Shown here: one piece after another, positions 1 to 64,000 of the stretch
How positions within the stretch are numbered: the stretch's first letter is position 1
How the letters are laid out: every line of letters starts with the position of its first letter
DNA from: an uncultured delta proteobacterium
GTDB lineage: Bacteria; Desulfobacterota; Binatia; UBA9968
Assembly (NCBI GenBank): GCA_963760795.1
Contig: CAVXEP010000017.1
Span: forward strand, 32,001 to 96,000
Reading direction: 5' to 3'
DNA: 64,000 nt
The notes under the pieces: generated by a model
The model's input: the letters and a program-made list of their open reading frames with translations, nothing else
What the model was told of the DNA's origin: nothing
Database searches by the model: none
Position numbers and translations under genes: made by a program

Positions 1-156
1 GAGACCGAGACCTACCGTCCCGGCATGGTGCTCGCACTGGAACCGAAAGTGCGCTCGGAAAAGAGCGCTGTCCATCTCGAAGAAGATGTTCTGATCACCG
101 ACAAGGGACAGGAGTTTTTGACCAGCGGTTGCCGAAGATTGGATGTAATCAATTAA
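1..156 (+). CDS. M24 family peptidase (Xaa-Pro aminopeptidase-like), C-terminal fragment running off the window
   Basis: Frame 1 translates to ...YRPGMVLALEPK...HLEEDVLITDKGQEFLT..., the typical M24 C-terminal motifs (EP, EDxV); stop TAA at 154-156. Confidence 0.8.
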   Translation, partial: ETETYRPGMVLALEPKVRSEKSAVHLEEDVLITDKGQEFLTSGCRRLDVIN

Positions 157-192
157 CTTACCGTTGGAGACAGCCGGTCTGAATTCTTACGT

Positions 193-268
193 CCTCTCCC
201 ACTGGAAGGGACAGAGGTGAAGGCTCTGTCGCAGCAAACCAGAACCCTCACCCTAACCCTCCCAAAGG
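193..268. repeat. Degenerate CCCTCTCCC / CCCTCACCCTAACCCTC-type intergenic palindromic repeat
   Basis: cctctccc...gggacagagg...ccctcaccctaaccctccc; resembles a widespread REP-like family. Confidence 0.55.
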
Positions 269-322
269 CGCTGGGTAATATCTTTGCGCACCGCGATAAT
301 GAGCAATCATACGGGGCCATCC

Positions 323-1319
323 ATGGATCAAAAAGGCATCCTCTACCTGTCGAATAACGACGTTAAAAAAGTCCTCGACCTCGGCCGGGCCATCGAGATC
401 ACCGAGCAGGCGCTGCGCGACCACAGCGAGGGGCGGGTCACCTGGTCGACGCCGGAAGATCTTCGCGATCAAACCGGAGCAAGGCTGGCAGTCCTGGGTT
501 ACCGGTTGCGCGTTGCAGACATCGCCGGTAGCCGGCTTTCGCATTCGTTCCATCAAAGCCGCCGGCGGCAGCCGGGATGTCTCGCGCCCGCCGCGCGGAC
601 CGAGACGAATGCTGATACTCAGCGATCTTGAAGGCGGCGAGATCCTCTCCTTCATGGATGAAGACTGGTGCCACGCCGTGCGCACCGCGGCGGCGGCAAC
701 CGTCGCCATGCGGCTGCTCGCGCGCAAGGGCGCAAGCACGATGGCGATGCTCGGCGCCGGCGACACCGCTCGCGCCGCCGTGCCAGTAATGGCGCAAGCG
801 TTCAACCTAAAAGAAATCCGCGTCACCTCGCGCACGCCCGAGTCGCGGCAAAACTACGCCAGGGAAATCAGCCAGGAATACGGACTAAACATGGTCCCGG
901 TGGAATCCACGGAAGCAGCGCTCAAAGGCGCGGACGTCGTGATCTCGGCAACCACCACATCGACGCCATTCGTGAAAGACAGCTGGCTCGGCGAAGGAAT
1001 AACCGTTTATTCCATCGGTAAGAACCAGGAGGTGGACAGCGAAGTTTACAAAAACGCCGACAAGTTCATCGTCGACAGTTGGGTCCACTGCAAAAACAAG
1101 TCGGACATGCAGCGCATGCTCAAAGAAAATTATTTGAGCGAAAAGGATCTCTACGCCGAGCTGCCGGAGCTACTCTCCGGCAAAAAGCCAGGACGGCAAT
1201 CCGATCAGGAACGGATCTTCATCCGCGCCATCGGCCTGGTCAATCAAGACATCGCCATGGCCGATCACATTTTTCGCAGCGCTCTGGAAAAAGGTATCGG
1301 CACCCGGCTGCCGTATTGA
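323..1319 (+). CDS. Ornithine cyclodeaminase / mu-crystallin family protein (frameshift near 462)
   Basis: N-terminus ILYLSNNDVKKVL joins ORF 513..1319 containing RTAAA, GAGxxA and VISATTTSTP; one extra base near 462. Confidence 0.85.
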
Positions 1320-1424
1320 CGTTGCTCCGTTGATTCGGGCGACCCCGCTACCACACCAAGGCGTCATCAGCCAATAGGCAATACCAAGAAGTTTGGAATC
1401 ACCATTTTCGGAGGGGAGAAGAGG

Positions 1425-2454
1425 ATGAACAAAAAACTCCAGAGACAATGGTTAAATTATTCTTTCGGCAATCCAAAATGGCTTGGGCTTTTCGCTCTGC
1501 TTTACATATTCGCGTTGAGTGCGACGGGAATGGGCGATGCCCAGCCAACAAAGGTTTGGAAGATCGGCGTGCTGGTTTCGAGCTCGCAGGCGTTGAACGC
1601 TGCCCGCGACGAGGCTTTGCGCCAGGGGCTGCGCGACCTGGGTTACGAAGAGGGCAAGAATATCGTCATGGAATATCGTTACGGCGAAGGAAAAACCGAC
1701 CGCTTGGCGGCCCTCGCGCGCGAGCTGGTCGAGCACAAAGTCGACGTCATCGTCGCCGGCGGCACCAGCGTTGCGGTGGCGGCGAAGAACGCCACCAGCA
1801 CGATACCGATCGTTGTCGCCGGCGCCGGCGATCTGGTCGAGGCCGGCTTGATCAATAGCTTCGTGTACCCCGGCGGCAACGTGACCGGTGTGGCGCGCCT
1901 GTCCGCCGACTTCTTCGGCGACCGAATCAAATTGATCAGAGAAATCGTTCCGAAAGGTTCTATGATAGCCGCGCTGTTCAATCCCAAGAACCCCGGCCAC
2001 GCCCGCAGCTTGAAGGATGCCGAGCTGGGAGTGCACTCGTCGGGAATGACCTTTCAATCCGTCGCGGCGAAATCCGCCAACGAATTGGACGGCGCCATTA
2101 GTGGCGCAGCCAAAGGCGGCGCCAAGATGCTTTTCCTCCTGACCGACGCTATGTTCAACAGTAACCTCGCGCCGATTGCGGCAAGCGCGATCAAATTCAA
2201 ACTGCCGTCGGTGTACGACCGTGGCGAGTTTGTCGAAGCCGGCGGACTGCTAAGCCACGGCGTCAACCTGCCTGACCTATCGCGGCGCGCCGCCGAGTAT
2301 GTCGATCAGATACTCAAAGGCAAAAAGCCCGGCGATCTCACCCTGGTCCAACCGATCAAGCTCGATCTGTCGATTAATCTCAAAGACCGCCAAACAGATC
2401 AACGTAACGATTCCAGCCCCGATGGTACAGCGCGCGGTGAAAGTCATTCAATGA
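1425..2454 (+). CDS. ABC transporter substrate-binding protein (COG2984 type); frameshift near 2383
   Basis: Motifs GLRDLGYEEGKNI, KNATSTIPIV, PGGNVTG, YVDQILKGKKPGDL; the true C-terminus NLKTAKQINVTIP...VIQ* lies in the shifted frame and ends at 2454. Confidence 0.9.
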
Positions 2455-2662
2455 AAGAAGCCAACCGGCATTAGGCAGTGGCAGCCAGGGAGCATGAATA
2501 AAAGAAGTGGGAAGCGACGGCTCGATTTCTTTTCGGCCAATTGAAAATCCGATAGCGGCCCCGCAGACGCAAAGCGGCGCATCTCACCCAAACGGAGTTG
2601 ACAAAGACTCCGTGTCGCGAGTTTGGCTCAAGGAAAACCAACCTCCCGAGAACTCGACTCCG

Positions 2663-3694
2663 CTACCGGATCTGAAAAATCTCGCGCCAGAGTTTTTGAT
2701 ACTTGGGATAGTCTTTGCCGTCTTCAACCGTCAGCATGTAGACCTTCGCCGGGCGGCTTTTTTCCAGCGGCTCCACTTTGGGATGGGCCGGGGTCTCGCC
2801 GGCTTGGGCGTAAACTTTCTGGCCTTCCTCGCTGATCAGCCAGCGCGCCCAGAGTAAGCCCGGCGTTGGGATGGGGCGAGTCTTTCAAAACTGTCACTGT
2901 GCCGCCGACATGGCCGACGCCTTCGGAGAGCATCAACTGCAACGGCGATCCTAACTTGATGCGCGGCGGGAAGTGATGTCCATAACAGGTCAAACAGACA
3001 TCGGCCTGGCCGGCCGCGAGGAGCTCGATCAATTGCGAGTGGCCGCGATGAAACTCGGGGTTGTTGACGGCGATCTTTTTGAACAGCTCGATGGCTTTGT
3101 CGTCGCTGGCGTACTTGTACTTGGCCAAGCCCATGAGCAATTGGAAATCCCGCGGCTCGGCAGCCAGTCGCTTATTCCACTTCGGATCGGCGAACTCTTC
3201 GAACTGCCTGGGCTCTTCGCCCTTTTTCACCCGGCTGGTGTTCCAACCGGCGACGAAGTATTCGGTATCCGACGCCACCCAGTAGCTGCCCTTCATGCCG
3301 GCGGGATAGGCGGCAGCTTCGGGTAGTGCAATATCCATCAGCAGGTTTTGTTCCTTCAACTGCTGCAGGTACACCTGCGTGCCGCCAAAGACATCGCCGA
3401 ACACTTTACCGCCGCGCGCCTCGGCGATGGCGCGCGCGACCAGCTTGTCGGAAGTCGCGTCGACATGCTCGATGGTGATACCGGGAAAACGCTTGCGGAA
3501 CGCCGGGAAAACGATCTCTTCGGTTTTCGCCGATAACGGCGCGTAGACAACCACGCGCCCTTCTTTTTTCGCCCGCTGATAAATCTCATCTAAAGATTGC
3601 GCCGCCACCGAGCCAGGCTGCAGGAGAAGATAACCAACAATAACGATTAAACTCGTCAGCGATTAGTTTTTCTCGAAAGACTACCGTAACCCAT
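2663..3694 (-). CDS. Extracellular solute-binding protein (Fe3+/polyamine-type SBP); frameshifts near 3665 and 2855
   Basis: AKKEGRVVVY, DPKW and PHPNA motifs; AGGAGG RBS before ATG 3694; restored C-terminus ...KLWREIFQIR*. Confidence 0.85.
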
Positions 3695-3727
3695 GCCCAG
3701 TCCTCCTTCTAGGTTATTCGAACGAAA

Positions 3728-3773
3728 GGAGGGCGGACATTCCTGTCCGCCTGGCGGGTGGAAACCGCCTCCT
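3728..3773. repeat. REP-like hairpin GGCGGACA-TTCC-TGTCCGCC with a second small hairpin
   Basis: Perfect 8-bp stem at 3732-3751, enclosed by ggagg...cctcc. Confidence 0.6.
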
Positions 3774-3841
3774 ATCGCTCCGTCGCGCAAAGCAGCTTTC
3801 GGTAATTTTTGAATTTCCCATCAGGCGCGCTTTGCGCGCGC

Positions 3842-4893
3842 CTACATATCCACCTTCACGCCGTTCTTGGCGCACTCGTCGGCGAACATTTGCCGCATCC
3901 ACTCGTCGCCTTCCTCGAACTCGATCTGCTCGACGCCGCGCTCTTCGCCTTGCACCGCCGTGTTGGCGTGTAGCGCGACAAACTTACAGGGCTTATTGCC
4001 GGTGTTGTAATGCTGGTGCCACGAGCCTGCCGGCGGCGAGATCACCGTGCCTTCATGCCAGTCGTAGCGCTGCGGCTTTGCGCCCTCCTGCCACATCAGC
4101 GTGTAGCCGGTGGAGTCGAGCAGAAACACATGGGCGCCGGGGCCGTGGCGGTGGGCTTTTTTGTAACGGCCGACGGGGAATTCCGAAACATGCGCCAGCA
4201 TCGAGCCGCCGGACATGTGAATATACATGTTGCGCGTGCCTTTGCCGCGCTTCTCGCGGGCGACGAGATTGATCTTGCGGATGTCGGGGATGAAATTGGA
4301 GTGTAAAATGCCGCCGTAGTACTCAGTGAAATATTTTCCTTCTTTGGCAAAGAACTCGGCGTCACCGGGATCGAAGCGGTCCTTGAACTGGTAATTGGTG
4401 TTGTAGATAAATTCCGGGTCGCGGTACAGCTCGAACGCCACCGGCTGGCTGGTCAGCGCGAAATAGCGGCCGGCTCGCTGCCGCTGGCATTGAAATGCTG
4501 GTGCCAGGCGTTGAGCGGAATCGCGAAGGTGCTGCCGCGCTCCCACTCAAAAGTTCGCTTCAACCTGCCGTCATACCACACCGAAGTCGCGCCGCGCCCG
4601 GCGGCGACAGTGATGATCTCTTCGTAGAGTTGGCGCTGCGGCTTGGAACTTTTCCCCGCATCGATCTCGCAAATATAGCCGTCCGCCACCATCTGATCGG
4701 AGAAAGTGCAAATCGCCCCTTTACAGTCTTTGCGCGGCCAATACTTGAGCGGTTCGGTGCGCACATCCTGGACGAACTCACCGCCGACGATCGGCACGCC
4801 CTCGGCTTTGAGCCAATTCTTGTACGGACTGTACTTGTCCATCATGAACTGGACATAGGGATGAACTTCAAATTCCTTCTGCGGCCCGGCCAT
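3842..4893 (-). CDS. Bicupin protein (gentisate 1,2-dioxygenase-like fold); frameshift near 4470
   Basis: ORFs 4453..4893 and 3842..4546 join; cupin motifs AHRHGPG, WHQH (twice), FEWERG / YDWHEG. Confidence 0.8.
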
Positions 4894-4918
4894 AAACTAC
4901 CTCCATGAACCTGCGCCG

Positions 4919-4948
4919 AACTTACTTCCCACAGTGAAGCAGTGTCAA
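4919..4948 (-). promoter_or_regulatory. Putative sigma70 promoter of the cupin gene
   Basis: Minus strand TTGACA-N18-TAAGTT, 25 bp upstream of ATG 4893 with GGAGG RBS. Confidence 0.5.
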
Positions 4949-4976
4949 TGCTTGGAATCATGATGAAGGAGATCTC

Positions 4977-5053
4977 ACCACGAAGATCGCGAAGGACACG
5001 AAGGTTTTGGACGAATTAAATTCCGAACTTCATGCTCTTCTGTCCTCCTTGAA
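4977..5053. repeat. CACGAAG 9-mer tandem-repeat hairpin element (related copy at 22078-22154)
   Basis: accacgaagatcgcgaaggacacgaaggtt...ccgaacttcatgctcttc; same architecture as the copy at 22078. Confidence 0.7.
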
Positions 5054-5095
5054 AAGTGAGGGATGATATGCACATCGAAGAATCTCCGGAGCTCC

Positions 5096-5172
5096 GTCAT
5101 ACCCGCGAAAGCGGGTATCCAGGCTAATTCGGCGCAGAACTAAACCTGGATTCCCGCGTGCGCGGGAATGAC
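5096..5172. repeat. GTCAT-type REP-like element (GTCATxCCCGCGAAAGCGGGxATCCAG...CTGGATTCCCGC...GCGGGAATGAC)
   Basis: Two internal hairpins with inverted termini GTCAT/ATGAC. Confidence 0.85.
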
Positions 5173-5316
5173 GAATCGAGGAGGGGGGATGTTCTGGGAG
5201 TGGTAACCATTTTCATCGTCTATAGGCCAGCGCAAGCTCATGGACACTTCGTGGTAAATACGTCTTTGCTTGGTGGCGGACAAGGGTGATATACGACGGC
5301 TTGTGGAGGAATTACC

Positions 5317-6318
5317 ATGAGCCAAACCGTACGCGCCTTTGCGGTCGCTTTTTGTCTCCTGACGACACCGGTCCTAAGCTTTTCCCAAAGCAAAGATCTC
5401 ACGCGCATTCGCGTCAGCTACTCCTCCATCGGCGCCGCGTCGCTGCCGACCTGGGTTGCCGTGGACGCCGGCATCTTCAATAAACATGGCCTCGATGTCG
5501 GCTTGATTTACATCGGCGGCGGGCCGCGCGCCATGTCGACCACCATCGCCAACGAAACCCAGATCACTCAAGGCGCCGGTACCGGCAGCATCCTGGCGAA
5601 GGTGGGCGGCGCCGATACCGTCATGTTCGCCACGCTGGTAAATACCACGCCGCAAAGCCTGATCGTCCATCCGGACCTGCGCTCGCCGCAGGATTTGAAA
5701 GGCAAGAAGCTCGGCGTCACCCGCTTCGGCGCGCTCAGCGATTTCGGCGTGCGCAAATATTTGCAGAAAATCAATCTAGAGCCGGAAAAAGATGTCGCCC
5801 TCTTGCAATTGGGCGGCCTGCCGGAAATCCTCGCCGCCCTGCAGAGCGGCGCCATCCATGGCGGCGCACTGTCGTCGCCGGCGCTGACTAAAGCGAAGCA
5901 CTTAGGGTTCAAAGAATTGATGGATTTGGGTAATCTCGGCATTCAATATCCCGGTCTCTCCTATATGGCGACCGAATCCTACATCAAGACCCATCGCGCC
6001 ACCGTCATTAATTTTCTCAAAGCGATCATCGAGTCGACGCATAGCTTGAAGCGCAACAAAGACTTCACCATCCGCGTGCTGAAAAAATATACCAAGATGG
6101 ACGAGCCGGCCGTGCTCGACGAAACCTACGAATTGTTCACCCAGCGCTATTTCCGTCTGGTGCCAACGCCGTCGGGCGAAGAAGTAAAAACCGTCCTCGA
6201 CCAGATCAAGGACAAAGATCCAAAAGCCCGCACCACCGACTACGACAGCTTCATCCGCACCGATCTGCTGCGCGAGATCGAGCAGAGCGGCTTCATCAAG
6301 GCATTGGCCAAGGGTTAG
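5317..6318 (+). CDS. ABC substrate-binding protein, NMT1/THI5/SsuA-like
   Basis: Signal peptide; GIFNKHGLDV, DLKGKKLGVTRFG, ALQSGAIHG motifs; GAGG RBS. Confidence 0.9.
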   Translation: MSQTVRAFAVAFCLLTTPVLSFSQSKDLTRIRVSYSSIGAASLPTWVAVDAGIFNKHGLDVGLIYIGGGPRAMSTTIANETQITQGAGTGSILAKVGGADTVMFATLVNTTPQSLIVHPDLRSPQDLKGKKLGVTRFGALSDFGVRKYLQKINLEPEKDVALLQLGGLPEILAALQSGAIHGGALSSPALTKAKHLGFKELMDLGNLGIQYPGLSYMATESYIKTHRATVINFLKAIIESTHSLKRNKDFTIRVLKKYTKMDEPAVLDETYELFTQRYFRLVPTPSGEEVKTVLDQIKDKDPKARTTDYDSFIRTDLLREIEQSGFIKALAKG

Positions 6319-6522
6319 CCGCCTAAATCAAAATCCGTAGGGAGTTTCGAGGTTAAGTCCCGATTGGCTCATCGAAGCCGGCCAAATTCGGGGTATTTTT
6401 TCACTTTCGCCTCGATCCGGCGGCGATTCCATTGCGGCTACCCTCATGGACTTTGCCAAGAAAAATGTGATAAGAATTTTGCTTCAATCCTGAATTATTA
6501 TTCATCACAAGGAGATAGAAGA

Positions 6523-7518
6523 ATGGCGACAAAGCTGAAATTTGGATTACTGCTGCCGCATTTTTGCGAGTATGGCTCCACCGAACTATGTGTTGAGGGA
6601 TCAAAAAAAGCCGAGGCTTATGGCTTCGACTCGGTTTGGGTCAGAGACCACTTGGTTTTCGAGCCCCATGGCATGGAAGGTGAAGACAACACCCACATCG
6701 AAGGCTTGCTGATCCTCGCGGCGGTGGCCACGGTTTGTAAAAAATTGACGCTCGGCACCGGCACGGTGATCTCCCATCGCCATCCGATTCATCTGGCACA
6801 ATCCATGGCCGGCTTGAGCACGATGTGCGAGAACCTCATCATGGGTCTGGGCCTTGGTACTTTTCCCCATGAATTCGAAGCCGCCGGTCACACCAAAACG
6901 ACACTGCAGGATCGCGCCAACGTCGCCAAGATCAATGCGCAGCTGTGCCGCCGCTTCTGGGCCGGTGAAAAGATCAGCTACAAGGACGACTATTACGATT
7001 TCAAGGACGTCGAGCTCAAACCGACGCCGAGCAAAAAAATTCCGATTTGGTACGGCGGCGGCACGCCGGCTTCGGCGCGCCGCGCGGCGGATTATTGCGA
7101 CGGCTGGATGCCTGGCCGTATTCCCACGGCGACATTCAATAAGATGGTGAAATACTTGGAAGAGCAGTGCAAGCTCGCCGGCCACCCCATGGTTACCACC
7201 GGCGCGATTCCGATCACCAGCATCGATAAGAATAGAGATGTCGCGCTCAGCAAGGTCAACACCAAGGGGCTGATCAACGAAGGCAACTCGCCGAGCAAAA
7301 AGACCTGGGTGAAACCGAAATCCGGGACCTTTTCGACTGTCGAAGATATAGAAGGCTTGCTGATGGCCGGCACCCCGGCGGATATCGCGCGCGACACCAA
7401 GCGTTACGAAGAGGCCGGCCTCAATCACATCGTTTTCGATCTGCGCTTCCGCTACGCCGATTGGTATCAGCAGATCGACTATCTGGGTCAGGAAGTGCTT
7501 CCCGCGGTTCGCGCGTAA
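6523..7518 (+). CDS. LLM-class (luciferase-like) flavin/F420-dependent oxidoreductase
   Basis: AEAYGFDSVWVRDH, LGLG, PIWYGG, RRAADYCDGWMP; AGGAG RBS before ATG 6523. Confidence 0.9.
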   Translation: MATKLKFGLLLPHFCEYGSTELCVEGSKKAEAYGFDSVWVRDHLVFEPHGMEGEDNTHIEGLLILAAVATVCKKLTLGTGTVISHRHPIHLAQSMAGLSTMCENLIMGLGLGTFPHEFEAAGHTKTTLQDRANVAKINAQLCRRFWAGEKISYKDDYYDFKDVELKPTPSKKIPIWYGGGTPASARRAADYCDGWMPGRIPTATFNKMVKYLEEQCKLAGHPMVTTGAIPITSIDKNRDVALSKVNTKGLINEGNSPSKKTWVKPKSGTFSTVEDIEGLLMAGTPADIARDTKRYEEAGLNHIVFDLRFRYADWYQQIDYLGQEVLPAVRA

Positions 7519-7523
7519 TTAAG

Positions 7524-7598
7524 GTTCAAACAGTTCAAACATCCGATCCGAATCCGCAATACGGTTTGAACGACTTGAACGGTTTGAACTTTTTGAAC
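7524..7598. repeat. GTTCAAAC / TTGAAC 9-mer tandem-repeat hairpin
   Basis: gttcaaac-agttcaaac ... ggtttgaac-gacttgaac-ggtttgaac-tttttgaac. Confidence 0.75.
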
Positions 7599-7617
7599 GA
7601 ACTTTAGGAGATCTAGA

Positions 7618-8538
7618 ATGCGTACCGAAAAAGTAAATTTCTACAGCGAAGGCATCAAGCTCGCCGGCGTGATTTACCTGCCAGACTCAGACCAAGGCAA
7701 GCCTTATCCCGGCATCGTTCAGGGTCCCGGCTTTCTCGGACTCAAAGACGCCAAGCACTATATCTTGATGTTCGAGAAGCTCTGCGCCGCCGGTTACGCC
7801 TGTCTGTGCTTCGATTACCGCGGTTGGGGCGATAGCGAAGGTGACGACCGCGGCTGGGTCATGCCCAAATGGCAGGCGGAAGATATCCGCAGCGCGCTCA
7901 GCTTCATGGAAACCCGCGCGGATATCGACCCCGACCGGCTCGCCACCTACGGCTCCGGCGGCACCGGCGGCGGCAACGCCGTCTACGTCGCGGCCATCGA
8001 TGCCCGGGTGAAATGCTGCGTCAGCTACCTGGGCGTCAGCAGCGGCCGCGAGTGGCTCCACTCCATGCGCCGCGAGTACGAATGGGTCGATTACTTGAAA
8101 AGCATGGAGGTCGACCGCAAGCAACGCGCGCTAACCGGCAAAGGCGCCATCGTCAGCGCCCGCGAAGGCGGCGTCATGGTGCAGACCCCGGAGCGCGTGA
8201 CCACTACGATCAAGAAAGACGTGGCCGATAAAATTCCCGACGCCATGCCGCTCGCCTGCGCCGAGGCGATCCTGGAATATAATCCCATCGATTTGGTGCA
8301 CAAGATTTCGCCGCGCGGCGTGCTCTTCATCGCCGTCGAAGGCGATGCGGTGACACCGGAACAGCAGTCCTTCGATTTATACAAAGCGGCGGGTGAGCCG
8401 AAGAAGTTGGTGCTCTATAAGAAAACCACCCACTACGGCATTTACAACGATTATTTCGACGATGTCGCCGCCAACGTGGTCGACTGGTATAACCGCCACT
8501 TGAAGTACCACAAAGTCGAAATCACCGAGACCAAGTAG
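7618..8538 (+). CDS. Alpha/beta hydrolase (S9/S15-like)
   Basis: FDYRGWGDSEG, nucleophile elbow region YGSGGTGGGNA, AGEPKKL, C-terminal His in THYG. Confidence 0.85.
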   Translation: MRTEKVNFYSEGIKLAGVIYLPDSDQGKPYPGIVQGPGFLGLKDAKHYILMFEKLCAAGYACLCFDYRGWGDSEGDDRGWVMPKWQAEDIRSALSFMETRADIDPDRLATYGSGGTGGGNAVYVAAIDARVKCCVSYLGVSSGREWLHSMRREYEWVDYLKSMEVDRKQRALTGKGAIVSAREGGVMVQTPERVTTTIKKDVADKIPDAMPLACAEAILEYNPIDLVHKISPRGVLFIAVEGDAVTPEQQSFDLYKAAGEPKKLVLYKKTTHYGIYNDYFDDVAANVVDWYNRHLKYHKVEITETK

Positions 8539-8547
8539 GAGTAGAAA

Positions 8548-9570
8548 ATGAACAAAATTTCCTTTGGCGTGCGCGTGCCCAACTCGGGACCGCTGTCGAG
8601 CATCGAGAACATCGTTAAAGCGACCAAGGCAGCCGAAAGCATGGGCTTCGACGCCGTCTGGGTGCATGACCATGTGGTGTGGAGTTCGGAAATGCACCGC
8701 CATCATATTTCGTCCGGCGCCGCCGAAGCGCTGACCGACACCCAGGATGCAAATTTTTTTGAAGCGACGACGATTCTGTCGTACTTGGCGGCGGAAACCA
8801 AAAAAATCGTCCTCGGCGTCGCCTGCTTGGTCATGCCCTGCCGCAATCCGATTTACGCCGCCAAACAATACTCGACCCTAGACATTCTTGCTCAGGGCCG
8901 TTTGCTGGTCGGCGTCGGTTTGGGTTCCAAAGCGACCCGCGAGTCGGACGAGTTCGGCGTCTTTGGCGTGCCCTATGATCGCCGCGGCGACCGCACGGAC
9001 GAATATATCGAAGCGATGAAAGCGATCTGGACCCAACCGCTGGCTTCTTACAAAGGCGATTTCATCCAATTCAACAATGCCGAAGTATTTCCCAAGCCGT
9101 TTCAAAAGCCCCATCCGCCAGTCTGGGTCGGCGGCTGGATGAAGCTCGCCGCCAAGCGCGCCGGTAAATACGGCGAAGGCTGGATTCCCGGCTGGTTGTC
9201 GCCGAAGGAGATGAAAGTCGGCTGCGATATTCTCAACAAGACCGCCGAAGACAATGGCCGCGATCCGAAAAAGATCACCATCGCCGTTGAAAAGCTGGCG
9301 ACCATCGCCAAGACCCGCGACGAAGGTTTGAACCTGGCGATGCCGACACTCAAAACCAGCAGCGAGAGCTACGAGCGCGACATCGACAGCATGCAGTTCG
9401 CCCTGGACCGCCATATCTTCGGTTCGGTGGACGATGTGCGCCGCCGCGTCGATGAGTTTATCGAAAACGGCGTGCAGCATTTTGAACTCAAGATCATCTA
9501 TCCGACCATGGATAGCTTGACCGAGCAGATGGAACTGTGGGCCGAGAATATTCTGCCGCGGTATAACTAA
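8548..9570 (+). CDS. LLM-class flavin/F420-dependent oxidoreductase
   Basis: AESMGFDAVWVHDH, GRLLVGVGLG, PKPFQKPHPPVWVGG. Confidence 0.9.
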   Translation: MNKISFGVRVPNSGPLSSIENIVKATKAAESMGFDAVWVHDHVVWSSEMHRHHISSGAAEALTDTQDANFFEATTILSYLAAETKKIVLGVACLVMPCRNPIYAAKQYSTLDILAQGRLLVGVGLGSKATRESDEFGVFGVPYDRRGDRTDEYIEAMKAIWTQPLASYKGDFIQFNNAEVFPKPFQKPHPPVWVGGWMKLAAKRAGKYGEGWIPGWLSPKEMKVGCDILNKTAEDNGRDPKKITIAVEKLATIAKTRDEGLNLAMPTLKTSSESYERDIDSMQFALDRHIFGSVDDVRRRVDEFIENGVQHFELKIIYPTMDSLTEQMELWAENILPRYN

Positions 9571-9572
9571 AG

Positions 9573-9650
9573 ATTGGAGTAATGGAGTGGCGGAGTGATG
9601 GAGTATTGGGTCTAAGAAAACCCAGCACTCCAGGACTCCATTACTCCAAT
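9573..9650. repeat. GGAGTRNT 8-mer tandem-repeat hairpin
   Basis: 16-bp perfect inverted termini attggagtaatggagt...actccattactccaat. Confidence 0.85.
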
Positions 9651-9661
9651 TGAACTTACCC

Positions 9662-10159
9662 ATGAATCTGCAATTTATCCTAAACGGCAAGCCCTGGTCG
9701 GTGGAGTGCGAGCCGGCGGACACGCTGGCCGAGGTGCTGCGCAATCAGCTCAACTTGAACGGCACGAAAGTGTCCTGCGAAGTGCAAGTGTGCGGCGCCT
9801 GCACGGTGCTGGTCGATAATCTGCCGGTGAGCGCCTGCACCTATCTCGCCTACGAAGCGCGCGGCAAAAACCTCTTGACCGTCGAAGGTTTGGAAAAAGC
9901 CGATGGCACGCTGCATCCGATCCAGCAGGCCTTCATCGACGAGTTCGCCTTTCAGTGCGGCTTCTGCACGCCGGGCATGATCATGGCGACCAAAGCGCTG
10001 TTGGATGAGATTCCCAATCCGACTCGCGAAGAGATCATCCACCACATGGACGGCAATATCTGCCGCTGCACCGGCTACGTGCCGATCGTCGCCGCCATCC
10101 AACGCGCCGCCGGCATGATGTCCAAGGAGATCCCAAGTGAGCGCCGAAAAGCCAACTGA
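9662..10159 (+). CDS. Mo-hydroxylase small subunit, 2x[2Fe-2S] (CoxS/XdhC-like)
   Basis: GTKVSCEVQVCGACTV, QCGFCTPG and NICRCTGY motifs. Confidence 0.95.
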   Translation: MNLQFILNGKPWSVECEPADTLAEVLRNQLNLNGTKVSCEVQVCGACTVLVDNLPVSACTYLAYEARGKNLLTVEGLEKADGTLHPIQQAFIDEFAFQCGFCTPGMIMATKALLDEIPNPTREEIIHHMDGNICRCTGYVPIVAAIQRAAGMMSKEIPSERRKAN

Positions 10160-12414
10160 ATTTCACATCGTCAATCATTCGATTCCGCGACGCGATGGCC
10201 GGGTCAAGGTCACCGGTAAAGCGCAATATGTCGCCGACCTGCGGCTCATCGGCATGGCCTACGCGAAAGTGCTGCGCAGTCCGGTCGCCCATGCGAAAAT
10301 TATTGCCATCGACAAGTCGAAAGCCGAATCCCACCCCGGCGTCTACTGCGTCGTCACCGGCTACGATCTCGACGGGTTGAATCCCTACTTCGGCCACGCC
10401 GTCAAAGACCATCCGCTTATTAGCAATCGACAAGGTGCGCTACACCGGCGAGCCGGTGGCCGCGGTGGTCGCCGTCGACGAGCGCACCGCCTTCGAAGCC
10501 TTGGAATTCATCGACGTCAAATACGAAGAGCTCAAAGGCGTCTTCACGCCGCAAGAGGCGCTGGCCAAAGATGCGCCGTTGTTGCACGACCGGAAATTCG
10601 AAGCCGGCGCGCTGCGCGGTTTCGAGGGCGAAGTTACCGCCGGCAAAGGCACAAATATTTGCCAGACGCACAAGATTCAGTGGGGCGATGTCGAGAAGGC
10701 ATTCAAGGAAGCCGCCGCGGTGGTCGAGGGCGACTATTATTTTCCCATGACCTACGCCTACGCCATGGAACCCTATGTCGCCATCGCCGATGTCAGCGAC
10801 CAGGGCGTGAATGTTTATTCGTCGGCGCAGCACCCGTTCATGGTGCGCCATGATCTGAAATCGATTTTCAATTTACCGGTCAGCAAGGTCCGTCTGATCG
10901 TGCCCTTCGTCGGCGGCGGTTACGGCAGCAAGTCCTACACCAAAGTCGAACCGCTGGTCGCCGCCTGCTCGTGGAAAGCCAAACGGCCGGTGAAACTGCA
11001 ACTCACCGTCGAAGAAGCGATGTTGACCACCCGCAGCGACGACGCCTACACCTGGATGCGCACCGCGGTGGATAAGAACGGTAAAATAATCGCGCGCCAG
11101 GCGAAAATCATGATGAACACCGGCGCCTACGCCGAGAACAGCCCGCTGGTGGTCGAGAAATCGACCAACCGCTGCGTCGGTCCCTATGCGATCGCCAATG
11201 TGCTGATCGAGAACATGTCGCTTTATACCAATACCGTGCCGGCCAGTTCATACCGCGGTTTCGGCTGCGCCCAAGTGACGCTGCCCGGCGAATCGCAGAT
11301 CGACGAGCTGGCGGCCAAGATCGGCAAAGATCCCTACCAGTTTCGGCTAGAGAATGCGGCCAAACCCGGCGAAGAATTTTTTCCCGGCATGCGCCCCTTC
11401 GACGGCACGCTCAAACAAGATTTAGACACCGCGGCCAAAGCGATCGGTTGGGGCACGCCGTTGGCGAAAGGCCATGGCCGCACCGTCGCCGTCTCCGGCA
11501 GCGACGCCGGCGCTTATCCGCTGACTTCAACGGCCGTGCGCGTCCACGCCGACGGTTCGGCGACCATCATGACCGGCAGCACCGAGCTGGGCCAGGGCAG
11601 CCACACCGTCCTGCCGCAGATCGCCGCCGAAGAATTGGGCATCGCCTACGACCAAGTCAACGTGGTGTCGTCGGACACCGCGATCACGCCCTACGATCGC
11701 TCCACCGGCGCCAGCCGGACAACGACGCTGATGGGCAGCGCGGTGATGGAAGCTTGCCAGGAAGCGATTCAGCAGATGGTCGTCATGGCCGCCGATGTGC
11801 TCAAGGTCAAAGTCGAAGAGATTGAAAAAGTGCGCGGCGGCGTCCGCTGCGGCGAGGTTGAGCTTAACTGGTCCCAGGTGATCAGCAAATTTTACGCTCT
11901 ACCCGACGGCGAAGTGATCGGCCGCTCGTACATTAGAAAGTCCGGCAGATTCGCCGCGCTGCCGGTGTTCTGGGAAGCCGCCGCCACCGGCGTGGAACTC
12001 TCCGTCGACGAAGACACCGGCAAGATCACCATGGAGAAACTCGCCACCGTCGGCGATGTCGGTTTGGCGATCAATCCGGCGCTGGCCGAAGGCCAAGACA
12101 TCGGCGCCGCGACCATGGGCATGGGCATCGGCCTGTTCGAAGAATTGATTTACGAAGGCTCGCAGTTGATGAACGGCTCGATCCTCGACTACCGTTTGCC
12201 GCGCTTCTCCGATTTACCGAAACAAGTCGAGCTCCACTTGGTGCAAAACCGCGACGGTGTCGGCCCCTATGGCGCCAAAGGCGGCGGCGAAGCGTCGCTG
12301 AACTCCATGGCCGCCAACATCGCCAACGCCGTCGACAAAGCCGTCGGCGTGCGCATCCGCCAAGCGCCGCTCACGCCGGAACGAGTCTGGCGCGCACTGA
12401 AAGAAAAGAAATGA
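10137..12414 (+). CDS. Xanthine dehydrogenase-family molybdopterin-binding large subunit; frameshift near 10415
   Basis: KVTGKAQYVADL, GGGYGSK, YRGFG, GQGSHT, GAKGGGE. Confidence 0.92.
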
Positions 12415-12421
12415 AAGGTTC

Positions 12422-12493
12422 AAGGATCGAAGTTTGAGGATCGAGAATAGAAAGTCGCGATCATCGAACCATCGATCCTTCGAATCTTCGAAC
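12422..12493. repeat. GAGGATC-type 7-mer repeat hairpin (degenerate)
   Basis: aaggatcga...gaggatcgagaatag...tcgatccttcgaatcttcga; related to 32541-32624. Confidence 0.55.
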
Positions 12494-12503
12494 TAGACTG
12501 TTT

Positions 12504-13358
12504 ATGATGCCCTTAAGAAAATTTGCCATTCATCAACCCAACACGGTCGCCGAAGCGTCGCAGATGCTCACCCAGTACGGCGAAAAAGGCCGGCTCTACG
12601 CCGGCGGCACCGAGCTGCTGCTCGCCATGAAGCATGATCTCTTGCGTTATGAGCACTTGGTCGATGTCAAAACCATTGCCGACTTGAATAAGATCGAGTT
12701 GAAAAATGGCGCGCTAATGATCGGCGGCAGCGCCACCCATCGCGCCATCGAACGCTCGCCGTTGGTCAAACAAAGCCTGCCGGTATTGGCCGAGATGGAA
12801 ACCAAGGTGGCAAACATTCGCGTGCGCGCCTGCGGCACCCTCGGCGGCAATCTCTGCTTCGCCGAGCCGCACTCCGATCCAGCGACGTTATTGACCGCGC
12901 TCGGCGCCAAGGCCCATGTTCAAGGCAAGGCCGGAGCGCGAACCGTGGCGATGGATAAACTGATCACCGGCGCCTATGAAACTTCCCTCGCCAGCGATGA
13001 ACTGTTGGTCGGTGTCGAGGTTCCAGTATTGGCAAAAAACCAGCGTGCCGCTTATCTAAAATTCCAACTCAAGGAGCGGCCCACGTTGGGACTAGCGCTG
13101 TTCTTAGAACTCGACGGCGACAGCATCAAAAAAGCTGCCGCCGTCGTCGGCAGCGTCAGCGTCGCACCGACTCAGTCCGACAAAGCCAACGGCTTGCTCA
13201 CCGGCGCGAGATCACAAGTTGAAAAGCAACTAGGCGACGCCGCCGAAGCCTTAGCCCAAGCCGCCGATCCGGTCGACGACACCGAGGGCGGCGCCGACTA
13301 CAAGCGCCACTTGATCGGTGTGTTTCTCCGCCGCGCTTTCATCAAAGCCCTGTCTTAG
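12504..13358 (+). CDS. Mo-hydroxylase FAD-binding medium subunit (CoxM-like)
   Basis: AGGTELL, IRVRACGTLGGNL, ADYKRHL motifs. Confidence 0.92.
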   Translation: MMPLRKFAIHQPNTVAEASQMLTQYGEKGRLYAGGTELLLAMKHDLLRYEHLVDVKTIADLNKIELKNGALMIGGSATHRAIERSPLVKQSLPVLAEMETKVANIRVRACGTLGGNLCFAEPHSDPATLLTALGAKAHVQGKAGARTVAMDKLITGAYETSLASDELLVGVEVPVLAKNQRAAYLKFQLKERPTLGLALFLELDGDSIKKAAAVVGSVSVAPTQSDKANGLLTGARSQVEKQLGDAAEALAQAADPVDDTEGGADYKRHLIGVFLRRAFIKALS

Positions 13359-13687
13359 AAACATTTATTCTTGCCGAGTTGGCATATCCACCCGTAACGG
13401 CGCGGATGATTTCGCGATCGCTTCCCGGACGCGGTGAAATTATCTTTTGACCGGCAATTACTCCCGCTCATTCAACGTCCGGAAAAAACTCTTGTCCACA
13501 GCGTCCGCTGATGGAACGTTTTGATAATCGCGTGCATCGGTGAAATCTTCTCTCCCGCCAAACATTCCCGTTACCCTTTAGGCGCTGCTGACGGTTGCGC
13601 TTGAATCTCTGCTCGGTCCTGGGCTAGTGTCACCGCCAAAGCGCGTGCCTGCGCTGGCTTAGATTTACCGAGCTTCAGGAGGAACAG

Positions 13688-14134
13688 ATGGCAGGAGAAA
13701 AGACCGTCGGTGACATCACCTTTCGCATTCGTCATACGATGATGCTGGTCAGCAATCTCGATCGCAGCATGGATTTTTACACGCGGCTGTTGGGCATGGA
13801 TGTGCAGCGGCTGCGGCCCTCGCCTGATAAGAACGAGCGGGTCGGCTACATCGGCTATGGCACTGAAGATGAATATCCTGGGTTAGAGCTGATCGAAACC
13901 GGTGGCCCCGGCCATATCCCGGCGATGCCCAAGTGGTACGGCCATGTCGCGATCTATGTTTCCGATCTCTACACGTTAAGCGAAAAACTAAAAGCCGAAG
14001 GCGTGAAATTTACCCTCGGCCCTCAGCCCAACCGTCCCGGCAGCCAAGATAAGGTTGCCTTCATCCAAGATCCCGATGGTTATCTTCTGGAACTGACCGA
14101 GCGCCACTCGAAGAGCGGCGCGCCGCTAAGCTGA
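13688..14134 (+). CDS. VOC family protein, lactoylglutathione lyase-like
   Basis: HTMMLVSNLDRSMDFYTRLLGM, LELI, GHVAI, AFIQDPDGYLLEL. Confidence 0.85.
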   Translation: MAGEKTVGDITFRIRHTMMLVSNLDRSMDFYTRLLGMDVQRLRPSPDKNERVGYIGYGTEDEYPGLELIETGGPGHIPAMPKWYGHVAIYVSDLYTLSEKLKAEGVKFTLGPQPNRPGSQDKVAFIQDPDGYLLELTERHSKSGAPLS

Positions 14135-14317
14135 GCGCATACCTGCGGTATGGTTAACCCAAAATCCGCAGGAGAAAAACGGCAGTTCACCCTGCACGTG
14201 TGAGTCCGGAGCAGTGAAGTCGCAAAGTCGTGTTTCATTGGCAGCTCCAAGATCTCACTTCCCTGCCGAATAAACCGGACGCGCCATAGCCCAAGGAGTG
14301 CTCTGAGGAATCCGCGT

Positions 14318-15323
14318 TTAACGGACAAACATGGCGCGATATTGCCGGCTATAATCGTCGAGCTTCTCAGCCAACTGCACCCGGCTGGGAATCACTTTGA
14401 GATGACCGGGGTAGCCCTCCGGTCTTAAGCCGGGCATGGCCGGCTCGCGGCCGCGCTTGAGAAAAACTCTCTGACCTTCATCCGATAAAGCGAAGTCGAT
14501 GAACAAGCGCGCCGCATTGGGGCGCGGCGCTTTCTCGACGATACTGATCGGATGAAGCGCCAGGATCGCCGGCTCCAATCCCAGCCAATCCACCGGCGCG
14601 CCCTGTTTCTTCATCAGATGAGGCCGGTACCAGTAGGCGACGATCTGCAAGTCGAACTCGCCGGCACTGAGCAGTTGGGTGATGAGCGAGCGGCCGCTAC
14701 GGATGGCCACTTCTTGTTTCGCCAACGACTGCATGAACTCCAGCCCTTTTTTCTCGCCCATGAAATGGAGCATGTTGGCAAACCAGCGATCTTCATTCTG
14801 ATCCAACACCATGCGCCCCTTCCAACGCGGATGCAGCAGATCTTCCCAGCGCTTGGGCAGTTCGTCGCGTTTGACTCGGTTGGTGTTGTACGCCGTGACG
14901 ATCAGATTGTCGTAAAGATCGGTCCAATAACCGTTCGGGTCTTTGAATCCCTCGGAATAGACCGCGGCGTAGGGAGATTTGTAAGGCGCGAGAAAGCCTT
15001 TCTTTTGCATGTGATAGGTTTCAAACTCGCCGACGCTGACCACGTCGGCGACGTAGGTATTCGTCTGGCGCTCGATGTTCATGCGGCTAAAGATTTTGTC
15101 ATGGGTCGAGCGAAAAATGTCGGTCTTGATAAATGGATACTTGGCCTCGAAGGCGCTGGTGAGCGACCGGGCAAACTCGGTCTCCACCGAAGTGTAGAAA
15201 ATCATCTTGCCTTCTTTACGCGCCGCTTCGACGAGCAGCCGCTGTTGCGCATCGCTCGGCGCCCTGGCTGATTTCACTCAGGCTTAAGAGAAAGAGAATG
15301 ACCAAGGCTAGTACTCGCGTCAT
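14318..15323 (-). CDS. Extracellular solute-binding protein (Fe3+/polyamine-type); frameshift near 15280
   Basis: ARKEGKMIFY, FEAKYPFIK, DLLHPRWKG, APRPNAARLF; signal peptide from ATG 15323 with GGAGG RBS. Confidence 0.85.
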
Positions 15324-15342
15324 GGCTTAGTACCTCCCAAAT

Positions 15343-15909
15343 TCACGAAGCGCTTTTGCCCCATGGTAGTTCGAGCTTGTTGACGATATCGAATTGCGAA
15401 CGGCCGGTATAGTATACGTTCTTGCCGTAGACGTGCAGTGACACGCTTGGTTCGTCCGTCGTATTTTCGACGCTATGAATTATCGAGTTCGGCAACACCA
15501 CGGCCTGGCCGAGAACGCAGTCCATTGCACCGACCCGTTCGAGTTCCGCATAACCGGCGCGGCTGCCGTCGTCGATGCGCCGCCAGAAAATGTTTTTCTC
15601 CGCGCCTTCGAGTCCGACGACGATGCCCCACGTACCATGGTTATGCGGCAGGGTCGCACCGCTCGGCAGCCAACTCAACAGCGCCACCGCCAACCCGTGA
15701 TCCGGCTCTTCGTGGAGTAGATTGAAGCTGAAGCCTTTCTCGACGTTTGAATGAATCGGCGCTTCGTTCTTCAAGTCTGGGTTGGCAGCCAAACGCTCGG
15801 CCAGCGGCGCAACTTGGCGGAGGATGTCCCGTTCTTCGGTTACGCTGGCCGTGATCGTCCGCAATGCGGTGACAAACTGCGCTAGTGAATAAGCAGTCTT
15901 GGTATCCAT
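15343..15909 (-). CDS. Cysteine dioxygenase-like cupin (thiol dioxygenase family)
   Basis: PHNHGTWG, IHSVEN, SLHVYG (3-His site plus the SLHxY motif). Confidence 0.8.
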   Translation of the reverse strand: MDTKTAYSLAQFVTALRTITASVTEERDILRQVAPLAERLAANPDLKNEAPIHSNVEKGFSFNLLHEEPDHGLAVALLSWLPSGATLPHNHGTWGIVVGLEGAEKNIFWRRIDDGSRAGYAELERVGAMDCVLGQAVVLPNSIIHSVENTTDEPSVSLHVYGKNVYYTGRSQFDIVNKLELPWGKSAS

Positions 15910-16063
15910 TAAAATTTACGGCACCTGCGAAAATGTTCTGCCGATCATTCTTGCCGCCATCGCATCGCAGGCAACGACTGGAGTTGCCCTTACAAATCCG
16001 ATTCCTTTTTGTGAACTTTGCGTTCTTTGCGGCCATTCTCCTTTTCGGTTGCGGCCAATTCTC

Positions 16064-16681
16064 TTATCTTCTTTGGCGCTTCGGCATCTGCGCCGCGAGC
16101 GTCGGCCAATCAGCGTAGCGGCCAACATTGGCGTGATCTTCGGCGACGCGATTCCACGGGCAATCGATCAGCGCCACGGGAAGCTTCATCTGAGCAGCGA
16201 GAAACTGCGCCATCGGCAGGGAATCCTCCACCGCCCAACAATACGTTCGCTGAGCTAATTCGTCAAGGCGAATCGCCACCGTGTTCTCTGTGCTAAAGCG
16301 CGAATACTTGTCGACCATGTTAAATGATTGATGCGGCACGCGATAACGCGCCAGCCACGCCAACGAAGGTTCATAGGAGTCGGGCGGCCTGCCGGTCACG
16401 ATGGCAATCTCGTAACCGTCATTTGCCCAACGGCCTAGTGCGGCGATGGCTGCTTCGATGGGCGCAATTCGCATGAGTTCATCCGGCCGATGCACGATGC
16501 GGTACAGCTCCTCGGTTTCCTCCGGCGCCAAGCCGCACGACGTCCCGATATCGAAATCCGTGAGATCTTCATAGGCGATCCGTTTGGCGAATTCGCGCTC
16601 CACGACGGCAAGGAAATGGCGCGCGGTCTCGCATAGCACATCGTCGAGATCGACGTAAATGGTTTTCGAGTTTGCAGTCAT
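16064..16681 (-). CDS. HAD-superfamily 5'(3')-nucleotidase-like protein
   Basis: VDLDDVL (DxD), IVTGR, VEDS and PWN motifs. Confidence 0.75.
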   Translation of the reverse strand: MTANSKTIYVDLDDVLCETARHFLAVVEREFAKRIAYEDLTDFDIGTSCGLAPEETEELYRIVHRPDELMRIAPIEAAIAALGRWANDGYEIAIVTGRPPDSYEPSLAWLARYRVPHQSFNMVDKYSRFSTENTVAIRLDELAQRTYCWAVEDSLPMAQFLAAQMKLPVALIDCPWNRVAEDHANVGRYADWPTLAAQMPKRQRR

Positions 16682-16687
16682 CGATTT

Positions 16688-17167
16688 CTAGAATTGGTTG
16701 TCGCGCGGTTGCTCAACGAGCGCCAATTCGAGTTTTCCCGACAGATGATCGACTGTGAAGCTGGCGTTGCGCAAGAATATCCGGCCAAGAATGCCGATGA
16801 TATCGGCGCGATGATCGTGGCTCTTCTCGCGCAGCGACGGCACGCCGACGCATTCGAGCACAGTCGAATACAGCGTTGGCTTACCGTCCACATCCACCGC
16901 CGGCAGATACACGCGGCCTAAGTAAAGTTGTAGGGTGCCATAGCCATGGATGCCATGCACCGCCCGCGTACCGAGCGGCGACAAGGGTAACATCTCGGCG
17001 ACGGCAAGATCGATCATCGCACCGTAGGCGCCGGTGTCGATGAGAAATTCGCCTCTGATCTCGCGACCCAGTTCGTCGTGCTGCCGCGCCCAGCTTCCTG
17101 ACACGACCGGCCCCGTCTCGGCTAATCGTTCTGCACTGATGTCCGCTCGGATTACGTACTTATTCAT
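16688..17167 (-). CDS. Retropepsin-like (clan AA) aspartyl protease
   Basis: FLIDTGA catalytic motif and GILGRIFL psi-loop; single domain of 159 aa. Confidence 0.75.
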   Translation of the reverse strand: MNKYVIRADISAERLAETGPVVSGSWARQHDELGREIRGEFLIDTGAYGAMIDLAVAEMLPLSPLGTRAVHGIHGYGTLQLYLGRVYLPAVDVDGKPTLYSTVLECVGVPSLREKSHDHRADIIGILGRIFLRNASFTVDHLSGKLELALVEQPRDNQF

Positions 17168-17194
17168 CGAGAATTGCTGCCCAACTGAGTGCGT

Positions 17195-17776
17195 TTAACC
17201 TTTCGAGACAAATTCGCTGTCACGAACAATAAAACGCAACGGCTTGTCCTTCCACTTACCGGCGTAGTCAACACCGATCCGCGGCGTGGCGGTGAACTTC
17301 GGCATCGGTTCGCCGCGGTCTTCGAGGTAAAGACTCTTGCCGCAAACATCGGCGCCATTGAGCGATCGGTCGATGGCGAACGCCTGGCAAAGTTTGCCTG
17401 GACCGCTGGCGAGATTGTGCAGCAAATCAGTCTTTCGATTCTGCTTCATTTGCTCGATCCCGCGCACCGGCTCCACCGCCCGGATCAACACCGCCGCGGG
17501 AAAGTCCTTTGCTTCGGTGACCAAATTGAGCATGTTGTAAAATCCGTAGATAAAGTAAACATAGGCGTGCCCCGCCGCGCCGAACATCACATCCGTCCGC
17601 TTGGTTCGCCCTTTGGAAGCATGACAAGCTAGATCGTGCGGGCCAAGATATGCTTCGGTCTCAACGATCCGCCCGGTCAAAATACCCTCTTCGCGCCGAT
17701 GCACGAGAAATTTGCCTAACAGTTGTTTGGCAACATCGATGGTCGATTGTTCGTAAAATGAGCGTGGCAGCTTCAA
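17195..17776 (-). CDS. mpg: DNA-3-methyladenine glycosylase (AAG/MPG family)
   Basis: GRIVETEAY, YVYFIYG, AVLIRAVEP, GPGKLCQA, PRIGV. Confidence 0.95.
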   Translation of the reverse strand: MKLPRSFYEQSTIDVAKQLLGKFLVHRREEGILTGRIVETEAYLGPHDLACHASKGRTKRTDVMFGAAGHAYVYFIYGFYNMLNLVTEAKDFPAAVLIRAVEPVRGIEQMKQNRKTDLLHNLASGPGKLCQAFAIDRSLNGADVCGKSLYLEDRGEPMPKFTATPRIGVDYAGKWKDKPLRFIVRDSEFVSKG

Positions 17777-17839
17777 GGGCAGAATGAATAGAGGTCAACC
17801 GATTCTGACTACTGATTCCTGATCGCTGGCTTCCGTTCT

Positions 17840-18226
17840 CTATCCCGACTGCGGCAAGCCATCCTTGATTTCGACCCAAGGCGCCTTCGAGCTGACGTGA
17901 ATATGCTTGGAAATTTTCACACCCGGGTCGCTGTCCAGACTGCCGGGACGAAAGCGTAAGCTGCTCGGATCTTTATCTTTCCGCTTCACTAATGGCGTGC
18001 CGCAGCGACCGCAAAATACCCGGTGATTGCCCGGCGACGATTGCCATTCCTTGAGCAGCTCTTGTCCCGCCGTGAAACGAAACGACGCCGCCGGAATCGA
18101 CGCCCCGCTGGCAAACGCCGACCCCGACATCTTGCGGCACAAGCTGCAGTGACAGTTGGTTACGGCGCTAATTTCGCCGTCGATTTGGTATTTCACACCG
18201 CCGCAAAGACATGAACCGGTCAACAT
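17840..18226 (-). CDS. GFA family Zn-binding protein
   Basis: GSCLCGGV, CHCSLCRK, FCGRCGTP; GGAGG RBS. Confidence 0.9.
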   Translation of the reverse strand: MLTGSCLCGGVKYQIDGEISAVTNCHCSLCRKMSGSAFASGASIPAASFRFTAGQELLKEWQSSPGNHRVFCGRCGTPLVKRKDKDPSSLRFRPGSLDSDPGVKISKHIHVSSKAPWVEIKDGLPQSG

Positions 18227-18290
18227 GGAACCTCCACTGACTATCATTTATATGATTTGCTTATGTCGCTCAGCACTGCGCTAAACAATT

Positions 18291-19223
18291 CTATTTGATT
18301 TCCCGCACCAAACTCCAATCGACCAACTGGCTCAGCGGAATATCTTTGGTCAGCTTGAGCCGTTCCTTGGTGAGCTGCACGTCGAGGAGGACGCCTTTGT
18401 CGGAGATTATGCCGTCGTCGGTGAACGAATTGATCGACGCGTCGTAGGCTCGGGCGGACTGGGACGGCGTGATGCGCAGATAATCGGCAAGCATCTGGAC
18501 TGTCTCATTGCGATTCTGTTTCATGAAACGCAGGCCGCGCACGCCGGCGCGCACGACTCGCTTGATCTGATCGCGCTGGGTCTGAAGTTTCTGGTCCATC
18601 ACGGCGATACCGGAAAGCGGCAATTCAATGAGGTCGCCTAAATAGACCAGCCGCTTGAACCCCTCGTCCTCGGCTTTGACCGCGAAGGCGACGTCGATGG
18701 GCGTCGCGTCGATGGCGCCGGCGCGCAACGCCGCCAGGCGTGTCGGGCTCTCGCCGGTGACGATGATCTTGACATCTTTCTCCGGCTCGAATCCGAAGTG
18801 GCGCACCGCCACGCGCGACAGGTAGTCGACCGTGCCGGCAACCGAATCGACGCCGATAATTTTGCCTTTCAAATCCTTCGGCGATTTGATCTCCGGCCGG
18901 GCGATCAAGACATGCAGAGGCCGGCCGGCAAAACCTAGCACCGCTTTGATCGGCACGCCGCTTACCGCTGCGCGCAACGCCGAACCCCAGGCGAGCAGAT
19001 AATCGACGTCGCCGGACATCAACGCCTTGACACCAATGGCCGGCTGCATTTGAATCTTATCGACCTCGATCCCTTCGTCTCGGTAGAATCCCTTGCGCAT
19101 GGCGACGACGACGGGAAACTCGAACAGTCCGCGGCTCGGCGTCGCGATCGTCACCCGTTCCGCCGCCGGCGCGGGATCGCCAGTGGCAAGAATCGTCAAC
19201 GCGACCAGATATCGCCAGAACAC
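18291..19223 (-). CDS. ABC substrate-binding protein, NMT1/THI5-like
   Basis: KGFYRDEGIEV, DLKGKIIGV, RLAALRAGAIDA. Confidence 0.88.
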   Translation of the reverse strand: MFWRYLVALTILATGDPAPAAERVTIATPSRGLFEFPVVVAMRKGFYRDEGIEVDKIQMQPAIGVKALMSGDVDYLLAWGSALRAAVSGVPIKAVLGFAGRPLHVLIARPEIKSPKDLKGKIIGVDSVAGTVDYLSRVAVRHFGFEPEKDVKIIVTGESPTRLAALRAGAIDATPIDVAFAVKAEDEGFKRLVYLGDLIELPLSGIAVMDQKLQTQRDQIKRVVRAGVRGLRFMKQNRNETVQMLADYLRITPSQSARAYDASINSFTDDGIISDKGVLLDVQLTKERLKLTKDIPLSQLVDWSLVREIK

Positions 19224-19265
19224 GCAAGAAAATCTGGCTCTGTAGTAAATGCATCATGACCCCCG

Positions 19266-20091
19266 CTATTCCATCCGAACATTTTTGCTTGAAATCGTAG
19301 GTCGTCGAATAGTCGCTTTCGTAAGTGCAGAAAATCCGATTCTTATCCCAGCCGCCGGCAAAACATTTTTTCAGAAACGCCATCATCAGCTTCCACGCGT
19401 CGTTGGCGGCTTCTTTGCGATAGCGTCCCGGCATGGTGTCGTTGAGCCAACCATGGGGCGCGTCGCGATAGATGCGGATGTGGCAGCTCTTCTTCGATTT
19501 CTCGAAGCAGTTGCGGAAGCGCGCGACATCGTCGACGGAGATAATATGATCCGCCTCGCCGAAAATCCCCAGGACCGGACAGTTCACCTGGGCGACCAGC
19601 TCGTCTATCGGAGTAGGCCGCAGTTCGTTACCTTGCCACTCACGGCCGCCGACCGCGCCGTAGAGCACCACGGCACCGGCGATGTCATCGCGCTTGGCCG
19701 CCAGCAGCACCGGTTGACGGCCAGTTTGGCAGACGCCGATGATGCCGATCCGCGAGCCGTCAACTTGTTTCAGTCTTTTGAGATATTCCACCGCCGCGTT
19801 CAGATCGGCCAGCGCGCCATCATCGGTGAGGTCTACGCGCTGCTCGCCGCGCAATACCGCCTTGCGGTCGCCGGTGAAGCGATGAAACAGATCCGGCGCC
19901 AAGCCGACAAAGCCCGCTTGGGCCAGCTTGGCGGTCAGATCTTTGGTATGCTGATCGACGCCATAGCGCTCGTGAAGAATAATCACCGCCGGCCGTTTAC
20001 CTTTAGCCTTGGGCAAAGCCCGCGCGGCGCTAATGCCGCCGCCGAACTTGATCATGGTTGCACTGATTCCCGTCGATTTCTTGGCTGCCAT
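19266..20091 (-). CDS. Dienelactone hydrolase family protein; frameshift near the C-terminus (about 19290)
   Basis: HERYG, GVCQTG (Cys nucleophile), GEADH, HGWLN; restored end ...SKNVRME*. Confidence 0.88.
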
Positions 20092-20220
20092 CACGCCTCC
20101 ACTGCGGTTGTCGTAGAATTTAAAATTGTCTAATCGCCGCCAAGCTTATCCCTCGATCCGCGAGGGAGTCAAGGTAGGCAAAGCTTGTGTCATATCGAAG
20201 TTGAACGTATATTCCGGCCC

Positions 20221-20539
20221 ATGAACCTCAAAGACGGCTCCACCCTGGTTGCCGATCTCACGACCATCGGCCGCAAGAGCGGCTTGGCCGCGCGCCGTTA
20301 AGCTGCGTTTTCTCTTTTTCCAGGGAAACTTCTACGCCACGTCGACCAGAGTACAAGGCAAACACTGGTGTCAGAACATGATCAAGAATAGCGCCGTCGA
20401 TATCACGGCTAAAGGCGAGAAGTTTTCCTGCACAGCCAAGCAGGTGACCGATGAGGCGCTGCGCAAACAGGTGCTGACCCTGCGCGACTCGCCGCCGCAG
20501 TTAGAACGCGTGGTTTTCGAAATCACGCCTAATAAATAA
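20221..20539 (+). CDS. Deazaflavin-dependent nitroreductase-like (split-barrel FDOR) protein; frameshift near 20287
   Basis: Restored LTTIGRKSGLPR...W..N...V motif typical of the Ddn/DUF385 family. Confidence 0.65.
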
Positions 20540-20562
20540 CGATCTCGGGGATTCGGATATTG

Positions 20563-20760
20563 CTCGCGCTAAGCGCGCAAAGGTAAGGCAAACATGTCAT
20601 TTCGACCGAAGGGAGAAATCTTTCCGAGATCCCTCGTATTCCCTCGGGATGACGGGCCTCGGCCCGTCACTTTGCGACCTTGGCGTCCTTTGCGCGAGAC
20701 AATCCGAGATTAACCGGTGCGCGAAGCGCACCCTACGAAACCTTCGTGCCTTCGTGGTGA
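20563..20760. repeat. Composite of nested REP-like elements
   Basis: GCGCAAAG arms enclosing a GTCATTTCGACCGAAGGGAGAAATCT...CTCGGGATGAC element, followed by an inverted GTAG-REP and a CTTCGTG arm. Confidence 0.75.
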
Positions 20761-20882
20761 ACAAAACTATTGACTATACGCACGCTTCAAAAGCAGCGGG
20801 CCGATGCCCCAGAACACACCGGCGAGCAGCGCATAGGCGATGCCGGTTTGCAGTTCGGAACTGGAACATGGACGAAGTAAGT

Positions 20883-21098
20883 TTACTTTTTCGTCTCTTC
20901 CTTCGCCTCGGTCATCTTCTTTTCGACGGTCTCAACGCCCTTGACCATGCCTTCCATCATCTTCTGTTCTTTCTGCGCGCCTTGTTGGATCGCCTGCTTG
21001 GCCGCTTCGTCGCGCGCCGCCTGATCCTCCTTGTTGCCGCAAGCCGGTAATGCCGCGACTAAGCAGAAAAGAACAATCATTCGAAATGTTTTACCCAC
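20883..21098 (-). CDS. Small hypothetical lipoprotein
   Basis: GGAGG RBS, GTG start, hydrophobic signal with lipobox LPAC, helical charged tail. Confidence 0.65.
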   Translation of the reverse strand: MGKTFRMIVLFCLVAALPACGNKEDQAARDEAAKQAIQQGAQKEQKMMEGMVKGVETVEKKMTEAKEETKK

Positions 21099-21211
21099 GA
21101 TAACCTCCAAGATTGATTTGCCAGCTCGTCCAGTTAGCAGGAACTCGCTAAGAGAAGCAACCTGCGGCATGACTGTTCTTTTGGCGTCGGTTTGTTATGC
21201 TTTTACAGACA

Positions 21212-22047
21212 ATGAAGCGGTTCCCCTTCACATCTGCGCTGATTGTTTTGGCGCTGTTTTTTCAAACTGTGCCGCTGCAGGGTCAAACAGCTGGGCGATT
21301 CAAGATCAGCGGGACTCTCAGCGCCACCGATTTGGGTAGCTGGCGAACCATTCAGAAAGGCGTCGAGCAGCGCAAGATCGCCTTCCAGCGCGCCGAGCCA
21401 AACTACACGCTGGAACTGAAGACTTTTGCGCTTCGATCCTAAAATCATCAGTGCGCGGATTCTGTCGAGCGGCGATTTCCAATTGAAAGGCGCCACGGTA
21501 AAAGACTTCGTTGAAAAGAGCGGCGCCATCGCGGCGATCAATGCCAACTATTTCGACGAGCGCGGCCGGCCGCTGGCCTATCTGAAAACCGCGGAACAAT
21601 GAAATCAATCGCGCAGTCTCCAAACACGCACTCTACACCGGCGTTTTCGCGGTCGCCGATGGCAATCCGCAGGTCATGCATCGCGACGATTTCTCGCCCG
21701 TCCAGGCGAGCGAAGCGCTCCAGTCCGGGCCACTGTTGTTAAACCACGGCGCGCCGGTGGAGACTTTGCGCAGCCTCGGCCGCTACGCCCGCCGAGCCGT
21801 GCTCGGCATGGACAAAGCCGGCCGCATCGTCATCGCGGTGACCGACGCCGTGCTCGGCGGCTTGAGTTTCGTCGAGCTGCAAGAGCTCTTTGCCAACGCC
21901 AAATGGCAACTGGACACCCCGGAGTTATTGAATCTCGATGGCGGCGGTTCCGCCCAGCTCTACTTCAAATCAGGCAGGTTGGAAGAATCGGTGCCCGGCA
22001 CCTCCGAAGTACCGGTGGCGATTGGCTTCTTCGTCAAAGCGAACTAA
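21212..22047 (+). CDS. Phosphodiester glycosidase (NAGPA/DUF2233) family protein; frameshifts near 21422 and 21598
   Basis: AINANYF, QSGPLLL, RRAVLG and NLDGGGS motifs spread across three frames. Confidence 0.8.
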
Positions 22048-22077
22048 CCGGTTTTTTCAAACACAGAGATTGTTTTG

Positions 22078-22154
22078 ACCACGAAGGCACGAAGGACACG
22101 AAGGTTTCGGATGATTAACGTTCCGAACTTCGTGAGCTTCGTGTCCTTCGTGAT
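22078..22154. repeat. CACGAAG 9-mer tandem-repeat hairpin between convergent genes
   Basis: accacgaaggcacgaaggacacgaagg...cttcgtgagcttcgtgtccttcgtgat. Confidence 0.85.
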
Positions 22155-22163
22155 GAATGAGTA

Positions 22164-23611
22164 TTATTCCAACGAGCTGAAGGCCATTCGGCTCCAGTCG
22201 AGAGCATCGGCTGGCAGAATACCTAAATAGATCGTGCCGATCAGCGCGATGGCGATAGCGATGTAAACGAACGGCGCTTGGCGAAACGATTTTCCTTCAG
22301 CGCCGCCCTCTTCCATGTACATCGCGACAATCGACGCGCAGATAAAAAATCACCGACAGCAGGCTATTGAGCACGCCGATGATGGCGAGATCCAAATGGC
22401 CGGATAAAACCGCCGAGCGGAAAACATAGAACTTGCCGGTGAAACCGGCGAGCGGCGGAAAACCGGCGAGCGATAGCATGAACAGCGTCATGGCCAGCGC
22501 CAAGAACGGCCGCTTGAAGCCCAAGCCGGCAAAGTCGCTATAACTATCACGAGGCTCGTCAACCTCCGCCATGCTGCTGAGCACGGCGAAGGCGCCCATG
22601 GTCATGAATGAATAGGTGAGCAGATAGAACAGCAGCGGCAGCCCGCCCCACTCGACGCCGACCACAATGGGAATCAGCAGATATCCCGCATGGGCGATGC
22701 TGGAATAAGCCAGCATGCGTTTGACGCTAGGTTGGGTGATCGCCAGCAGGTTACCCAGAGTCATGGTGCCGATGGCGATGATCCAGAGGGGAAAAACCCA
22801 GTCGCTGTCCAACGGCGAGAGCTTGTAGAGCAGGATGCGCGCCCAGGCGGCGAAAGCGGCGGCTTTGACCGCCACCGACATGAAACCCGTCACCGGCGTC
22901 GGCGCGCCCTCGTAGACATCCGGCACCCAGAAATGAAACGGCACCGCGCCGACTTTGAAGGCAAAGCCGATCAGCAGCAAGAATCCGCCGCCGATCAGAT
23001 AGACCGGCCACTCGGTGGGCTGGTCGAGCAGATAAGCGGAGATTTGGGTTAAATTAGTCGAACCCGTGGCGCCGTAAATCAAGGCGATGCCATAGAGTAA
23101 GAAACCGGTGGCGAACGCACCCATGATGAAATATTTCATCGACGCTTCGCTGGAGCGGCCGTTGGCGCGCCACATGCCGGTGAGCACGTAGACCGCGATC
23201 GACATGGTCTCCAAGCCAAGAAAGAAAACCATCAAATCGTTGGCCGCCGCCATGACGATCATGCCCACGGTGGCGAACAGGATCAGGGCGTAAAATTCAC
23301 CCTCGCGGATGCCGGTCTGGCGCACATAATGGATCGAGGTGAGAATGGTCAGCGCTGCCGCCATGATAAAAATCATCGCGAAAAACAACGCGAAGCGGTC
23401 GAGCATGATAGCTGTCGTTGAACGCGCTTTCCTGCCCGCCGCCGATCAACAACAGGACCTCAGCCGCGGCCAGAGCGAGTCCGATGAGGCTGTAGAGCGC
23501 CAAGACCCCGCGCGGCTCGCCGTCCTTGATGAACAGATCGCGCATGGTGACCACCAATGCGGCGACCAGCACTTGCAGCGCCGGGAGCAGAGGCAGGAGA
23601 TTAACGTCCAT
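22164..23611 (-). CDS. nuoN: NADH-quinone oxidoreductase subunit N (frameshifts near 23410 and 22335)
   Basis: EASMKYF, FKVGAVPFHFWVPDVYEGAPTP, KRMLAYSSIAHAGY. Confidence 0.95.
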
Positions 23612-25154
23612 CGTTCTTGCGCTCCGCGCTGACACCGGATTGGGCAGCCACCGGTATGACTGGCATGGTGAAGATTCGTTTCAAATTAACGTCCACCGCC
23701 GGCTGCATGCGGCTCAAGAACGGCTGCGGATAGACACCCATGTAGAGGATCAAGAAAATGATCGGCGCTAAAATGACCCATTCCCGGCAATTTAGATCTT
23801 GCAGCTTTTGATTCTCCGGGTTGTTGAGCGGTCCGAAGATCACCCGGCGAAACATCCACAGCATATAGATCGCGCCAAGAATCACGCCGGTGGCGGCCAC
23901 CGCGGTCCAGCGCGGGGTCACGCTAAACGATCCGAGCAAGATCAGGAACTCGCCGACGAAACCGTTCAGGCCAGGCAGCCCGATGGACGAAAAGGTCACG
24001 ACCAGAAGCAAAGCTGAAAACACCGGCATCTGTTTCCACAGCCCGCCAAACTCCACGATCATCCGCGTATGGCGGCGGTCGTAGATCATGCCGACCATGA
24101 GAAACAGCGCGCCGGTGGACAGGCCATGGCTGAGCATTTGATAGATGCTGCCCTGCACGCCCTGCATGTTGAGGGCGCAGAGTCCGAGCATGACGAAACC
24201 CAAATGGCTGACCGACGAATAGGCGACGAGCTTCTTAATGTCGCTCTGCATCATCGCCACCACCGCGCCGTAGATGATGCCGATGACCGACAGGGCGACC
24301 AGGTAGGGCATCAGCGCGATCGCCGCGTCGGGAAAGAGCGGCATGGCGAAGCGCAAAAAGCCGTAGGTGCCGAGCTTCAACAGCACGCCGGCAAGAATCA
24401 CCGATCCGGCGGTGGGTGCCTCCACATGGGCGTCAGGAAGCCAGGTATGAAACGGAAACAGCGGGACCTTGATAGCGAACGACAACGCGAAAGCGAGGAA
24501 CAGCCAGGTTTGCTGCTCAACCGGCAGATGCAGGTCATAGAGTTGCAAGACATCGAAGGTCAGCACCTGGGTGACCTGGGCGTGGCGTGTGGCCAGATAA
24601 ATAATCGCCACCAGCATGAGCAAACTGCCGGCCATGGTGAACAGGACGAATTTCACCGCCGCATAGATGCGCCGCGTGCCGCCCCACACACCGATCAAAA
24701 AATACATCGGCACCAGCATCACTTCCCAGAAGACATAGAACAGCACCAGATCGAGCGCTAAGAACGCGCCAAGCATGCCGGTTTCCAAGAGCAGCATAAA
24801 AATCAAATACTCTTTGACCTTGTCGCGCACCGACCAGGAAGCCAACAGCGCCAGCGGCATGAGAAAAGTCGTGAGCAAAACCAGAAAAATGCTGATGCCG
24901 TCGATGCCGAGAATATATTGAATGCCAAAGGCCGGCATCCACGCCACCCGCTCGACCAGCTGCATCTCGCCATTAGTGCCGTCGAAGCGGTCGAGAATTT
25001 TTAGCGACCAGAGAAACGCCACCGCGCTGGCGAGCAATGCAAAGGAGAACAGCCCGGCCGACTGGCGCCGCGGCAAAAACACTAACACCGCCGCGCCGAT
25101 CACCGGGATGGCGAGTAGCAGAGTCAAATCTCCGAAACCCTGGGCTGACATCAT
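23601..25154 (-). CDS. nuoM: NADH-quinone oxidoreductase subunit M
   Basis: FWEVMLVPMY, KVPLFPFHTWLPDAHVEAPTAGS, KKLVAYSSVSH. Confidence 0.97.
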   Translation of the reverse strand: MMSAQGFGDLTLLLAIPVIGAAVLVFLPRRQSAGLFSFALLASAVAFLWSLKILDRFDGTNGEMQLVERVAWMPAFGIQYILGIDGISIFLVLLTTFLMPLALLASWSVRDKVKEYLIFMLLLETGMLGAFLALDLVLFYVFWEVMLVPMYFLIGVWGGTRRIYAAVKFVLFTMAGSLLMLVAIIYLATRHAQVTQVLTFDVLQLYDLHLPVEQQTWLFLAFALSFAIKVPLFPFHTWLPDAHVEAPTAGSVILAGVLLKLGTYGFLRFAMPLFPDAAIALMPYLVALSVIGIIYGAVVAMMQSDIKKLVAYSSVSHLGFVMLGLCALNMQGVQGSIYQMLSHGLSTGALFLMVGMIYDRRHTRMIVEFGGLWKQMPVFSALLLVVTFSSIGLPGLNGFVGEFLILLGSFSVTPRWTAVAATGVILGAIYMLWMFRRVIFGPLNNPENQKLQDLNCREWVILAPIIFLILYMGVYPQPFLSRMQPAVDVNLKRIFTMPVIPVAAQSGVSAERKNDGR

Positions 25155-27053
25155 GACAGTTGTCCGAGGTAGTAGGCGAGCAGCGCCAGGGCGCCGACCA
25201 AAAACATCGCCGCGTAGTGCTGTACGTTACCGGTCTGCAAACCGCGCCAGACGGTGCTAAAACCGCGCACCGTGGCGGCCAGGCCATTGACCGCGCCGTC
25301 GATCACCCAAGGATCGACGATGCTGGCGAAAAATTTCGCCAGCGCGGTGAACGGACGGACGAAAACAAAATCGTAAATTTCGTCGACGTAATATTTGTTA
25401 AGCGAAATGTCGTAGAAAATGCCGTTGGCTGTCTGCTGCGCGGTCTGCGCCCCAGGCTTACCGTACATGAGGTAAGCGAGATAAATTCCCGCGGCCACCA
25501 CGGCCAAAGTCAGGGCGGTCACCAATAATTCGGTGCTTACGGTACCATGATGTTCCGCGACCGCGCCAAAGGTCGGCGCTAGCCAATGGTCCCAACGGCT
25601 GCCCCAGAGATATTCCGGCGCGCCCAACCAGCCGGTGAAGATCGAACCGACGGCAAGAATCATCAGCGGCCAAGTCATCACCGCCGGCGATTCATGCAGA
25701 TGCGCCTTGGCATGGTCATCGGCGCGGCACTCGCCGTGAAAGACCATGAATAGTTGACGAAACATGTAAAACGCGGTCATGCCCGCGGTGATTAGCCCGA
25801 CGCCCCACAAGATTCCTGCGCCATGGCTGAAGGTCTGCCAGAGAATCAAATCTTTGGAGAAAAAACCGGCGGTGAACGGCACCCCGGCGATCGCCAGCGT
25901 GGCGACGACATAGGTCCAGTAGGTCTTGGGCATATGCGTCTTGAGGCCGCCCATCTTGCGCATATCCTGCTCGCCGCCGAGGGCGTGGATCACACTGCCC
26001 GAACCCAAGAACAGGCAAGCTTTGAAAAATGCATGGGTGAAGACATGAAAGATCGCCGCGCCAAAGGCGCCCATGCCGACGGCGAGAAACATGTAACCCA
26101 ACTGGCTCACCGTCGAGTAGGCCAGGACTTTCTTAATATCGTTCTGGGTCAGCGCGATGGTGGCGGCGAAAAATGCCGTCGCCGCGCCGATCACGGCGAT
26201 CACCGCCAAGGTCGCCGGCGCCAAGGCGAAGAGAAAATGCAGCCGCGCCGTCATATAGACGCCGGCGGTGACCATGGTGGCGGCGTGAATCAACGCGCTC
26301 ACCGGCGTCGGCCCAGCCATGGCATCGGGCAGCCAGACGAACAGCGGTAGCTGCGCCGATTTGCCGGTGGCGCCGATAAAAAGCAGAAAGGTAATCAACG
26401 TGATCGTGCCGGGTTGCAGCAGCTTCACATGCCTGCTGCAATTCGACGAAGTCCAAAGTCCAAATGCCCTGGCGGCCCAACTCCGCCACCAAAACGAAAA
26501 TGCCGAGGATGAAACCCAAGTCGCCGATGCGGTTGACGATGAACGCTTTATTGCCGGCGATGGTATTGTTGTGATCGTGGTACCAGAAGCCGATCAAAAG
26601 ATAAGAACAGAGACCGACGCCCTCCCAGCCGACAAACAGCAAGAGCAGATTGTCGCCCATGACCAGCACAAGCATGAAAAAGATAAACAGGTTGAGGTAG
26701 ATAAAAAAGCGCACCATGTCCGGGTCATGGCCCATGTAACCCAAGGAATAGAGATGGATTAAAAAACCGATGCCGGTGACGATGAGCAGCATCACCGCCG
26801 TCAGGGCATCGACTTGAAAGGCGAGATTGACCTGAAAAGAGCCCGACTGAATCCAGGTATAAACCAGATCGCGAAAAATTCCCGTTGCCGGCAGCTGCCA
26901 AAATATATAGAAAGCCAGCGCGAACGATGCGCCCACCGCCGCCGACGCCAGAGCGCCGGCAGTTTGCTTGCCCAGGGCGCGGCCAAAGAACAAATTGATC
27001 ACGCTGCCCAACAGCGGAATCAGCGGAATCCAGCGCAGCAGATCGGTGCTCAT
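25151..27053 (-). CDS. nuoL: NADH-quinone oxidoreductase subunit L (frameshift near 26430)
   Basis: GWEGVGLCSYLLIGFW, GKSAQLPLFVWLPDAMAGPTP, HAFFKACLFL. Confidence 0.95.
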
Positions 27054-27071
27054 ACAGGTTTTGACTAGTCT

Positions 27072-27374
27072 CTACCATTTGAGCAGCTGCATCTCCTGGG
27101 GATCCAAAGATTGGCGATGGCGATAGACGGATATGATGATGGCAAGGCCGATCACAGCTTCAGCGGCGGCCACCGCCATGACGAAAAACACCGCCACCTG
27201 GCCGTCGGTCGAGCCCAGATAGCGTGAGAACGCGATAAAAGTCAGGTTGACGGCGTTGAGCATGAGCTCGATGGACATGAGAATGACGATCAGATTGCGC
27301 CGGATCAGCACGCCGACGACGCCGATGGCGAAGACCACCGCGCTTAGAATCAGATAGTAATGCAGCGCAATCAT
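27072..27374 (-). CDS. nuoK: NADH-quinone oxidoreductase subunit K
   Basis: [28 protein letters not shown]. Confidence 0.97.
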
Positions 27375-27379
27375 GGAAC

Positions 27380-27874
27380 TCAATTTTCTCGCTTGGCCAA
27401 AACCACCGCGCCGATGATCGCCACCAGCAACAACACCGAGGCGATTTCGAAGGGCAGAACAAAATCACTGAACAAACTTTTAGCCAACATTTCGGGACTG
27501 CCGAACAACTCCGTGGCCGCCACCGGATCGGCCGGCAAATCGTTGATCATCACCAAAGGCACCAACACACCGGCCAACATCAGCGCGAGCATTGTGCCGA
27601 AGCCCCACCATAGGCCGCGCTGCCGTTCCAGCGCGGCCGGGTTGAGAAGCATGATGACGAAAAGAAACAAGACCATGATTGCGCCGGCATAGACCATCAC
27701 CTGCAACACCCCGACCATGGGCGCCTGCAAAGTGACGAACAACACCGCGATCAAGAGCAGCGCCGAAACCAGCGCCATGGCGCAGTGCACGACGTTGCGC
27801 AAAAACACCACCAGCAGCGACGCGATCACCAGCAAGGTGGCCAACAGGTAGAAAATCAGACTCGCGGTATCCAT
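27380..27874 (-). CDS. nuoJ: NADH-quinone oxidoreductase subunit J
   Basis: [32 protein letters not shown]. Confidence 0.96.
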
Positions 27875-27886
27875 GGATTCAATCGT

Positions 27887-29017
27887 TCACTGTGCCGCCA
27901 GGATCCAAATCGCCGTGGCGACGACGTTAAGCAGTGCCAGCGGCAAAAGCATTTTCCAACCCAAGCGCATGACCTGGTCGTAGCGAAAGCGCGGCACACT
28001 CCAGCGCAATAAGATCTGCAGCCAGCAGAAAAAAATCACTTTGACGGTGAATGCCGTCACCTGCAGCAGGACGATAAAGACATGCGGCAGCAGCCAGGTG
28101 CCGCCCCAGGGGAAATGGAAACCGTCGCGCAAAAGATAGGGCACCTGCCAGCCGCCGAAGAACAGCGTCGTCACCAAACCCGCGACGGTGACAACCTCAG
28201 CGAACTCACCGGCAAAAAACATCAAGAACTTGCCGCCGGAATACTCGACATGATAGCCGGCGACCAACTCCGACTCCCCTTCCGGCAAGTCGAACGGGAT
28301 GCGTTTGGTCTCCGCCACCGCGGCGGTAAAAAAAAGCAAAAAGGCCAGCGGCTGGAGAAAAATCCCCCAGGCCGGTAGCCAACCGACGATTGGACTTAAG
28401 AAACTCAGCCAGCTGGGCATGAGATCGCGGATCAGCGCGCCCTGGCCGCGGGCGATGTCTTGCAGCTCTAACGTCCCGTAAACCATCAAGACGCCCATGA
28501 CGGATAAGCCCATGGCGATTTCATAGGAGATCATCTGCGCCGAGCCGCGCACGCCGCCGAGCATGGAAAATTTATTGTTCGACGCCCAGGCGCCGATGAC
28601 GATGCCGTAGACACCGAGCGAGCCCATGGCGAAGACGTAGAGTATGCCGATGTTGAGATTGGCCACTTGCAGGTTGATCGAGCGCTCGCCGATGTTGAGG
28701 ACATCGCCAAACGGAATGACCGCGAAGGTGACCAGCGCCGGGAACAGCGCCATGCACGGCGCCAAGGTGTGCAAGAAGCGGTCGCCCGTGGGCGGAATGA
28801 AGTCTTCCTTAAAAAGAAACTTGAGCGGATCGGCGATCAACGTATTGACGAGACCCATACCGGCGAAACCTAAAATCGACGCCCGGTTGGCGCCGATGCG
28901 GTCTTGGATCAGCGCGCTGCCCTTGCGCTCGATCCAGCCGAGAACGCCGGCGAGGTTGAGCACCATACCGACAACCAGCACAGCTTTAAGAATGATAATC
29001 GCGAGGTCGACGATCAT
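27887..29017 (-). CDS. nuoH: NADH-quinone oxidoreductase subunit H
   Basis: ERK...QDRIG, AQMISYE, PFDLPEGESELVAGY, PRFRYDQ. Confidence 0.97.
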   Translation of the reverse strand: MIVDLAIIILKAVLVVGMVLNLAGVLGWIERKGSALIQDRIGANRASILGFAGMGLVNTLIADPLKFLFKEDFIPPTGDRFLHTLAPCMALFPALVTFAVIPFGDVLNIGERSINLQVANLNIGILYVFAMGSLGVYGIVIGAWASNNKFSMLGGVRGSAQMISYEIAMGLSVMGVLMVYGTLELQDIARGQGALIRDLMPSWLSFLSPIVGWLPAWGIFLQPLAFLLFFTAAVAETKRIPFDLPEGESELVAGYHVEYSGGKFLMFFAGEFAEVVTVAGLVTTLFFGGWQVPYLLRDGFHFPWGGTWLLPHVFIVLLQVTAFTVKVIFFCWLQILLRWSVPRFRYDQVMRLGWKMLLPLALLNVVATAIWILAAQ

Positions 29018-30603
29018 GACGCTGCGCCACCGCCACTTCCCAATTCATACCCTTGATCGCCGATCGAGTCGTAGGTTAGTCCATTGTAGGCGATCACTTC
29101 CTTGGTCAACGCCGTGAAAATGTCGCCGGGCGTCGCATAGTCGAGCTTTTGCCCCGCGCCATCGAGTAAGCGTATAAAAATCTCGCTGTCTTGGCGCGCC
29201 CCTTCGGGGCAGATCACGGCGGCATTAAGCTTTTGCACCCGGCCCTGGCGATTGGTGTAGGTGCCCTCTTTCTCGCCAAAATGCGCCGCCGGTAAAACCA
29301 CCTGGGCTAACTTGGCGGTCTCGGTCAGCTTGGTATCTTGTACCACCAGGAAACTAAGTTTCTCTAAAGCGCTGCGAATCTTCGCGCTGTCGCCATTGGC
29401 GCCGAGCAAGTCCTCGCCGACGATGAAGGCGCTGGAAAAATGATTACCGGCCAATGCTTGCATCAGCCCCGCGAAACCGCCGCTGCAACTAACTCCCATA
29501 TCGCGGGCGCCGCGGAAATTCGGCGAGCGGTCCGGGCTCATCAGAATCTTTTGAACTTCGGTGAGTTGGCGTTCCTGATAAAAAACTTCCATGGAACAAT
29601 CGTTGGCGAGCTTGGGCACTAGCTTGGCGAATAAGTATGCCTCCTCGTTGGTACTGCGGCCGGAAAGAATTCCCGCCAGCGGCTGCGCGCCGCGCAGACC
29701 ATTGACCACGGCTTGCAATGCCGCCTCCCAAGTCGCCGGTACCAGTCCGCCTTCCTGGCGAATCAGCGGCGTGGTCAGCCGCTCGCCGCCGGCGAGATCG
29801 TGAAAACAGTAACGCCCCTCGTCGCAGATCCAGTGGCTGTTGACCGCTTCGTTCTGGCGCGGTTTGAAGCGCGCAATTTTGTTTTGATAGGCCTCGACGC
29901 TGATGTTGCAGCCGGTGCTGCAGCCTGGACAGATGGACGGGGTCTTGTCTAAATACCAGACCCGCACCTTGAAACGAAAATCCCGGTCGGTGAGCGCGCC
30001 CACCGGGCAGATGTCGACGACGTTGGCGGATAACGGGTTGTCGAGCACGGCATCGTCGAACAGCGAAATCGTCGAGTGATCGCCGCGGTTGATCACCGCC
30101 AGCTCATGGGTCTTGGTGATCTCTTGGCAAAAGCGCACGCAGCGGGTGCACTTGATGCAGCGCTCGCCGTCGAAAACCACATTGGGGCCAAAGATGGTTT
30201 TCTTGCGGTCGTGGATCTTGCCGACTTCGAGGCGGCTCTCCTCGCGGTTATGCTCCATGTAGTAATTCTGCAACTGGCACTCGCCGGCCTGGTCGCAGAT
30301 CGGGCAATCCACCGGGTGATTGATCAGCAGAAATTCCAACACCGCTTTGCGCACCGCGACCACCTTGGGACTTTGGGTCAGGATCGACATGCCCTCGGTC
30401 ACCTGGGTATTGCAGGCGATCTGCAGCTTGGGCATTTTTTCGATCTCGACCATGCACATGCGGCAGTTGCCGGCGATGGACAGCTTCGGGTGATAACAGT
30501 AGTGCGGGATCGCCACGCCGGCCTCGGCCGCCGCCTGAATCACGGTCTTGCCTTTGCTGGTGACGACTTCTTGGCCGTCAACGATGATCTTTACTGGATC
30601 CAT
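29014..30603 (-). CDS. nuoG: NADH-quinone oxidoreductase subunit G (short, 529 aa)
   Basis: CYHP, GNCRMC, HPVDCPICDQAGEC, CIKCTRC, CPVGAL, CPGCSTGC. Confidence 0.93.
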   Translation of the reverse strand: MDPVKIIVDGQEVVTSKGKTVIQAAAEAGVAIPHYCYHPKLSIAGNCRMCMVEIEKMPKLQIACNTQVTEGMSILTQSPKVVAVRKAVLEFLLINHPVDCPICDQAGECQLQNYYMEHNREESRLEVGKIHDRKKTIFGPNVVFDGERCIKCTRCVRFCQEITKTHELAVINRGDHSTISLFDDAVLDNPLSANVVDICPVGALTDRDFRFKVRVWYLDKTPSICPGCSTGCNISVEAYQNKIARFKPRQNEAVNSHWICDEGRYCFHDLAGGERLTTPLIRQEGGLVPATWEAALQAVVNGLRGAQPLAGILSGRSTNEEAYLFAKLVPKLANDCSMEVFYQERQLTEVQKILMSPDRSPNFRGARDMGVSCSGGFAGLMQALAGNHFSSAFIVGEDLLGANGDSAKIRSALEKLSFLVVQDTKLTETAKLAQVVLPAAHFGEKEGTYTNRQGRVQKLNAAVICPEGARQDSEIFIRLLDGAGQKLDYATPGDIFTALTKEVIAYNGLTYDSIGDQGYELGSGGGAAS

Positions 30604-30610
30604 AATGAAG

Positions 30611-30685
30611 ATTGGAGTGATGGAGTACTGGAGTGTTGGAGTATTGCGTCCGGACCCATCACTCCATCACTCCGATACTCCATTC
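30611..30685. repeat. GGAGTRNT 8-mer tandem-repeat hairpin between nuoF and nuoG
   Basis: attggagtgatggagtactggagtgttggagtatt...catcactccatcactccgatactccat. Confidence 0.85.
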
Positions 30686-31954
30686 CTAGCCTCGCACCGT
30701 GCATTTCCCCGCCGCGATATGCGCTTCGAACTCGTCGCGGTACTTTCTGATAAACGCTCCCGCCGGCATCGCCGCGGCATCGCCAAACGGACAAATCGTA
30801 TTGCCGGCGATGTTGCCGGCAATGTTGAGAATCAGATCTAAATCGTTCTTTTGTGCGCCGCCATGTTCGACGCGGTAAAAAATCTTTTCCATCCAGTGGC
30901 AGCCTTCGCGGCAGGGACTGCATTGGCCGCAGGATTCATGGGCGTAAAAGCGCGCGATGTTCCATGCCGCCCGCACCATGCAGACAGTCTCGTCCATGAC
31001 GATGACGCCGCCGGAACCGAGCAGACTGCCGGCCGCCGCCACCGATTCGTAATCGAGATTTACTTTTTCGATCTCATCGGGCTTCAACACCGGCATCGAG
31101 GCGCCGCCGGGGATGACGCCTTTTAATTTCTTGCCGTTGGGCACGCCGCCGCAGTCCTCTTCGAGAAATTTCTTGAACGGGTAGCCCATCTCGACTTCGT
31201 AGACCCCCGGCCGGACGATATGGCCGCTGACGCTGAACAGCTTCGTCCCCTTGCTTTTCTCCGTACCCATGGCCGAGTATGCCGCGGCGCCGCGCTCGAG
31301 AATCCATGGCAAAGCGGCTAACGTTTCGACGTTGTTCACCACCGTCGGACAGCCGAACAGGCCGTGAGTAGCCGGGAATGGCGGTTTGACTTTCGGCCAG
31401 CCGCGGCCGCCTTCAAGAGAAGACAGCAAGGCGGTCTCTTCGCCGCAGATATAAGCCCCCGCGCCACGGTGCACGATGACATCCAAGTCGTAGCCGGTAC
31501 CAAAGATATTTTTACCGATCAAACCGGCTTGGTACGCTTCGGCGACCGCCTGCTCCAACCTGGTCGTGCCAAACACCATCTCGCCACGAATGTAAATAAA
31601 CGCCGTATGCGACTGAATCGCGAAGGCGGCGATCATCGTGCCCTCGATAAGCGCGTGGGGATCCTGCTCGATCAGCAAGCGGTCTTTAAAGGTTCCCGGT
31701 TCGCTCTCGTCGGCGTTGCAGACTAAATATTTCGGCTTGGGACTGTCCTTGGGAACGAAACTCCACTTCATGCCGGTGGGGAATCCTGCGCCGCCGCGGC
31801 CGCGCAGACCGGAAGCTTTGACTTCCTCGATCAGCTGTTCCGGCTTCAAGGTCTCGACGACCTTGCGCCAAGACCCGTAGCCGCCACGGGACTGATAAGT
31901 TGCCAGCGTGTGCGAGCCCGGAACGCCGATATTGCGGAGGAGTAGCTTTTCCAT
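30686..31954 (-). CDS. nuoF: NADH-quinone oxidoreductase subunit F
   Basis: GLRGRGGAGFPTG, NADESEPG, GAGAYICGEE, ESCGQCSPCREG. Confidence 0.97.
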   Translation of the reverse strand: MEKLLLRNIGVPGSHTLATYQSRGGYGSWRKVVETLKPEQLIEEVKASGLRGRGGAGFPTGMKWSFVPKDSPKPKYLVCNADESEPGTFKDRLLIEQDPHALIEGTMIAAFAIQSHTAFIYIRGEMVFGTTRLEQAVAEAYQAGLIGKNIFGTGYDLDVIVHRGAGAYICGEETALLSSLEGGRGWPKVKPPFPATHGLFGCPTVVNNVETLAALPWILERGAAAYSAMGTEKSKGTKLFSVSGHIVRPGVYEVEMGYPFKKFLEEDCGGVPNGKKLKGVIPGGASMPVLKPDEIEKVNLDYESVAAAGSLLGSGGVIVMDETVCMVRAAWNIARFYAHESCGQCSPCREGCHWMEKIFYRVEHGGAQKNDLDLILNIAGNIAGNTICPFGDAAAMPAGAFIRKYRDEFEAHIAAGKCTVRG

Positions 31955-31962
31955 GAATATTT

Positions 31963-32045
31963 AAGTCAAAATGCAAAATGAAGAATGCAAAATGCTCCGG
32001 AATCTTTCATTTTCACTTTTGCATTCTGCATTATCATTTTGACTT
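31963..32045. repeat. AAAATGC 7-mer tandem-repeat hairpin between nuoE and nuoF
   Basis: aagtcaaaatgcaaaatgaagaatgcaaaatg...cattttcacttttgcattctgcattatcattttgactt; 11-bp inverted termini. Confidence 0.85.
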
Positions 32046-32053
32046 GGGAACTT

Positions 32054-32527
32054 TCATTTCATTCCGTCGAGAATTTGCTCGATCTTCTCTTCGGTCAAGT
32101 CTTCATAATAGTCGTCGTTCACTTGCATCATCGGCGCGGTGCCGCAAGAGGCCAAACACTCCACTTCCGCCAGCGTGAACCTGCCATCCGCGGTGGTCTG
32201 TCCGCATTCGATGCCAAGTTTCTTCTTGAGAAACGCCGTCACTTCCTCGGCGCCACGCAAGGCGCAGGAAAGCGTACGGCAAACCTGAATATGGTGGCGC
32301 CCGATCGGCTTCATGTTGTACATGCTGTAAAAACTCACCACGCCATAGACGCGCGCCGGCACCTGGCCCATCAGCTTGGCGACATATTCGATCGCCTCCG
32401 GCCCGAGATGGCCAAACTCGCGCTGAGCCAAATAAAGCACCGGCAGCATCGCCGCTTCCTTCTCCGGATAGCGCGCGATTGTCGCTTCAAAAGTTTTCAG
32501 CGTCTCAGGTGAAAATTCTAATGCCAT
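32054..32527 (-). CDS. nuoE: NADH-quinone oxidoreductase subunit E
   Basis: VCRTLSC and ECLASCGTAP [2Fe-2S] motifs. Confidence 0.96.
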   Translation of the reverse strand: MALEFSPETLKTFEATIARYPEKEAAMLPVLYLAQREFGHLGPEAIEYVAKLMGQVPARVYGVVSFYSMYNMKPIGRHHIQVCRTLSCALRGAEEVTAFLKKKLGIECGQTTADGRFTLAEVECLASCGTAPMMQVNDDYYEDLTEEKIEQILDGMK

Positions 32528-32540
32528 GTTGTTACGGGCC

Positions 32541-32624
32541 GAGGATGGAAAATCGAGGATGGAAGATTGAACGAAAGACCTCAAATCCTCGTATTTCCTC
32601 TATCCTCCATCCTCCCATCCTCGA
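32541..32624. repeat. GAGGATG 7-mer tandem-repeat hairpin between nuoD and nuoE
   Basis: gaggatggaaaatcgaggatggaagatt...atcctcgtatttcctctatcctccatcctcccatcctcga. Confidence 0.8.
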
Positions 32625-32634
32625 CTATCCTAAT

Positions 32635-33825
32635 CTACCGATCACATTCCCCGCCGATCATATTAATCATGCCGAACGTCGGCACGATATCCGCCACCAT
32701 GTAACCTTTGATCATTTCGGCAAACGCGCCCATGGCGATGAAGCACGGCGGCCGCACGCGTAAGCGATAGGGCTTACCGCCGCCGTCGCTGACGATGTAA
32801 AAACCTAACTCGCCGTTGCCGCCTTCCACGGCGCTATAGGTCTCCCCCGCCGGCACCTGAACGCCTTCCATGATGATTTTGAAATGATGCATCAAGCCTT
32901 CGATGCTGCCGTAAACTTTTTCTTTTTCCGGCAGGACGAATCGCGCATCGTCGATCCACACCGGACCGACAGGCAATTGCTGGAGCGCCTGCTCGACGAT
33001 CTTCATGCTCTGCTGGATCTCACCGAGCCGGCACAGGAAGCGATCGTAGTTATCGCCGTGGCTGCCCACTGGGATTTCGAAGTCCAATTTATCGTAAACC
33101 AAATAGGGAAACGCCTTGCGGACATCGTAGTCGACGCCGGTGGCGCGCAGGATCGGTCCGGTGAGGCTGTGATCGAGTGCCGATTCCTTGGAGATCACCC
33201 CGACATTGGACATACGGTCGAGAAAGATTCGGTTGCGCGACAGCAAGCGGTCGCAATCGTCCAGCAGCTTGCGGATCGTTGTGAAAGCCGCCGTCACGTG
33301 TTCGGCGAAATCCTGGGGCAGGTCATGCTTGAGCCCGCCGATGCGCACATAGGTCACGGTCAGCCGGGCGCCGGTGAGATTTTCGATGATGCGGGTGAGC
33401 AGCTCGCGGGCTTCGATCATATAGAAACCGACGGTGATCGCGCCCAACTCCGACGCGGCCATGCCGCAGCAGGTTAAATGATCGAAGAGCCGCGCCAGCT
33501 CGCTGATGATGACGCGAATATACTGGCAGCGCGGCGGCGTTTCCGCGCCGATCAGTTTCTCCACGGCCAGCGCGTAGCCGACGTTGTTGATCAACGACGA
33601 GGCATAATTGAGCCGGTCGGTGTAGGGAATGACTTGGGTCCAGGTCGCCTGTTCGCAGCTCTTGTCGAAGCCACGGTGAAGAAAACCCAATTCGACATCG
33701 CAGTCGAGGACTTTTTCGCCTTCGAGCTTGAGATTGAACTTGATGGTGCCATGGGTCGCCGGATGGGACGGTCCCATCTGCAACTCCATGATCTCATGCG
33801 GCAGCTCTGGGTTATCGGCTTTCAT
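32635..33825 (-). CDS. nuoD: NADH-quinone oxidoreductase subunit D
   Basis: MGPSHPATHG, LHRG, DRLNY, GELGFY, GECDR C-terminus. Confidence 0.96.
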   Translation of the reverse strand: MKADNPELPHEIMELQMGPSHPATHGTIKFNLKLEGEKVLDCDVELGFLHRGFDKSCEQATWTQVIPYTDRLNYASSLINNVGYALAVEKLIGAETPPRCQYIRVIISELARLFDHLTCCGMAASELGAITVGFYMIEARELLTRIIENLTGARLTVTYVRIGGLKHDLPQDFAEHVTAAFTTIRKLLDDCDRLLSRNRIFLDRMSNVGVISKESALDHSLTGPILRATGVDYDVRKAFPYLVYDKLDFEIPVGSHGDNYDRFLCRLGEIQQSMKIVEQALQQLPVGPVWIDDARFVLPEKEKVYGSIEGLMHHFKIIMEGVQVPAGETYSAVEGGNGELGFYIVSDGGGKPYRLRVRPPCFIAMGAFAEMIKGYMVADIVPTFGMINMIGGECDR

Positions 33826-33846
33826 CGAGTTGTTCGGGCAGCGATG

Positions 33847-34410
33847 CTAGTTCTTTTTCGCCAAAGTTTTCTGCAAGCGCAGGAGCTTGTTACGGGACCG
33901 CTCGTCGACGAAAGTGCCGTCGACATGGCGTTCGGGCACGCGCGGCTGGCACTGGTTAACCGGATAGTCCTTGCGCAGCGGATGGCCGATGAATTCGTCG
34001 TAGAGCAAGATGCGCCGCAAATCTGGATGATCGCTAAAGCGAATGCCGTAGAGATCCCAAACTTCGCGCTCGAGATAGTTGGCGCCGCGCCACAGCGGCG
34101 TCAGCGAATCGACCACCGCGTCGCTTTCCGGCACACCGACGCGAACGCGCAGTCGGCGGCGCTGCTGGAGCGAGACCAACTGATAAACCACCTCGAAGCG
34201 TGGCTCCTGCTTTTGCCAATAATCGACCGCCGTGATGTCGGAAAGGAAATTGAAACTAAGCTCAGGATCTTCCTTGAGCAAGCGAAAGCTTTCTCTCAAA
34301 CCGGCACGATCCAAAGCGACGACGTGGTCTCCCTGGGGTTCGGTCAGGCTGAGTACTTTGGCGCCAAGCCGATCTTGGATATGTTGAAGTTGGGGGCTCG
34401 CTTCAGCCAT
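33847..34410 (-). CDS. nuoC: NADH-quinone oxidoreductase subunit C
   Basis: EREVWDLYGIRF, HPDLRRIL, GHPLRKDYP. Confidence 0.96.
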   Translation of the reverse strand: MAEASPQLQHIQDRLGAKVLSLTEPQGDHVVALDRAGLRESFRLLKEDPELSFNFLSDITAVDYWQKQEPRFEVVYQLVSLQQRRRLRVRVGVPESDAVVDSLTPLWRGANYLEREVWDLYGIRFSDHPDLRRILLYDEFIGHPLRKDYPVNQCQPRVPERHVDGTFVDERSRNKLLRLQKTLAKKN

Positions 34411-34416
34411 GAACGA

Positions 34417-34773
34417 TCAATCCCACTCAAGGGCGCCTTTTTTCCAGACATAAACATAACCGATGGCCAGGATGACCAGGAAGATGCCCATCTGCACCAG
34501 ACCGAAGACCCCCAACTGGCGAAAATAGATCGCCCAGGGATAAAGAAACACGATTTCCAGGTCGAAAATCAGAAACAACATGGCGACCAGGTAGAATCGC
34601 ACCGAGAAACGGATGCGCGCGTCGCCTTGGGGTGGATTGCCGGATTCGAAGGGTTCTGCTTTAGCGGCATTGCTCGATTTGGGGCCGAACAGCGAAGCAA
34701 CCGTCAGCAAAGCGAGGACAATCACGCTCGCAACCGCGAACATCACCAGCAAGGGCAAATAAGGATGGTTCAT
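34417..34773 (-). CDS. nuoA: NADH-quinone oxidoreductase subunit A
   Basis: PFESG, FYLVAMLFLIFDLE, KKGALEWD. Confidence 0.97.
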   Translation of the reverse strand: MNHPYLPLLVMFAVASVIVLALLTVASLFGPKSSNAAKAEPFESGNPPQGDARIRFSVRFYLVAMLFLIFDLEIVFLYPWAIYFRQLGVFGLVQMGIFLVILAIGYVYVWKKGALEWD

Positions 34774-34862
34774 GTCATGAGTGCTATTAAAAAAAACCAT
34801 ACCTTCCCGGACCGAAAAGGTATGGATTCTTGGGCGCGCTTTGATCCTTCAATCTATTGAAT

Positions 34863-34891
34863 TTTGTATTGGAAATGCGCGGAGTTGTCAA
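34863..34891 (-). promoter_or_regulatory. Putative sigma70 promoter of the nuo operon
   Basis: Minus strand TTGACA-N17-TACAAA about 90 bp upstream of nuoA. Confidence 0.45.
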
Positions 34892-35024
34892 GGTAAAGTC
34901 GGTCTCTGGGGGTTCCCCACGCGTTGCATTTCACACTTGACGCGAAAACCATTGGCGATTGACGCTAGCCGAGATTCGATGTTAATCATCACAACCTAAT
35001 CGCGGTCCCGGCGGGAGGTTCTCG

Positions 35025-36035
35025 ATGGCGCAGAGTTTTTCGGCAAGAATTTGCTTCTGCCTTACTTGGGTGCTGTTCGCGAGCTCGCCAGCATGGGCGC
35101 AAGCGCTCATCGACGGCGCCAAGAAAGAAGGGCAAGTCGTCTTCTATGGCTCCATGGAAGCGGTATCTTCGCAACGCATCGTCGCCGGCTTCGAAAAAAA
35201 ATACCCGTTTGTCAAAGTAGACGCCACGCGCATCGGCTCGGAACGGATGGCCACCCGGCTCGTCGCTGAAGCCCAAGCGCGCAAAGTCCGCGCCGATGTC
35301 GTCCAACAATCCGCTTTCGATTTCTACGGCGTGCTGCAAAAAGGCCTCTTTGAAAGCTACTTCTCACCGGAGCGGTCGGCGTTTCCGCCGGAGTATCGCG
35401 ATGAAAAAGGTTTCTGGATGATGCCCGCCTCCACACTCAACGTGATCGCTTACAACAAGAAGATGGTGGCGGCGAACGACGTGCCGAAAAGCTTCTGGGA
35501 TCTCACCGAGCCCCGTTGGAAGGGGCAGCTCTTAATGGACGACAACGAGAGTAAATGGATGGCCGGCATGATCCAGTATTATGGCGAAGCGAAGTCCATG
35601 GACTTGCTGCGCAAGCTCGCGGCTCAGGAAATTCAGTTTCGCACCGGCCACACTCTGCTGCAAACTTTAGTCGCCGCCGGCGAGCGCGCGGTGGTGGTGG
35701 TCGCTTTCGCCAACGGCGTCGATCGGCTAAAAAAAGAAAGCGCGCCGATCGAATGGATCAGCGCCGAACCGGTCATTGGTTTGACCTTCGGCCTCGCGGT
35801 AGTCAAGGACGCGCCTCATCCCAACGCGGCGCGTTTGTTCAATGATTATCTGCTATCGCGCGAGGGCCAAGAAGTGATCGCCGCCGCCGGCTACCACGTG
35901 CCGCGCACCGACGTCGCTTCGCCTATTCTTAAAGACGCCGCGCCGAAAACTAAAGTCGTGCCGCTGCCAATGAGCTTGGCGCCGCGTTACAACGAATATT
36001 TCCAGACCTACCGCAAAGTCATGGGGCTAAAATAA
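35025..36035 (+). CDS. Extracellular solute-binding protein (Fe3+/polyamine-type)
   Basis: AKKEGQVVFY, FEKKYPFVK, DLTEPRWKG, APHPNAARLF. Confidence 0.9.
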   Translation: MAQSFSARICFCLTWVLFASSPAWAQALIDGAKKEGQVVFYGSMEAVSSQRIVAGFEKKYPFVKVDATRIGSERMATRLVAEAQARKVRADVVQQSAFDFYGVLQKGLFESYFSPERSAFPPEYRDEKGFWMMPASTLNVIAYNKKMVAANDVPKSFWDLTEPRWKGQLLMDDNESKWMAGMIQYYGEAKSMDLLRKLAAQEIQFRTGHTLLQTLVAAGERAVVVVAFANGVDRLKKESAPIEWISAEPVIGLTFGLAVVKDAPHPNAARLFNDYLLSREGQEVIAAAGYHVPRTDVASPILKDAAPKTKVVPLPMSLAPRYNEYFQTYRKVMGLK

Positions 36036-36073
36036 GGTGACTGCGTATCGAGATGTCATTTTAGGAGACCGAG

Positions 36074-37436
36074 ATGACCTACCAATCTGAAAAAGGCAAC
36101 TTCACCATCGCCCTCGCCGGCGACACCATGTTGACACGCAAGTTAACGCCCTTCACCGAAGAGCGTTTTCTCAAACTGCGCGAGATCCTGCGCGGCGCCG
36201 ACGCCCGCTTCGCCAATCTCGAAGGCACGGTGCACACCTGGGACGAAGGCACACCGGGGATCACCCAGGGCACGTTCATGACGACGGACCCCAAGCTCCT
36301 CGATGACTTGCAATGGCTTGGCATCAATCTGGTCTCCTGCGCCAACAACCACGCCTTCGACTATGGCGAAGACGGCGTGCTCGCCAATCTCAAGCATCTC
36401 GACGCCGCCGGCATGGTTCACGCCGGCACGGGAAAAAATCTCGCCGAAGCGCGCGCCCCCGGTTATCTCGACACGCCCAATGGGCGCGTCGCCCTGGTCG
36501 CCGCCACCGCTACGTTTCAGACCCTGGAATCAAGCCGGCGAACAGCGGCCCGATTTGCGCGGCCGCCCAGGCATCAATCCGTTGGGATTCACCACCACCT
36601 ACGGCGTCGACGCCGCGGCGTTCGAACAACTGAAACGGATTAGCCAAGGTCTCGGTTTTGAAAAGAGCAACGAGCGCGCCCGCAAACATTTTTACAGCGA
36701 CAAAGAAATCGGCGACGGGAAAGCCGCGGAGTTGAACCTGCTGGGCAATCGCTATGTCCCCGGCGAAGGTTTCGCCATCGCCACCGAAGCCAACCAGCGC
36801 GACCTGCAGGATAACTTACGCTGGATCCGCGAAGCGCGCCGCCAGGCCGACTGGCTCGTCGTCAGCGCTCATTGTCATGAATTTGGCGGCAGCAGTCTAT
36901 TAACCGCAAGCACGCGGGCGGAGTTGGAAGAGACCGCCGATTTCGTCACCAAGTTCGCCCACCAGGCGATCGACGAAGGCGCCGACATTTTCGTCGGCCA
37001 TGGCTCGCACTTCCCGATGGGTGTGGAAATTTATAATGGCAAACCGATCTTTTACAGCGTCGGCAATTTCGTCTTTCAAAACGAAACCGTCGGCTTCTTT
37101 CCCGCCGACGCCTACGAGCGCTTCGATCTCGACCTCAAGGCGACGCCGTCCGACTTCCTCGACGCCCGCACCAACGGCGGCAAAAAAGGCCACCCCAGCG
37201 ATCCCGCCTACTGGGAAAACATGTTCCCGGTCTGCGAGTTCAGCAAGCAGAAATTGACCAGCATTAAGATCTACCCCATCGATCAAGGTTTCGGCCGCCC
37301 GCGCCCGCAACGCGGCCGCCCCGTGCTCGCCGAAGGCGAAGTGGCCAATCGGGTGATCGAGCGAGTCGTGCGCCTCTCGAAACGTTATGGGACGAAGGTT
37401 GTGAATCGTGCAGGCGTCGGCGTGATTGAACTGTAG
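36074..37436 (+). CDS. CapA/PgsA-like metallophosphoesterase; frameshift near 36516
   Basis: AGD, NLE, ANNHAFDYG, SAHCHE, GHGSH, YSVGNF. Confidence 0.88.
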
Positions 37437-37694
37437 ACGTTGGCCTGGGACTAATCTCGGATTCAACAGTTGCACCGCAGAAACTGCTGCGCGACGCGAT
37501 CCTCGAGTCGTGAAAACACCCAAGATCTGCAACTACTGAGTCGAATTCGCAGCGCCAGTCAATCCGTTAATCTCGCGGGCGATTTCGTGCGGCGTCAATC
37601 ATCGCCAGCCACTTAGGGGCAGTCGCCATTGTCTTCACGATGGAAAGATTGAGTCTCGCTGTCACAAACAATTACCGCTGCGTCCTTGGGGTTC

Positions 37695-38762
37695 CTATTC
37701 GGCCATGATTTCCTTCACCCGTTTGACGACATCGGCGGGTTGACTGACGACGGCGATGATTTTTTTTTGCAGCTGGTCGCCGCTCATGAAGGTCGTGCCG
37801 TCCCAGTCGAGCAGCTTTTTCGCCTCGGCGGTAAACTCGCTATCCTTCAACATCCGTTCGAAGCTGTCGCGCAGAATCTGCACCCGTTCCTTGGGCACGC
37901 TCGGCGGCGCCGCGAAGGGGCGGTCGAACTCGGTGTACGCGAGCATGACATTCATTAAATTGAGATAGGGTTTAGTCTCGGAGCGCGCGAGTTCCGCCAG
38001 CGTGGGTACCGGCGGCAATAACGGGCTTTTGTCCGGCCCTTGCTGAATGATAAAAGTGACATAGTTTTCTTTTACCCAACGATTCCACGGCGCGCGAATC
38101 ACCGTGACATCGGAAGTCGCCCGGCAGTCTATCTCGCCCCGTTCCAAACCGAGATCGGTGTCGCGGCCGCTCTGAAATCCGGTGACGTTTTTCAACTTGA
38201 TATCGAGCAGCCGCTCCATCAAGTTGGCGAATATATAGCTGATGCTGCCGGTGCCCGATTGGCCGAAGCGCGGCGGAGTTTTCGCCGCGCGGATCGCCGC
38301 GATGTTTTTATATTCGGTGTCCGAACGGCAAGCCGCCATCATCGGCGCTTTGTTGAAGCTGCCGATCCAATTGAATTTTCGAAAGTCCGCCTTATTCTCG
38401 GGCCGGCCGATGATTTGCTCCATGTAGTTGGCCCGGCTCACCGCCAATATCGTCAAGCCATCCGGCTTGGCGACATTGTAGAGATAGTTAGCCGCGATCA
38501 GCCCGCCGCCGCCCGACATGTTGCGCACCACCACGCCGGGATTTCCCGGCATATGTTTTCCCAGGAAGCGGCCCACCAAACGGGCACCGAAATCGGTGGT
38601 GGCACCGGGTCCGCTCGCCACCAGCAATTGAATCGTTTTGCCCTCATAGAATTGTTCGGCTGAATGAACGTCACCGGCGCAGATCATCAGCAGCGCTGTC
38701 CAAAACATCAATCTCAGCGGTAAATTCTTTATATCGGACGGGGAGAGCGAAGCGATACCCAT
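37695..38762 (-). CDS. Bug/TctC tripartite tricarboxylate transporter substrate-binding protein (start uncertain)
   Basis: PGNPGVVVRNMSGGGGLIAANYLY..AKPDGLT, LERGEID, PPSVPKERV. Confidence 0.88.
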   Translation of the reverse strand: MGIASLSPSDIKNLPLRLMFWTALLMICAGDVHSAEQFYEGKTIQLLVASGPGATTDFGARLVGRFLGKHMPGNPGVVVRNMSGGGGLIAANYLYNVAKPDGLTILAVSRANYMEQIIGRPENKADFRKFNWIGSFNKAPMMAACRSDTEYKNIAAIRAAKTPPRFGQSGTGSISYIFANLMERLLDIKLKNVTGFQSGRDTDLGLERGEIDCRATSDVTVIRAPWNRWVKENYVTFIIQQGPDKSPLLPPVPTLAELARSETKPYLNLMNVMLAYTEFDRPFAAPPSVPKERVQILRDSFERMLKDSEFTAEAKKLLDWDGTTFMSGDQLQKKIIAVVSQPADVVKRVKEIMAE

Positions 38763-38870
38763 CGTCCGCTCAGCCACGCGTAAGTTTGTCCGCATAGGCA
38801 ATGACAGAATCAATCTCCTCACGCATTCAATCGGCAATTTGAAATCTGAAATACGCCGCGTCCCGCGGCG

Positions 38871-40352
38871 TCACAGCCCCTGGGCCGCCGCGTTTCTGCC
38901 AGCCAATCGGGAAAACACCACATTGCGCGTCTGACCGGTGCAGGACGGATAGTTATGAAAAAACAAACCGACGATGTCGCCGGAAGCGAATAGCCCGCGG
39001 ATCGGATTGTTCGAAGTGTTGAGCACCTGGGCTTGGGTATTGATCTGCAAGCCGCCGAAAGTGAATGTAACACCGCCGGTAATCGCGTAGGCGAAGTAGG
39101 GCGGTTTGTCGAGGGTATCGGCCCAGTGGGATTTTTTCGGCGTGATGCCCTCGGTGCAGCGGCCGTCCAGTTTGGTCGCATCGAACGGGATGTCTTTGCG
39201 GATGGCACCGTTGAACTCGTCGATGGTCCGCTTGAGAATCATCGGCTCAATGCTGATCTTCTGCGCCAACTCTTCAATCGTGTTCGCTTCGATGGGATGG
39301 GAAAATTCGTAATAGCGCTTGTTCAAAAGCCCCAGCGCCTTCTGATCGTAGATTTGATAGGCGATGGCACCCGGCTGCGCGAGCACCGCCCAACCGGTCT
39401 TGGCGTAGGTGTAGGAATGGCGCGCTTCGCCCTCGTCGAAAAAGCGCTGGCCGAGAGAATTGACGGTGATGCCGTAGGTGTAGCCGTAGCGATTGGCCTT
39501 GTTGCTGATCTCGACATCGGGAAAGGTCGCGTCGATCGGCGTCGCATGGGCGCCCTGCCAATGGCCGGCGGTTTTGGCGCCCATGTCGATGGCCATCATC
39601 AGCACTTCGCCGGTATCATGCTTGCTGCCGCGCACCTTCATCAGATCGGCGTTGGGGCCGAGATAGCGCGCCCGCTTCTCCGCGCTCGCCTGGAATCCGC
39701 CGGCGCACAGAATCACCGAGTTGGCGCGAATTTCATACTCTTCGTTGGGATCCGAGACACGCACACCCTCGATTCGCCGGTCGTTGCCGAGCAGCGCCGC
39801 AACCCGCGACTCGTAGCGCAGCTCGATGCCCATCTTGGTGGCGATCTCGCGCCACTGCATGAGTTGATCCAGTCCGCCCTCAACGCCGCCGCGCGGATGG
39901 ATCACCATCCCCGGTTCGAAGTAATATTTCCCGTCGATGATCACATAGCTGTCGATGTCCCATTTGATGCCGACTTCGCGCATCCAATGGATCGCCGCGG
40001 TGGACTGCGTCACCAAGACCTCGGACAGTTCTTTGCTGATCCGTCCCTTGGTCACCCGCTGCAGATCGGCGTGAAATTGTTCCGCGGTATAGGCCGGGAT
40101 ATGCAGCTTGGCGAACAGCTCTTCGTCCATGTCCGGCAGGAACTTGCGAATCTCCTCCGGGCCGGAAAACACCCAGCGAAAACCGGTGTGCGAATAACGC
40201 GCGTTGCCGCCGAACTCCGGCTCCGGCGCCTTCTCCAACATCACGACTTTAGGCGCGCCCGCTTGCTTCGCCGCCACCGCCGCTTCAAAGGCGGCGCTGC
40301 CGCCGCCGACAACTACCACCGGGATGTCTTCCGTTCTCACGAGTTCCTCCAT
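38871..40352 (-). CDS. FAD-dependent oxidoreductase, TcuA/CobZ (tricarballylate dehydrogenase)-like, copy 2
   Basis: VVVGGG, GGNARYS, LCAGGF, GQRFFDEG, GVTFTFGG, GLFFHNYP. Confidence 0.85.
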   Translation of the reverse strand: MEELVRTEDIPVVVVGGGSAAFEAAVAAKQAGAPKVVMLEKAPEPEFGGNARYSHTGFRWVFSGPEEIRKFLPDMDEELFAKLHIPAYTAEQFHADLQRVTKGRISKELSEVLVTQSTAAIHWMREVGIKWDIDSYVIIDGKYYFEPGMVIHPRGGVEGGLDQLMQWREIATKMGIELRYESRVAALLGNDRRIEGVRVSDPNEEYEIRANSVILCAGGFQASAEKRARYLGPNADLMKVRGSKHDTGEVLMMAIDMGAKTAGHWQGAHATPIDATFPDVEISNKANRYGYTYGITVNSLGQRFFDEGEARHSYTYAKTGWAVLAQPGAIAYQIYDQKALGLLNKRYYEFSHPIEANTIEELAQKISIEPMILKRTIDEFNGAIRKDIPFDATKLDGRCTEGITPKKSHWADTLDKPPYFAYAITGGVTFTFGGLQINTQAQVLNTSNNPIRGLFASGDIVGLFFHNYPSCTGQTRNVVFSRLAGRNAAAQGL

Positions 40353-40388
40353 CTATCCGGACAAACTGTTTAATGTGAATTTGCCTGT

Positions 40389-40419
40389 GTAGGATGGGTG
40401 GAGCGCAGCGATACCCATC
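40389..40419 (+). repeat. GTAG-family REP
   Basis: gtaggatgggtggagcgcagcgatacccatc; near-identical to the copy at 47911. Confidence 0.8.
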
Positions 40420-40462
40420 AATCTGCTTATTTTAAAAAATGCAATTTGCAATGCCCGAAGGG

Positions 40463-41929
40463 CTATAGCCCCTGCGCCGCCGCGTTCCTTCCGGCCAAGC
40501 GCGAAAACACCACATTGCGCGTCTGTCCGGTGCAGGACGGATAGTTGTGGAAGAACAGACCAACGATATCGCCGGAGGCGAACAGGCCGCGAATCGGATT
40601 GCCGGAAGTATTTAACACCTGCGCCTGCGTATTGATCTGCAAGCCGCCGAAAGTGAATGTCACCCCGCCGGTTATCGAAAACGCCCAGTAAGGCGGCTTG
40701 TCGATTGGACTAGCCCAGTTGGATTTTTTCGGCGTGATGCCCTCAGTACACTTGCCGTCAAGTTTGGTCGCATCGAAGACGACATCCTTGCGCGCCGCGT
40801 TGTTGAATTCCGTGACGGTGTGTTTGAGCACGGTGGGCTCGATGCCGATCTTGCCGGCCAGCTCGTCAATTGATTTCGCTTCTATAGGCGTGGAGAACTC
40901 GTAACGGTTGCCAAGCAGCGGAATCGTCTTCTGATCGTAGATTTGATACGCCAACGCGCCAGGCTGACCGAGCACGGCCCAACCGGTCTTAGCGTAAGTA
41001 TATGAATGGCGCGCTTCGCCTTCGTCGAAAAAGCGCTGCCCCAGAGTATTGACCGTGATGCTGTAAGGATAACCGTAACGATTGGCTTTGCTGCCGATCT
41101 CCACGTCGGGATAGGTCGAATCGATCGGCGTCGCGTGGGCGCCTTGCCAATGACCGGCGGCCTTGGCGCCCATGGCCAATGTCATCATCAGCACTTCGCC
41201 GGTGTCATGCCGGCTGCCGCGCACCTTCATCAAATCGGCATTGGGCCCAAGATAGCGCGCGCGCATTTCCGCATTGGCCTGAAAGCCGCCGGCGCAAAGA
41301 ACGATTGAGCCGCTTTTGATTTCGTATTCTTCGTTGGGGTCGGAGACCACGACACCTTCGATATGCCGGTCGTTGCCGAGTAACGCTTTGACCCGCGACT
41401 CGTAGCGCAGGTCGACACCCATGCCCAGCGCGATCTCGCGCCATTGTCCCAATTGGCCCAGTCCGCCGCCGACACCGCCGACCGGATGGACCACCAATCC
41501 CGGCTCGAAATAATAGCGGCCGTCGATCACCACATGACTATCGATCTCCCACTTGATGCCCAACTCGCGCATCCAATGAATCGCCGCGTTGGACTGGCTC
41601 ACCAGCACGTCGGCTAAAGTCTGGTCGATGCGGCCGCGCGTGACCCGCTGCAAATCGCCGTGAAAGAGTTCCGCTGAATAGGCCGGCAAATTCAGTTTCG
41701 CAAACATCGCGTCGTCGACATCCGGCAAAAATTGGCGGATCTCATCGGCGCCGGAAAACACCCAGCGAAAGCCGGTGTGTGAATAGCGCGCGTTGCCGCC
41801 AAACTCCGGCTCCGGCGCTTTTTCCAACATCACGACTTTCGGCGCGCCGGCTTGCTTGGCCGCCACCGCCGCTTCAAAGGCGGCACTGCCGCCGCCGACA
41901 ACCACTACGTGAATGTTTTCCGTTCTCAC
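40463..41929 (-). CDS. FAD-dependent oxidoreductase, TcuA/CobZ-like, copy 1
   Basis: Same motifs as its neighbour; colinear tandem paralog. Confidence 0.85.
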   Translation of the reverse strand: MRTENIHVVVVGGGSAAFEAAVAAKQAGAPKVVMLEKAPEPEFGGNARYSHTGFRWVFSGADEIRQFLPDVDDAMFAKLNLPAYSAELFHGDLQRVTRGRIDQTLADVLVSQSNAAIHWMRELGIKWEIDSHVVIDGRYYFEPGLVVHPVGGVGGGLGQLGQWREIALGMGVDLRYESRVKALLGNDRHIEGVVVSDPNEEYEIKSGSIVLCAGGFQANAEMRARYLGPNADLMKVRGSRHDTGEVLMMTLAMGAKAAGHWQGAHATPIDSTYPDVEIGSKANRYGYPYSITVNTLGQRFFDEGEARHSYTYAKTGWAVLGQPGALAYQIYDQKTIPLLGNRYEFSTPIEAKSIDELAGKIGIEPTVLKHTVTEFNNAARKDVVFDATKLDGKCTEGITPKKSNWASPIDKPPYWAFSITGGVTFTFGGLQINTQAQVLNTSGNPIRGLFASGDIVGLFFHNYPSCTGQTRNVVFSRLAGRNAAAQGL

Positions 41930-41978
41930 GGTGCAAAATTCTCCATCTTCGATGACAATTACTATAGCGAGTGAATCA

Positions 41979-43016
41979 TCAATTCTTTTTATACAAGCCC
42001 TGAATGAACCCGGAACTTTCGAGCTTGTTCATGAACGAGTTGTCGAGGAGCGTCTCGACGCGCACGTCGGCGATCTTTGGGTTGAGCTGGATTAAGAGTT
42101 TTTGCAGCCGCTTCATTCCCTCCACGCTGGTGTGCGGCGCGCGCTCATAGTTGGTGATCACGGCTTGATAGGATTCCTCGATATCGGCCGGATTGCTCAA
42201 ACGCAGGTTAGTTGCCAAGAGCCGGCTCACGAGTTCCCTATTCGCCGGATCGTTAATCATCGCGATCGCCTCGATCGTGGCTTTCAAATGGCCTTCGATC
42301 ACCTGCGGCTTTGTCGCCGCCGCGCGCCGCGTAATTACCATCATGTTCTGCGGCAGGGTCACGCCGGCGGCATTCAAATTATAGAGCAAGGTGTAACCTT
42401 TGTTGGCGTAGACCTCGCCCATCGCGCCTCTTAGCGTGGTGGCATCGACACTGCCGCTCTCAAGGGCCAAGCGCCGGTTCATTTCTGTCCCCGGTATCGT
42501 CAGAAAAGAAATCTTCGCTTGAACGGGGTCGAGATTGAGTCCTTGAAGCGCCAACATCGACACCAGATGCGACGTTGATCCTGGACCGCTGACCGCGATC
42601 CGTTTGCCACGAAGGTCTTCCGGCTTCTTGATATCGGGGCGCGTGTTTAGGCGAAAATCCAGTTTCTGATTGAAGTTGGCGATGCCGGCGAGCTCCGCGC
42701 CGCTCAGACCAGCATTGACGAGATGGCCGGGACCGATGATCGCCGCGTCAATTTCACCCGCAAGCAAAGCCGCGATGGCCAAGGGATTGCGCGGCATGAG
42801 TACGAACTGCATGTCGACGCCATACTTTTTGAACAAGCCGCGCTCGCGCGCCACCCAGACATGAGTCATGCTTTCGCTGGTCACGCTGGACGACAGATTT
42901 GATTTAGTCTGACCGCTCGAAGTACTCGGGAGGCAAAAAACCAGCGAGAGGATAACGAACATGCCACACGCGCCATACAACCGTCGGCGGCCATGAGGCA
43001 AAGTGATTCTCGTCAT
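41979..43016 (-). CDS. ABC substrate-binding protein, NMT1/THI5-like
   Basis: GLFKKYGVD, DLRGKRIAVS, ALESGSVDAT. Confidence 0.88.
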   Translation of the reverse strand: MTRITLPHGRRRLYGACGMFVILSLVFCLPSTSSGQTKSNLSSSVTSESMTHVWVARERGLFKKYGVDMQFVLMPRNPLAIAALLAGEIDAAIIGPGHLVNAGLSGAELAGIANFNQKLDFRLNTRPDIKKPEDLRGKRIAVSGPGSTSHLVSMLALQGLNLDPVQAKISFLTIPGTEMNRRLALESGSVDATTLRGAMGEVYANKGYTLLYNLNAAGVTLPQNMMVITRRAAATKPQVIEGHLKATIEAIAMINDPANRELVSRLLATNLRLSNPADIEESYQAVITNYERAPHTSVEGMKRLQKLLIQLNPKIADVRVETLLDNSFMNKLESSGFIQGLYKKN

Positions 43017-43110
43017 CGCGCTGACTCCGTTTGTTCCGCTCTTGGATCGGCGACCGTATCGCCCTCGCCGAACAATCGAGGATACGAGAAGCGGCTATCG
43101 TTACGGCTGA

Positions 43111-43503
43111 CTAGTCGCTCTTTTTCTCGCCCAGCGGCACGACATTTTGAAAGCCATGCTCGGAGATGTCGAAATAATTGCCATCGGGATCGGAGCCGCG
43201 GGTCTCGGCGTAGGGACGGCCGTTGGGACGGCCTTTCGGCAATTTGTTGGGGTTGACCTTTTTCATTCGGTCGACGATCTTCTCGCCGCTCTCCACTTCG
43301 AAGCCGAAATGGTACAGACCGTTGGGCGCGTTCTGTTCATGATTGGGCAGGATCGCTAGATTGAAATACCCGTCGGTCAGGAAAATCGCGCCGCCTTCGT
43401 TTTTTTCCTTGTGTAGCATCTGCATCTCGAAGACGTCCATGTAGAAGGTCGCGAGCTTGCCGGTATCTTCCGTGCGAATGGCCAAATGTTTGATCTTAGG
43501 CAT
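43111..43503 (-). CDS. VOC family protein
   Basis: IKHLAI, LTDGYFNLAIL, HFGFEV, DPDGNYFDIS. Confidence 0.85.
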   Translation of the reverse strand: MPKIKHLAIRTEDTGKLATFYMDVFEMQMLHKEKNEGGAIFLTDGYFNLAILPNHEQNAPNGLYHFGFEVESGEKIVDRMKKVNPNKLPKGRPNGRPYAETRGSDPDGNYFDISEHGFQNVVPLGEKKSD

Positions 43504-43539
43504 ATTGTCCTCCTAGGAAAAGTTTGTGAACGTAGAGAT

Positions 43540-43893
43540 TTATTTCGCGGCTTCGGCGCGGGTGATGCCGATGCCGAACGGTTCGGAACGGTTACCGAAC
43601 AGCACCAACGGTCCGGTCCCCTTATTGATCAATTGATAATATTCTTTGGCTGGAAAAAAGACGATGTCATCTTTCTTCGCCACCCGCTCGCCGCCCTTGA
43701 TATCTTTAATCGAGCACTCCCCCTGCACCACCAGAAACGTCTCCGGATTCTGGTGAAAATGCATCGGCGTGTCGTCACCCGGCTCGAAGTAAAGCATCCA
43801 CGAGCGAAAATTATCCGTGCCAAAAAAATGGTTATTTTTAATCTTGCCTGCGCGCGCTGCGTCGATCTTCTGCCCGAGATTAATGCATTCCAT
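43540..43893 (-). CDS. Cupin domain protein
   Basis: PMHFH...ETFLVVQG, DIVFFPA..Y.L.N. Confidence 0.8.
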   Translation of the reverse strand: MECINLGQKIDAARAGKIKNNHFFGTDNFRSWMLYFEPGDDTPMHFHQNPETFLVVQGECSIKDIKGGERVAKKDDIVFFPAKEYYQLINKGTGPLVLFGNRSEPFGIGITRAEAAK

Positions 43894-43927
43894 AGCGCCC
43901 TCCCAACCAGATTTTTCCGGTGGATCG

Positions 43928-43957
43928 AACCTATCGCGGCATGGGTTCGCTTGTCAA
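43928..43957 (-). promoter_or_regulatory. Putative sigma70 promoter of the cupin-VOC-SBP-tcuA string
   Basis: Minus strand TTGACA-N18-TAGGTT, 34 bp upstream of ATG 43893. Confidence 0.45.
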
Positions 43958-43980
43958 TTGGCGGCGGTAAGAATGGCAGC

Positions 43981-44054
43981 GGAGTAATGGAGTGCTGGAG
44001 TATTGGAGTGGTGGGCTCCGGATAACCCATTACTCCACCACTCCAATACTCCAA
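43981..44054. repeat. GGAGTRNT 8-mer tandem-repeat hairpin
   Basis: ggagtaatggagtgctggagtattggagtggtggg...cccattactccaccactccaatactccaa. Confidence 0.85.
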
Positions 44055-44063
44055 CGAATCCGT

Positions 44064-45470
44064 TTATCGCAACTCCAGCTCGATCTGATCTTTATCGACG
44101 ATCAGCGGCAGCATCGCTTCGCGAATGACTTTCTCGCTGACTTCGCCGAAGCGCTCTTTGAAACGGTCGAGGGGAACCACGGCTTTGGCCATGGCACGGT
44201 GGCCACCGGCGCTGCCGATATCGTCGTAGAGTTTTTTCATGATGTCGCCCGCGCTTTTAACGTAGCCGACGTTGCGCACGGAAATCACCACGCGATCGTT
44301 GACGAGACCGGACACCACGCCCCAGTCGACGCCTTCGATCTGTAGACAGAACTCGGCCATCTGCGGAATCACGTCTTCGCGGTTGACTTCGCCCAAGTAA
44401 ATCACGGCGACCCCGTTGTCGACTTGCAGGTGGCTCAACGCCCGGCCCATCGCTTCAAGATCTTCCCGCGGCAAGGCCGGCCGCTCGATGCGCGTGATCA
44501 TCGCCTTGTTGGCGAGCGGATAGAGATAGTTGAAGGCGCTCAAGTCGGCCAGGTTGCTGCCCCGTTCGAGAAACAGCGTATCGGTCTTGATGCCGTAGAG
44601 CAGCGCGGTGGCTAAGCGCTGCGACGGCTCCATGCCGGCGGCACGTAGATATTCCGTGAAGATCGTCGCCGTCGAGCCGTAGGCGGTGCGCAAATCGGCG
44701 AAGCGCGCCTTGAAGTTGCTCCGCTTCGGATGGTGGTCGACGACCAAGTCGACCCGTCCGAGAGTCTGCTCAAAGTAAGGCGGCTGGACGTCGACCATGG
44801 CTAGGCGGGCGCCGTCTTTGTGTAAGTCATCGGGGGTTATGTGATCGATTTGAATTTCCAACAGCTCGATCATCGCCAAATTCTCCGGGCGGGTGACCGT
44901 GCCGAACGTCACGATCGGCGTGGTCGTACGGTTGCGCCCGAGCAACTCGCGCAGCGCCAAAGCGCTGCCGATGGCGTCGGGATCGGGATCATGTTGCAAC
45001 AGGATGTGGATCTTCTTGCCTTCGTCGAACAACGAGCGGATGCGCTCGACTTTCTTGATATTGAGAGTGTCGAGCAGTTGAGTAGCGCAAAACTCGGCGA
45101 AGATATCGGCGAGCTGCAAGTGGCGCAACAACGGGTCGTCGGGTTCTTTCGTAGTTTTTTTGCCGTTTTTTTCCGAGGTCAAGGAAACGATCGGGATGTT
45201 TTTGTCGAGGGCACGCAACAAGCGGCACACCCGATCCTGCTCGTCGGCATCACGGACAAAAACCACCGCCTGATCGACATGGTGCAGTTTGATTTTCTTG
45301 TAGGTCTCTTCTTTTAAAAGGTCGCCATGCCAAACCTTAACCCGTTGCCGTTTGATACGCTGGGCGATATTTGCAGTAGGCACGAGGTAGCGCACGTCGC
45401 CCTGCTCGGTGGCGACATTGCGCATAAACTGAAATAACAGGTCGTCTTCACAGATGGCCAGATATTGCAT
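44064..45470 (-). CDS. DHH/DHHA1 phosphoesterase with an N-terminal TrkA_N/RCK-like domain
   Basis: HDPDPDAIGS, VDHH, GIKTDT, SVR, AGGH; N-terminal HGD...(D)QAVV RCK-like pattern. Confidence 0.85.
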   Translation of the reverse strand: MQYLAICEDDLLFQFMRNVATEQGDVRYLVPTANIAQRIKRQRVKVWHGDLLKEETYKKIKLHHVDQAVVFVRDADEQDRVCRLLRALDKNIPIVSLTSEKNGKKTTKEPDDPLLRHLQLADIFAEFCATQLLDTLNIKKVERIRSLFDEGKKIHILLQHDPDPDAIGSALALRELLGRNRTTTPIVTFGTVTRPENLAMIELLEIQIDHITPDDLHKDGARLAMVDVQPPYFEQTLGRVDLVVDHHPKRSNFKARFADLRTAYGSTATIFTEYLRAAGMEPSQRLATALLYGIKTDTLFLERGSNLADLSAFNYLYPLANKAMITRIERPALPREDLEAMGRALSHLQVDNGVAVIYLGEVNREDVIPQMAEFCLQIEGVDWGVVSGLVNDRVVISVRNVGYVKSAGDIMKKLYDDIGSAGGHRAMAKAVVPLDRFKERFGEVSEKVIREAMLPLIVDKDQIELELR

Positions 45471-45656
45471 AAGGATATCCCGTGAGCGGGACTTAGATGC
45501 GGCGGACTTGCACGGCGCAATCGGCAGCTTGTCGTTTCATCGGCACCGCCGGACTCTAGCACCTAGCTTGGGTCAAAGCTAGGCAAACTATTGATGCGTG
45601 GCTGCCAGGCAGCCTATAAGATAACGAATTATCGAAAGAAAGTAAGTACAAAAGGC

Positions 45657-46886
45657 ATGATAAACAGTGGTGAAAGAGGCTTTGGCCTAGGAAAATTCAG
45701 CGCAGTGGAACGTGGGCGGCGCTGGGCGCGGGTGCGCGAGCTGATGGCTAGGGAGCAACTCGATGCCATCATTGGATTTCCCAACCAGAGCCACTGGGAT
45801 CAGTTCCAGGCTGACATTCGCTACCTCACTCACATCGGCGGCCACCAAACCGAAGTTGCCATGGTCTTTCCGCTGACGGGTGAGCCCACCGCTTTTGTCC
45901 GCGGCAGCAACGAAATCGACTGGTGGCGCATCGCCCAGGACTGGGTCAGCGACATTCGCCCGTCACGACGCGAATGGAGCCCGCCGATGATCGCGCGCAT
46001 GAAGGAGTTGCAATTGGACCAAGGGCGCATCGGCGTCAGCGGCCTAAGCGGCCTGTTGCGTGCGCCCGAGGGCACTGTCGTCAGCGGCATGCTCGACAGC
46101 GTGCGCCAAGCGTTTCCCAAAGCCAAGTTTGAAAATGCCACCGAGCTGTTGCAAGACGCGCGCTCGATCAAAGGCCCGGAAGAAGTGGCCTGGATGGAAC
46201 GCGCCGCCGAGATCCTTGACCAAGTCGTCGCGGCGATCCTCGCCAAAGCGCGCCCCGGCGTGATGGAGAACGACATGGTCGCGACCATCTGGCAGACGAT
46301 CATCGCCAATGGCGGCGATTATCCATCGATGACCCACTGGGGCGCCGGCGCCGACGTGCCTTGGGCCTGCCGCATCGCGCCCCATCGGCCACTGCAAGCC
46401 GGCGACTTTATCAACACGGAACTCGAGGCCAAATACGGCGGCTATATTTCCCAGACCGTGCAGGCCGCTTGTCTCGGCAAGATTCCCAAAGAACTGAAAG
46501 GCGCCTTCGATACCAGCGTAAATGTCTTCAACGAATTGGTGCAGTTCATGAAGCCCGGCGTCTCTTATCGCGCCGTGATCGAGTTCTATCAGAAACTGGT
46601 TCGTGAAGCAGGCTTCATTCCCAAAGGCATGCTGCTGCACGGCCGCGGCATTGGCGAAGACCGGCCGCAAATCACCGGCGAGGTTGCCGGCGATATGTAC
46701 ACCAGCGCGACCTACACCCAACATCTCGATCTGCCGCTGCTCGAAGGCAACGTCTTCGTGCTCAAGCCCGGCGCCATGCCGGGCGACGCGCCCGACTCGA
46801 TCCGCTGCGGTGACACCGTGGTCATTGAGAAAACCGGCGCCCGACGGCTGGGCAAAAGACAGTTTACTTTTCCCGAAATTATGTAA
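45657..46886 (+). CDS. M24 family protein (creatinase/prolidase fold) with atypical metal ligands
   Basis: Creatinase_N region (IRYLT), RSIKGPEE, LHGRG, DTVVI. Confidence 0.8.
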   Translation: MINSGERGFGLGKFSAVERGRRWARVRELMAREQLDAIIGFPNQSHWDQFQADIRYLTHIGGHQTEVAMVFPLTGEPTAFVRGSNEIDWWRIAQDWVSDIRPSRREWSPPMIARMKELQLDQGRIGVSGLSGLLRAPEGTVVSGMLDSVRQAFPKAKFENATELLQDARSIKGPEEVAWMERAAEILDQVVAAILAKARPGVMENDMVATIWQTIIANGGDYPSMTHWGAGADVPWACRIAPHRPLQAGDFINTELEAKYGGYISQTVQAACLGKIPKELKGAFDTSVNVFNELVQFMKPGVSYRAVIEFYQKLVREAGFIPKGMLLHGRGIGEDRPQITGEVAGDMYTSATYTQHLDLPLLEGNVFVLKPGAMPGDAPDSIRCGDTVVIEKTGARRLGKRQFTFPEIM

Positions 46887-46974
46887 AAAGTATTTTGGGT
46901 GGGTTCGTTGACGCTTCGCCGCGATTTTAGATACGGTTACCGTTGGTAGCGGGCTCGATGGTGGAGGAAATTGA

Positions 46975-47883
46975 ATGGTTGCAGAAATTCGTTACGGCGT
47001 CGAAACCATCGATCACATCGCGATCCCGGTGCGCGATCTGGCATTGAACCAGGCGTTCTACGTCGAAACTCTTGGGCTTAAATTCAAAACCACCAGGCGC
47101 AATCCCGACGGCAGCCCGCGCCAAACCTACGTGCTCGCCGGTGACAATATCATCGGCCTACATTTACCTGGCGTCAGCGCCGGCACTGCGCCGAGCGGCG
47201 CGCCGAGAATCGGCGTCAGCGTCAGCAGCCAACGTTTCGCGCAAGTTGAAAACAATTTGCGCTTGGCCAAGTACCCGTTCGAAGATCCCGTCGAACATGC
47301 AGCCGACGCGCCGCTCACCCGCTCGATTTATTTCGACGATCCCGATGGCAACCATCTGGAATTTTGTCTGCGCCGCGTCGAACCGCGGATGGAATGTATT
47401 AGCCACACGGTTTTCGAAACCTGCAATATGAAAAAGGCCCTGACATTTTACTCCGAAGTGCTCGGCACAGGCGCGCCCATCCGATGCGGCGAGGAAACCA
47501 TGATGCCGACGCAAAACGGCCAAATGATCGGTCTTGTGGAAGTCGCGGAACTATCTGAGCGCAGTAAGAAACACGGCCGCGGCTGTCACATGGCCATGGA
47601 CGTGCGCCAGGAAGATTTCGACGCCATGGTCGCTCTCGTCGAGCGCCATGGCGGCAAGAGCCAAGGCGACAAGCGCGCCGACGATGGCTTGAGACCGGCG
47701 GGTGAGCGCAGCATTTACCTCTTCGATCCCGACAACAATCGGCTGCAAATCACCGCCCACGCAGCGAATCAGCAAGCAGAACTACTCGACGACGAAGAAA
47801 AATGGCGCCGCATCATCGCCAGCCGCAAAGAGCAAGGCAAAGGCCTCACCCGCTGGGAAAGCGGCGGGAAGAAACTCGTTTAG
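46975..47883 (+). CDS. Two-domain VOC family protein
   Basis: IDHIAIPV, SIYFDDPDGNHLE; second domain SIYLFDPDNNRLQ. Confidence 0.85.
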   Translation: MVAEIRYGVETIDHIAIPVRDLALNQAFYVETLGLKFKTTRRNPDGSPRQTYVLAGDNIIGLHLPGVSAGTAPSGAPRIGVSVSSQRFAQVENNLRLAKYPFEDPVEHAADAPLTRSIYFDDPDGNHLEFCLRRVEPRMECISHTVFETCNMKKALTFYSEVLGTGAPIRCGEETMMPTQNGQMIGLVEVAELSERSKKHGRGCHMAMDVRQEDFDAMVALVERHGGKSQGDKRADDGLRPAGERSIYLFDPDNNRLQITAHAANQQAELLDDEEKWRRIIASRKEQGKGLTRWESGGKKLV

Positions 47884-47910
47884 AAAATTCTTTCGCAGTC
47901 CAGCCATCCC

Positions 47911-48000
47911 GTAGGATGGGTGGAACGAAGCGATACCCATCTCAATCAACGCCGCGTGTGACATCAACCGATGGGTTTCGTCGGAACTCAGCCATCCTAC
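47911..48000. repeat. REPIN (two inverted GTAG-family REPs)
   Basis: gtaggatgggtgg...tacccatc ... gatgggtttcg...gccatcctac. Confidence 0.85.
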
Positions 48001-48032
48001 GGGGTTGCTTTGTAGTCATCATCGCGCTTAGC

Positions 48033-48061
48033 AAAAAAAGGGCGTAGCTAGCTACGCTCTT
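48033..48061 (-). terminator. Intrinsic terminator closing the radical SAM operon
   Basis: Minus strand gagcgtagc-ta-gctacgccc hairpin followed by T7. Confidence 0.7.
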
Positions 48062-48105
48062 CGGAAATTCTTCTTTGCGTTCTTTGCGGTGAAATCATCC
48101 GATTT

Positions 48106-49131
48106 CTAATTCTTCTTTGCCAAAATCAGCGTCGTCCCCGGCAGAGTCTTGGGAATATCGCCCTGGGTCGTGATCGAAGCGAATCCCGCCTTCTTCATCC
48201 AGTCGGAATATTGCCCCAGGGTCCAGCACTCCCCTTCCGGCGTATGCGTCAGCGTGTAAACGGAAAAACGCAACGCAAATGTAGGCTCGGTGCGCTCTTC
48301 GTTGGGCACGAAGTCGTTGACGACGAAGATTCCGCCCGGCTTCAAGGCGGAAAAAGCTTTAGCAAATAATTCCTGATTGCCCTTGGGCGATTCGAAGCGG
48401 CAGAAATTGCTGGCGAGAACTAGATCATAGTGATTGGTTTCGATGTTCGCTGTTTGATGTTCGCCGTCGATAAAACGAATCTTGCCTTCCAGGCCGCGTT
48501 CTTTGTTCACCTTCTGTGCCACCGCGTTGACGTTGGGCCAGTCGAGTTGTGTGACCTGGGCGGTCGGATCGCGCGTGACGATGGTCATGCCGAAGATGCT
48601 CGAACCGCCGGCCACATCGAGCACGCGCAAGCCTTTGCGCTCACTGCCAATTTTTAGCATATCGCATAGCGCTTTGGCCGCCGGCTCGGCGATGACGATG
48701 ATGCCGAGCACGAGTTTTTCCCAAACTTGCAGCTCGGCGTTGGTATCCATGCGGCTGAGCGGCTTGCCGGTCTTGAGCGATTCTTTGAGATGAGCCATGC
48801 CGTCCCACAACGCCAAGGCGACATGACGGAAATCACCGCAATAGGAAGGTTTGCCCTTGACCAGGAAAGCCTGCGCCGATGGTGTGAGGAAATACTTACC
48901 GTCGCGCTTTTCGATCAATGACAACGCCGGCAAGCTGTCGAGCACGATGCGCGTCGCGCGCGCGTCCGTGCCAGCTTCGCGTGCCACCGCTTCGGCGCTA
49001 TCGAAACCTTTGTTGATCAGCGTGAAAAAATCGTACTCCAGCGCGGCGTCCAAGATTTGGCTGTTGGCGAAATCGCCGAGTATCCGCATCAACGGACGGG
49101 GTGAAATTTCTTCTTGGTTAGACTCGGCCAT
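48106..49131 (-). CDS. SAM-dependent methyltransferase with N-terminal dimerisation domain (Methyltransf_2 family)
   Basis: wHTH-like N-terminus, LDVAGGS motif I, D-W-P motif II, ALKPGG; own ATG at 49131. Confidence 0.88.
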   Translation of the reverse strand: MAESNQEEISPRPLMRILGDFANSQILDAALEYDFFTLINKGFDSAEAVAREAGTDARATRIVLDSLPALSLIEKRDGKYFLTPSAQAFLVKGKPSYCGDFRHVALALWDGMAHLKESLKTGKPLSRMDTNAELQVWEKLVLGIIVIAEPAAKALCDMLKIGSERKGLRVLDVAGGSSIFGMTIVTRDPTAQVTQLDWPNVNAVAQKVNKERGLEGKIRFIDGEHQTANIETNHYDLVLASNFCRFESPKGNQELFAKAFSALKPGGIFVVNDFVPNEERTEPTFALRFSVYTLTHTPEGECWTLGQYSDWMKKAGFASITTQGDIPKTLPGTTLILAKKN

Positions 49132-49133
49132 GC

Positions 49134-49930
49134 TTACTCTTTGTACAGCCCTTCCTTCTTGATCTGCTGATACACACCCTCGAAGAACCAGGCGAAGTAG
49201 GCCGTGCCCATGCGCATGCAATACTCCAGGTTGAAGCCAGGGCGCGTCTCGGCCTTGCCTTCGATGAGCAGGTTCTTCAAAACCATCCAGTCCAAGATCG
49301 GCATGCGCCATGATGCCGTCATGTTCTTCCAAATCGGCCTTGGCGTGGACGCGAAAGTAGACGATCTTTTCTTCGGGGAAATTATAAACCTTGCGCAGCG
49401 TCGTACCGAAGAAGCGCGCCCAATGGCCGACGGCTTCCTCGACGCAAAACGACGCCCACCACTCGACCATGGTGCCCTCGTAGAGGACGCCGCGGTAGTA
49501 CTCCAGGAACGCGCGGCACTCGGCGAGCATTTCGTATTCGACCATCTCATCGTCGTTGAGTCCGAAGTTGCGTCCCTGTTCGAGGACGATCTGAATATGG
49601 CCGGGCGGCTTGGGATGCATCATCTCGTCGGCCACATGGGCGGCGAAATGCTTTTGCAGCTCCGGATGGCGCTTGAAAAACGGCAGAGTGGCGCTGGTAG
49701 GCGACACCGTGGAAATTATTGATCTCGGCGACAAAGCCGTGCCAGTTCTGCCAGAAGATTTTGATCGCCTCCATCGGCAGTGTGCCGTTGCCCATGTCGG
49801 TGTGGAAACGACCTTTGATCAGCCAGCGGTCGGCTATGTCGAGTAAATATTTCTTTAAGTCCGCGATCACTGCGTCGGCTTCCTGCGGCGAAAGTTTTTT
49901 CCCGGAAAAATCCTGTCTGCCTAGTCCCAT
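49134..49930 (-). CDS. Heme-oxygenase-like (PqqC/TenA/CADD) diiron protein; frameshifts near 49686 and 49300
   Basis: Three frames join to about 264 aa; ligand pattern DE..H..H (ADEMMHPKPPGH), VEE, H..AD..H (YFRVHAKADLEEH). Confidence 0.72.
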
Positions 49931-49988
49931 AATCCCCTCCTTAATTTAGCTCTGCCGATACCAATCTTTCCCGATTTCTGTTTCCGAC

Positions 49989-50018
49989 GTTGAACCTTTG
50001 AACGCTTGAACCTTGAAC
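49989..50018. repeat. TTGAAC tandem repeat (single arm)
   Basis: gttgaacctttgaacgcttgaaccttgaac. Confidence 0.6.
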
Positions 50019-50022
50019 GAAA

Positions 50023-51508
50023 TCAGAAAAGCGCCCCCGGGTTGAGAATATTATTCGGATCGACCAATTGTTTGATCTCTTTGACGACATCATAAAGGCT
50101 GCCGAGTCTATTATAGGGCACCGGCCCCTTGGTGCTCAGAGTCGGCGCCGTCCAGACCACGCCGCGTTCGTTGCTGAACTGCGTCACCATGCCCATCCAC
50201 TTGCGCAGCCGGCCGACGTCTTCGTCGTCATAGGGATTATAGAAAGTAAAATACTCTTCTTTGATGGCGAAATCGCGGGTGACGTAGCTATCGTGCTGCG
50301 GCGAGTGCTCGGCGTCCCAGATGCCGCATTCGCGCTTGGCCGCTTCGTCGAGGTCGTACATTTCTTTCAAAAATCGCAGCGGATACATTTTCGAGGTCAC
50401 TGCGAACATGCCGGTATGGCGCACCACCGTACCGCACCAACCGTCCGGCCCCATGATATGCCAGTCGGGCCAGCCATGCAGACCCAGCTCCTGCGCCTTC
50501 GCCCCCATCGCTTTGTCGGCGATCTCCGGCACGTCGACGCCGCCGGCGCTTTCATACACCCGCCGCATGCGCTTTTCTTTGAACGCCAGCTCTTCAGCGT
50601 CACGCGCCATGACAACGGTTTTCAGAAAAAACCAGCCGTCGTCGGGAATCTTGTTTTTGTCGTACAGCCCCTCTGCCATCGGCCAGTGATACTGCCAGCG
50701 GTCGGTGAAATGGATGTCGTAGACGACTTCGCCTCGGACTAATTCAACCAGGGAATCCTGCACCTGTTGGAGTTGATCGCGGCGGAACACGTAGCAGTAA
50801 TCATGCAGCCATTCGCGCTGGCATTGAATCGCGCGTAGACAGACTTTGCTGATGATCCCCATGGAGCCGGCGGCGAGGGTAAACAGACCCAACAGATCCG
50901 GCAGGTGAATCCATTTTTGAAACGGCCCGAAGGTCGTGCCTTGATTGGCCAGCGCGCCCAGGCGAATGGTTTCGCCGTTGGCGAGAATGACTTCCAAGCC
51001 GAGCACCATATCGGCGATCCAGCCGTAGCGGGTCATGCCATAGCCGATACCGCCTTTGTTGATCATCGCACCGATAACCACCGCCGGCCCGTAGGTGCCG
51101 AAGTTGGGCAGCATCAAGCCATGCTGGCGCAGCGCATGATGAATCGCGTACACACTGGCACCGCCCTCGGCAATCACGTACTGCATCGTGCGAATTCACT
51201 TCGAGGATCTTGTCCATGCCGAGCATGTCGAGCAAGACGCCGCCTTTGAGCGGCGAGCTGATGCCCATGCCGACGCCGCCCTTGGCGACGATGGGAATCT
51301 TATGCTCGTTGGCGAATCTCAAAATGTCGGCAACCTTGTGATTGCCTTGGGCGTCGGACTCGATGCGCACGATCACGTCTGGCAGCGCCCGGTAAGCACC
51401 GTAGGCCAGGGTGTGCTGATAATTAATCTTGTCTATCGGGTTAGTCGAAACCCGCCGTGGCCCGACGATCTCAGTCAGCTTGGCGATGATCTCGTCGAGG
51501 GAAAGCAT
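50023..51508 (-). CDS. FAD-binding oxidoreductase (VAO/PCMH, GlcD-like); frameshift near 51190
   Basis: PDVIV, KGG, LGLEVILANG, GSMGIISK, K..VDPNNILNPG C-terminus. Confidence 0.85.
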
Positions 51509-51523
51509 AGAAATGGGAATTTA

Positions 51524-51608
51524 AGGCAAAATGCAAATATCAAAATGAAACACTGCGGTTCACAGGAGCTGGCTTGAGACTGCAATTCACATTTTGCATT
51601 GTCGCTTG
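51524..51608. repeat. AAAATGC 7-mer repeat hairpin (degenerate)
   Basis: gcaaaatgcaaatatcaaaatg...cacattttgcatt; same family as 31963. Confidence 0.6.
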
Positions 51609-51611
51609 GAC

Positions 51612-52385
51612 TTAAAGCTGCAGATGGCTGCCGCCGGTGATGAGAATATGGCTGCCGGTCAGCATGCTGGCCTCATCGCCGGCGAGAAATGCGATCGCGC
51701 CGGCGACATCTTCCGGGTAGAGATGCTTTTTCAGTGGCCGGGTTTCTTTGACACGCTCGCGGAATGCCTCCGGCATGATCATCGAAGCATCGGTCAGCGT
51801 GAACGCGGGAGTTACGACATTGACGGCAATCCCCAGCGGGCCGAGCTCAATAGCCATCGTGTTGGCCATCGATTCCAACGCCGATTTGGCCGCCGCGTAG
51901 GCGCCCATGCGCGGCAACGGTTGCTGCGCCAAGCGGGTGCTGACAACGATGATCTTGCCGGCCTTTTTCTCTTTCATATCCGGCAAGCAGGCTTGCACAC
52001 AGTGATAAAACGCCGACAGTTCATGGTCGATCGCCTGGTGAAACTTTTCCCAGGCGATTTCATGCAGCGGGCTAACTTGAAATGGAAAGTAAGCATTATT
52101 GACCAGCACGTCGATGGCGCCGAGTTTATCTTTGACAGCGTTGACCATCGAATCGATCTGCACCCGCTGCGTGACATCGGCCTGAAAGATCATGCCGCGG
52201 GCGCCGGCGGCTTCCACTTGGCCAAGAACCTTTTGCGCCGCTTGCTGGTTTTGATGGTAATTGACGACCACCGCCGCGCCGCCCTGGGCTAGTCGAATCG
52301 CTGCCGCCGCGCCGATGCCCCGGCTCGCGCCGGTAACCAGCGCGATTTTGCCATGAAGTGTGGGGAGCTTTTTCTCTTCTGCCAT
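51612..52385 (-). CDS. Short-chain dehydrogenase/reductase (FabG-like)
   Basis: TGASRGIG, NNA, YAAAK. Confidence 0.92.
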   Translation of the reverse strand: MAEEKKLPTLHGKIALVTGASRGIGAAAAIRLAQGGAAVVVNYHQNQQAAQKVLGQVEAAGARGMIFQADVTQRVQIDSMVNAVKDKLGAIDVLVNNAYFPFQVSPLHEIAWEKFHQAIDHELSAFYHCVQACLPDMKEKKAGKIIVVSTRLAQQPLPRMGAYAAAKSALESMANTMAIELGPLGIAVNVVTPAFTLTDASMIMPEAFRERVKETRPLKKHLYPEDVAGAIAFLAGDEASMLTGSHILITGGSHLQL

Positions 52386-52397
52386 GGCCCGGCCAGA

Positions 52398-53879
52398 CTA
52401 GATCGCGACCTTATCTTCCGCCGCGCCCTTTTCGTATTTGGCGGCGTTGTTTTTGAACGATTCGAATTTCATCCGCACGTAAGGCGAGGTGTAGCCATTC
52501 AAGATGCGCTCGATGCGGCCCGGCTTGCTGTAAAAAGACTGAAAGGCCCAGCCCGTCAACTCACCCAACTGCTGGCGCGTCAGGTGCTTAGTCGGCATGA
52601 CGCTATGCTCCAAATCGTAAAGACTCAGATTGTCGACTTCGATGATGTTGTTCTTCACCGCCGCTTTGTAGATCGGCGAGCCGGGGATCGGATTGAGCAC
52701 TTGAATCATGACGATATCAGGATCGATTTCGTCGACCGCTTTGGCGCGCTGGCGAACCTTCGCTTCGTCGTCCTCCCAAAAGCCGTTGAGATAGGTCGAG
52801 ATGGTGGAAATATCGTTCTTGCGCAGGAACTGAATTAGTTCTTTCAACTCTTTGACACCGACTTTCATCGGTCCCTTGCGCGCTTCGGCGATCTCTTCGT
52901 CCGTGCCGCCGTCGATGCCGATCAACACTTGATACAAACCGACTTTGCGCAGCCGCGGCACCAGGTCCATGTCGCGAATCAAGTTCTGCGCCCGGCTGAG
53001 CATGAACCAGCTCATGTCTAACTTTTTCTCTTCCAACGCTTCGACCAAGTCGACCATTTTCTGCCGGTCGGAGTTGAAGTCATCGTCCATGAAGGTCAGC
53101 GCTTTGACGCCGTAGGTCTTGTTTAACAGTTCCATTTCATCGGCGACTCGCTTGCCGCCTTTAGTGCGGTGCGAGCTGAAATCCCGTGGATTGCGCTGGT
53201 CGACCAGCCACCACTCGTAGCAGAAATGACAAGCACCCTCGCATCCCCGAGAAGTCACCGATTCGTTGTAATTGGGTATCACCGAATAACCATAATACTT
53301 GTCCATCGGAAACAAATCGTAGGCTGGCAGGGGCAGGTCATCGAGATTGGCAATTACTGGCCGCGGCGGGGTCAGCACCACCTCGCCATTCTTTCGGTAT
53401 GCCAAGCCCTTAATAGCGCTGAAATCAGGCGCAGGTTTTTTCAGTTCCTCCAACAACTCCCCAACCGCATGTTCATTGTCGGCAAACACCCCGACAATCG
53501 CGAAGTCGAGTTGCGGATTATCGGTCATGATCTTCTGCGGCACCGCGGTGTACATCAAACCGCCGCCGATGGTGACGGTTTGCGGAGCGATTTCCTTGAT
53601 TTTTTGCATCGCCGCATGAAAGCGGTTGAGCGTCGCGGCGCCGCCCGCCGCGGCGATCATGGCGCCGAAGAACACCGCATCCGGCCGCTGCCGCTTCACC
53701 TCGTCGATCATCTGGTCGTCGTTCAACCCCAGCGCGCGGCAGTCGAGGACCGCCACCTCCGCGGCTTTTTTCTCGCGGATAAATGCCGCGACCTGGGCGT
53801 GCAACGAGTTGACGGCCAAATGACGGTCGCCCCACGGCGCCCAGTTGCCCATAGGGGGCGTGATAAAGAGGAGTTTCAT
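52398..53879 (-). CDS. Cobalamin-binding radical SAM enzyme (class B)
   Basis: N-terminal B12-binding Rossmann domain, LDDLPLPAYDL, SRGCEGACHFC (CxxxCxxC), FMDDDF, PIPGSPIY; AGGAG RBS before ATG 53879. Confidence 0.92.
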   Translation of the reverse strand: MKLLFITPPMGNWAPWGDRHLAVNSLHAQVAAFIREKKAAEVAVLDCRALGLNDDQMIDEVKRQRPDAVFFGAMIAAAGGAATLNRFHAAMQKIKEIAPQTVTIGGGLMYTAVPQKIMTDNPQLDFAIVGVFADNEHAVGELLEELKKPAPDFSAIKGLAYRKNGEVVLTPPRPVIANLDDLPLPAYDLFPMDKYYGYSVIPNYNESVTSRGCEGACHFCYEWWLVDQRNPRDFSSHRTKGGKRVADEMELLNKTYGVKALTFMDDDFNSDRQKMVDLVEALEEKKLDMSWFMLSRAQNLIRDMDLVPRLRKVGLYQVLIGIDGGTDEEIAEARKGPMKVGVKELKELIQFLRKNDISTISTYLNGFWEDDEAKVRQRAKAVDEIDPDIVMIQVLNPIPGSPIYKAAVKNNIIEVDNLSLYDLEHSVMPTKHLTRQQLGELTGWAFQSFYSKPGRIERILNGYTSPYVRMKFESFKNNAAKYEKGAAEDKVAI

Positions 53880-53914
53880 GTTATCTCCTGGTACCGGCGG
53901 GATTAGTTTCAATC

Positions 53915-53943
53915 AAAGTATTTAATAGGTTAACGATTGTCAA
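53915..53943 (-). promoter_or_regulatory. sigma70 promoter of the radical SAM operon
   Basis: Minus strand TTGACA-N17-TACTTT with an AT-rich spacer, 35 bp upstream of the start. Confidence 0.65.
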
Positions 53944-54108
53944 GATGAGCCGCCGAGAGTATCGGCGACGGACGGTTAAATCCTCGATAGAAATATTGGC
54001 TAACTGGAGATCATTAATCAGTTGACAACCTCCGACCCTTTTGGTACTGCTGCCGAAGCTAGGCGTCGGTAACAAGAACTTAATAGAAACCCCACAAAGG
54101 AGACCGTT

Positions 54109-54954
54109 ATGGCTCAAGGCGTGCAACAAGAAGAACAATTAATGGATATACGCGTCGCTGAATCGTCGGCGGCGTATAAGTTTTATCTCAATCAGGAAAA
54201 AAAGATTCTCGGTAGTTCCGCGGTGATTCTTTTCCTGTTGACTTGGGAGACCATCGGCAACTGGGCTGGACTTATTAACCCGATGTTCATGAGTGCGCCT
54301 TCGCTGGTGGGCAAGGCGGCCTGGCAAATGTTTGCCTCTGGGGAGATTTACAACGATCTCTATATCAGCGGCATTGAGTTCTTCTGGGGCTACCTTCTGT
54401 CTGTCATTTTTGCGATCCCCTTCGGCATCGCCATCGGCTGGTACAAGCGTTTCGCATACGTTTGCGATCCCTTTGTCAACGCCATGAATGCCACACCACG
54501 CGTTGCCCTGTTACCACTGGTCATCATCTGGCTGGGCATCGGCATCCTGTCCAAGGTCGGCATCATCTTTTTGGGCGCGGTGTTTCCGCTGCTGATCAAC
54601 ACCCGTGACGGTGTCAAAACCACTCCGGCAAACTTGCTCACTGCCGCCAGAAGCTTTGGCGCGTCGGAATGGCAGATCTTCAAATCCGTCGTATTGCCGT
54701 CCACCGTGCCGTTCATTCTGACCGGCTTACGCCTTGCCGTCGGCCGCGCACTCATCGGTGTCATGGTCGGCGAGCTTTACGCCGCAACCGCCGGCATCGG
54801 CTTCATGATTACGGTCGCCGGCGCGACCTTCCAAACCGATAAAGTTTTCGTCGGCGTCTTGATTTTCGCCATCAGCGGTATGACCCTGACCGAAGTCATC
54901 GACCGTTACGAACGTCGGTTCGACAAGTGGCGTCCCAAAGTCGGCGCTGAATAA
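54109..54954 (+). CDS. ABC transporter permease, NitT/TauT (SsuC-like)
   Basis: P.VALLPL...WLGIG, AARSFGAS (EAA loop), GLRLAVG, VGEL. Confidence 0.93.
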   Translation: MAQGVQQEEQLMDIRVAESSAAYKFYLNQEKKILGSSAVILFLLTWETIGNWAGLINPMFMSAPSLVGKAAWQMFASGEIYNDLYISGIEFFWGYLLSVIFAIPFGIAIGWYKRFAYVCDPFVNAMNATPRVALLPLVIIWLGIGILSKVGIIFLGAVFPLLINTRDGVKTTPANLLTAARSFGASEWQIFKSVVLPSTVPFILTGLRLAVGRALIGVMVGELYAATAGIGFMITVAGATFQTDKVFVGVLIFAISGMTLTEVIDRYERRFDKWRPKVGAE

Positions 54955-54984
54955 GAGAGATCCGACATTAACCGGCTTTAATCC

Positions 54985-55021
54985 AAAATGGCGCTTGGCA
55001 CTACCAAGCGCCATTTTTTTT
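54985..55021 (+). terminator. Intrinsic terminator
   Basis: aaaatggcgcttgg-cacta-ccaagcgccatttt followed by a T-tract. Confidence 0.85.
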
Positions 55022-55136
55022 GCCCGACTGGTTTATGAGGTAATAGAGATACCTCGCCAATGACGTTGCCTCGCCGCAGTATTTTCTATACGATCCCCGC
55101 ACTTCTCCCAGCTCAGTCAAAATCGATGGAGGCCCG

Positions 55137-57860
55137 ATGCGCAGACTCGGCGGCGTGACAATATTAATATTTGTTCTTGTCGTAATGTTCTTTCGCCAGG
55201 CAATCGGGCTGTATGTCGATTGGTTGTGGTTCCAGGACGTTGGCTACGGCCCGCTCTTTGGAACGATCTTATTTTATAAGTTCGCACTTGGCGCTTCTGC
55301 CGGCACGCTTCTCGCGTTGCTCATTTACGTCAATTTGAAGATCGCCTCTTCGTCAACGGGCGGATTTCGCTACTCCAGCGCGGAAAACATTATCGAGCTG
55401 CCGCCACCGGAACTGATCGATCCAATTCTTAAGCGGCTGCTTCTGCCCGGCGCCCTGCTCGTCGGCCTCATGGCCGCGCCCCAAGGGGCGGCCAATTGGG
55501 AACAACTCTCGCTGTTTGTCAACTCGACATCGTTCAATCTGCAAGATCCCCAGTTTGGCCGCGATGTCGGTTTTTATGTGTTTGTTTTGCCCTGGCTGCA
55601 AATTGTCTATCACTGGGCGATTTTCGCCATCGGTGTCACCGCGGTTGCCAGCGCCGCTGTCTACTTGGTCTATCGGGGCATTGAGTACACAGCACGCGGC
55701 CTTTTTCTCGGCGAACGCGCGCGCAGTCATCTGTTGATCTTGTTGGGTTTGTTTCTATTGATCAAAGCCTGCGGTTACTACCTAGACGCCTTCGATCTGT
55801 TGCATTCGCCGCGCGGCGTTTCCTTCGGCGCGAGCTATGCCGACATCTATGGCACCCTTCCAGCGCTCCGCGTGCTGACGTTTCTGGCACTCATTGCGGC
55901 GGCGCTCTGCTTTGTGCAGATAGCCCGCACCGGCTATAAATTCGTCTTCCTCGGCGTTGGCGCCTTGGTGGCAGTCCACTTATTGGGTCTCAATGCTTAT
56001 CCGACGCTCTTGCAACGCTTCCGTGTCACGCCCAATGAAATCGAGGCGGAACGGTCGTTCATCGAGCGCACCATTAAATTCACCCGGCTCGCCTTTGGCC
56101 TGGATAAGATTGAAACCAAGGAGTTTCCCGCCGATGAGCAGTTAACAGCCGCCGACTTGAAGCGCAATGAATCGACCATCAGTAATATCCGCCTATGGGA
56201 CCATCGGCCGCTCCTGACCAGCTACGCCCAGCTCCAGGAGATCCGGCCTTATTACAAGTTCATCGATGTCGACAATGACCGTTACATCATCGACGGCACC
56301 TTTCGGCAGGTGATGTTGTCCGCTCGCGAGCTGTCACATCGCCATTTGCAAAGTCAAAACTGGATCAACGAGCATCTGACTTTCACCCATGGCCATGGCG
56401 TGGTCTTTGGACCGGTGAATCAGGTGACCTCCAGTGGTCAGCCCGAGTTTTTCATCAAAGATATTCCGCCGCTGGCGACCACTTCGCTGAAAATCACCCG
56501 CCCCGAGATCTACTACGGCGAACTCGCCAATGAGTATGTACTCGTCCAGACCAAATCCCAGGAATTGGACTACCCCTCTGGCGATCAGAATATATACACC
56601 ACATACAAAGGAAAAGGCGGCGTGGCGATCGGCAGCTTCTGGCGCAAGTTGGTTTTCGCGGCGCACCATACGTCCATGCGCATCCTGCTATCCCAGGATC
56701 TCACCGGCGAAAGCCGGATACTTTTCCATCAGAAGATCCAGGAGCGGGTGAAGAAAATCGCGCCGTTTGTCACCTTCGATACTGACGCCTATATCGTCAT
56801 CGCCCAAGGCGGCAGGTTATTCTGGATTATTGACGGCTATACCAATTCGGCCCGCTATCCCTATTCCGCACCACTGAGCCGGCAAGGGATGAATTATATT
56901 CGCAACTCCGTCAAGGCGGTCGTCGACGCCTATAACGGCACGGTGGAATTTTATCTGAGCGATCCAGCGGATCCGATCATTCAGTCGTTCGCCAAGACTT
57001 TCCCGCAAGTGTTTAAACCTCTCGAAACCATGCCCGAGGATCTGCGCGCCCATGTGCGTTATCCCCAGGATCTCTTCACGATCCAAGCCCATGTCTATGC
57101 CACCTACCATATGCAGGACCCACAGGTCTTTTTTAACAAGGAGGATCTCCTGAGCATCCCGCGGCGCACGATAGAAGGCCGCGAGCGCGATATGGAGCCC
57201 TACTACACGATCATGCGCCTGCCAGGAGAGGAGAAGGAAGAATTCATTCTGCTCTTACCGTTCACGCCGAATAAACGCGACAACATGCGCTCCTGGCTGG
57301 CGGCGCGCAGCGATGGAAAAAACTACGGCAAGTTAACCGCGCTGGAATTTCCCAAAGCGAAATTGGTCTATGGCCCCAAACAGATTGATGCGCGCATCGA
57401 CCAGGATACCATCATCTCCCAACAATTGACGCTGTGGAGCCAGCGCGGCTCGCAGGTGCTCCGCGGCAGCCTACTCGCCATCCCCATCGAGAAGTCCTTG
57501 CTCTACGTGCAGCCGCTCTATTTGGCCGCGGACCAAGGCTCATTGCCGGAATTGAAACGGGTAATTGTCGCCTTCGGTAACCGCATCACTATGGAAGAAA
57601 CGCTCGATCAAGCCCTGCAAAGCATCTTTGGCGCTAAGCCAGCGGTGGCGCCAGAGGCGCTGCCACAGCCCGCCAGTGCAGCGGTATTGCCACCGCCCGT
57701 CAAAGGGGATCCATCGCTATCGCGCCAGGCGTTGGATCATTTCCAGCGCTCCCAGGAACTACTCAAACAAGGCAACTGGGCTGGCTATGGCGAGGAGCTG
57801 AAGAAAGTCGAGGCCCTGCTCAAAGAAATGCAAAAGGGCCGTGAGTCCGAGGCGAAATAA
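55137..57860 (+). CDS. UPF0182 family membrane protein
   Basis: DWLWF, DPQFGRDVGFY, NIRLWD, YTHG-like FTHG, NYIRNSVKAVVDAY, YVQPLY. Confidence 0.93.
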   Translation: MRRLGGVTILIFVLVVMFFRQAIGLYVDWLWFQDVGYGPLFGTILFYKFALGASAGTLLALLIYVNLKIASSSTGGFRYSSAENIIELPPPELIDPILKRLLLPGALLVGLMAAPQGAANWEQLSLFVNSTSFNLQDPQFGRDVGFYVFVLPWLQIVYHWAIFAIGVTAVASAAVYLVYRGIEYTARGLFLGERARSHLLILLGLFLLIKACGYYLDAFDLLHSPRGVSFGASYADIYGTLPALRVLTFLALIAAALCFVQIARTGYKFVFLGVGALVAVHLLGLNAYPTLLQRFRVTPNEIEAERSFIERTIKFTRLAFGLDKIETKEFPADEQLTAADLKRNESTISNIRLWDHRPLLTSYAQLQEIRPYYKFIDVDNDRYIIDGTFRQVMLSARELSHRHLQSQNWINEHLTFTHGHGVVFGPVNQVTSSGQPEFFIKDIPPLATTSLKITRPEIYYGELANEYVLVQTKSQELDYPSGDQNIYTTYKGKGGVAIGSFWRKLVFAAHHTSMRILLSQDLTGESRILFHQKIQERVKKIAPFVTFDTDAYIVIAQGGRLFWIIDGYTNSARYPYSAPLSRQGMNYIRNSVKAVVDAYNGTVEFYLSDPADPIIQSFAKTFPQVFKPLETMPEDLRAHVRYPQDLFTIQAHVYATYHMQDPQVFFNKEDLLSIPRRTIEGRERDMEPYYTIMRLPGEEKEEFILLLPFTPNKRDNMRSWLAARSDGKNYGKLTALEFPKAKLVYGPKQIDARIDQDTIISQQLTLWSQRGSQVLRGSLLAIPIEKSLLYVQPLYLAADQGSLPELKRVIVAFGNRITMEETLDQALQSIFGAKPAVAPEALPQPASAAVLPPPVKGDPSLSRQALDHFQRSQELLKQGNWAGYGEELKKVEALLKEMQKGRESEAK

Positions 57861-57881
57861 GATCGTAGAACCACACAGCGT

Positions 57882-59870
57882 TCAGCCTATGTGCGGGTTA
57901 GTGTGGTAGCGGCCACTGACAAGCAGATCCTCGGCGCTACGCAAGATCGCTAAGCCGTCTTCGGTCCGCTCTGCCTGCGTTGCGCTCATCGCCATTTCTG
58001 ACCATGGCGTGCCACGAGCCGCGCGCTCATAAGCAATCCGGTCGCCGGACTCGCGCAGGACAATCAGCTCACGATCCGTGACCATGCCGTAGCGCTTCTT
58101 GTTGTAAATCACCATGGCGGCCGGAGCTTCGGCTGGCTCCTTGAGCACATCGCGGCCGAAAAATGTGCTGCGGTATGCGCCGCCGACCATGCCCATGACC
58201 GTCGGCGGTAAGTCCATCTGACTGGTTACCGCGCCGATGCGCCCCGCCGCGATATGTTTCGGCGCCAGGAACAAAGCCGGGACGATGTATTCGTCGATGG
58301 GGATGAGCTCATTGCCGCGCAAGTGCACGCCATGATCGCCGACAAAGACAAATAACGTATCATCGAAGTAGGGCGCCTGGCGCGCCGCGCGAATAAATTG
58401 ACCGACACAGAAGTCGGCATAGAGAAAGTTATTCAACTCGGCGAGCTCAAAGCCGGGCGGCACCCTGGTATCAGCGCCAAGTGGTTTAATCTTGCCCGCC
58501 GGGAATTGCCAGGGCGAGTGCAGCGATACCGTCAACAGGGTGGCAAAAAACGGCTTCCCCGCTTCATGGTAACGGCGAAATTCCTCGCCGGCCCGTTCAA
58601 AGAGATCTTCATCCGACACACCCCAAGGGCTTTTGTAGTGCGGCGCGGAGAAATCTTTTTCCTCGATAAAGCGATCGAAGCCGTTACCGAGAAAGAAAGC
58701 CAGCATGTGATCGAAAATCCCCTGGCCGCCGTAGAAAAAACTCGTCGCATAACCGCGCTCACGCAGCACACTCGCCAAGGTCAAAAAATTTTGCCGCGCC
58801 TGCGGCCGTTTGACCACCCCTTCGCCGGGAAGTGGTGGAAACGAACAGACCGCGGCTTCGAGGCCTTGGATGGTTCGCTCTCCGGTGGCGTAGCAGCGTT
58901 CCAACAGCAGGCCTTCTTCAGCGAGTTTGTCTAGTTCCGGTGAAAGCGCCGGCACACCGCCAAGACATCCGGTCAGCCCTCCGGTAAAACTCTCCATCAC
59001 GACTAACACCACGTTGAGCGGCGCGGCCTTCGCCGCATTGGTAATTCGCCGCACCAGAGGATTCGGCCCGTCGTCGGTGAATTGACAGCCCTCAGCTAAA
59101 ATTTTGCGGGACCGCTCAATCGCTCGCTCGGCGGATGGTAGTTGGGTCACGCTCTTAAGCGCCGTGAATTCATTTTTAGCGCGTTGACTCCACTCGTAGA
59201 GCAGATTGAAAATCCCGCAACAGGCGATCTCGTTGGCGATCCGATTGGTTGTAAACGACGCCAGACTGGGATTGAGCGGCCGATGATCGAAGGTGCCGCG
59301 GCTAGCGAAGCCGACGACAAGAAGCCAGAGTAGAGTCATAACGCGATCCGACAACCACAGGAAATCACTTCTGGCGTTGCCCTCCGCCACTGGAGCTAGA
59401 AACTGTACCGCAATCACTGCCAACCAAGCGCCGATCCCGCTCAGCAAGAAAATGCGCACTAAGGGATAGGCTTTGGCGACGGTCTTGAGCACCTCGCGAT
59501 CGGCTCCATGTTCGAAGACCAGATAATTGGGTCGGAAATCATAAAAGCGAAAGAAGAAACTGCCGGCGATCTCGGCGAAAAATAGTGTGAAGTAAAGAAC
59601 GCTGAGGTAGAGCCCAAAGAAAAACTGACTTGCAACAAGGAGATCGCCAGGCAACGTCAGCGCGGCAACCACCAGCGGCAGGCAGCCTCGGCTGACGATC
59701 ACGGCGTCCAACCGGAAACCGATCCAAAATAGTTTTAACTTTTGCCGGCGGTTCAGCTCTTTGACATCGGCGCGCCGTTCCCAATAGAGCCACAGGCGAA
59801 ACCCGGTCAAAATGAGCGCGGCAACAAGGCAAATGGCGACGGCTAAGGTCGTGCGCGGCAGTTCAAACAT
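57882..59870 (-). CDS. LTA synthase (LtaS/MdoB) family sulfatase-fold membrane protein
   Basis: About 5 N-terminal TM helices, NVVLVVMES, catalytic Thr in ERTIQG, SLHSP, GDHG, SQMDLPPT. Confidence 0.9.
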   Translation of the reverse strand: MFELPRTTLAVAICLVAALILTGFRLWLYWERRADVKELNRRQKLKLFWIGFRLDAVIVSRGCLPLVVAALTLPGDLLVASQFFFGLYLSVLYFTLFFAEIAGSFFFRFYDFRPNYLVFEHGADREVLKTVAKAYPLVRIFLLSGIGAWLAVIAVQFLAPVAEGNARSDFLWLSDRVMTLLWLLVVGFASRGTFDHRPLNPSLASFTTNRIANEIACCGIFNLLYEWSQRAKNEFTALKSVTQLPSAERAIERSRKILAEGCQFTDDGPNPLVRRITNAAKAAPLNVVLVVMESFTGGLTGCLGGVPALSPELDKLAEEGLLLERCYATGERTIQGLEAAVCSFPPLPGEGVVKRPQARQNFLTLASVLRERGYATSFFYGGQGIFDHMLAFFLGNGFDRFIEEKDFSAPHYKSPWGVSDEDLFERAGEEFRRYHEAGKPFFATLLTVSLHSPWQFPAGKIKPLGADTRVPPGFELAELNNFLYADFCVGQFIRAARQAPYFDDTLFVFVGDHGVHLRGNELIPIDEYIVPALFLAPKHIAAGRIGAVTSQMDLPPTVMGMVGGAYRSTFFGRDVLKEPAEAPAAMVIYNKKRYGMVTDRELIVLRESGDRIAYERAARGTPWSEMAMSATQAERTEDGLAILRSAEDLLVSGRYHTNPHIG

Positions 59871-59895
59871 CTGGCTGGTGCGAGCTCCGAGCTAT

Positions 59896-61293
59896 TTACA
59901 TGCCAAACAGCGAAAAAAACAACCGTGCCCGCTCGGCGATAGTGAGAGGAGCGACGACATTCCAAAAATTGATGACGGCGAAAAAAGTCCAAACGCAGGC
60001 GATGCGTCGCAGGCTGCGTAACTTGCTCGCTGACTCGGTTTGCGCCGCTGGCGGCCGGCTGCGTTGGCGCTGTTGGCGTAGCATCGAGATGGCGATGCCG
60101 GCAGCAAGCAAGGCGCAATAGATCAAGCGCGCCCCCAGTAGCGACCAGAGTCTATGCCAGTCGCCGGCAACCAATTGCTCTTTGTGCTGCAAGAGGTGAT
60201 AGTACATGTTGCCGACGAAGGCCGCGGCAAAAACCGCGGCGACTAGCCGCAACATCGGTGAGTGACGAAAGTAGCGCGCGTAGAGCGGCAGAAAGAAGCT
60301 CTCCATCATCAACTCTTTGAAATAGTAATAATAGCGGTTCCAGAACTCTACGACAGTTTGCGCCAGTAGCGGCTTGTAAGTATTGCGAAAAATATTGAAG
60401 CCAAACAGCCGGATCACGCCGACCCAGACATGCCCCTTGGCCGCCAGCGAAAGCGTCTCCCAGACCAGCTCCAGATAAAGGCTGAACCATACTTGGACCA
60501 GCGGGAACGCCAGTTGTCTGCTGAGGATTTGCTTCACCCGCGGCAGACCGAAAGTGTAATCATAAAACAGCGCGCTGAAAGGACTTTTCGGATCGCCGTA
60601 TATCAGGGCCGCGATCAGTTCCAAAACTACCTTCCACAACGCCACCAGGAGCAAGAGCTTAAACCCGCCGAGTATCGTCCGCGCATAGCTGTCCGGCGTC
60701 TGCGCCACGGTGCGCGACAAATAATCATGACCCTTTGCCAGGAGGCGTATTGGTGCCATCCCAGATCGGCCAAATGTAAAATAAGTGATCGCGAAAACGG
60801 CTGTTTTGCGCTTTGCCGCGTTGACCCGACAAAAGCATGTAGCCCGTACGCCAGATCAAGTAGGGAAACGATAGCGCAATCACTGATAGAACCGCGACGA
60901 CGAATCCATCACTGGGCGGCAAACCACAGCAACGCGAGGAGCAGCCAGAAAATTAAATGAAAAAATATTTGTGGCCGGCGGCGCATCATCGGCGGCAACT
61001 GCTTGAAACGTAACCGTGGCGAGATAAAGAGCGAAAAGAGACCGAGCAGAATCAAGAAACGCCAGACCATGCACTAACCAAGGCGCCAGGGCGCGATAGT
61101 CGTGCCATTTCGCGTTGCGGCTAAAGATGCCGACCAGCCCGGCGACTATAGCGCCGAAAAAAAGCATCGATTTGCGTCGTTCCGGCGTCAGCCAAATCAC
61201 CCAGGGTTGGCCGCTCAGCCAGGCGATCAACCGGTCATTTTCATGGAATTGCGAAATACTTCGGTAAGCCGTACGCAGGGCGGTGAGATTCAT
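59896..61293 (-). CDS. Divergent MBOAT-like membrane-bound O-acyltransferase; several frameshifts between about 60740 and 61050
   Basis: Polytopic; FRNTYKPLLAQTVVEFWNRYY corresponds to the MBOAT N..P.....FW.RW motif; His in GNMYYH. Confidence 0.65.
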
Positions 61294-61551
61294 GACGCCG
61301 CTTCGCGGGCAATTAAATCGAGGATGGAATTGACCGAGCGCAGATCTTCCGGGTCGATGCCTCGCTCGCTGAAGTCGACTCCATAGGACCTGCTCCAAGT
61401 AGGTGACGATCTGCAGCAGCGCCAACGAATCGATCAAACCAGACTCGACCAGGCCGGACTGTTCGTCGATGGCCGCGTGCGCATAATCTGGTCTTTGGAT
61501 CGTCCGTAAAAAATCGATCAGCTCTTGTCGGCTTCGTTCCCGGTCCGTCAT
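61290..61551 (-). CDS. Acyl carrier protein; frameshift near 61385
   Basis: GLIDSLALLQIV.YLE phosphopantetheine motif; restored end ...DLRSVNSILDLIAREAAS*; ATGA overlap with the next gene. Confidence 0.85.
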
Positions 61552-63137
61552 CGTAAACTTCCAAGTATTAGTTTTGTCAAAACAGCGGCGTTGCTGCTGG
61601 CGTCACGAACCACGCCGTAACAGTCCAACCAAGTCCACAGGTGCAATGACGCGCACAGTTCCTGCACCGTCGCACGGCTCACCTTGCCCCGCGAGTTTTG
61701 CGGCAGCGCGTCGACGACATACCAGCGCTGGGGAATTTTAAACTCCGCCAAATGCTCTTTGAGCCAGCCATGGAGCTGGCGCAGGGTCGCGTCATCCTGA
61801 CGGCTCAAGACCACCGCCATGGCGACGTTCTGACCGTAGGCCGGATCGGCGATGGCAAAAGTACATACCGCGGTGGCAGGCTCGAACCGTTCGACCACGG
61901 CGTCGACATCGGCGGGATAGACTTTAGCGCCGCCTTTATTGATTTCGTCCCGCTCGCGCCCCTTGAGATAGAATCTGCCGCGATCGTCGATAAGCCCCAT
62001 GTCGCCGCTGACGAACCAGCCGCCCGAAATCACCTGATCGGTGAGTTCCGGCTGACCGCAATAGCCTTGCATCAGCGCCGGCGTGTTGATCCAGACATAG
62101 CCCGTCTCAGCGACTTTGCACTCGGCACCGTCGGCAAACGGCGTCTGCGGTTCGGCGTTTTTGAGAATTTTGATCACCGCACCCCAAGGCACACCGACTA
62201 GGCCATCTTCCGGTTCGAAGTCTTCAATGCTCGTGCCGGCCACCCAACTGCCCGTTTCAGTAATACCGTAGGCGTTATAAACCGCGCGGATTCCCGACCA
62301 TTGTTGAATCTGACCCCATAGGTGCGCTGATAACGGCGCCGAGCCGCAATGAATGCGCTGGAGGGTTTTGCCCTGCGGTGGCTTACTGCCCTTCAAGCTC
62401 AACCCCCACATGGATGGCACGGAGGAGAGAAACGTAATCTTCTGCTCATCGACGATGGGCCCTAAGCGTAGGAGTAAATACGGACTGAATGGCTGCGCGA
62501 TGATCACATCCTGGCCGAAGAGCCAAGGAAACAAACTGTTACAGATCAAGCCATGACCGAAATGGGTCGGCAACAAACATAGCGTGCGGCGAAAGCAATC
62601 GATACCGAGACTCTGGCGTAAACACAGCCAACGCGCGCGTAATGACCGATGAGTGTGAACCACGCCTTTGGGCACTCCGGTGGTGCCGGAGGTAAACAGG
62701 ATCAACGCCTCATCGTCGAGCCGCGCGGCGCAGAATGCACTGGCCGACGACACCGATGTTACCGCATCCGCCGCCAAGTCGCTCGAACTGAGGAGCTTAA
62801 CTCCCAGCGCAGCCAGCGCGTCACCAAGAGCCATGGGCACCGTCGCATCGATGAGCGCGATCTTGGGCGTCACCGTCCGCGCTAAGTTTTCGACTTCAAA
62901 CGGCGTCAACCGGTTGTCCACTGGCACAACGCTCGCCCCGACGTTCCACGCAGCCAGCAGGTCGACAAAGAATTCGAGATTGTTGCCGTAAAGGATGAAC
63001 ACGCGATCGCCACGCTGTAAACCATGGGCGCGCAGCCGGGCGGCGCTGGCCGCTAAACGCATGGCGATCTCTTGGCTGCTCCAGCTGCGGCCCGATTCCA
63101 GCTCGCTCAGAGCACCGCATGTCAAATCGGCAAACAT
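61548..63137 (-). CDS. Class I adenylate-forming enzyme (acyl-CoA/acyl-ACP ligase)
   Basis: FTSGTTGVPKG, YGITE, SGDMG, KGR..D.I.KGG, LPQNSRGKV; the extreme C-terminus may be frameshifted. Confidence 0.92.
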   Translation of the reverse strand: MFADLTCGALSELESGRSWSSQEIAMRLAASAARLRAHGLQRGDRVFILYGNNLEFFVDLLAAWNVGASVVPVDNRLTPFEVENLARTVTPKIALIDATVPMALGDALAALGVKLLSSSDLAADAVTSVSSASAFCAARLDDEALILFTSGTTGVPKGVVHTHRSLRARWLCLRQSLGIDCFRRTLCLLPTHFGHGLICNSLFPWLFGQDVIIAQPFSPYLLLRLGPIVDEQKITFLSSVPSMWGLSLKGSKPPQGKTLQRIHCGSAPLSAHLWGQIQQWSGIRAVYNAYGITETGSWVAGTSIEDFEPEDGLVGVPWGAVIKILKNAEPQTPFADGAECKVAETGYVWINTPALMQGYCGQPELTDQVISGGWFVSGDMGLIDDRGRFYLKGRERDEINKGGAKVYPADVDAVVERFEPATAVCTFAIADPAYGQNVAMAVVLSRQDDATLRQLHGWLKEHLAEFKIPQRWYVVDALPQNSRGKVSRATVQELCASLHLWTWLDCYGVVRDASSNAAVLTKLILGSLR

Positions 63138-63276
63138 GAAGGCTAAATATTCCTGAATACTAAACTATTTTGTAACAACCCCGGCCGAACCAAGCAAGGC
63201 GAATCGCTCCGATAACGGCATGCCCGGCGCAACGCGGCTCTCGTCTTTGGAAACAATAGTTGCTATAAAGCGCCGG

Positions 63277-64000
63277 ATGAGCGATCAGCGCCGCCGGCTC
63301 GTCATACGCGGGGCCATCTTCATCGGCCTCATGTTGCTGCTGTTTTTTTTCAGCCGCTACATTCCGCGGCCGTTTAGCGCTTTCGCGCCTCCCGGCGCCG
63401 AGCTCGACGATTTCGAGGGCATCTATTCCAGCAGCGATAAGCTCGGCAAGTTTCTGCAACAGCTGGGCCCCTATTCGCCGGCGGTCTTCGTGGTGTTGCA
63501 AATCCTCCAAGTGATAGCCGCACCGTTTCCGGGGGAGCTTACTGGGGTCGCCGGCGGCATTGTCTACGGCGAAACCATCGGCTTCATCCTCTCCATTGTC
63601 GGCCTGGCCATCGGTTCCTGGGTAGCTTTCGAATTGGCGAGTATACTCGGCCGGCCATTTGTCGAACGCTTCGTTAAACGCGATGTCTTGGAGAAGTTTA
63701 ATTTCCTCACCACCAAGACCGGTGTGTTCATCTGCTTCGTGCTGTTTCTGTTTCCCGGCTTTCCCAAAGATTATCTTTGCTACGTGCTTGGCTTGAGCCG
63801 AATGAGCGTAACTACCTTCCTGCTGGTATCGATCATCGGGCGAATTCCCGGTACCTATTGGCTTACTATGCAGGGAGCGATGATCAGAAATGAGCAGTAC
63901 CTCACCTTCGCGATTTTCGTCGGCGTCACTCTCGTTGGCTTGGTAATCGGCTATATATATCGCAATCAAATCTTCGCTTGGATCAAGCACCGCCACGATC
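63277..64000 (+). CDS. TVP38/TMEM64 (VTT/DedA) family membrane protein, running off the window
   Basis: LQVIAAPFPGE, G..YG...G, LFPGFPKDYLCYVLGLS, GRIPG. Confidence 0.9.
   Translation, partial: MSDQRRRLVIRGAIFIGLMLLLFFFSRYIPRPFSAFAPPGAELDDFEGIYSSSDKLGKFLQQLGPYSPAVFVVLQILQVIAAPFPGELTGVAGGIVYGETIGFILSIVGLAIGSWVAFELASILGRPFVERFVKRDVLEKFNFLTTKTGVFICFVLFLFPGFPKDYLCYVLGLSRMSVTTFLLVSIIGRIPGTYWLTMQGAMIRNEQYLTFAIFVGVTLVGLVIGYIYRNQIFAWIKHRHD

Follow-up and report, generated by a model that had tools for sequence, protein, structure and literature searches.

An operon coding for a B12-binding radical SAM protein (rSAM), an SDR, an FAD oxidoreductase, an HO-like dimetal protein and a methyltransferase, in this 5' to 3' order, is conserved in uncultured soil bacteria. 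We tentatively regard it, with limited confidence, as a genuine and functional operon, intact in nature, of aerobic, B12-importing soil bacteria, whose five enzymes may act one after another on the same small molecule, for which an aromatic or otherwise carboxylated metabolite is most likely, to give a tailored product. The operon probably remodels a small ring-shaped acid. The analysis shows the set of genes, the conservation of their synteny and promoter, the assigned domains and folds, the lack of membership in known families and the import of B12 by the host; the substrate class, the order of the reactions and the preference for biosynthetic tailoring over breakdown are points that we infer.

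Organization and distribution of the operon

A Pfam scan of the ORFs of the window (the whole stretch of 64,000 nucleotides under analysis) located the rSAM, SDR, FAD, HO-like and methyltransferase domains on five co-oriented genes of the minus strand, as a preliminary description of this DNA had reported. The features of the region are the following:

53915..53943, minus strand: promoter-like block, TTGACA (53943-53938), 17-nt spacer, TACTTT (53920-53915); read from the sequence
53885..53889, minus strand: ribosome-binding site AGGAG before the ATG at 53879; GGAG kept in relatives
52398..53879, minus strand: B12-binding rSAM, 493 aa; PF04055 and PF02310; BchE-like, under all family cut-offs
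51612..52385, minus strand: classical SDR, FabG-like, 257 aa; adh_short_C2 (PF13561), 185.6 bits; motifs TGASRGIG and YAAAK
50023..51508, minus strand: FAD-linked oxidoreductase, VAO/GlcD superfamily, 494 aa in relatives; PF01565 on both ORF pieces
49990..50018, minus strand: four tandem copies of GTTCAA in the spacer between the FAD and HO-like genes; repeat dispersed in the genome
49134..49930, minus strand: HO-like dimetal oxidase candidate, 264 aa in relatives; PF14518, predicted fold, invariant residues
48106..49131, minus strand: SAM-dependent methyltransferase with a dimerisation domain, 341 aa; PF00891 and PF08100
48033..48057, minus strand: intrinsic-terminator-like hairpin GCGTAGCTAGCTACGC, then CCTTTTTTTG; hairpin plus T-run

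The gaps between consecutive genes are 12, 103, 92 and 2 bp, and there is one terminator only; the two shortest gaps (rSAM-SDR and HO-methyltransferase) and the terminator agree with the earlier reading. The rSAM ORF can be extended to a TTG at 53912, and its orthologues are 493 aa long when counted from the ATG at 53879. The GTTCAA repeat forms 107 arrays across the genome, and an array is present in the FAD-HO spacer of 6 of the 64 related loci.

The promoter had been described as near-consensus. TTGACA and the 17-nt spacer are indeed present, but the -10 box matches TATAAT at 3/6 positions only, which explains why the site was not listed by a consensus promoter scan; its support comes from conservation, the block TTGACAATC.TTAA..T.TTAAATAyTTT being invariant in all eight aligned relatives while the flanking sequences diverge. 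The -10 box reads TATTTT in most of these relatives, and the block is unique in the genome even when up to four substitutions are allowed. The statement that the cluster lacks a transporter holds for the operon itself, but an orphan ABC permease is divergently adjacent to it, both here and in 38 of the 64 related loci.

The preliminary description had proposed cluster conservation as a check, and the genes do co-occur: all five are found in the same order in 48/64 related loci, and 12 more loci are cut by contig ends. These loci belong to soil metagenome genomes, most of which carry the label Binatia or Deltaproteobacteria in public records. Within the genus, an rSAM orthologue (at least 79% identity) is harbored by 21 of 24 genomes, the three without it being 65 to 84% complete. 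The operon was found in none of the 11 related genomes of family f3, and the FAD orthologue is absent from three near-complete genomes (G025, G027 and G029; 97, 97 and 96% complete, respectively); the operon is therefore accessory. A core formed by the FAD, SDR and HO-like genes also occurs without the rSAM or the methyltransferase gene (loci L043, L073 and L083), and variant loci contain binding proteins, an FMN hydroxy-acid dehydrogenase, a GlcF-like Fe-S protein and a hydrolase.

As assembled, the region consists of seven ORF pieces rather than five genes: a single additional base interrupts the FAD gene near 51190, and two more interrupt the HO-like gene, near 49687 and 49293. These three frameshifts, which break two of the five genes, had escaped the preliminary description. 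They might be read as the sign of a cluster decaying in its host, with the FAD and HO-like genes as true pseudogenes. This is very unlikely, given that the extra bases are missing from all the short-read contigs covering them: the one at 51190 from the sole covering contig (run X1), the one at about 49292 from 4/4 runs and the one at about 49688 from the single run covering that position. These contigs represent near relatives, mostly 90-99% identical, whose identity with the strain analysed here is not proven. The FAD gene is also unbroken in the related genome G003, which lacks the extra base near 51190. Moreover, isolated extra bases occur all over the window; its comparison with G003 over 58,931 aligned bases disclosed 26 isolated extra-base events, of a length not divisible by three, in the window and 10 in G003, those of the window including nuo genes. 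Other few-contig assemblies have different genes of the same operon broken. Since the three single-base insertions are absent from short-read contigs and relatives, and similar ones occur throughout the window, they are most likely assembly errors.

Affinities of the five proteins

The rSAM protein carries the cluster motif CEGACHFC (CxxxCxxC), and it exceeds the cut-offs of both the rSAM core (PF04055, 40.3 vs. 29.5 bits) and the B12-binding domain (PF02310, 36.2 vs. 32.1 bits), as expected for class B enzymes, and is predicted to bind B12. It is of the B12 type and not of the SPASM type. The best-scoring family is BchE (TIGR02026), matched over profile positions 36-418 of 497 with 165 bits vs. 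a curated cut-off of 481; the scores for BzaD (TIGR04385) and AprD4 are 79 vs. 450 and 47 vs. 500 bits, respectively, and the PDB matches are weak (AprD4, 3e-8; CysS, 6.5e-7).

The SDR possesses the classical motifs (the first reading VTGASRGIG in full), and its best PDB matches are FabG proteins. PCMH, LctD, D-LDH and glycolate oxidase are the best PDB matches of the FAD protein, each with a value of about 1e-17. The alignments are confined to the FAD domain; the substrate domain resembles no solved chain, and the predicted structure (pLDDT 47) is unusable. The methyltransferase, with the SAM motif LDVAGGSS, scores above the cut-offs of PF00891 (41.2 bits) and PF08100 (37.9 bits), which places it among the small-molecule methyltransferases of the former family; its best PDB match is 2r3s (4e-37), followed by MfnG, DsyB, RedM and SibL. 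Its score as BchU/CrtF (TIGR02716) is 31 bits vs. a cut-off of 276, and the three BchU-HMM matches returned from the genome are other genes.

The middle piece of the HO-like ORF scores 27.5 with PF14518, vs. a cut-off of 28.9. The AlphaFold2 model of its G003 orthologue (pLDDT 91) is predicted to adopt the seven-helix fold of the HDO superfamily; the closest Foldseek match is CADD (8vag; TM 0.84, E 7e-7), followed by PqqC, TenA and UndA, and BesC was also matched. The HO-like assignment of the preliminary description, with its PqqC and CADD analogies, is thus borne out. Six residues (E102, H111, E165, H195, D199 and H203) are invariant in an alignment of 17 sequences and lie on predicted helices; their correspondence to the CADD ligands is drawn from spacing rather than from residue-level superposition. 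They would provide the set of three histidines and three carboxylates that the accessible part of a review (PMC13108848) gives as expected of HO-like dimetal oxidases. According to the same text, CADD donates Lys152. The 17 aligned sequences have no invariant lysine in common, and a role as self-sacrificing pABA synthase was discarded on this ground and on the TIGR04305 score (27 vs. 200 bits).

Proposed role and alternative explanations

No gene of the operon reaches the curated cut-off of BchE, BzaD, BchU or CADD, and neither the rSAM nor the methyltransferase is an orthologue of a member of a characterised pathway. As the genes also co-occur, neither of the two outcomes that would have refuted the preliminary description is observed. 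Since no such family cut-off is reached, every chemical step is an analogy. The BchE-like rSAM, cobalamin-dependent and coupled with the SDR, might perform a radical C-H functionalisation (C-methylation or O2-independent hydroxylation), which the SDR would follow with a keto/alcohol redox step. The GlcD/VAO-type flavoprotein may dehydrogenate a secondary alcohol or 2-hydroxy-acid position. For the HO-like dimetal oxidase and the methyltransferase, which are translationally coupled, we envisage an oxidation of the substrate, probably a hydroxylation, with subsequent methylation of the new group. Flavoenzyme-SDR pairings are found in DprE1/DprE2 and in 4-ethylphenol oxidation.

The genomic context of paralogues bears on the substrate. 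HO-like paralogues adjoin UbiD in five of the seven loci examined and are also located beside bicupins, NMT1-type binding proteins and TctABC, while rSAM paralogues adjoin UbiD, TRAP or Tct transporters and Amidohydro_2. That both families are neighbours of UbiD decarboxylases and of acid transporters suggests a substrate that is aromatic or carboxylated. Paralogues placed in uptake and decarboxylase loci also make a catabolic or biotransforming role possible, so that the biosynthetic character claimed by the preliminary description is no more than a leaning. As a peripheral pathway, the operon might act on an imported compound of soil organic matter, lignin- or humic-derived and of aromatic or hydroxy-acid type, turning it into a central intermediate or detoxifying it; we consider this less likely than tailoring, though it is a serious alternative. 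It would fit the expansion of the HO-like family (9, 8 and 5 copies in G029, G025 and G027, respectively), the rSAM paralogues sharing operons with UbiD or a TRAP transporter, the gene content of the variant loci and the adjacent ABC permease; in addition, the closest HO-like relative outside the lineage (55% identity, in a record labelled Acidobacteria) lies between DmpG, an SDR and a Rieske oxygenase. On the other hand, bulk catabolism with two SAM-consuming enzymes would be costly, the coupling of oxidase and methyltransferase is a build-up motif, and the operon itself contains no transporter, regulator, decarboxylase or ring-cleavage gene. Class B rSAMs and HO-like dimetal oxidases are not known to act in catabolism. 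Every validated HO-like oxidase in the accessible part of the review is biosynthetic, and no catabolic one is reported there (PMC13108848).

It is also conceivable, albeit improbable, that a lineage-specific molecule resembling a cofactor or a pigment is the product of the operon, the O2-dependent HO-like oxidase and the cobalamin-dependent BchE-like rSAM working on the same scaffold. A possible route would transfer BchM/BchE-type logic outside chlorophyll chemistry: a carboxyl or hydroxyl group would be methylated, the neighbouring carbon oxidised to a ketone and a ring closed or methylated. If true, this would be the first pathway joining the HO-like dimetal oxidase and cobalamin rSAM superfamilies, and it would reveal what the "bchE" gene described from Binatota really stands for. 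A remnant of a bacteriochlorophyll-type tetrapyrrole pathway, with the rSAM as BchE and the methyltransferase as BchU or CrtF, as pipelines suggest, is much less probable and already largely refuted. JGI calls the rSAM orthologues BchE, no other protein of the genome matches the BchE-HMM as well as the rSAM does (164 bits vs. 83 for the next), and bchE, bchU, bchQ and bchR homologues are reported in the available text of a paper on Binatota (PMC8262859). The same text, however, finds no reaction centre and key steps missing, the BchE and BchU scores are far below their cut-offs, the methyltransferase is not among the three BchU-HMM matches returned, and the SDR, the VAO-type flavoprotein and the CADD-like protein are not bch genes. 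Judged from its profile scores, the rSAM is not the chlorophyll gene named by annotation pipelines.

The hosts import B12: cobalamin riboswitch-TonB and riboswitch-receptor genes lie directly upstream of the operon in 8/64 loci, and the window's own genome has its riboswitch-controlled TonB/receptor module elsewhere. These eight loci, the location of the operon beside CobS in L065, and the combination of a B12-rSAM with a dimerisation-domain O-methyltransferase might suggest a role in the synthesis or remodelling of a cobamide lower ligand by a BzaC/D/E-like logic. The chance of this is very slight, and the reading is largely refuted here. All eight loci fall in the same subgroup, and one rearrangement may account for them; the BzaD score is low; and no riboswitch precedes the operon, region 44000-58000 being without Rfam matches. 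Searches of five genomes yielded no CobT, CobU, CbiB or true BluB in any of them, and only a low-scoring CobS-like gene. With the nucleotide-loop genes missing, the known route for attaching a lower ligand is not available. The Bza analogy of the preliminary description is thus weakened, and a Bza-like role is unlikely in genomes that import B12 and lack these genes. Equally slight is the chance of a role in the maturation of a peptide-derived cofactor or RiPP, as PqqE and PqqC might suggest. The rSAM is paired with a PqqC-like fold and JGI names the HO-like orthologues PqqC, but no small ORF is conserved, the upstream spacer diverges outside the promoter blocks, the gaps within the operon do not exceed about 103 bp, and the rSAM is not of the SPASM type. 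The HO-like protein also keeps its candidate metal-ligand set, which PqqC is not known to have. PqqA, PqqB, PqqD and a SPASM-type rSAM gave no Pfam match among the 56 window ORFs scanned; a PqqC identity was thus rejected on the lack of a pqq context in the window and on the retained histidine and carboxylate residues.

Comparison with known systems

The tailoring role that we favour can be set against several known systems. With class B rSAMs (BchE, HpnJ, the PhpK/Sden_1168 P-methylases, BzaD, CysS and TokK), the operon rSAM shares the N-terminal B12-binding domain and the CxxxCxxC core, but it falls far under every curated cut-off and none of its partners is a bch, hpn, phosphinate or bza gene; for BchE in particular, an SDR, a flavoprotein, an HO-like protein and a methyltransferase take the place of the bch context. 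The operon genes are likewise not orthologous to BzaC, BzaD and BzaE, which form the anaerobic dimethylbenzimidazole route. As in AprD4/AprD3, the rSAM is directly followed by a reductase, and, as in the CysS-type logic of hydroxylation, O-methylation and radical methylation, an oxidase, an O-methyltransferase and a B12-rSAM would share one scaffold; both are analogies only, and no aminoglycoside or NRPS genes accompany the operon.

The FAD_binding_4 domain is common to GlcD/D-lactate dehydrogenase and to the PCMH/VAO flavoenzymes, and a likeness to GlcD can be seen in L083, where the GlcF-like Fe-S protein comes after the FAD gene. The phenolate-binding Tyr-Tyr-Arg triad of PCMH is not retained, Met81 aligning with Tyr94/95; Y465 and R467 are invariant near the C-terminus with a spacing that differs from that of the triad. 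Lastly, the HO-like protein shares its seven-helix fold with CADD (CT610), the HDO superfamily (UndA, SznF, BesC and AetD), PqqC and TenA, but it is only 14-15% identical to CADD and belongs to a multi-copy family usually located beside UbiD, a context absent from the accessible part of the review (PMC13108848).

Organization and conservation of the operon

The five genes form a conserved, promoter-bearing and B12-linked operon, and the enzymes that they encode belong to uncharacterised subfamilies. They are co-oriented on the minus strand between positions 53943 and 48033, and the tailoring-type domains assigned in the preliminary description were found within the interval that it gives. The features are the following:

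53943-53915, minus strand: promoter, TTGACA-N17-TACTTT
53879-52398, minus strand: B12-binding radical SAM protein (rSAM), PF04055 + PF02310, motif CEGACHFC
52385-51612, minus strand: classical SDR
51508-50023, minus strand: FAD_binding_4 flavoprotein (FAD)
49930-49134, minus strand: HO-like protein
49131-48106, minus strand: methyltransferase (MT), PF00891 with dimerisation domain
48057-48033, minus strand: hairpin and T-run

The intergenic gaps are, in operon order, 12, 103, 92 and 2 bp, the first and the last as previously described, and the hairpin with its T-run corresponds to the intrinsic terminator that had been proposed. The rSAM starts at the ATG at 53879, with AGGAG ahead of it and an orthologue length of 493 aa. 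As for the promoter, TTGACA-N17-TACTTT is present, and the block TTGACAATC.TTAA..T.TTAAATAyTTT is invariant in an alignment of eight relatives (one row of which is G004, an unpublished genome on which none of the conclusions rests), the remaining spacer having diverged; the label "near-consensus", however, does not suit the -10 box, which agrees at three of six positions only, and for this reason the promoter is absent from the list of the consensus scan. A genome-wide search for the block returned the operon's own site alone, i.e., no regulon, and Rfam disclosed no RNA element in 44000-58000. Upstream of the operon no conserved small ORF was found, in agreement with the claim that there is no precursor peptide. 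The divergent spacer at 54020-54075 holds a second conserved block, CAGTACCAAAAGG ... GTTGTCAAC on the minus strand, which on the plus strand takes the form of a -35 box of the TTGACA type for an orphan ABC permease gene (54109-54954). The downstream two-domain glyoxalase-fold gene was not connected with the operon, being convergent and having weak Fos-like PDB/NCBIfam matches only.

The rSAM orthologue is harbored by 21/24 genomes of the genus (at least 79% identity), the remaining three being 65-84% complete, as well as by another genus within the family and by one genus from a sister family; in a third family, 11 genomes gave no match. In a sample of 301 genomes of the phylum, the HO-like orthologue occurs in two at E<=1e-60, both belonging to the window's own family, and none was found outside it. 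Species-representative genomes were scanned with the HO-like alignment: 376 stretches matched, of which 290 passed confirmation; the best 80 were retained, and 64 of them are orthologous loci. Within these 64 loci (among the best 80 of 290), all five genes occur in the same order in 48, so that their co-occurrence in other genomes is borne out; 12 are interrupted by contig ends only, and four are variants (L043 and L073 without rSAM, L074 without MT, L083 rearranged). The record titles of related loci are mostly those of "Candidatus Binatia" or "Deltaproteobacteria" MAGs. Clusters of operon orthologues comprise up to several hundred member sequences, and parts of the operon were retrieved from DNA-type runs of eight studies (the kind of run being guessed by the tool); contigs of one public RNA run (X16) partly cover the rSAM, FAD and HO genes, but such libraries can contain DNA, and the overlap is not taken as a sign of expression. 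Soil metagenomes thus commonly contain the operon, which is part of the core gene set in one genus of uncultured soil bacteria with large genomes. An anaerobic, sulfate-reducing lifestyle was rejected, given that no dsrA was found in the host genome and that this carries three heme-copper oxidase genes; the host is an aerobe.

Integrity of the reading frames

As assembled, the flavoprotein gene has one break, near 51190, and the HO-like gene two, near 49687 and 49293, each consisting of a single extra base with respect to the intact genes of the related genome G003. These interruptions might suggest that the two genes are truly decaying; this possibility is regarded as very improbable, and the breaks are read as likely assembly errors, since the extra base at 49292 is missing from the short-read contigs of 4/4 public runs and those at 49688 and 51190 are each missing from the sole covering short-read run (the contigs belonging to near relatives, mostly 90-99% identical), since isolated extra-base events of non-3n length number 26 in the window versus G003 and 10 in reverse over 58,931 aligned bases, and since different genes of the same operon are broken in other few-contig assemblies. 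The 26 events (24 of one base, two of two) lie outside homopolymers, at sites including 22333, 23409, 26436, 27053 and 27888 (nuo genes), 36521, 60737 and 61390, and disrupt many genes of the window, complex I subunits among them. This pattern looks like consensus error of the window's assembly, and gene calls throughout the genome need care. Two database proteins, P0201 and P0202 (586 and 604 aa), have HO-like and MT parts fused; since these genes are 1-2 bp apart, the fusions may be frameshift artefacts and are given no weight as evidence. The 6.58-Mb genome contains 107 tandem GTTCAA arrays (3-5 units, 1-2 nt spacers), often as inverted pairs 40-80 bp apart, which resemble dispersed repeats of the REP or MITE type; one of them, at 49990-50018 on the minus strand, lies in the FAD-HO spacer, where it accounts for a depth spike and loose contig ends, and the same spacer holds an array in 6/64 related loci (among the best 80 of 290).

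Cobalamin supply, the enzyme families and their putative substrate

In 8/64 loci (among the best 80 of 290), all of one subgroup, the operon divergently adjoins cobalamin riboswitch-TonB and riboswitch-receptor genes, and at locus L065 it also adjoins CobS. In the window's own genome, the same module (CobS-like, riboswitch-RNR, riboswitch-TonB and riboswitch-receptor) is found on a contig other than that of the operon. At L105:1405-9983 (contig C29 of this genome), and also at L106, a CobS-like gene stands beside three cobalamin riboswitches, whose targets are a ribonucleotide reductase of class Ia, TonB and a receptor of the TonB-dependent type. A low-scoring CobS-like gene occurs in 5/5 genomes searched and is an orphan, given genomes without CobT, CobU and CbiB. 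Since CobT, CobU and CbiB, as well as any BluB above the cut-off, are lacking in all five, the hosts are B12 importers, and because of this import a real cobalamin dependence of the rSAM is supported. The same absence, together with that of a riboswitch before the operon, counts against the Bza-like lower-ligand analogy of the preliminary description.

The AlphaFold2 model of an intact HO-like orthologue (pLDDT 91) is nearest to Chlamydia CADD (TM 0.84), followed by PqqC, TenA and UndA, which upholds the HO-like call and the likeness to CADD and PqqC. All of 17 aligned HO-like sequences, down to 30% identity, share E102, H111, E165, H195, D199 and H203; in a putative mapping, these residues fit the 3 His / 3 carboxylate pattern of HO-like dimetal oxidases given in a review (PMC13108848). 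A CADD-type self-sacrificing pABA synthase was rejected because this alignment contains no invariant lysine. The family is multi-copy, three related genomes having 9, 8 and 5 members, and in 5/7 annotated paralogous or distant loci, two of them in the window's own genome, the HO-like gene lies at most two genes from a UbiD decarboxylase, also with NMT1-type binding proteins, bicupins, TctABC or Amidohydro_2. A module of NMT1-type binding protein, HO-like and UbiD genes recurs at L112:5613-9043 (C31) and L113:4474-9067 (C35), both own-genome contigs, and at L098, L103 and L090, often with Amidohydro_2, bicupin or TctABC. The pairing with UbiD goes unmentioned in the consulted passages of the same review (PMC13108848), and the HO-like family that shows it is flagged here as unstudied. 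Beyond the lineage, the nearest relative (55% identity) is located between DmpG, SDR and Rieske oxygenase genes.

Paralogues of the rSAM (45-71% identity) have similar neighbors: the L016 copy stands immediately upstream of UbiD, that of L020 shares an operon with a TRAP transporter, Amidohydro_2 lying alongside, and that of L021 adjoins TctCAB. In L016 (5863-9443, genome G029), the 71%-identical rSAM gene lies 8 bp 5' of UbiD and adjoins an IS200-type transposase; G029 lacks the other four operon genes. In these genomes, the HO-like and rSAM families are thus both associated with the uptake and decarboxylation of carboxylic acids, and on this basis an aromatic or carboxylated substrate is proposed.

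Only the FAD domain of the flavoprotein aligns with solved structures, and PCMH, LctD, D-LDH and glycolate oxidase all match at ~1e-17. Its Met81 aligns with the phenolate-binding tyrosine of PCMH, and in L083 a GlcF-like Fe-S protein follows the flavoprotein gene; the AlphaFold2 model (13-sequence alignment, pLDDT 47) was unusable. The reading favored here is a GlcD-like dehydrogenase whose substrate would be a secondary alcohol or a 2-hydroxy acid. As to the SDR, it is a generic protein of the FabG-like kind. Elsewhere in the window, two tandem FAD_binding_2 genes (38871-41929; 493 and 488 aa), about 77% identical in DNA, indicate a local duplication.

Possible role and comparison with known pathways

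In the pathway envisaged, the coupled rSAM and SDR would perform C-H functionalisation followed by redox adjustment, the flavoprotein would perform a dehydrogenation, and the HO-like oxidase and the MT, likewise coupled, would carry out an oxidation and then a methylation. Biosynthetic tailoring is tentatively put forward as the role of the operon, at a little under an even chance, while a catabolic or biotransforming one is considered rather unlikely; what is left is shared among tetrapyrrole, lower-ligand, peptide-cofactor and pseudogene readings and unknowns. No description of the operon, nor of any pathway combining an HDO with an rSAM, was found in the literature, as anticipated for this five-enzyme combination; a chalkophomycin paper that emerged from the search concerns another system. 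The operon unites members of two enzyme superfamilies, a class B rSAM and a candidate HO-like dimetal oxidase.

None of the curated family cut-offs is reached by the operon genes:

Table. Scores of operon genes against curated families.
BchE: 165 bits (cut-off 481)
Sden_1168 P-methylase: 130 bits (cut-off 575)
HpnJ: 117 bits (cut-off 578)
BzaD: 79 bits (cut-off 450)
BchU/CrtF: 31 bits (cut-off 276)
CADD family: 27 bits (cut-off 200)
GlcD: 89 bits (cut-off 568)

With BchE, BzaD and BchU all below cut-off, the rSAM and the MT do not turn out to be orthologues within a characterised pathway. The operon rSAM is nevertheless the top match of the genome to the BchE HMM (164 bits, the next gene having 83), and the best BchU-like gene is another one, not the operon MT. 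A study on Binatota (PMC8262859) describes homologues of bch genes, bchE and bchU among them, in the absence of reaction centres, and terms them gene shrapnel. On account of its operon context, the rSAM, a "bchE" by the BchE HMM, is very probably no chlorophyll gene. The operon suggests a concrete explanation for the otherwise puzzling annotation of "bchE" in Binatota that are not phototrophic, and, given this non-chlorophyll context, its rSAM should not be counted towards bacteriochlorophyll synthesis.

Follow-up and report, generated by a model that had tools for sequence, protein, structure and literature searches.

A four-gene cassette that may couple carrier-dependent envelope acylation to an LtaS/OpgB-like enzyme in an uncultured diderm bacterium

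Four genes on the minus strand of the analysed stretch of DNA (64,000 nucleotides in length; hereafter the window), at positions 57882-63137, encode an acyl-AMP ligase, an acyl carrier protein (ACP), a polytopic membrane protein and an LtaS/OpgB-like enzyme, and together represent an accessory cassette that is present or absent as a unit. On balance, we lean towards interpreting the locus as a system for envelope acylation that depends on a carrier and acts together with a phospho-alcohol transferase. The identities of the genes, the MBOAT fold of the membrane protein, the conservation of catalytic residues, the linkage of the genes and their joint gain and loss are established by the observations described below.

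The cassette begins with the gene for the ligase, a member of the ANL group (61548..63137; PF00501, E 1e-57, together with PF13193), and continues with a gene for an ACP of about 86 residues (61290..61551), recognized by three-frame translation and by an intact copy in the relative G003 that matches PF00550. Then come the gene for the membrane protein, a divergent MBOAT-fold acyltransferase of 465 residues if intact (59896..61293; assigned with a structural model of the G003 protein and with hhalign), and that for the LtaS/OpgB-like enzyme of the alkaline-phosphatase superfamily, which is intact and encodes 662 residues (57882..59870; PF00884, E 3.6e-43). Outside the cassette, both flanking genes lie on the plus strand: a convergent one for a UPF0182 membrane protein (55137..57860; PF03699, E 1.2e-296) and a divergent one for a DedA/VTT-domain membrane protein, which runs past the end of the window (63220..64000; PF09335, E 5.2e-22). 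The four minus-strand genes listed in a first-pass annotation of this DNA are all present; what it overlooked is that the ACP and membrane-protein genes are frameshifted and not open in the window. Pfam and NCBIfam searches with the broken pieces of these two genes returned no match, so their identities rest on the intact G003 copies. The tight operon described in the same annotation stands in part. The stop codon of the ACP gene overlaps the start of the membrane-protein gene in an ATGA at 61293-61290, and a gap of 25 nt precedes the LtaS-like gene, both also seen in G003, whereas the reported ATGA between the ligase and ACP genes results from a shifted frame in the ligase tail, G003 having a gap of 52 nt at this place. 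With gaps of 52 and 25 nt, the operon leaves no space for a DltX-like ORF.

The DedA gene belongs to the backbone of the genus and not to the cassette, being found at the same site in genomes G006 and G018, where the site is empty and the UPF0182 gene abuts it. Within the genus, all four cassette genes have been gained or lost together at one site; among 41 relatives, the same nine carry orthologues of both the MBOAT-like and the LtaS-like gene, whereas 31 lack the two altogether. Linkage is also evident in related locus clusters: a ligase and/or ACP match lies beside the MBOAT-like gene in 69 of 84, and a gene for a membrane-anchored sulfatase-fold protein is found within 3 kb of it in 44 of the 51 that are informative. 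This partner may be located downstream on the same strand, upstream of the ligase gene, or in convergent or divergent orientation, and genes of such a type number only 0-2 per genome of 2-8 Mb (E ≤ 1e-20). The conserved position of the LtaS-like gene next to the trio, for which the first-pass annotation had suggested a synteny search, is thus borne out, yet it is not universal. Seven informative loci are negative, and the trio stands alone in the f32 clade and in locus L023; three of the four f32 genomes carry an LtaS-like homologue (34-37%) on another contig, the fourth having a weak match only. A paralogous clade (L064, L069, L074, L075 and L076) combines an MBOAT-like gene with a convergent sulfatase-fold gene and has neither ligase nor ACP gene nearby; a carrier is therefore not obligatory for every member of the MBOAT-like family. 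The locus L042, a second copy in G013, is devoid of ligase and ACP genes and also of a sulfatase-fold gene.

The sequence of the LtaS-like protein predicts N-terminal transmembrane segments (hydrophobic stretches fall between residues 4 and 186) followed by an outward-facing sulfatase-fold domain (PF00884 over residues 286-563). Residues E290, H448, D509 and H510 are invariant both in a set of 10 and in a set of 29 sequences, and the nucleophile position 330 is occupied by Thr or Ser in all ten seeds, in agreement with the catalytic Thr and sulfatase fold noted at first pass. We take these five positions to correspond to E255, T300, H416, D475 and H476 of LtaS. The closest solved relative of the catalytic domain is PDB 3lxq (E 3.4e-80, residues 193-607), a structural-genomics entry for VP1736 of Vibrio parahaemolyticus, an uncharacterized member of the alkaline-phosphatase superfamily of unknown function, and our literature search found no paper mentioning this entry. 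Similarity to LtaP (4uop, E 6.6e-19) and to an LtaS chain (E 6.3e-7) is also seen in the PDB. The best NCBIfam match is OpgB (NF009027, E 1.2e-22), with 80.4 bits against a cut-off of 572, and the LtaS model NF053595 gives 37 bits against a cut-off of 970; homologues carry the JGI label 'phosphoglycerol transferase MdoB-like'.

The membrane protein is, as judged from its modelled structure, a divergent member of the MBOAT superfamily with DltB as the closest solved structure, which upholds the MBOAT-like assignment made at first pass. The AF2 model of the intact G003 protein (pLDDT 93.3, pTM 0.91) retrieved exclusively MBOATs among its best 26 Foldseek matches, DltB being the first (E 7e-7). 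In VIA-align, DltB reached Z 22.1 over 363 residues with an rmsd of 4.2, ahead of other MBOATs (Z 10.7-18.2) and of the first non-MBOAT (Z 6.0). Profile comparison with hhalign linked the family to a single canonical MBOAT with a probability of 96.1% (E 2.9e-9) and to five of them with 96.6% (E 5.6e-10, 378 columns), and the family profile also matches genuine PF03062 proteins in G193 and G148. Standard searches miss the relationship: the G003 protein does not match PF03062 or PF13813 even at E ≤ 1, none of 67 family sequences does so at E ≤ 0.1, NCBIfam yields no match, and a profile search of PDB sequences with the family found no MBOAT. The family comprises 659 representative clusters at E ≤ 0.001, and its members, overlooked by current domain libraries, are mostly annotated as 'hypothetical protein'; it occurs in uncultured soil diderms. 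H366, which no member of the 67 sequences lacks, falls on the WHG His of the five canonical MBOATs in a stretch where hhalign confidence is low. The position of the His in the FWRRWH motif is taken by a run of Tyr residues, the fourth of which is invariant (67/67). The acyl-shuttle motif FXYXXF, sought as F.Y..F in the last 12 residues, is present in none of the 67 sequences, which have a C-terminal motif of their own, F[FL][LF]SLFG. According to PMC12148441, bacterial MBOATs rely on a Tyr shuttle motif and on a partner of the SGNH type; in the MBOAT-SGNH pairs treated there, acyl-CoA is the donor, the MBOAT protein ends in FXYXXF, and a Ser of the SGNH protein receives the acyl group.

An SGNH or DltD partner is missing from the operon here, as the first-pass annotation had remarked. 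DltD (PF04914) was not found in genome G000 (88.9% complete), and none of the 49 neighbour ORFs at 14 related loci matched SGNH/DltD families at E ≤ 1e-5. With neither the FXYXXF Tyr nor an SGNH partner, the established mechanism of bacterial MBOATs is not simply transferable to this family. MdoG/OpgG was likewise not found in G000 at its 88.9% completeness. Genes for LpxC and LptD mark the host, an uncultured bacterium from soil, as an outer-membrane-bearing diderm, as had been considered probable at first pass.

The ligase, in whose translation the motif AYGITETGS is visible, is closest to FadD13, FadD5, malonyl-CoA and oxalate-CoA ligases among the 60 PDB matches listed, and FadD, MenE and malonyl-CoA ligases stand out among the PDB and NCBIfam matches listed. 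DltA is absent from these 60 PDB and 25 NCBIfam matches, which is consistent with the earlier description of the enzyme as looking acyl-CoA-synthetase-like and not DltA-like. Its sequence does not reveal the substrate; short-acid ligases (malonyl-CoA, oxalate-CoA) match about as well as fatty-acid ligases. A PF00550 match (28.3 bits, cut-off 20.8; E 2.1e-6) identifies the intact G003 carrier as a PP-binding protein of generic type, with a GLIDS Ser that is invariant in 58 homologues. Both DltC equivalog models score it below their cut-offs (23.8 bits where 68 are required, and 16.3 where 52.35 are required). In one clade, a gene for a PrpB-like lyase is coupled to the carrier gene, hinting at a small acid.

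From these data we infer a relay from donor to carrier to MBOAT protein, and also what is said below on the acyl group, its acceptor and which of the two modifications comes first. The ANL ligase would adenylate a carboxylic acid other than an alpha-amino acid and load it onto the phosphopantetheine arm of the dedicated 86-residue carrier, from which the DltB-like MBOAT protein would take the acyl group at the cytoplasmic face. The MBOAT funnel, with its invariant His366, may then carry the group across the inner membrane, at whose outer face an acceptor would receive it. The LtaS/OpgB-like enzyme, with its putative metal-activated Thr nucleophile, would equip this acceptor with a phospho-alcohol head group, most probably a glycerophosphate taken from phosphatidylglycerol, and the transfer could create or complete the site to be acylated. 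A system acylating an envelope polymer or lipid was already proposed in the first-pass annotation, and none of the checks on linkage, on the MBOAT fold or on the type of ligase contradicts this proposal, the chemistry being deduced from the genes.

It is possible, albeit rather unlikely, that the cassette serves the remodelling of membrane lipids and not the decoration of a polymer, with the MBOAT-like enzyme directly acylating a lipid; the ligase and the carrier would provide the fatty acid, for which E. coli Aas offers a comparison. The acceptor could be a lysophospholipid, phosphatidylglycerol at its head-group glycerol, or the diacylglycerol that an LtaS-type reaction leaves behind. Eukaryotic MBOATs such as LPCAT3, MBOAT7, DGAT1 and ACAT acylate lipids directly, and since both the SGNH partner and FXYXXF are lacking, a direct transfer of this kind is plausible. 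The fatty-acid ligases FadD13 and FadD5 are the closest to the ligase among the matches listed, and lipid-acylating MBOATs align with the model of the membrane protein at Z 12-18. However, its nearest structure is DltB, an enzyme of a polymer pathway (Z 22.1), and the accompanying enzyme, a phospho-transferase whose active site is conserved, faces outwards. The comparably good matches to short-acid ligases and the PrpB-like lyase gene, with its hint at a small acid, also argue against a fatty acid.

An unlikely scenario is that the cassette in the window has been truly inactivated, so that the LtaS-like gene alone still functions, the ACP gene, the MBOAT-like gene and the tail of the ligase gene having recently become pseudogenes. 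The deposited sequence does contain frameshifts and in-frame stops, with about 10 indels concentrated in 900 bp (60737-61645), and many members of the genus have lost this accessory cassette. In the ACP gene there is one extra base near 61389; the N-terminal half is read from the ATG at 61551 and the C-terminal half, in another frame, ends at the TGA at 61292-61290. The membrane-protein gene changes frame near 61011, at 60919-60921 and near 60737, with stop codons, and has a compensated pair of indels at 61053/61040. The ligase tail changes frame near 61645 (indels relative to G003 at 61645, 61600 and 61572), and the ORF therefore extends to 529 residues instead of the about 511 that homology indicates, with the true stop near 61603. 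Against inactivation, about 37 single-base frame changes of a similar kind are scattered over the whole 64-kb window within genes that are open in G003. The intact version occurs at eight of the indel places in every covering contig from relatives, which are 92-99% alike and not demonstrably the same strain: a base is inserted behind 61643 in contigs of all four runs, and the ACP gene has one base fewer at 61385/61388. Moreover, 58-82% of the differing codons are synonymous, the out-of-frame part included, with no sign of relaxed constraint. The number of frame changes, the intact relatives and the lack of relaxation together make an assembly error the likelier cause, and the frameshifts in the ACP gene, the membrane-protein gene and the ligase tail are probably assembly or sequencing errors.

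We consider it improbable that the sulfatase-fold enzyme has replaced the SGNH partner found in every bacterial MBOAT system described so far, in such a way that an acyl-glycerophosphate is installed on LPS or another outer-envelope glycolipid in one concerted step. In this scheme the acyl group would leave the MBOAT-like protein, perhaps with the invariant Tyr324 in the YYYY run as a relay, and be received by the LtaS-like enzyme, either on its metal-activated Thr/Ser or on its covalent glycerophosphate intermediate; if true, this would amount to a teichoic-acid-like decoration made by a reaction that the alkaline-phosphatase superfamily is not known to perform. A canonical Dlt system D-alanylating a teichoic-acid-like polymer is hardly credible, for despite the shared gene logic of ligase, carrier and DltB-like membrane protein, DltB as the nearest solved structure and a weak match of the carrier to DltC models, the ligase is nearest to acyl-CoA synthetases with DltA absent among the matches listed, the carrier stays far below the DltC cut-offs, DltD was not found in G000, a DltX gene and FXYXXF are missing, the membrane protein fails the Pfam MBOAT models, and LpxC and LptD show the organism to be a diderm.

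The carrier-dependent acylation system that we favour would provide a defined and testable four-gene unit for heterologous expression. Dlt is given as the only bacterial MBOAT pathway using a carrier protein in PMC12148441, relative to which the MBOAT-like family would be a second carrier-fed bacterial line. It would also be the first found here that has an LtaS/OpgB-type partner and does without the shuttle motif or SGNH. If the product is an acylated glycerophosphate on LPS or an envelope glycoconjugate, teichoic-acid-style chemistry would extend to Gram-negative-type cells. The pairing of Dlt-style acyl delivery with a phosphoglycerol-transferase-like enzyme was not found in the literature searched, and known systems resemble the cassette in part. 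The Gram-positive Dlt system (DltA-DltC-DltB-DltX-DltD) likewise encodes together an adenylating ligase, a small dedicated carrier and an MBOAT-fold protein. The cassette differs from it in the acyl-CoA-synthetase-like ligase, the absence of DltD/SGNH, DltX and the FXYXXF Tyr, the Tyr run in place of the FWRRWH His, the alkaline-phosphatase-superfamily partner and the diderm host with LPS genes. PatA/PatB, AlgI/AlgJ-X and WssH/I also join an MBOAT-fold protein to an extracytoplasmic enzyme, and the modification they carry out takes place beyond the cytoplasm, whereas in the cassette the donor is apparently a carrier protein, the MBOAT-like protein ends in F[FL][LF]SLFG, and SGNH matches are lacking among the 49 neighbour ORFs. 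AlmEFG of Vibrio cholerae modifies lipid A with glycine by means of a ligase, a carrier and a membrane acyltransferase, AlmE activating an amino acid and AlmG being an LpxL-type acyltransferase at the cytoplasmic face; the cassette has instead an MBOAT-fold transferase and an acyl-CoA-synthetase-like ligase. Finally, OpgB (MdoB), a phosphoglycerol transferase, and OpgC, a succinyl transferase, act on osmoregulated periplasmic glucans. OpgC belongs to the acyltransferase-3 proteins and not to the MBOATs, and is not known to use a carrier; the LtaS-like protein scores far below the OpgB cut-off, and MdoG/OpgG was not detected in G000. What the two systems have in common is an anchored sulfatase-fold phospho-alcohol transferase and a membrane acyltransferase, which in OpgB/OpgC serve, and in the cassette would serve, one periplasmic target.

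The cassette lies on the minus strand of the window and comprises an AMP-binding ligase ORF (61548-63137, 529 aa; PF00501 at E 1e-57, with PF13193, and the motif AYGITETGS in its translation), a small carrier-protein gene (61290-61551), a gene for a polytopic membrane protein (59896-61293) and an intact gene for a sulfatase-fold, LtaS-like protein (57882-59870, 662 aa; PF00884 at E 3.6e-43). The first-pass annotation had described a tight operon with ATGA overlaps followed by a 25-nt gap. In the window, the gap upstream of the LtaS-like gene and the overlap between the stop codon of the carrier gene and the start of the membrane-protein gene are indeed present, but the supposed ligase-carrier overlap is a product of a frameshift, the intact sister genome G003 having a 52-nt gap there. 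Three-frame translation of the window revealed what that annotation had overlooked: a single frame change in the carrier gene near 61389, three in the membrane-protein gene (near 61011, 60919-60921 and 60737) together with in-frame stops, and a ligase end whose codons have lost the reading frame from about 61645 onwards. The broken gene pieces have no match in Pfam or NCBIfam. In G003, which serves as our reference for gene identities, the whole cassette is open, with a ligase of 511 aa, a carrier of 86 aa, a membrane protein of 465 aa and an LtaS-like protein of 659 aa. A promoter and terminator scan of the G003 locus (L011:4200-9800) gave no signal higher than in shuffled sequences.

The membrane protein of G003 has no Pfam match at E<=1 and none in NCBIfam. 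Among 1.84 billion representatives, a search for its family yielded 659 clusters at a threshold of E<=0.001, with 433 left at 1e-10 and 182 at 1e-30; the closest 120 homologues in a 5.8-billion collection are devoid of any precomputed Pfam domain and, where named, are 'hypothetical proteins' from Binatia or deltaproteobacterial MAGs. None of the 67 members in our alignment of the family matches the Pfam MBOAT model at E<=0.1, and no MBOAT was found when the alignment profile was searched against PDB sequences. Run over 301 genomes from the phylum, the same profile detected one protein in G193 and one in G148, both of them true members of PF03062 (E 2e-32 and 4.5e-24, respectively), and hhalign matched the alignment to one of these two (probability 96.1%, E 2.9e-9) and to an alignment of five canonical MBOATs (96.6%, E 5.6e-10, 378 columns). 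The AlphaFold2 model built on the alignment (pLDDT 93.3, pTM 0.91) retrieved exclusively MBOATs as its best 26 Foldseek matches in PDB, with DltB first (E 7e-7). VIA-align gave Z 22.1 for DltB (363 residues, rmsd 4.2) and 10.7-18.2 for MBOAT7, PORCN, LPCAT3, HHAT, DGAT1 and ACAT, the first non-MBOAT reaching 6.0. The nearest ESM Atlas cluster (score 0.98) has been named 'MBOAT family protein' automatically and has no Pfam family in common. The profile scan, hhalign and the predicted structure together place the protein in the MBOAT superfamily, as a divergent member. His366 is invariant (67/67) and is aligned by hhalign, in a low-confidence stretch, with the His of the WHG motif of canonical MBOATs, and in place of the His of FWRRWH stands a stretch of four Tyr, the fourth of which (Y324) is invariant, as are R320, K326 and E327.

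Orthologues of the membrane-protein gene occur in nine of 41 relatives (G000, the genome carrying the window, and G003, G008, G009, G013, G019, G021, G022 and G031); any match at all is found in 11, two of them weak. The same nine carry the LtaS-like orthologue, a fragment of which also occurs in the fragmented genome G002. In G006 there is no more than a 28% paralogue, and 31 of the 41 lack both orthologues. Wherever contigs permit, the gene order is ligase, carrier, membrane protein, LtaS-like protein. In G006 and G018, two cassette-free members of the same genus, a UPF0182 gene directly adjoins a DedA gene, which indicates that the four genes were gained or lost as a single block. Past the right end of the window, the G003 locus (L011:9664-13160) carries a DedA/VTT gene, a BacA/UppP gene and an ArnT-like GT-C gene, the last scoring 226.6 bits against a cut-off of 567. 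This block beside the insertion site is conserved with or without the cassette, and since its members occupy the same site in G006 and G018, we regard them as genus backbone and not as functional context.

A metagenome scan added 79 further loci, which were pooled with the genome loci and clustered at 95% membrane-protein identity into 84 clusters, 69 of them with a ligase and/or carrier match. In 44 clusters a sulfatase-fold gene of the membrane type (score >=80 with an HMM of 10 seeds) lies no more than 3 kb away. Seven others, whose flanks measure 2.5 kb or more on each side, are informative negatives; the count is biased to positives, as a minimum flank was demanded of negatives only. In the remaining 33 the flanks are too short for a decision. 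Because genomes hold just 0-2 LtaS-like matches at E<=1e-20, chance adjacency is very unlikely. The arrangement is clade-dependent: the sulfatase-fold gene lies directly downstream on the same strand in some clades, upstream of the ligase at L100, L103 and L110, convergent at L064, L069, L072, L074-L076 and L078, divergent at L079, and on the other strand, 951 bp off, at L102. Apparent MBOAT-sulfatase fusions of about 1100 aa (L091, L095, L105, L108, L109 and L120) were rejected, as the long ORF is off the MBOAT-like frame in all six and thus represents an off-frame extension in high-GC DNA; the true state at these loci is an LtaS-like gene directly downstream.

Several lineages depart from the four-gene arrangement. 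A paralogous clade, about 50-54% identical, lacks ligase and carrier despite flanks of 2-9 kb (L042, L064, L069 and L074-L076) and retains the core motifs FWNRYYYYFKEL and GNMYYH; its metagenome loci (L064, L069, L074-L076), not L042 (in G013:C8), lie opposite a membrane sulfatase-fold gene (about 625 aa) in convergent orientation. Family f32 and the locus L023 have the trio of ligase, carrier and membrane protein with no LtaS-like neighbour, and a 34-37% LtaS-like homologue is encoded elsewhere in three of four f32 genomes and in the genome of L023. Upstream of the f32 trio (L038:909-6585 and L089:941-6638) lie genes for an ADP-forming acyl-CoA synthetase-like protein, a class-III aminotransferase and a DsbA-like protein, and an unassigned ORF. 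In a clade ordered membrane protein, ligase, carrier, a PrpB-like gene (isocitrate-lyase/PEP-mutase superfamily; 144-165 bits against a cut-off of 354) follows the carrier gene at five loci (L102:10160-11023, L106:7397-8236, L121:4722-5615, L099:10185-11036 and L094:5268-6122), its start overlapping, abutting or lying at most 3 nt from the ACP stop. This neighbour hints at a small carboxylic acid, and the PrpB-like enzyme may be the maker of the acid activated by the ligase. Heptosyltransferase and WaaP-like genes adjoin L106.

The LtaS-like protein has several hydrophobic segments in its N-terminal 190 residues. Among solved structures it is closest to that of the uncharacterised VP1736 (3lxq, E 3.4e-80), with the LTA primase LtaP (E 6.6e-19) in second place. 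In NCBIfam it matches OpgB best, with 80.4 bits where the cut-off is 572; homologues bear the public names 'phosphoglycerol transferase MdoB-like' or 'LTA synthase family protein'. E290, H448, D509 and H510 do not vary, and each of the 10 seeds has Thr or Ser at position 330, that of the nucleophile. One public protein of 490 aa (P0355) joins an LtaS-like N-terminus, 99% identical to G003 over its first 369 residues, to a GDSL/SGNH esterase C-terminal part; both domains are truncated, so it probably derives from a chimeric contig, and we discarded it as a clue to an MBOAT partner. The genome carrying the window encodes LpxC (E 8.2e-83) and LptD (E 1.5e-20) and thus belongs to an LPS-making diderm; in this assembly (88.9% complete) no canonical Pfam MBOAT was found at E<=1e-15, nor was MdoG, which weakens the case for an osmoregulated periplasmic glucan as the target. 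On balance it seems probable that the cassette specifies a Dlt-like line for carrier-dependent acylation across the membrane, in which a divergent MBOAT and a phospho-alcohol transferase would serve one envelope target; the donor relay and the order of the two steps are parts of the scheme that we infer, as are the acyl group and the acceptor. That the system instead acylates a lipid directly is a distinctly less likely reading, to which we nevertheless give some weight.

A further possibility, rather improbable in our judgement, is that the cassette has been genuinely and recently inactivated in the genome carrying the window. The window is collinear with G003 over its entire length at 87.7% DNA identity and contains 37 frame changes located inside long open frames of G003, a 797-aa gene of which corresponds to several fragments; the rate in the cassette is unexceptional compared with the rest. 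Logan contigs 92-99% alike to the window over 59800-63200, obtained from four soil runs within a single study, differ from it at 60731, 60910, 60914, 61012, 61038, 61054, 61385/61388 and 61643, and all contigs spanning those places carry the same corrections as G003, although they come from relatives that may not be of the same strain. When the window was projected onto G003 codons, synonymous changes made up 62% of the differing codons in the LtaS-like gene, 59% in the membrane-protein gene (58% within its out-of-frame stretch), 77% in the carrier gene and 67% in the ligase gene, with no sign of relaxed constraint in this cassette comparison. Indels between the window and G003 also occur outside homopolymer runs, which would be compatible with consensus errors of a general kind in a metagenome assembled from long reads. 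On these four observations we favour assembly error as the probable cause of the frameshifts. Single-base indels break many other window genes (e.g. at 25151-27500, 22297-23635 and 49132-49949); any gene call in the window needs comparison with a relative. Elsewhere in the window, the adjacent stretches 38871-40352 and 40469-41930 both match one G003 stretch (L027 7133-8615, 93% and 78% identity) and look like tandem paralogous genes.

The nearest matches listed for the ligase are FadD-type, MenE and malonyl-CoA ligases in NCBIfam, every one under its cut-off, and FadD13, FadD5, malonyl-CoA synthetase, feruloyl-CoA synthetase and oxalate-CoA ligase in PDB. Its A4 region (…PTHFGHG…) is, we presume, of the acyl-CoA-synthetase type, without the Asp that binds an alpha-amino group. 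DltA is absent among the matches listed from either database, and canonical D-alanylation appears to us exceedingly improbable. The G003 carrier matches PF00550 (28.3 bits, the cut-off being 20.8) and scores far under the cut-offs of DltC, AcpP and other equivalogs; the serine of its GLIDS motif is invariant in 58 homologues from related loci. An assignment to the OlsHI ornithine-lipid type was rejected, as the carrier reaches merely 30 bits against a cut-off of 130; that pathway reportedly relies on a GH3-like enzyme (PMC12493201).

We found no description of this gene combination in open-access papers or bioRxiv. According to one account of bacterial MBOATs (PMC12148441), these enzymes operate with an SGNH partner, a carrier protein serves the Dlt pathway only, and an FXYXXF motif, the Tyr of which acts as acyl shuttle, is located at the MBOAT's own C-terminus or on DltX. 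In contrast to the latter, the family studied here has a C-terminal motif of its own, F[FL][LF]SLFG, and none of its 67 aligned members has F.Y..F in the final 12 residues. The cassette operon leaves no room for a DltX-like gene, DltD was not found in the genome carrying the window (88.9% complete), and no SGNH/DltD family match was obtained among the 49 neighbour ORFs scanned at 14 related loci. What we regard as new relative to described systems is the MBOAT family, the class of its partner and the absence of the shuttle motif, and the part already known is the Dlt-like logic.
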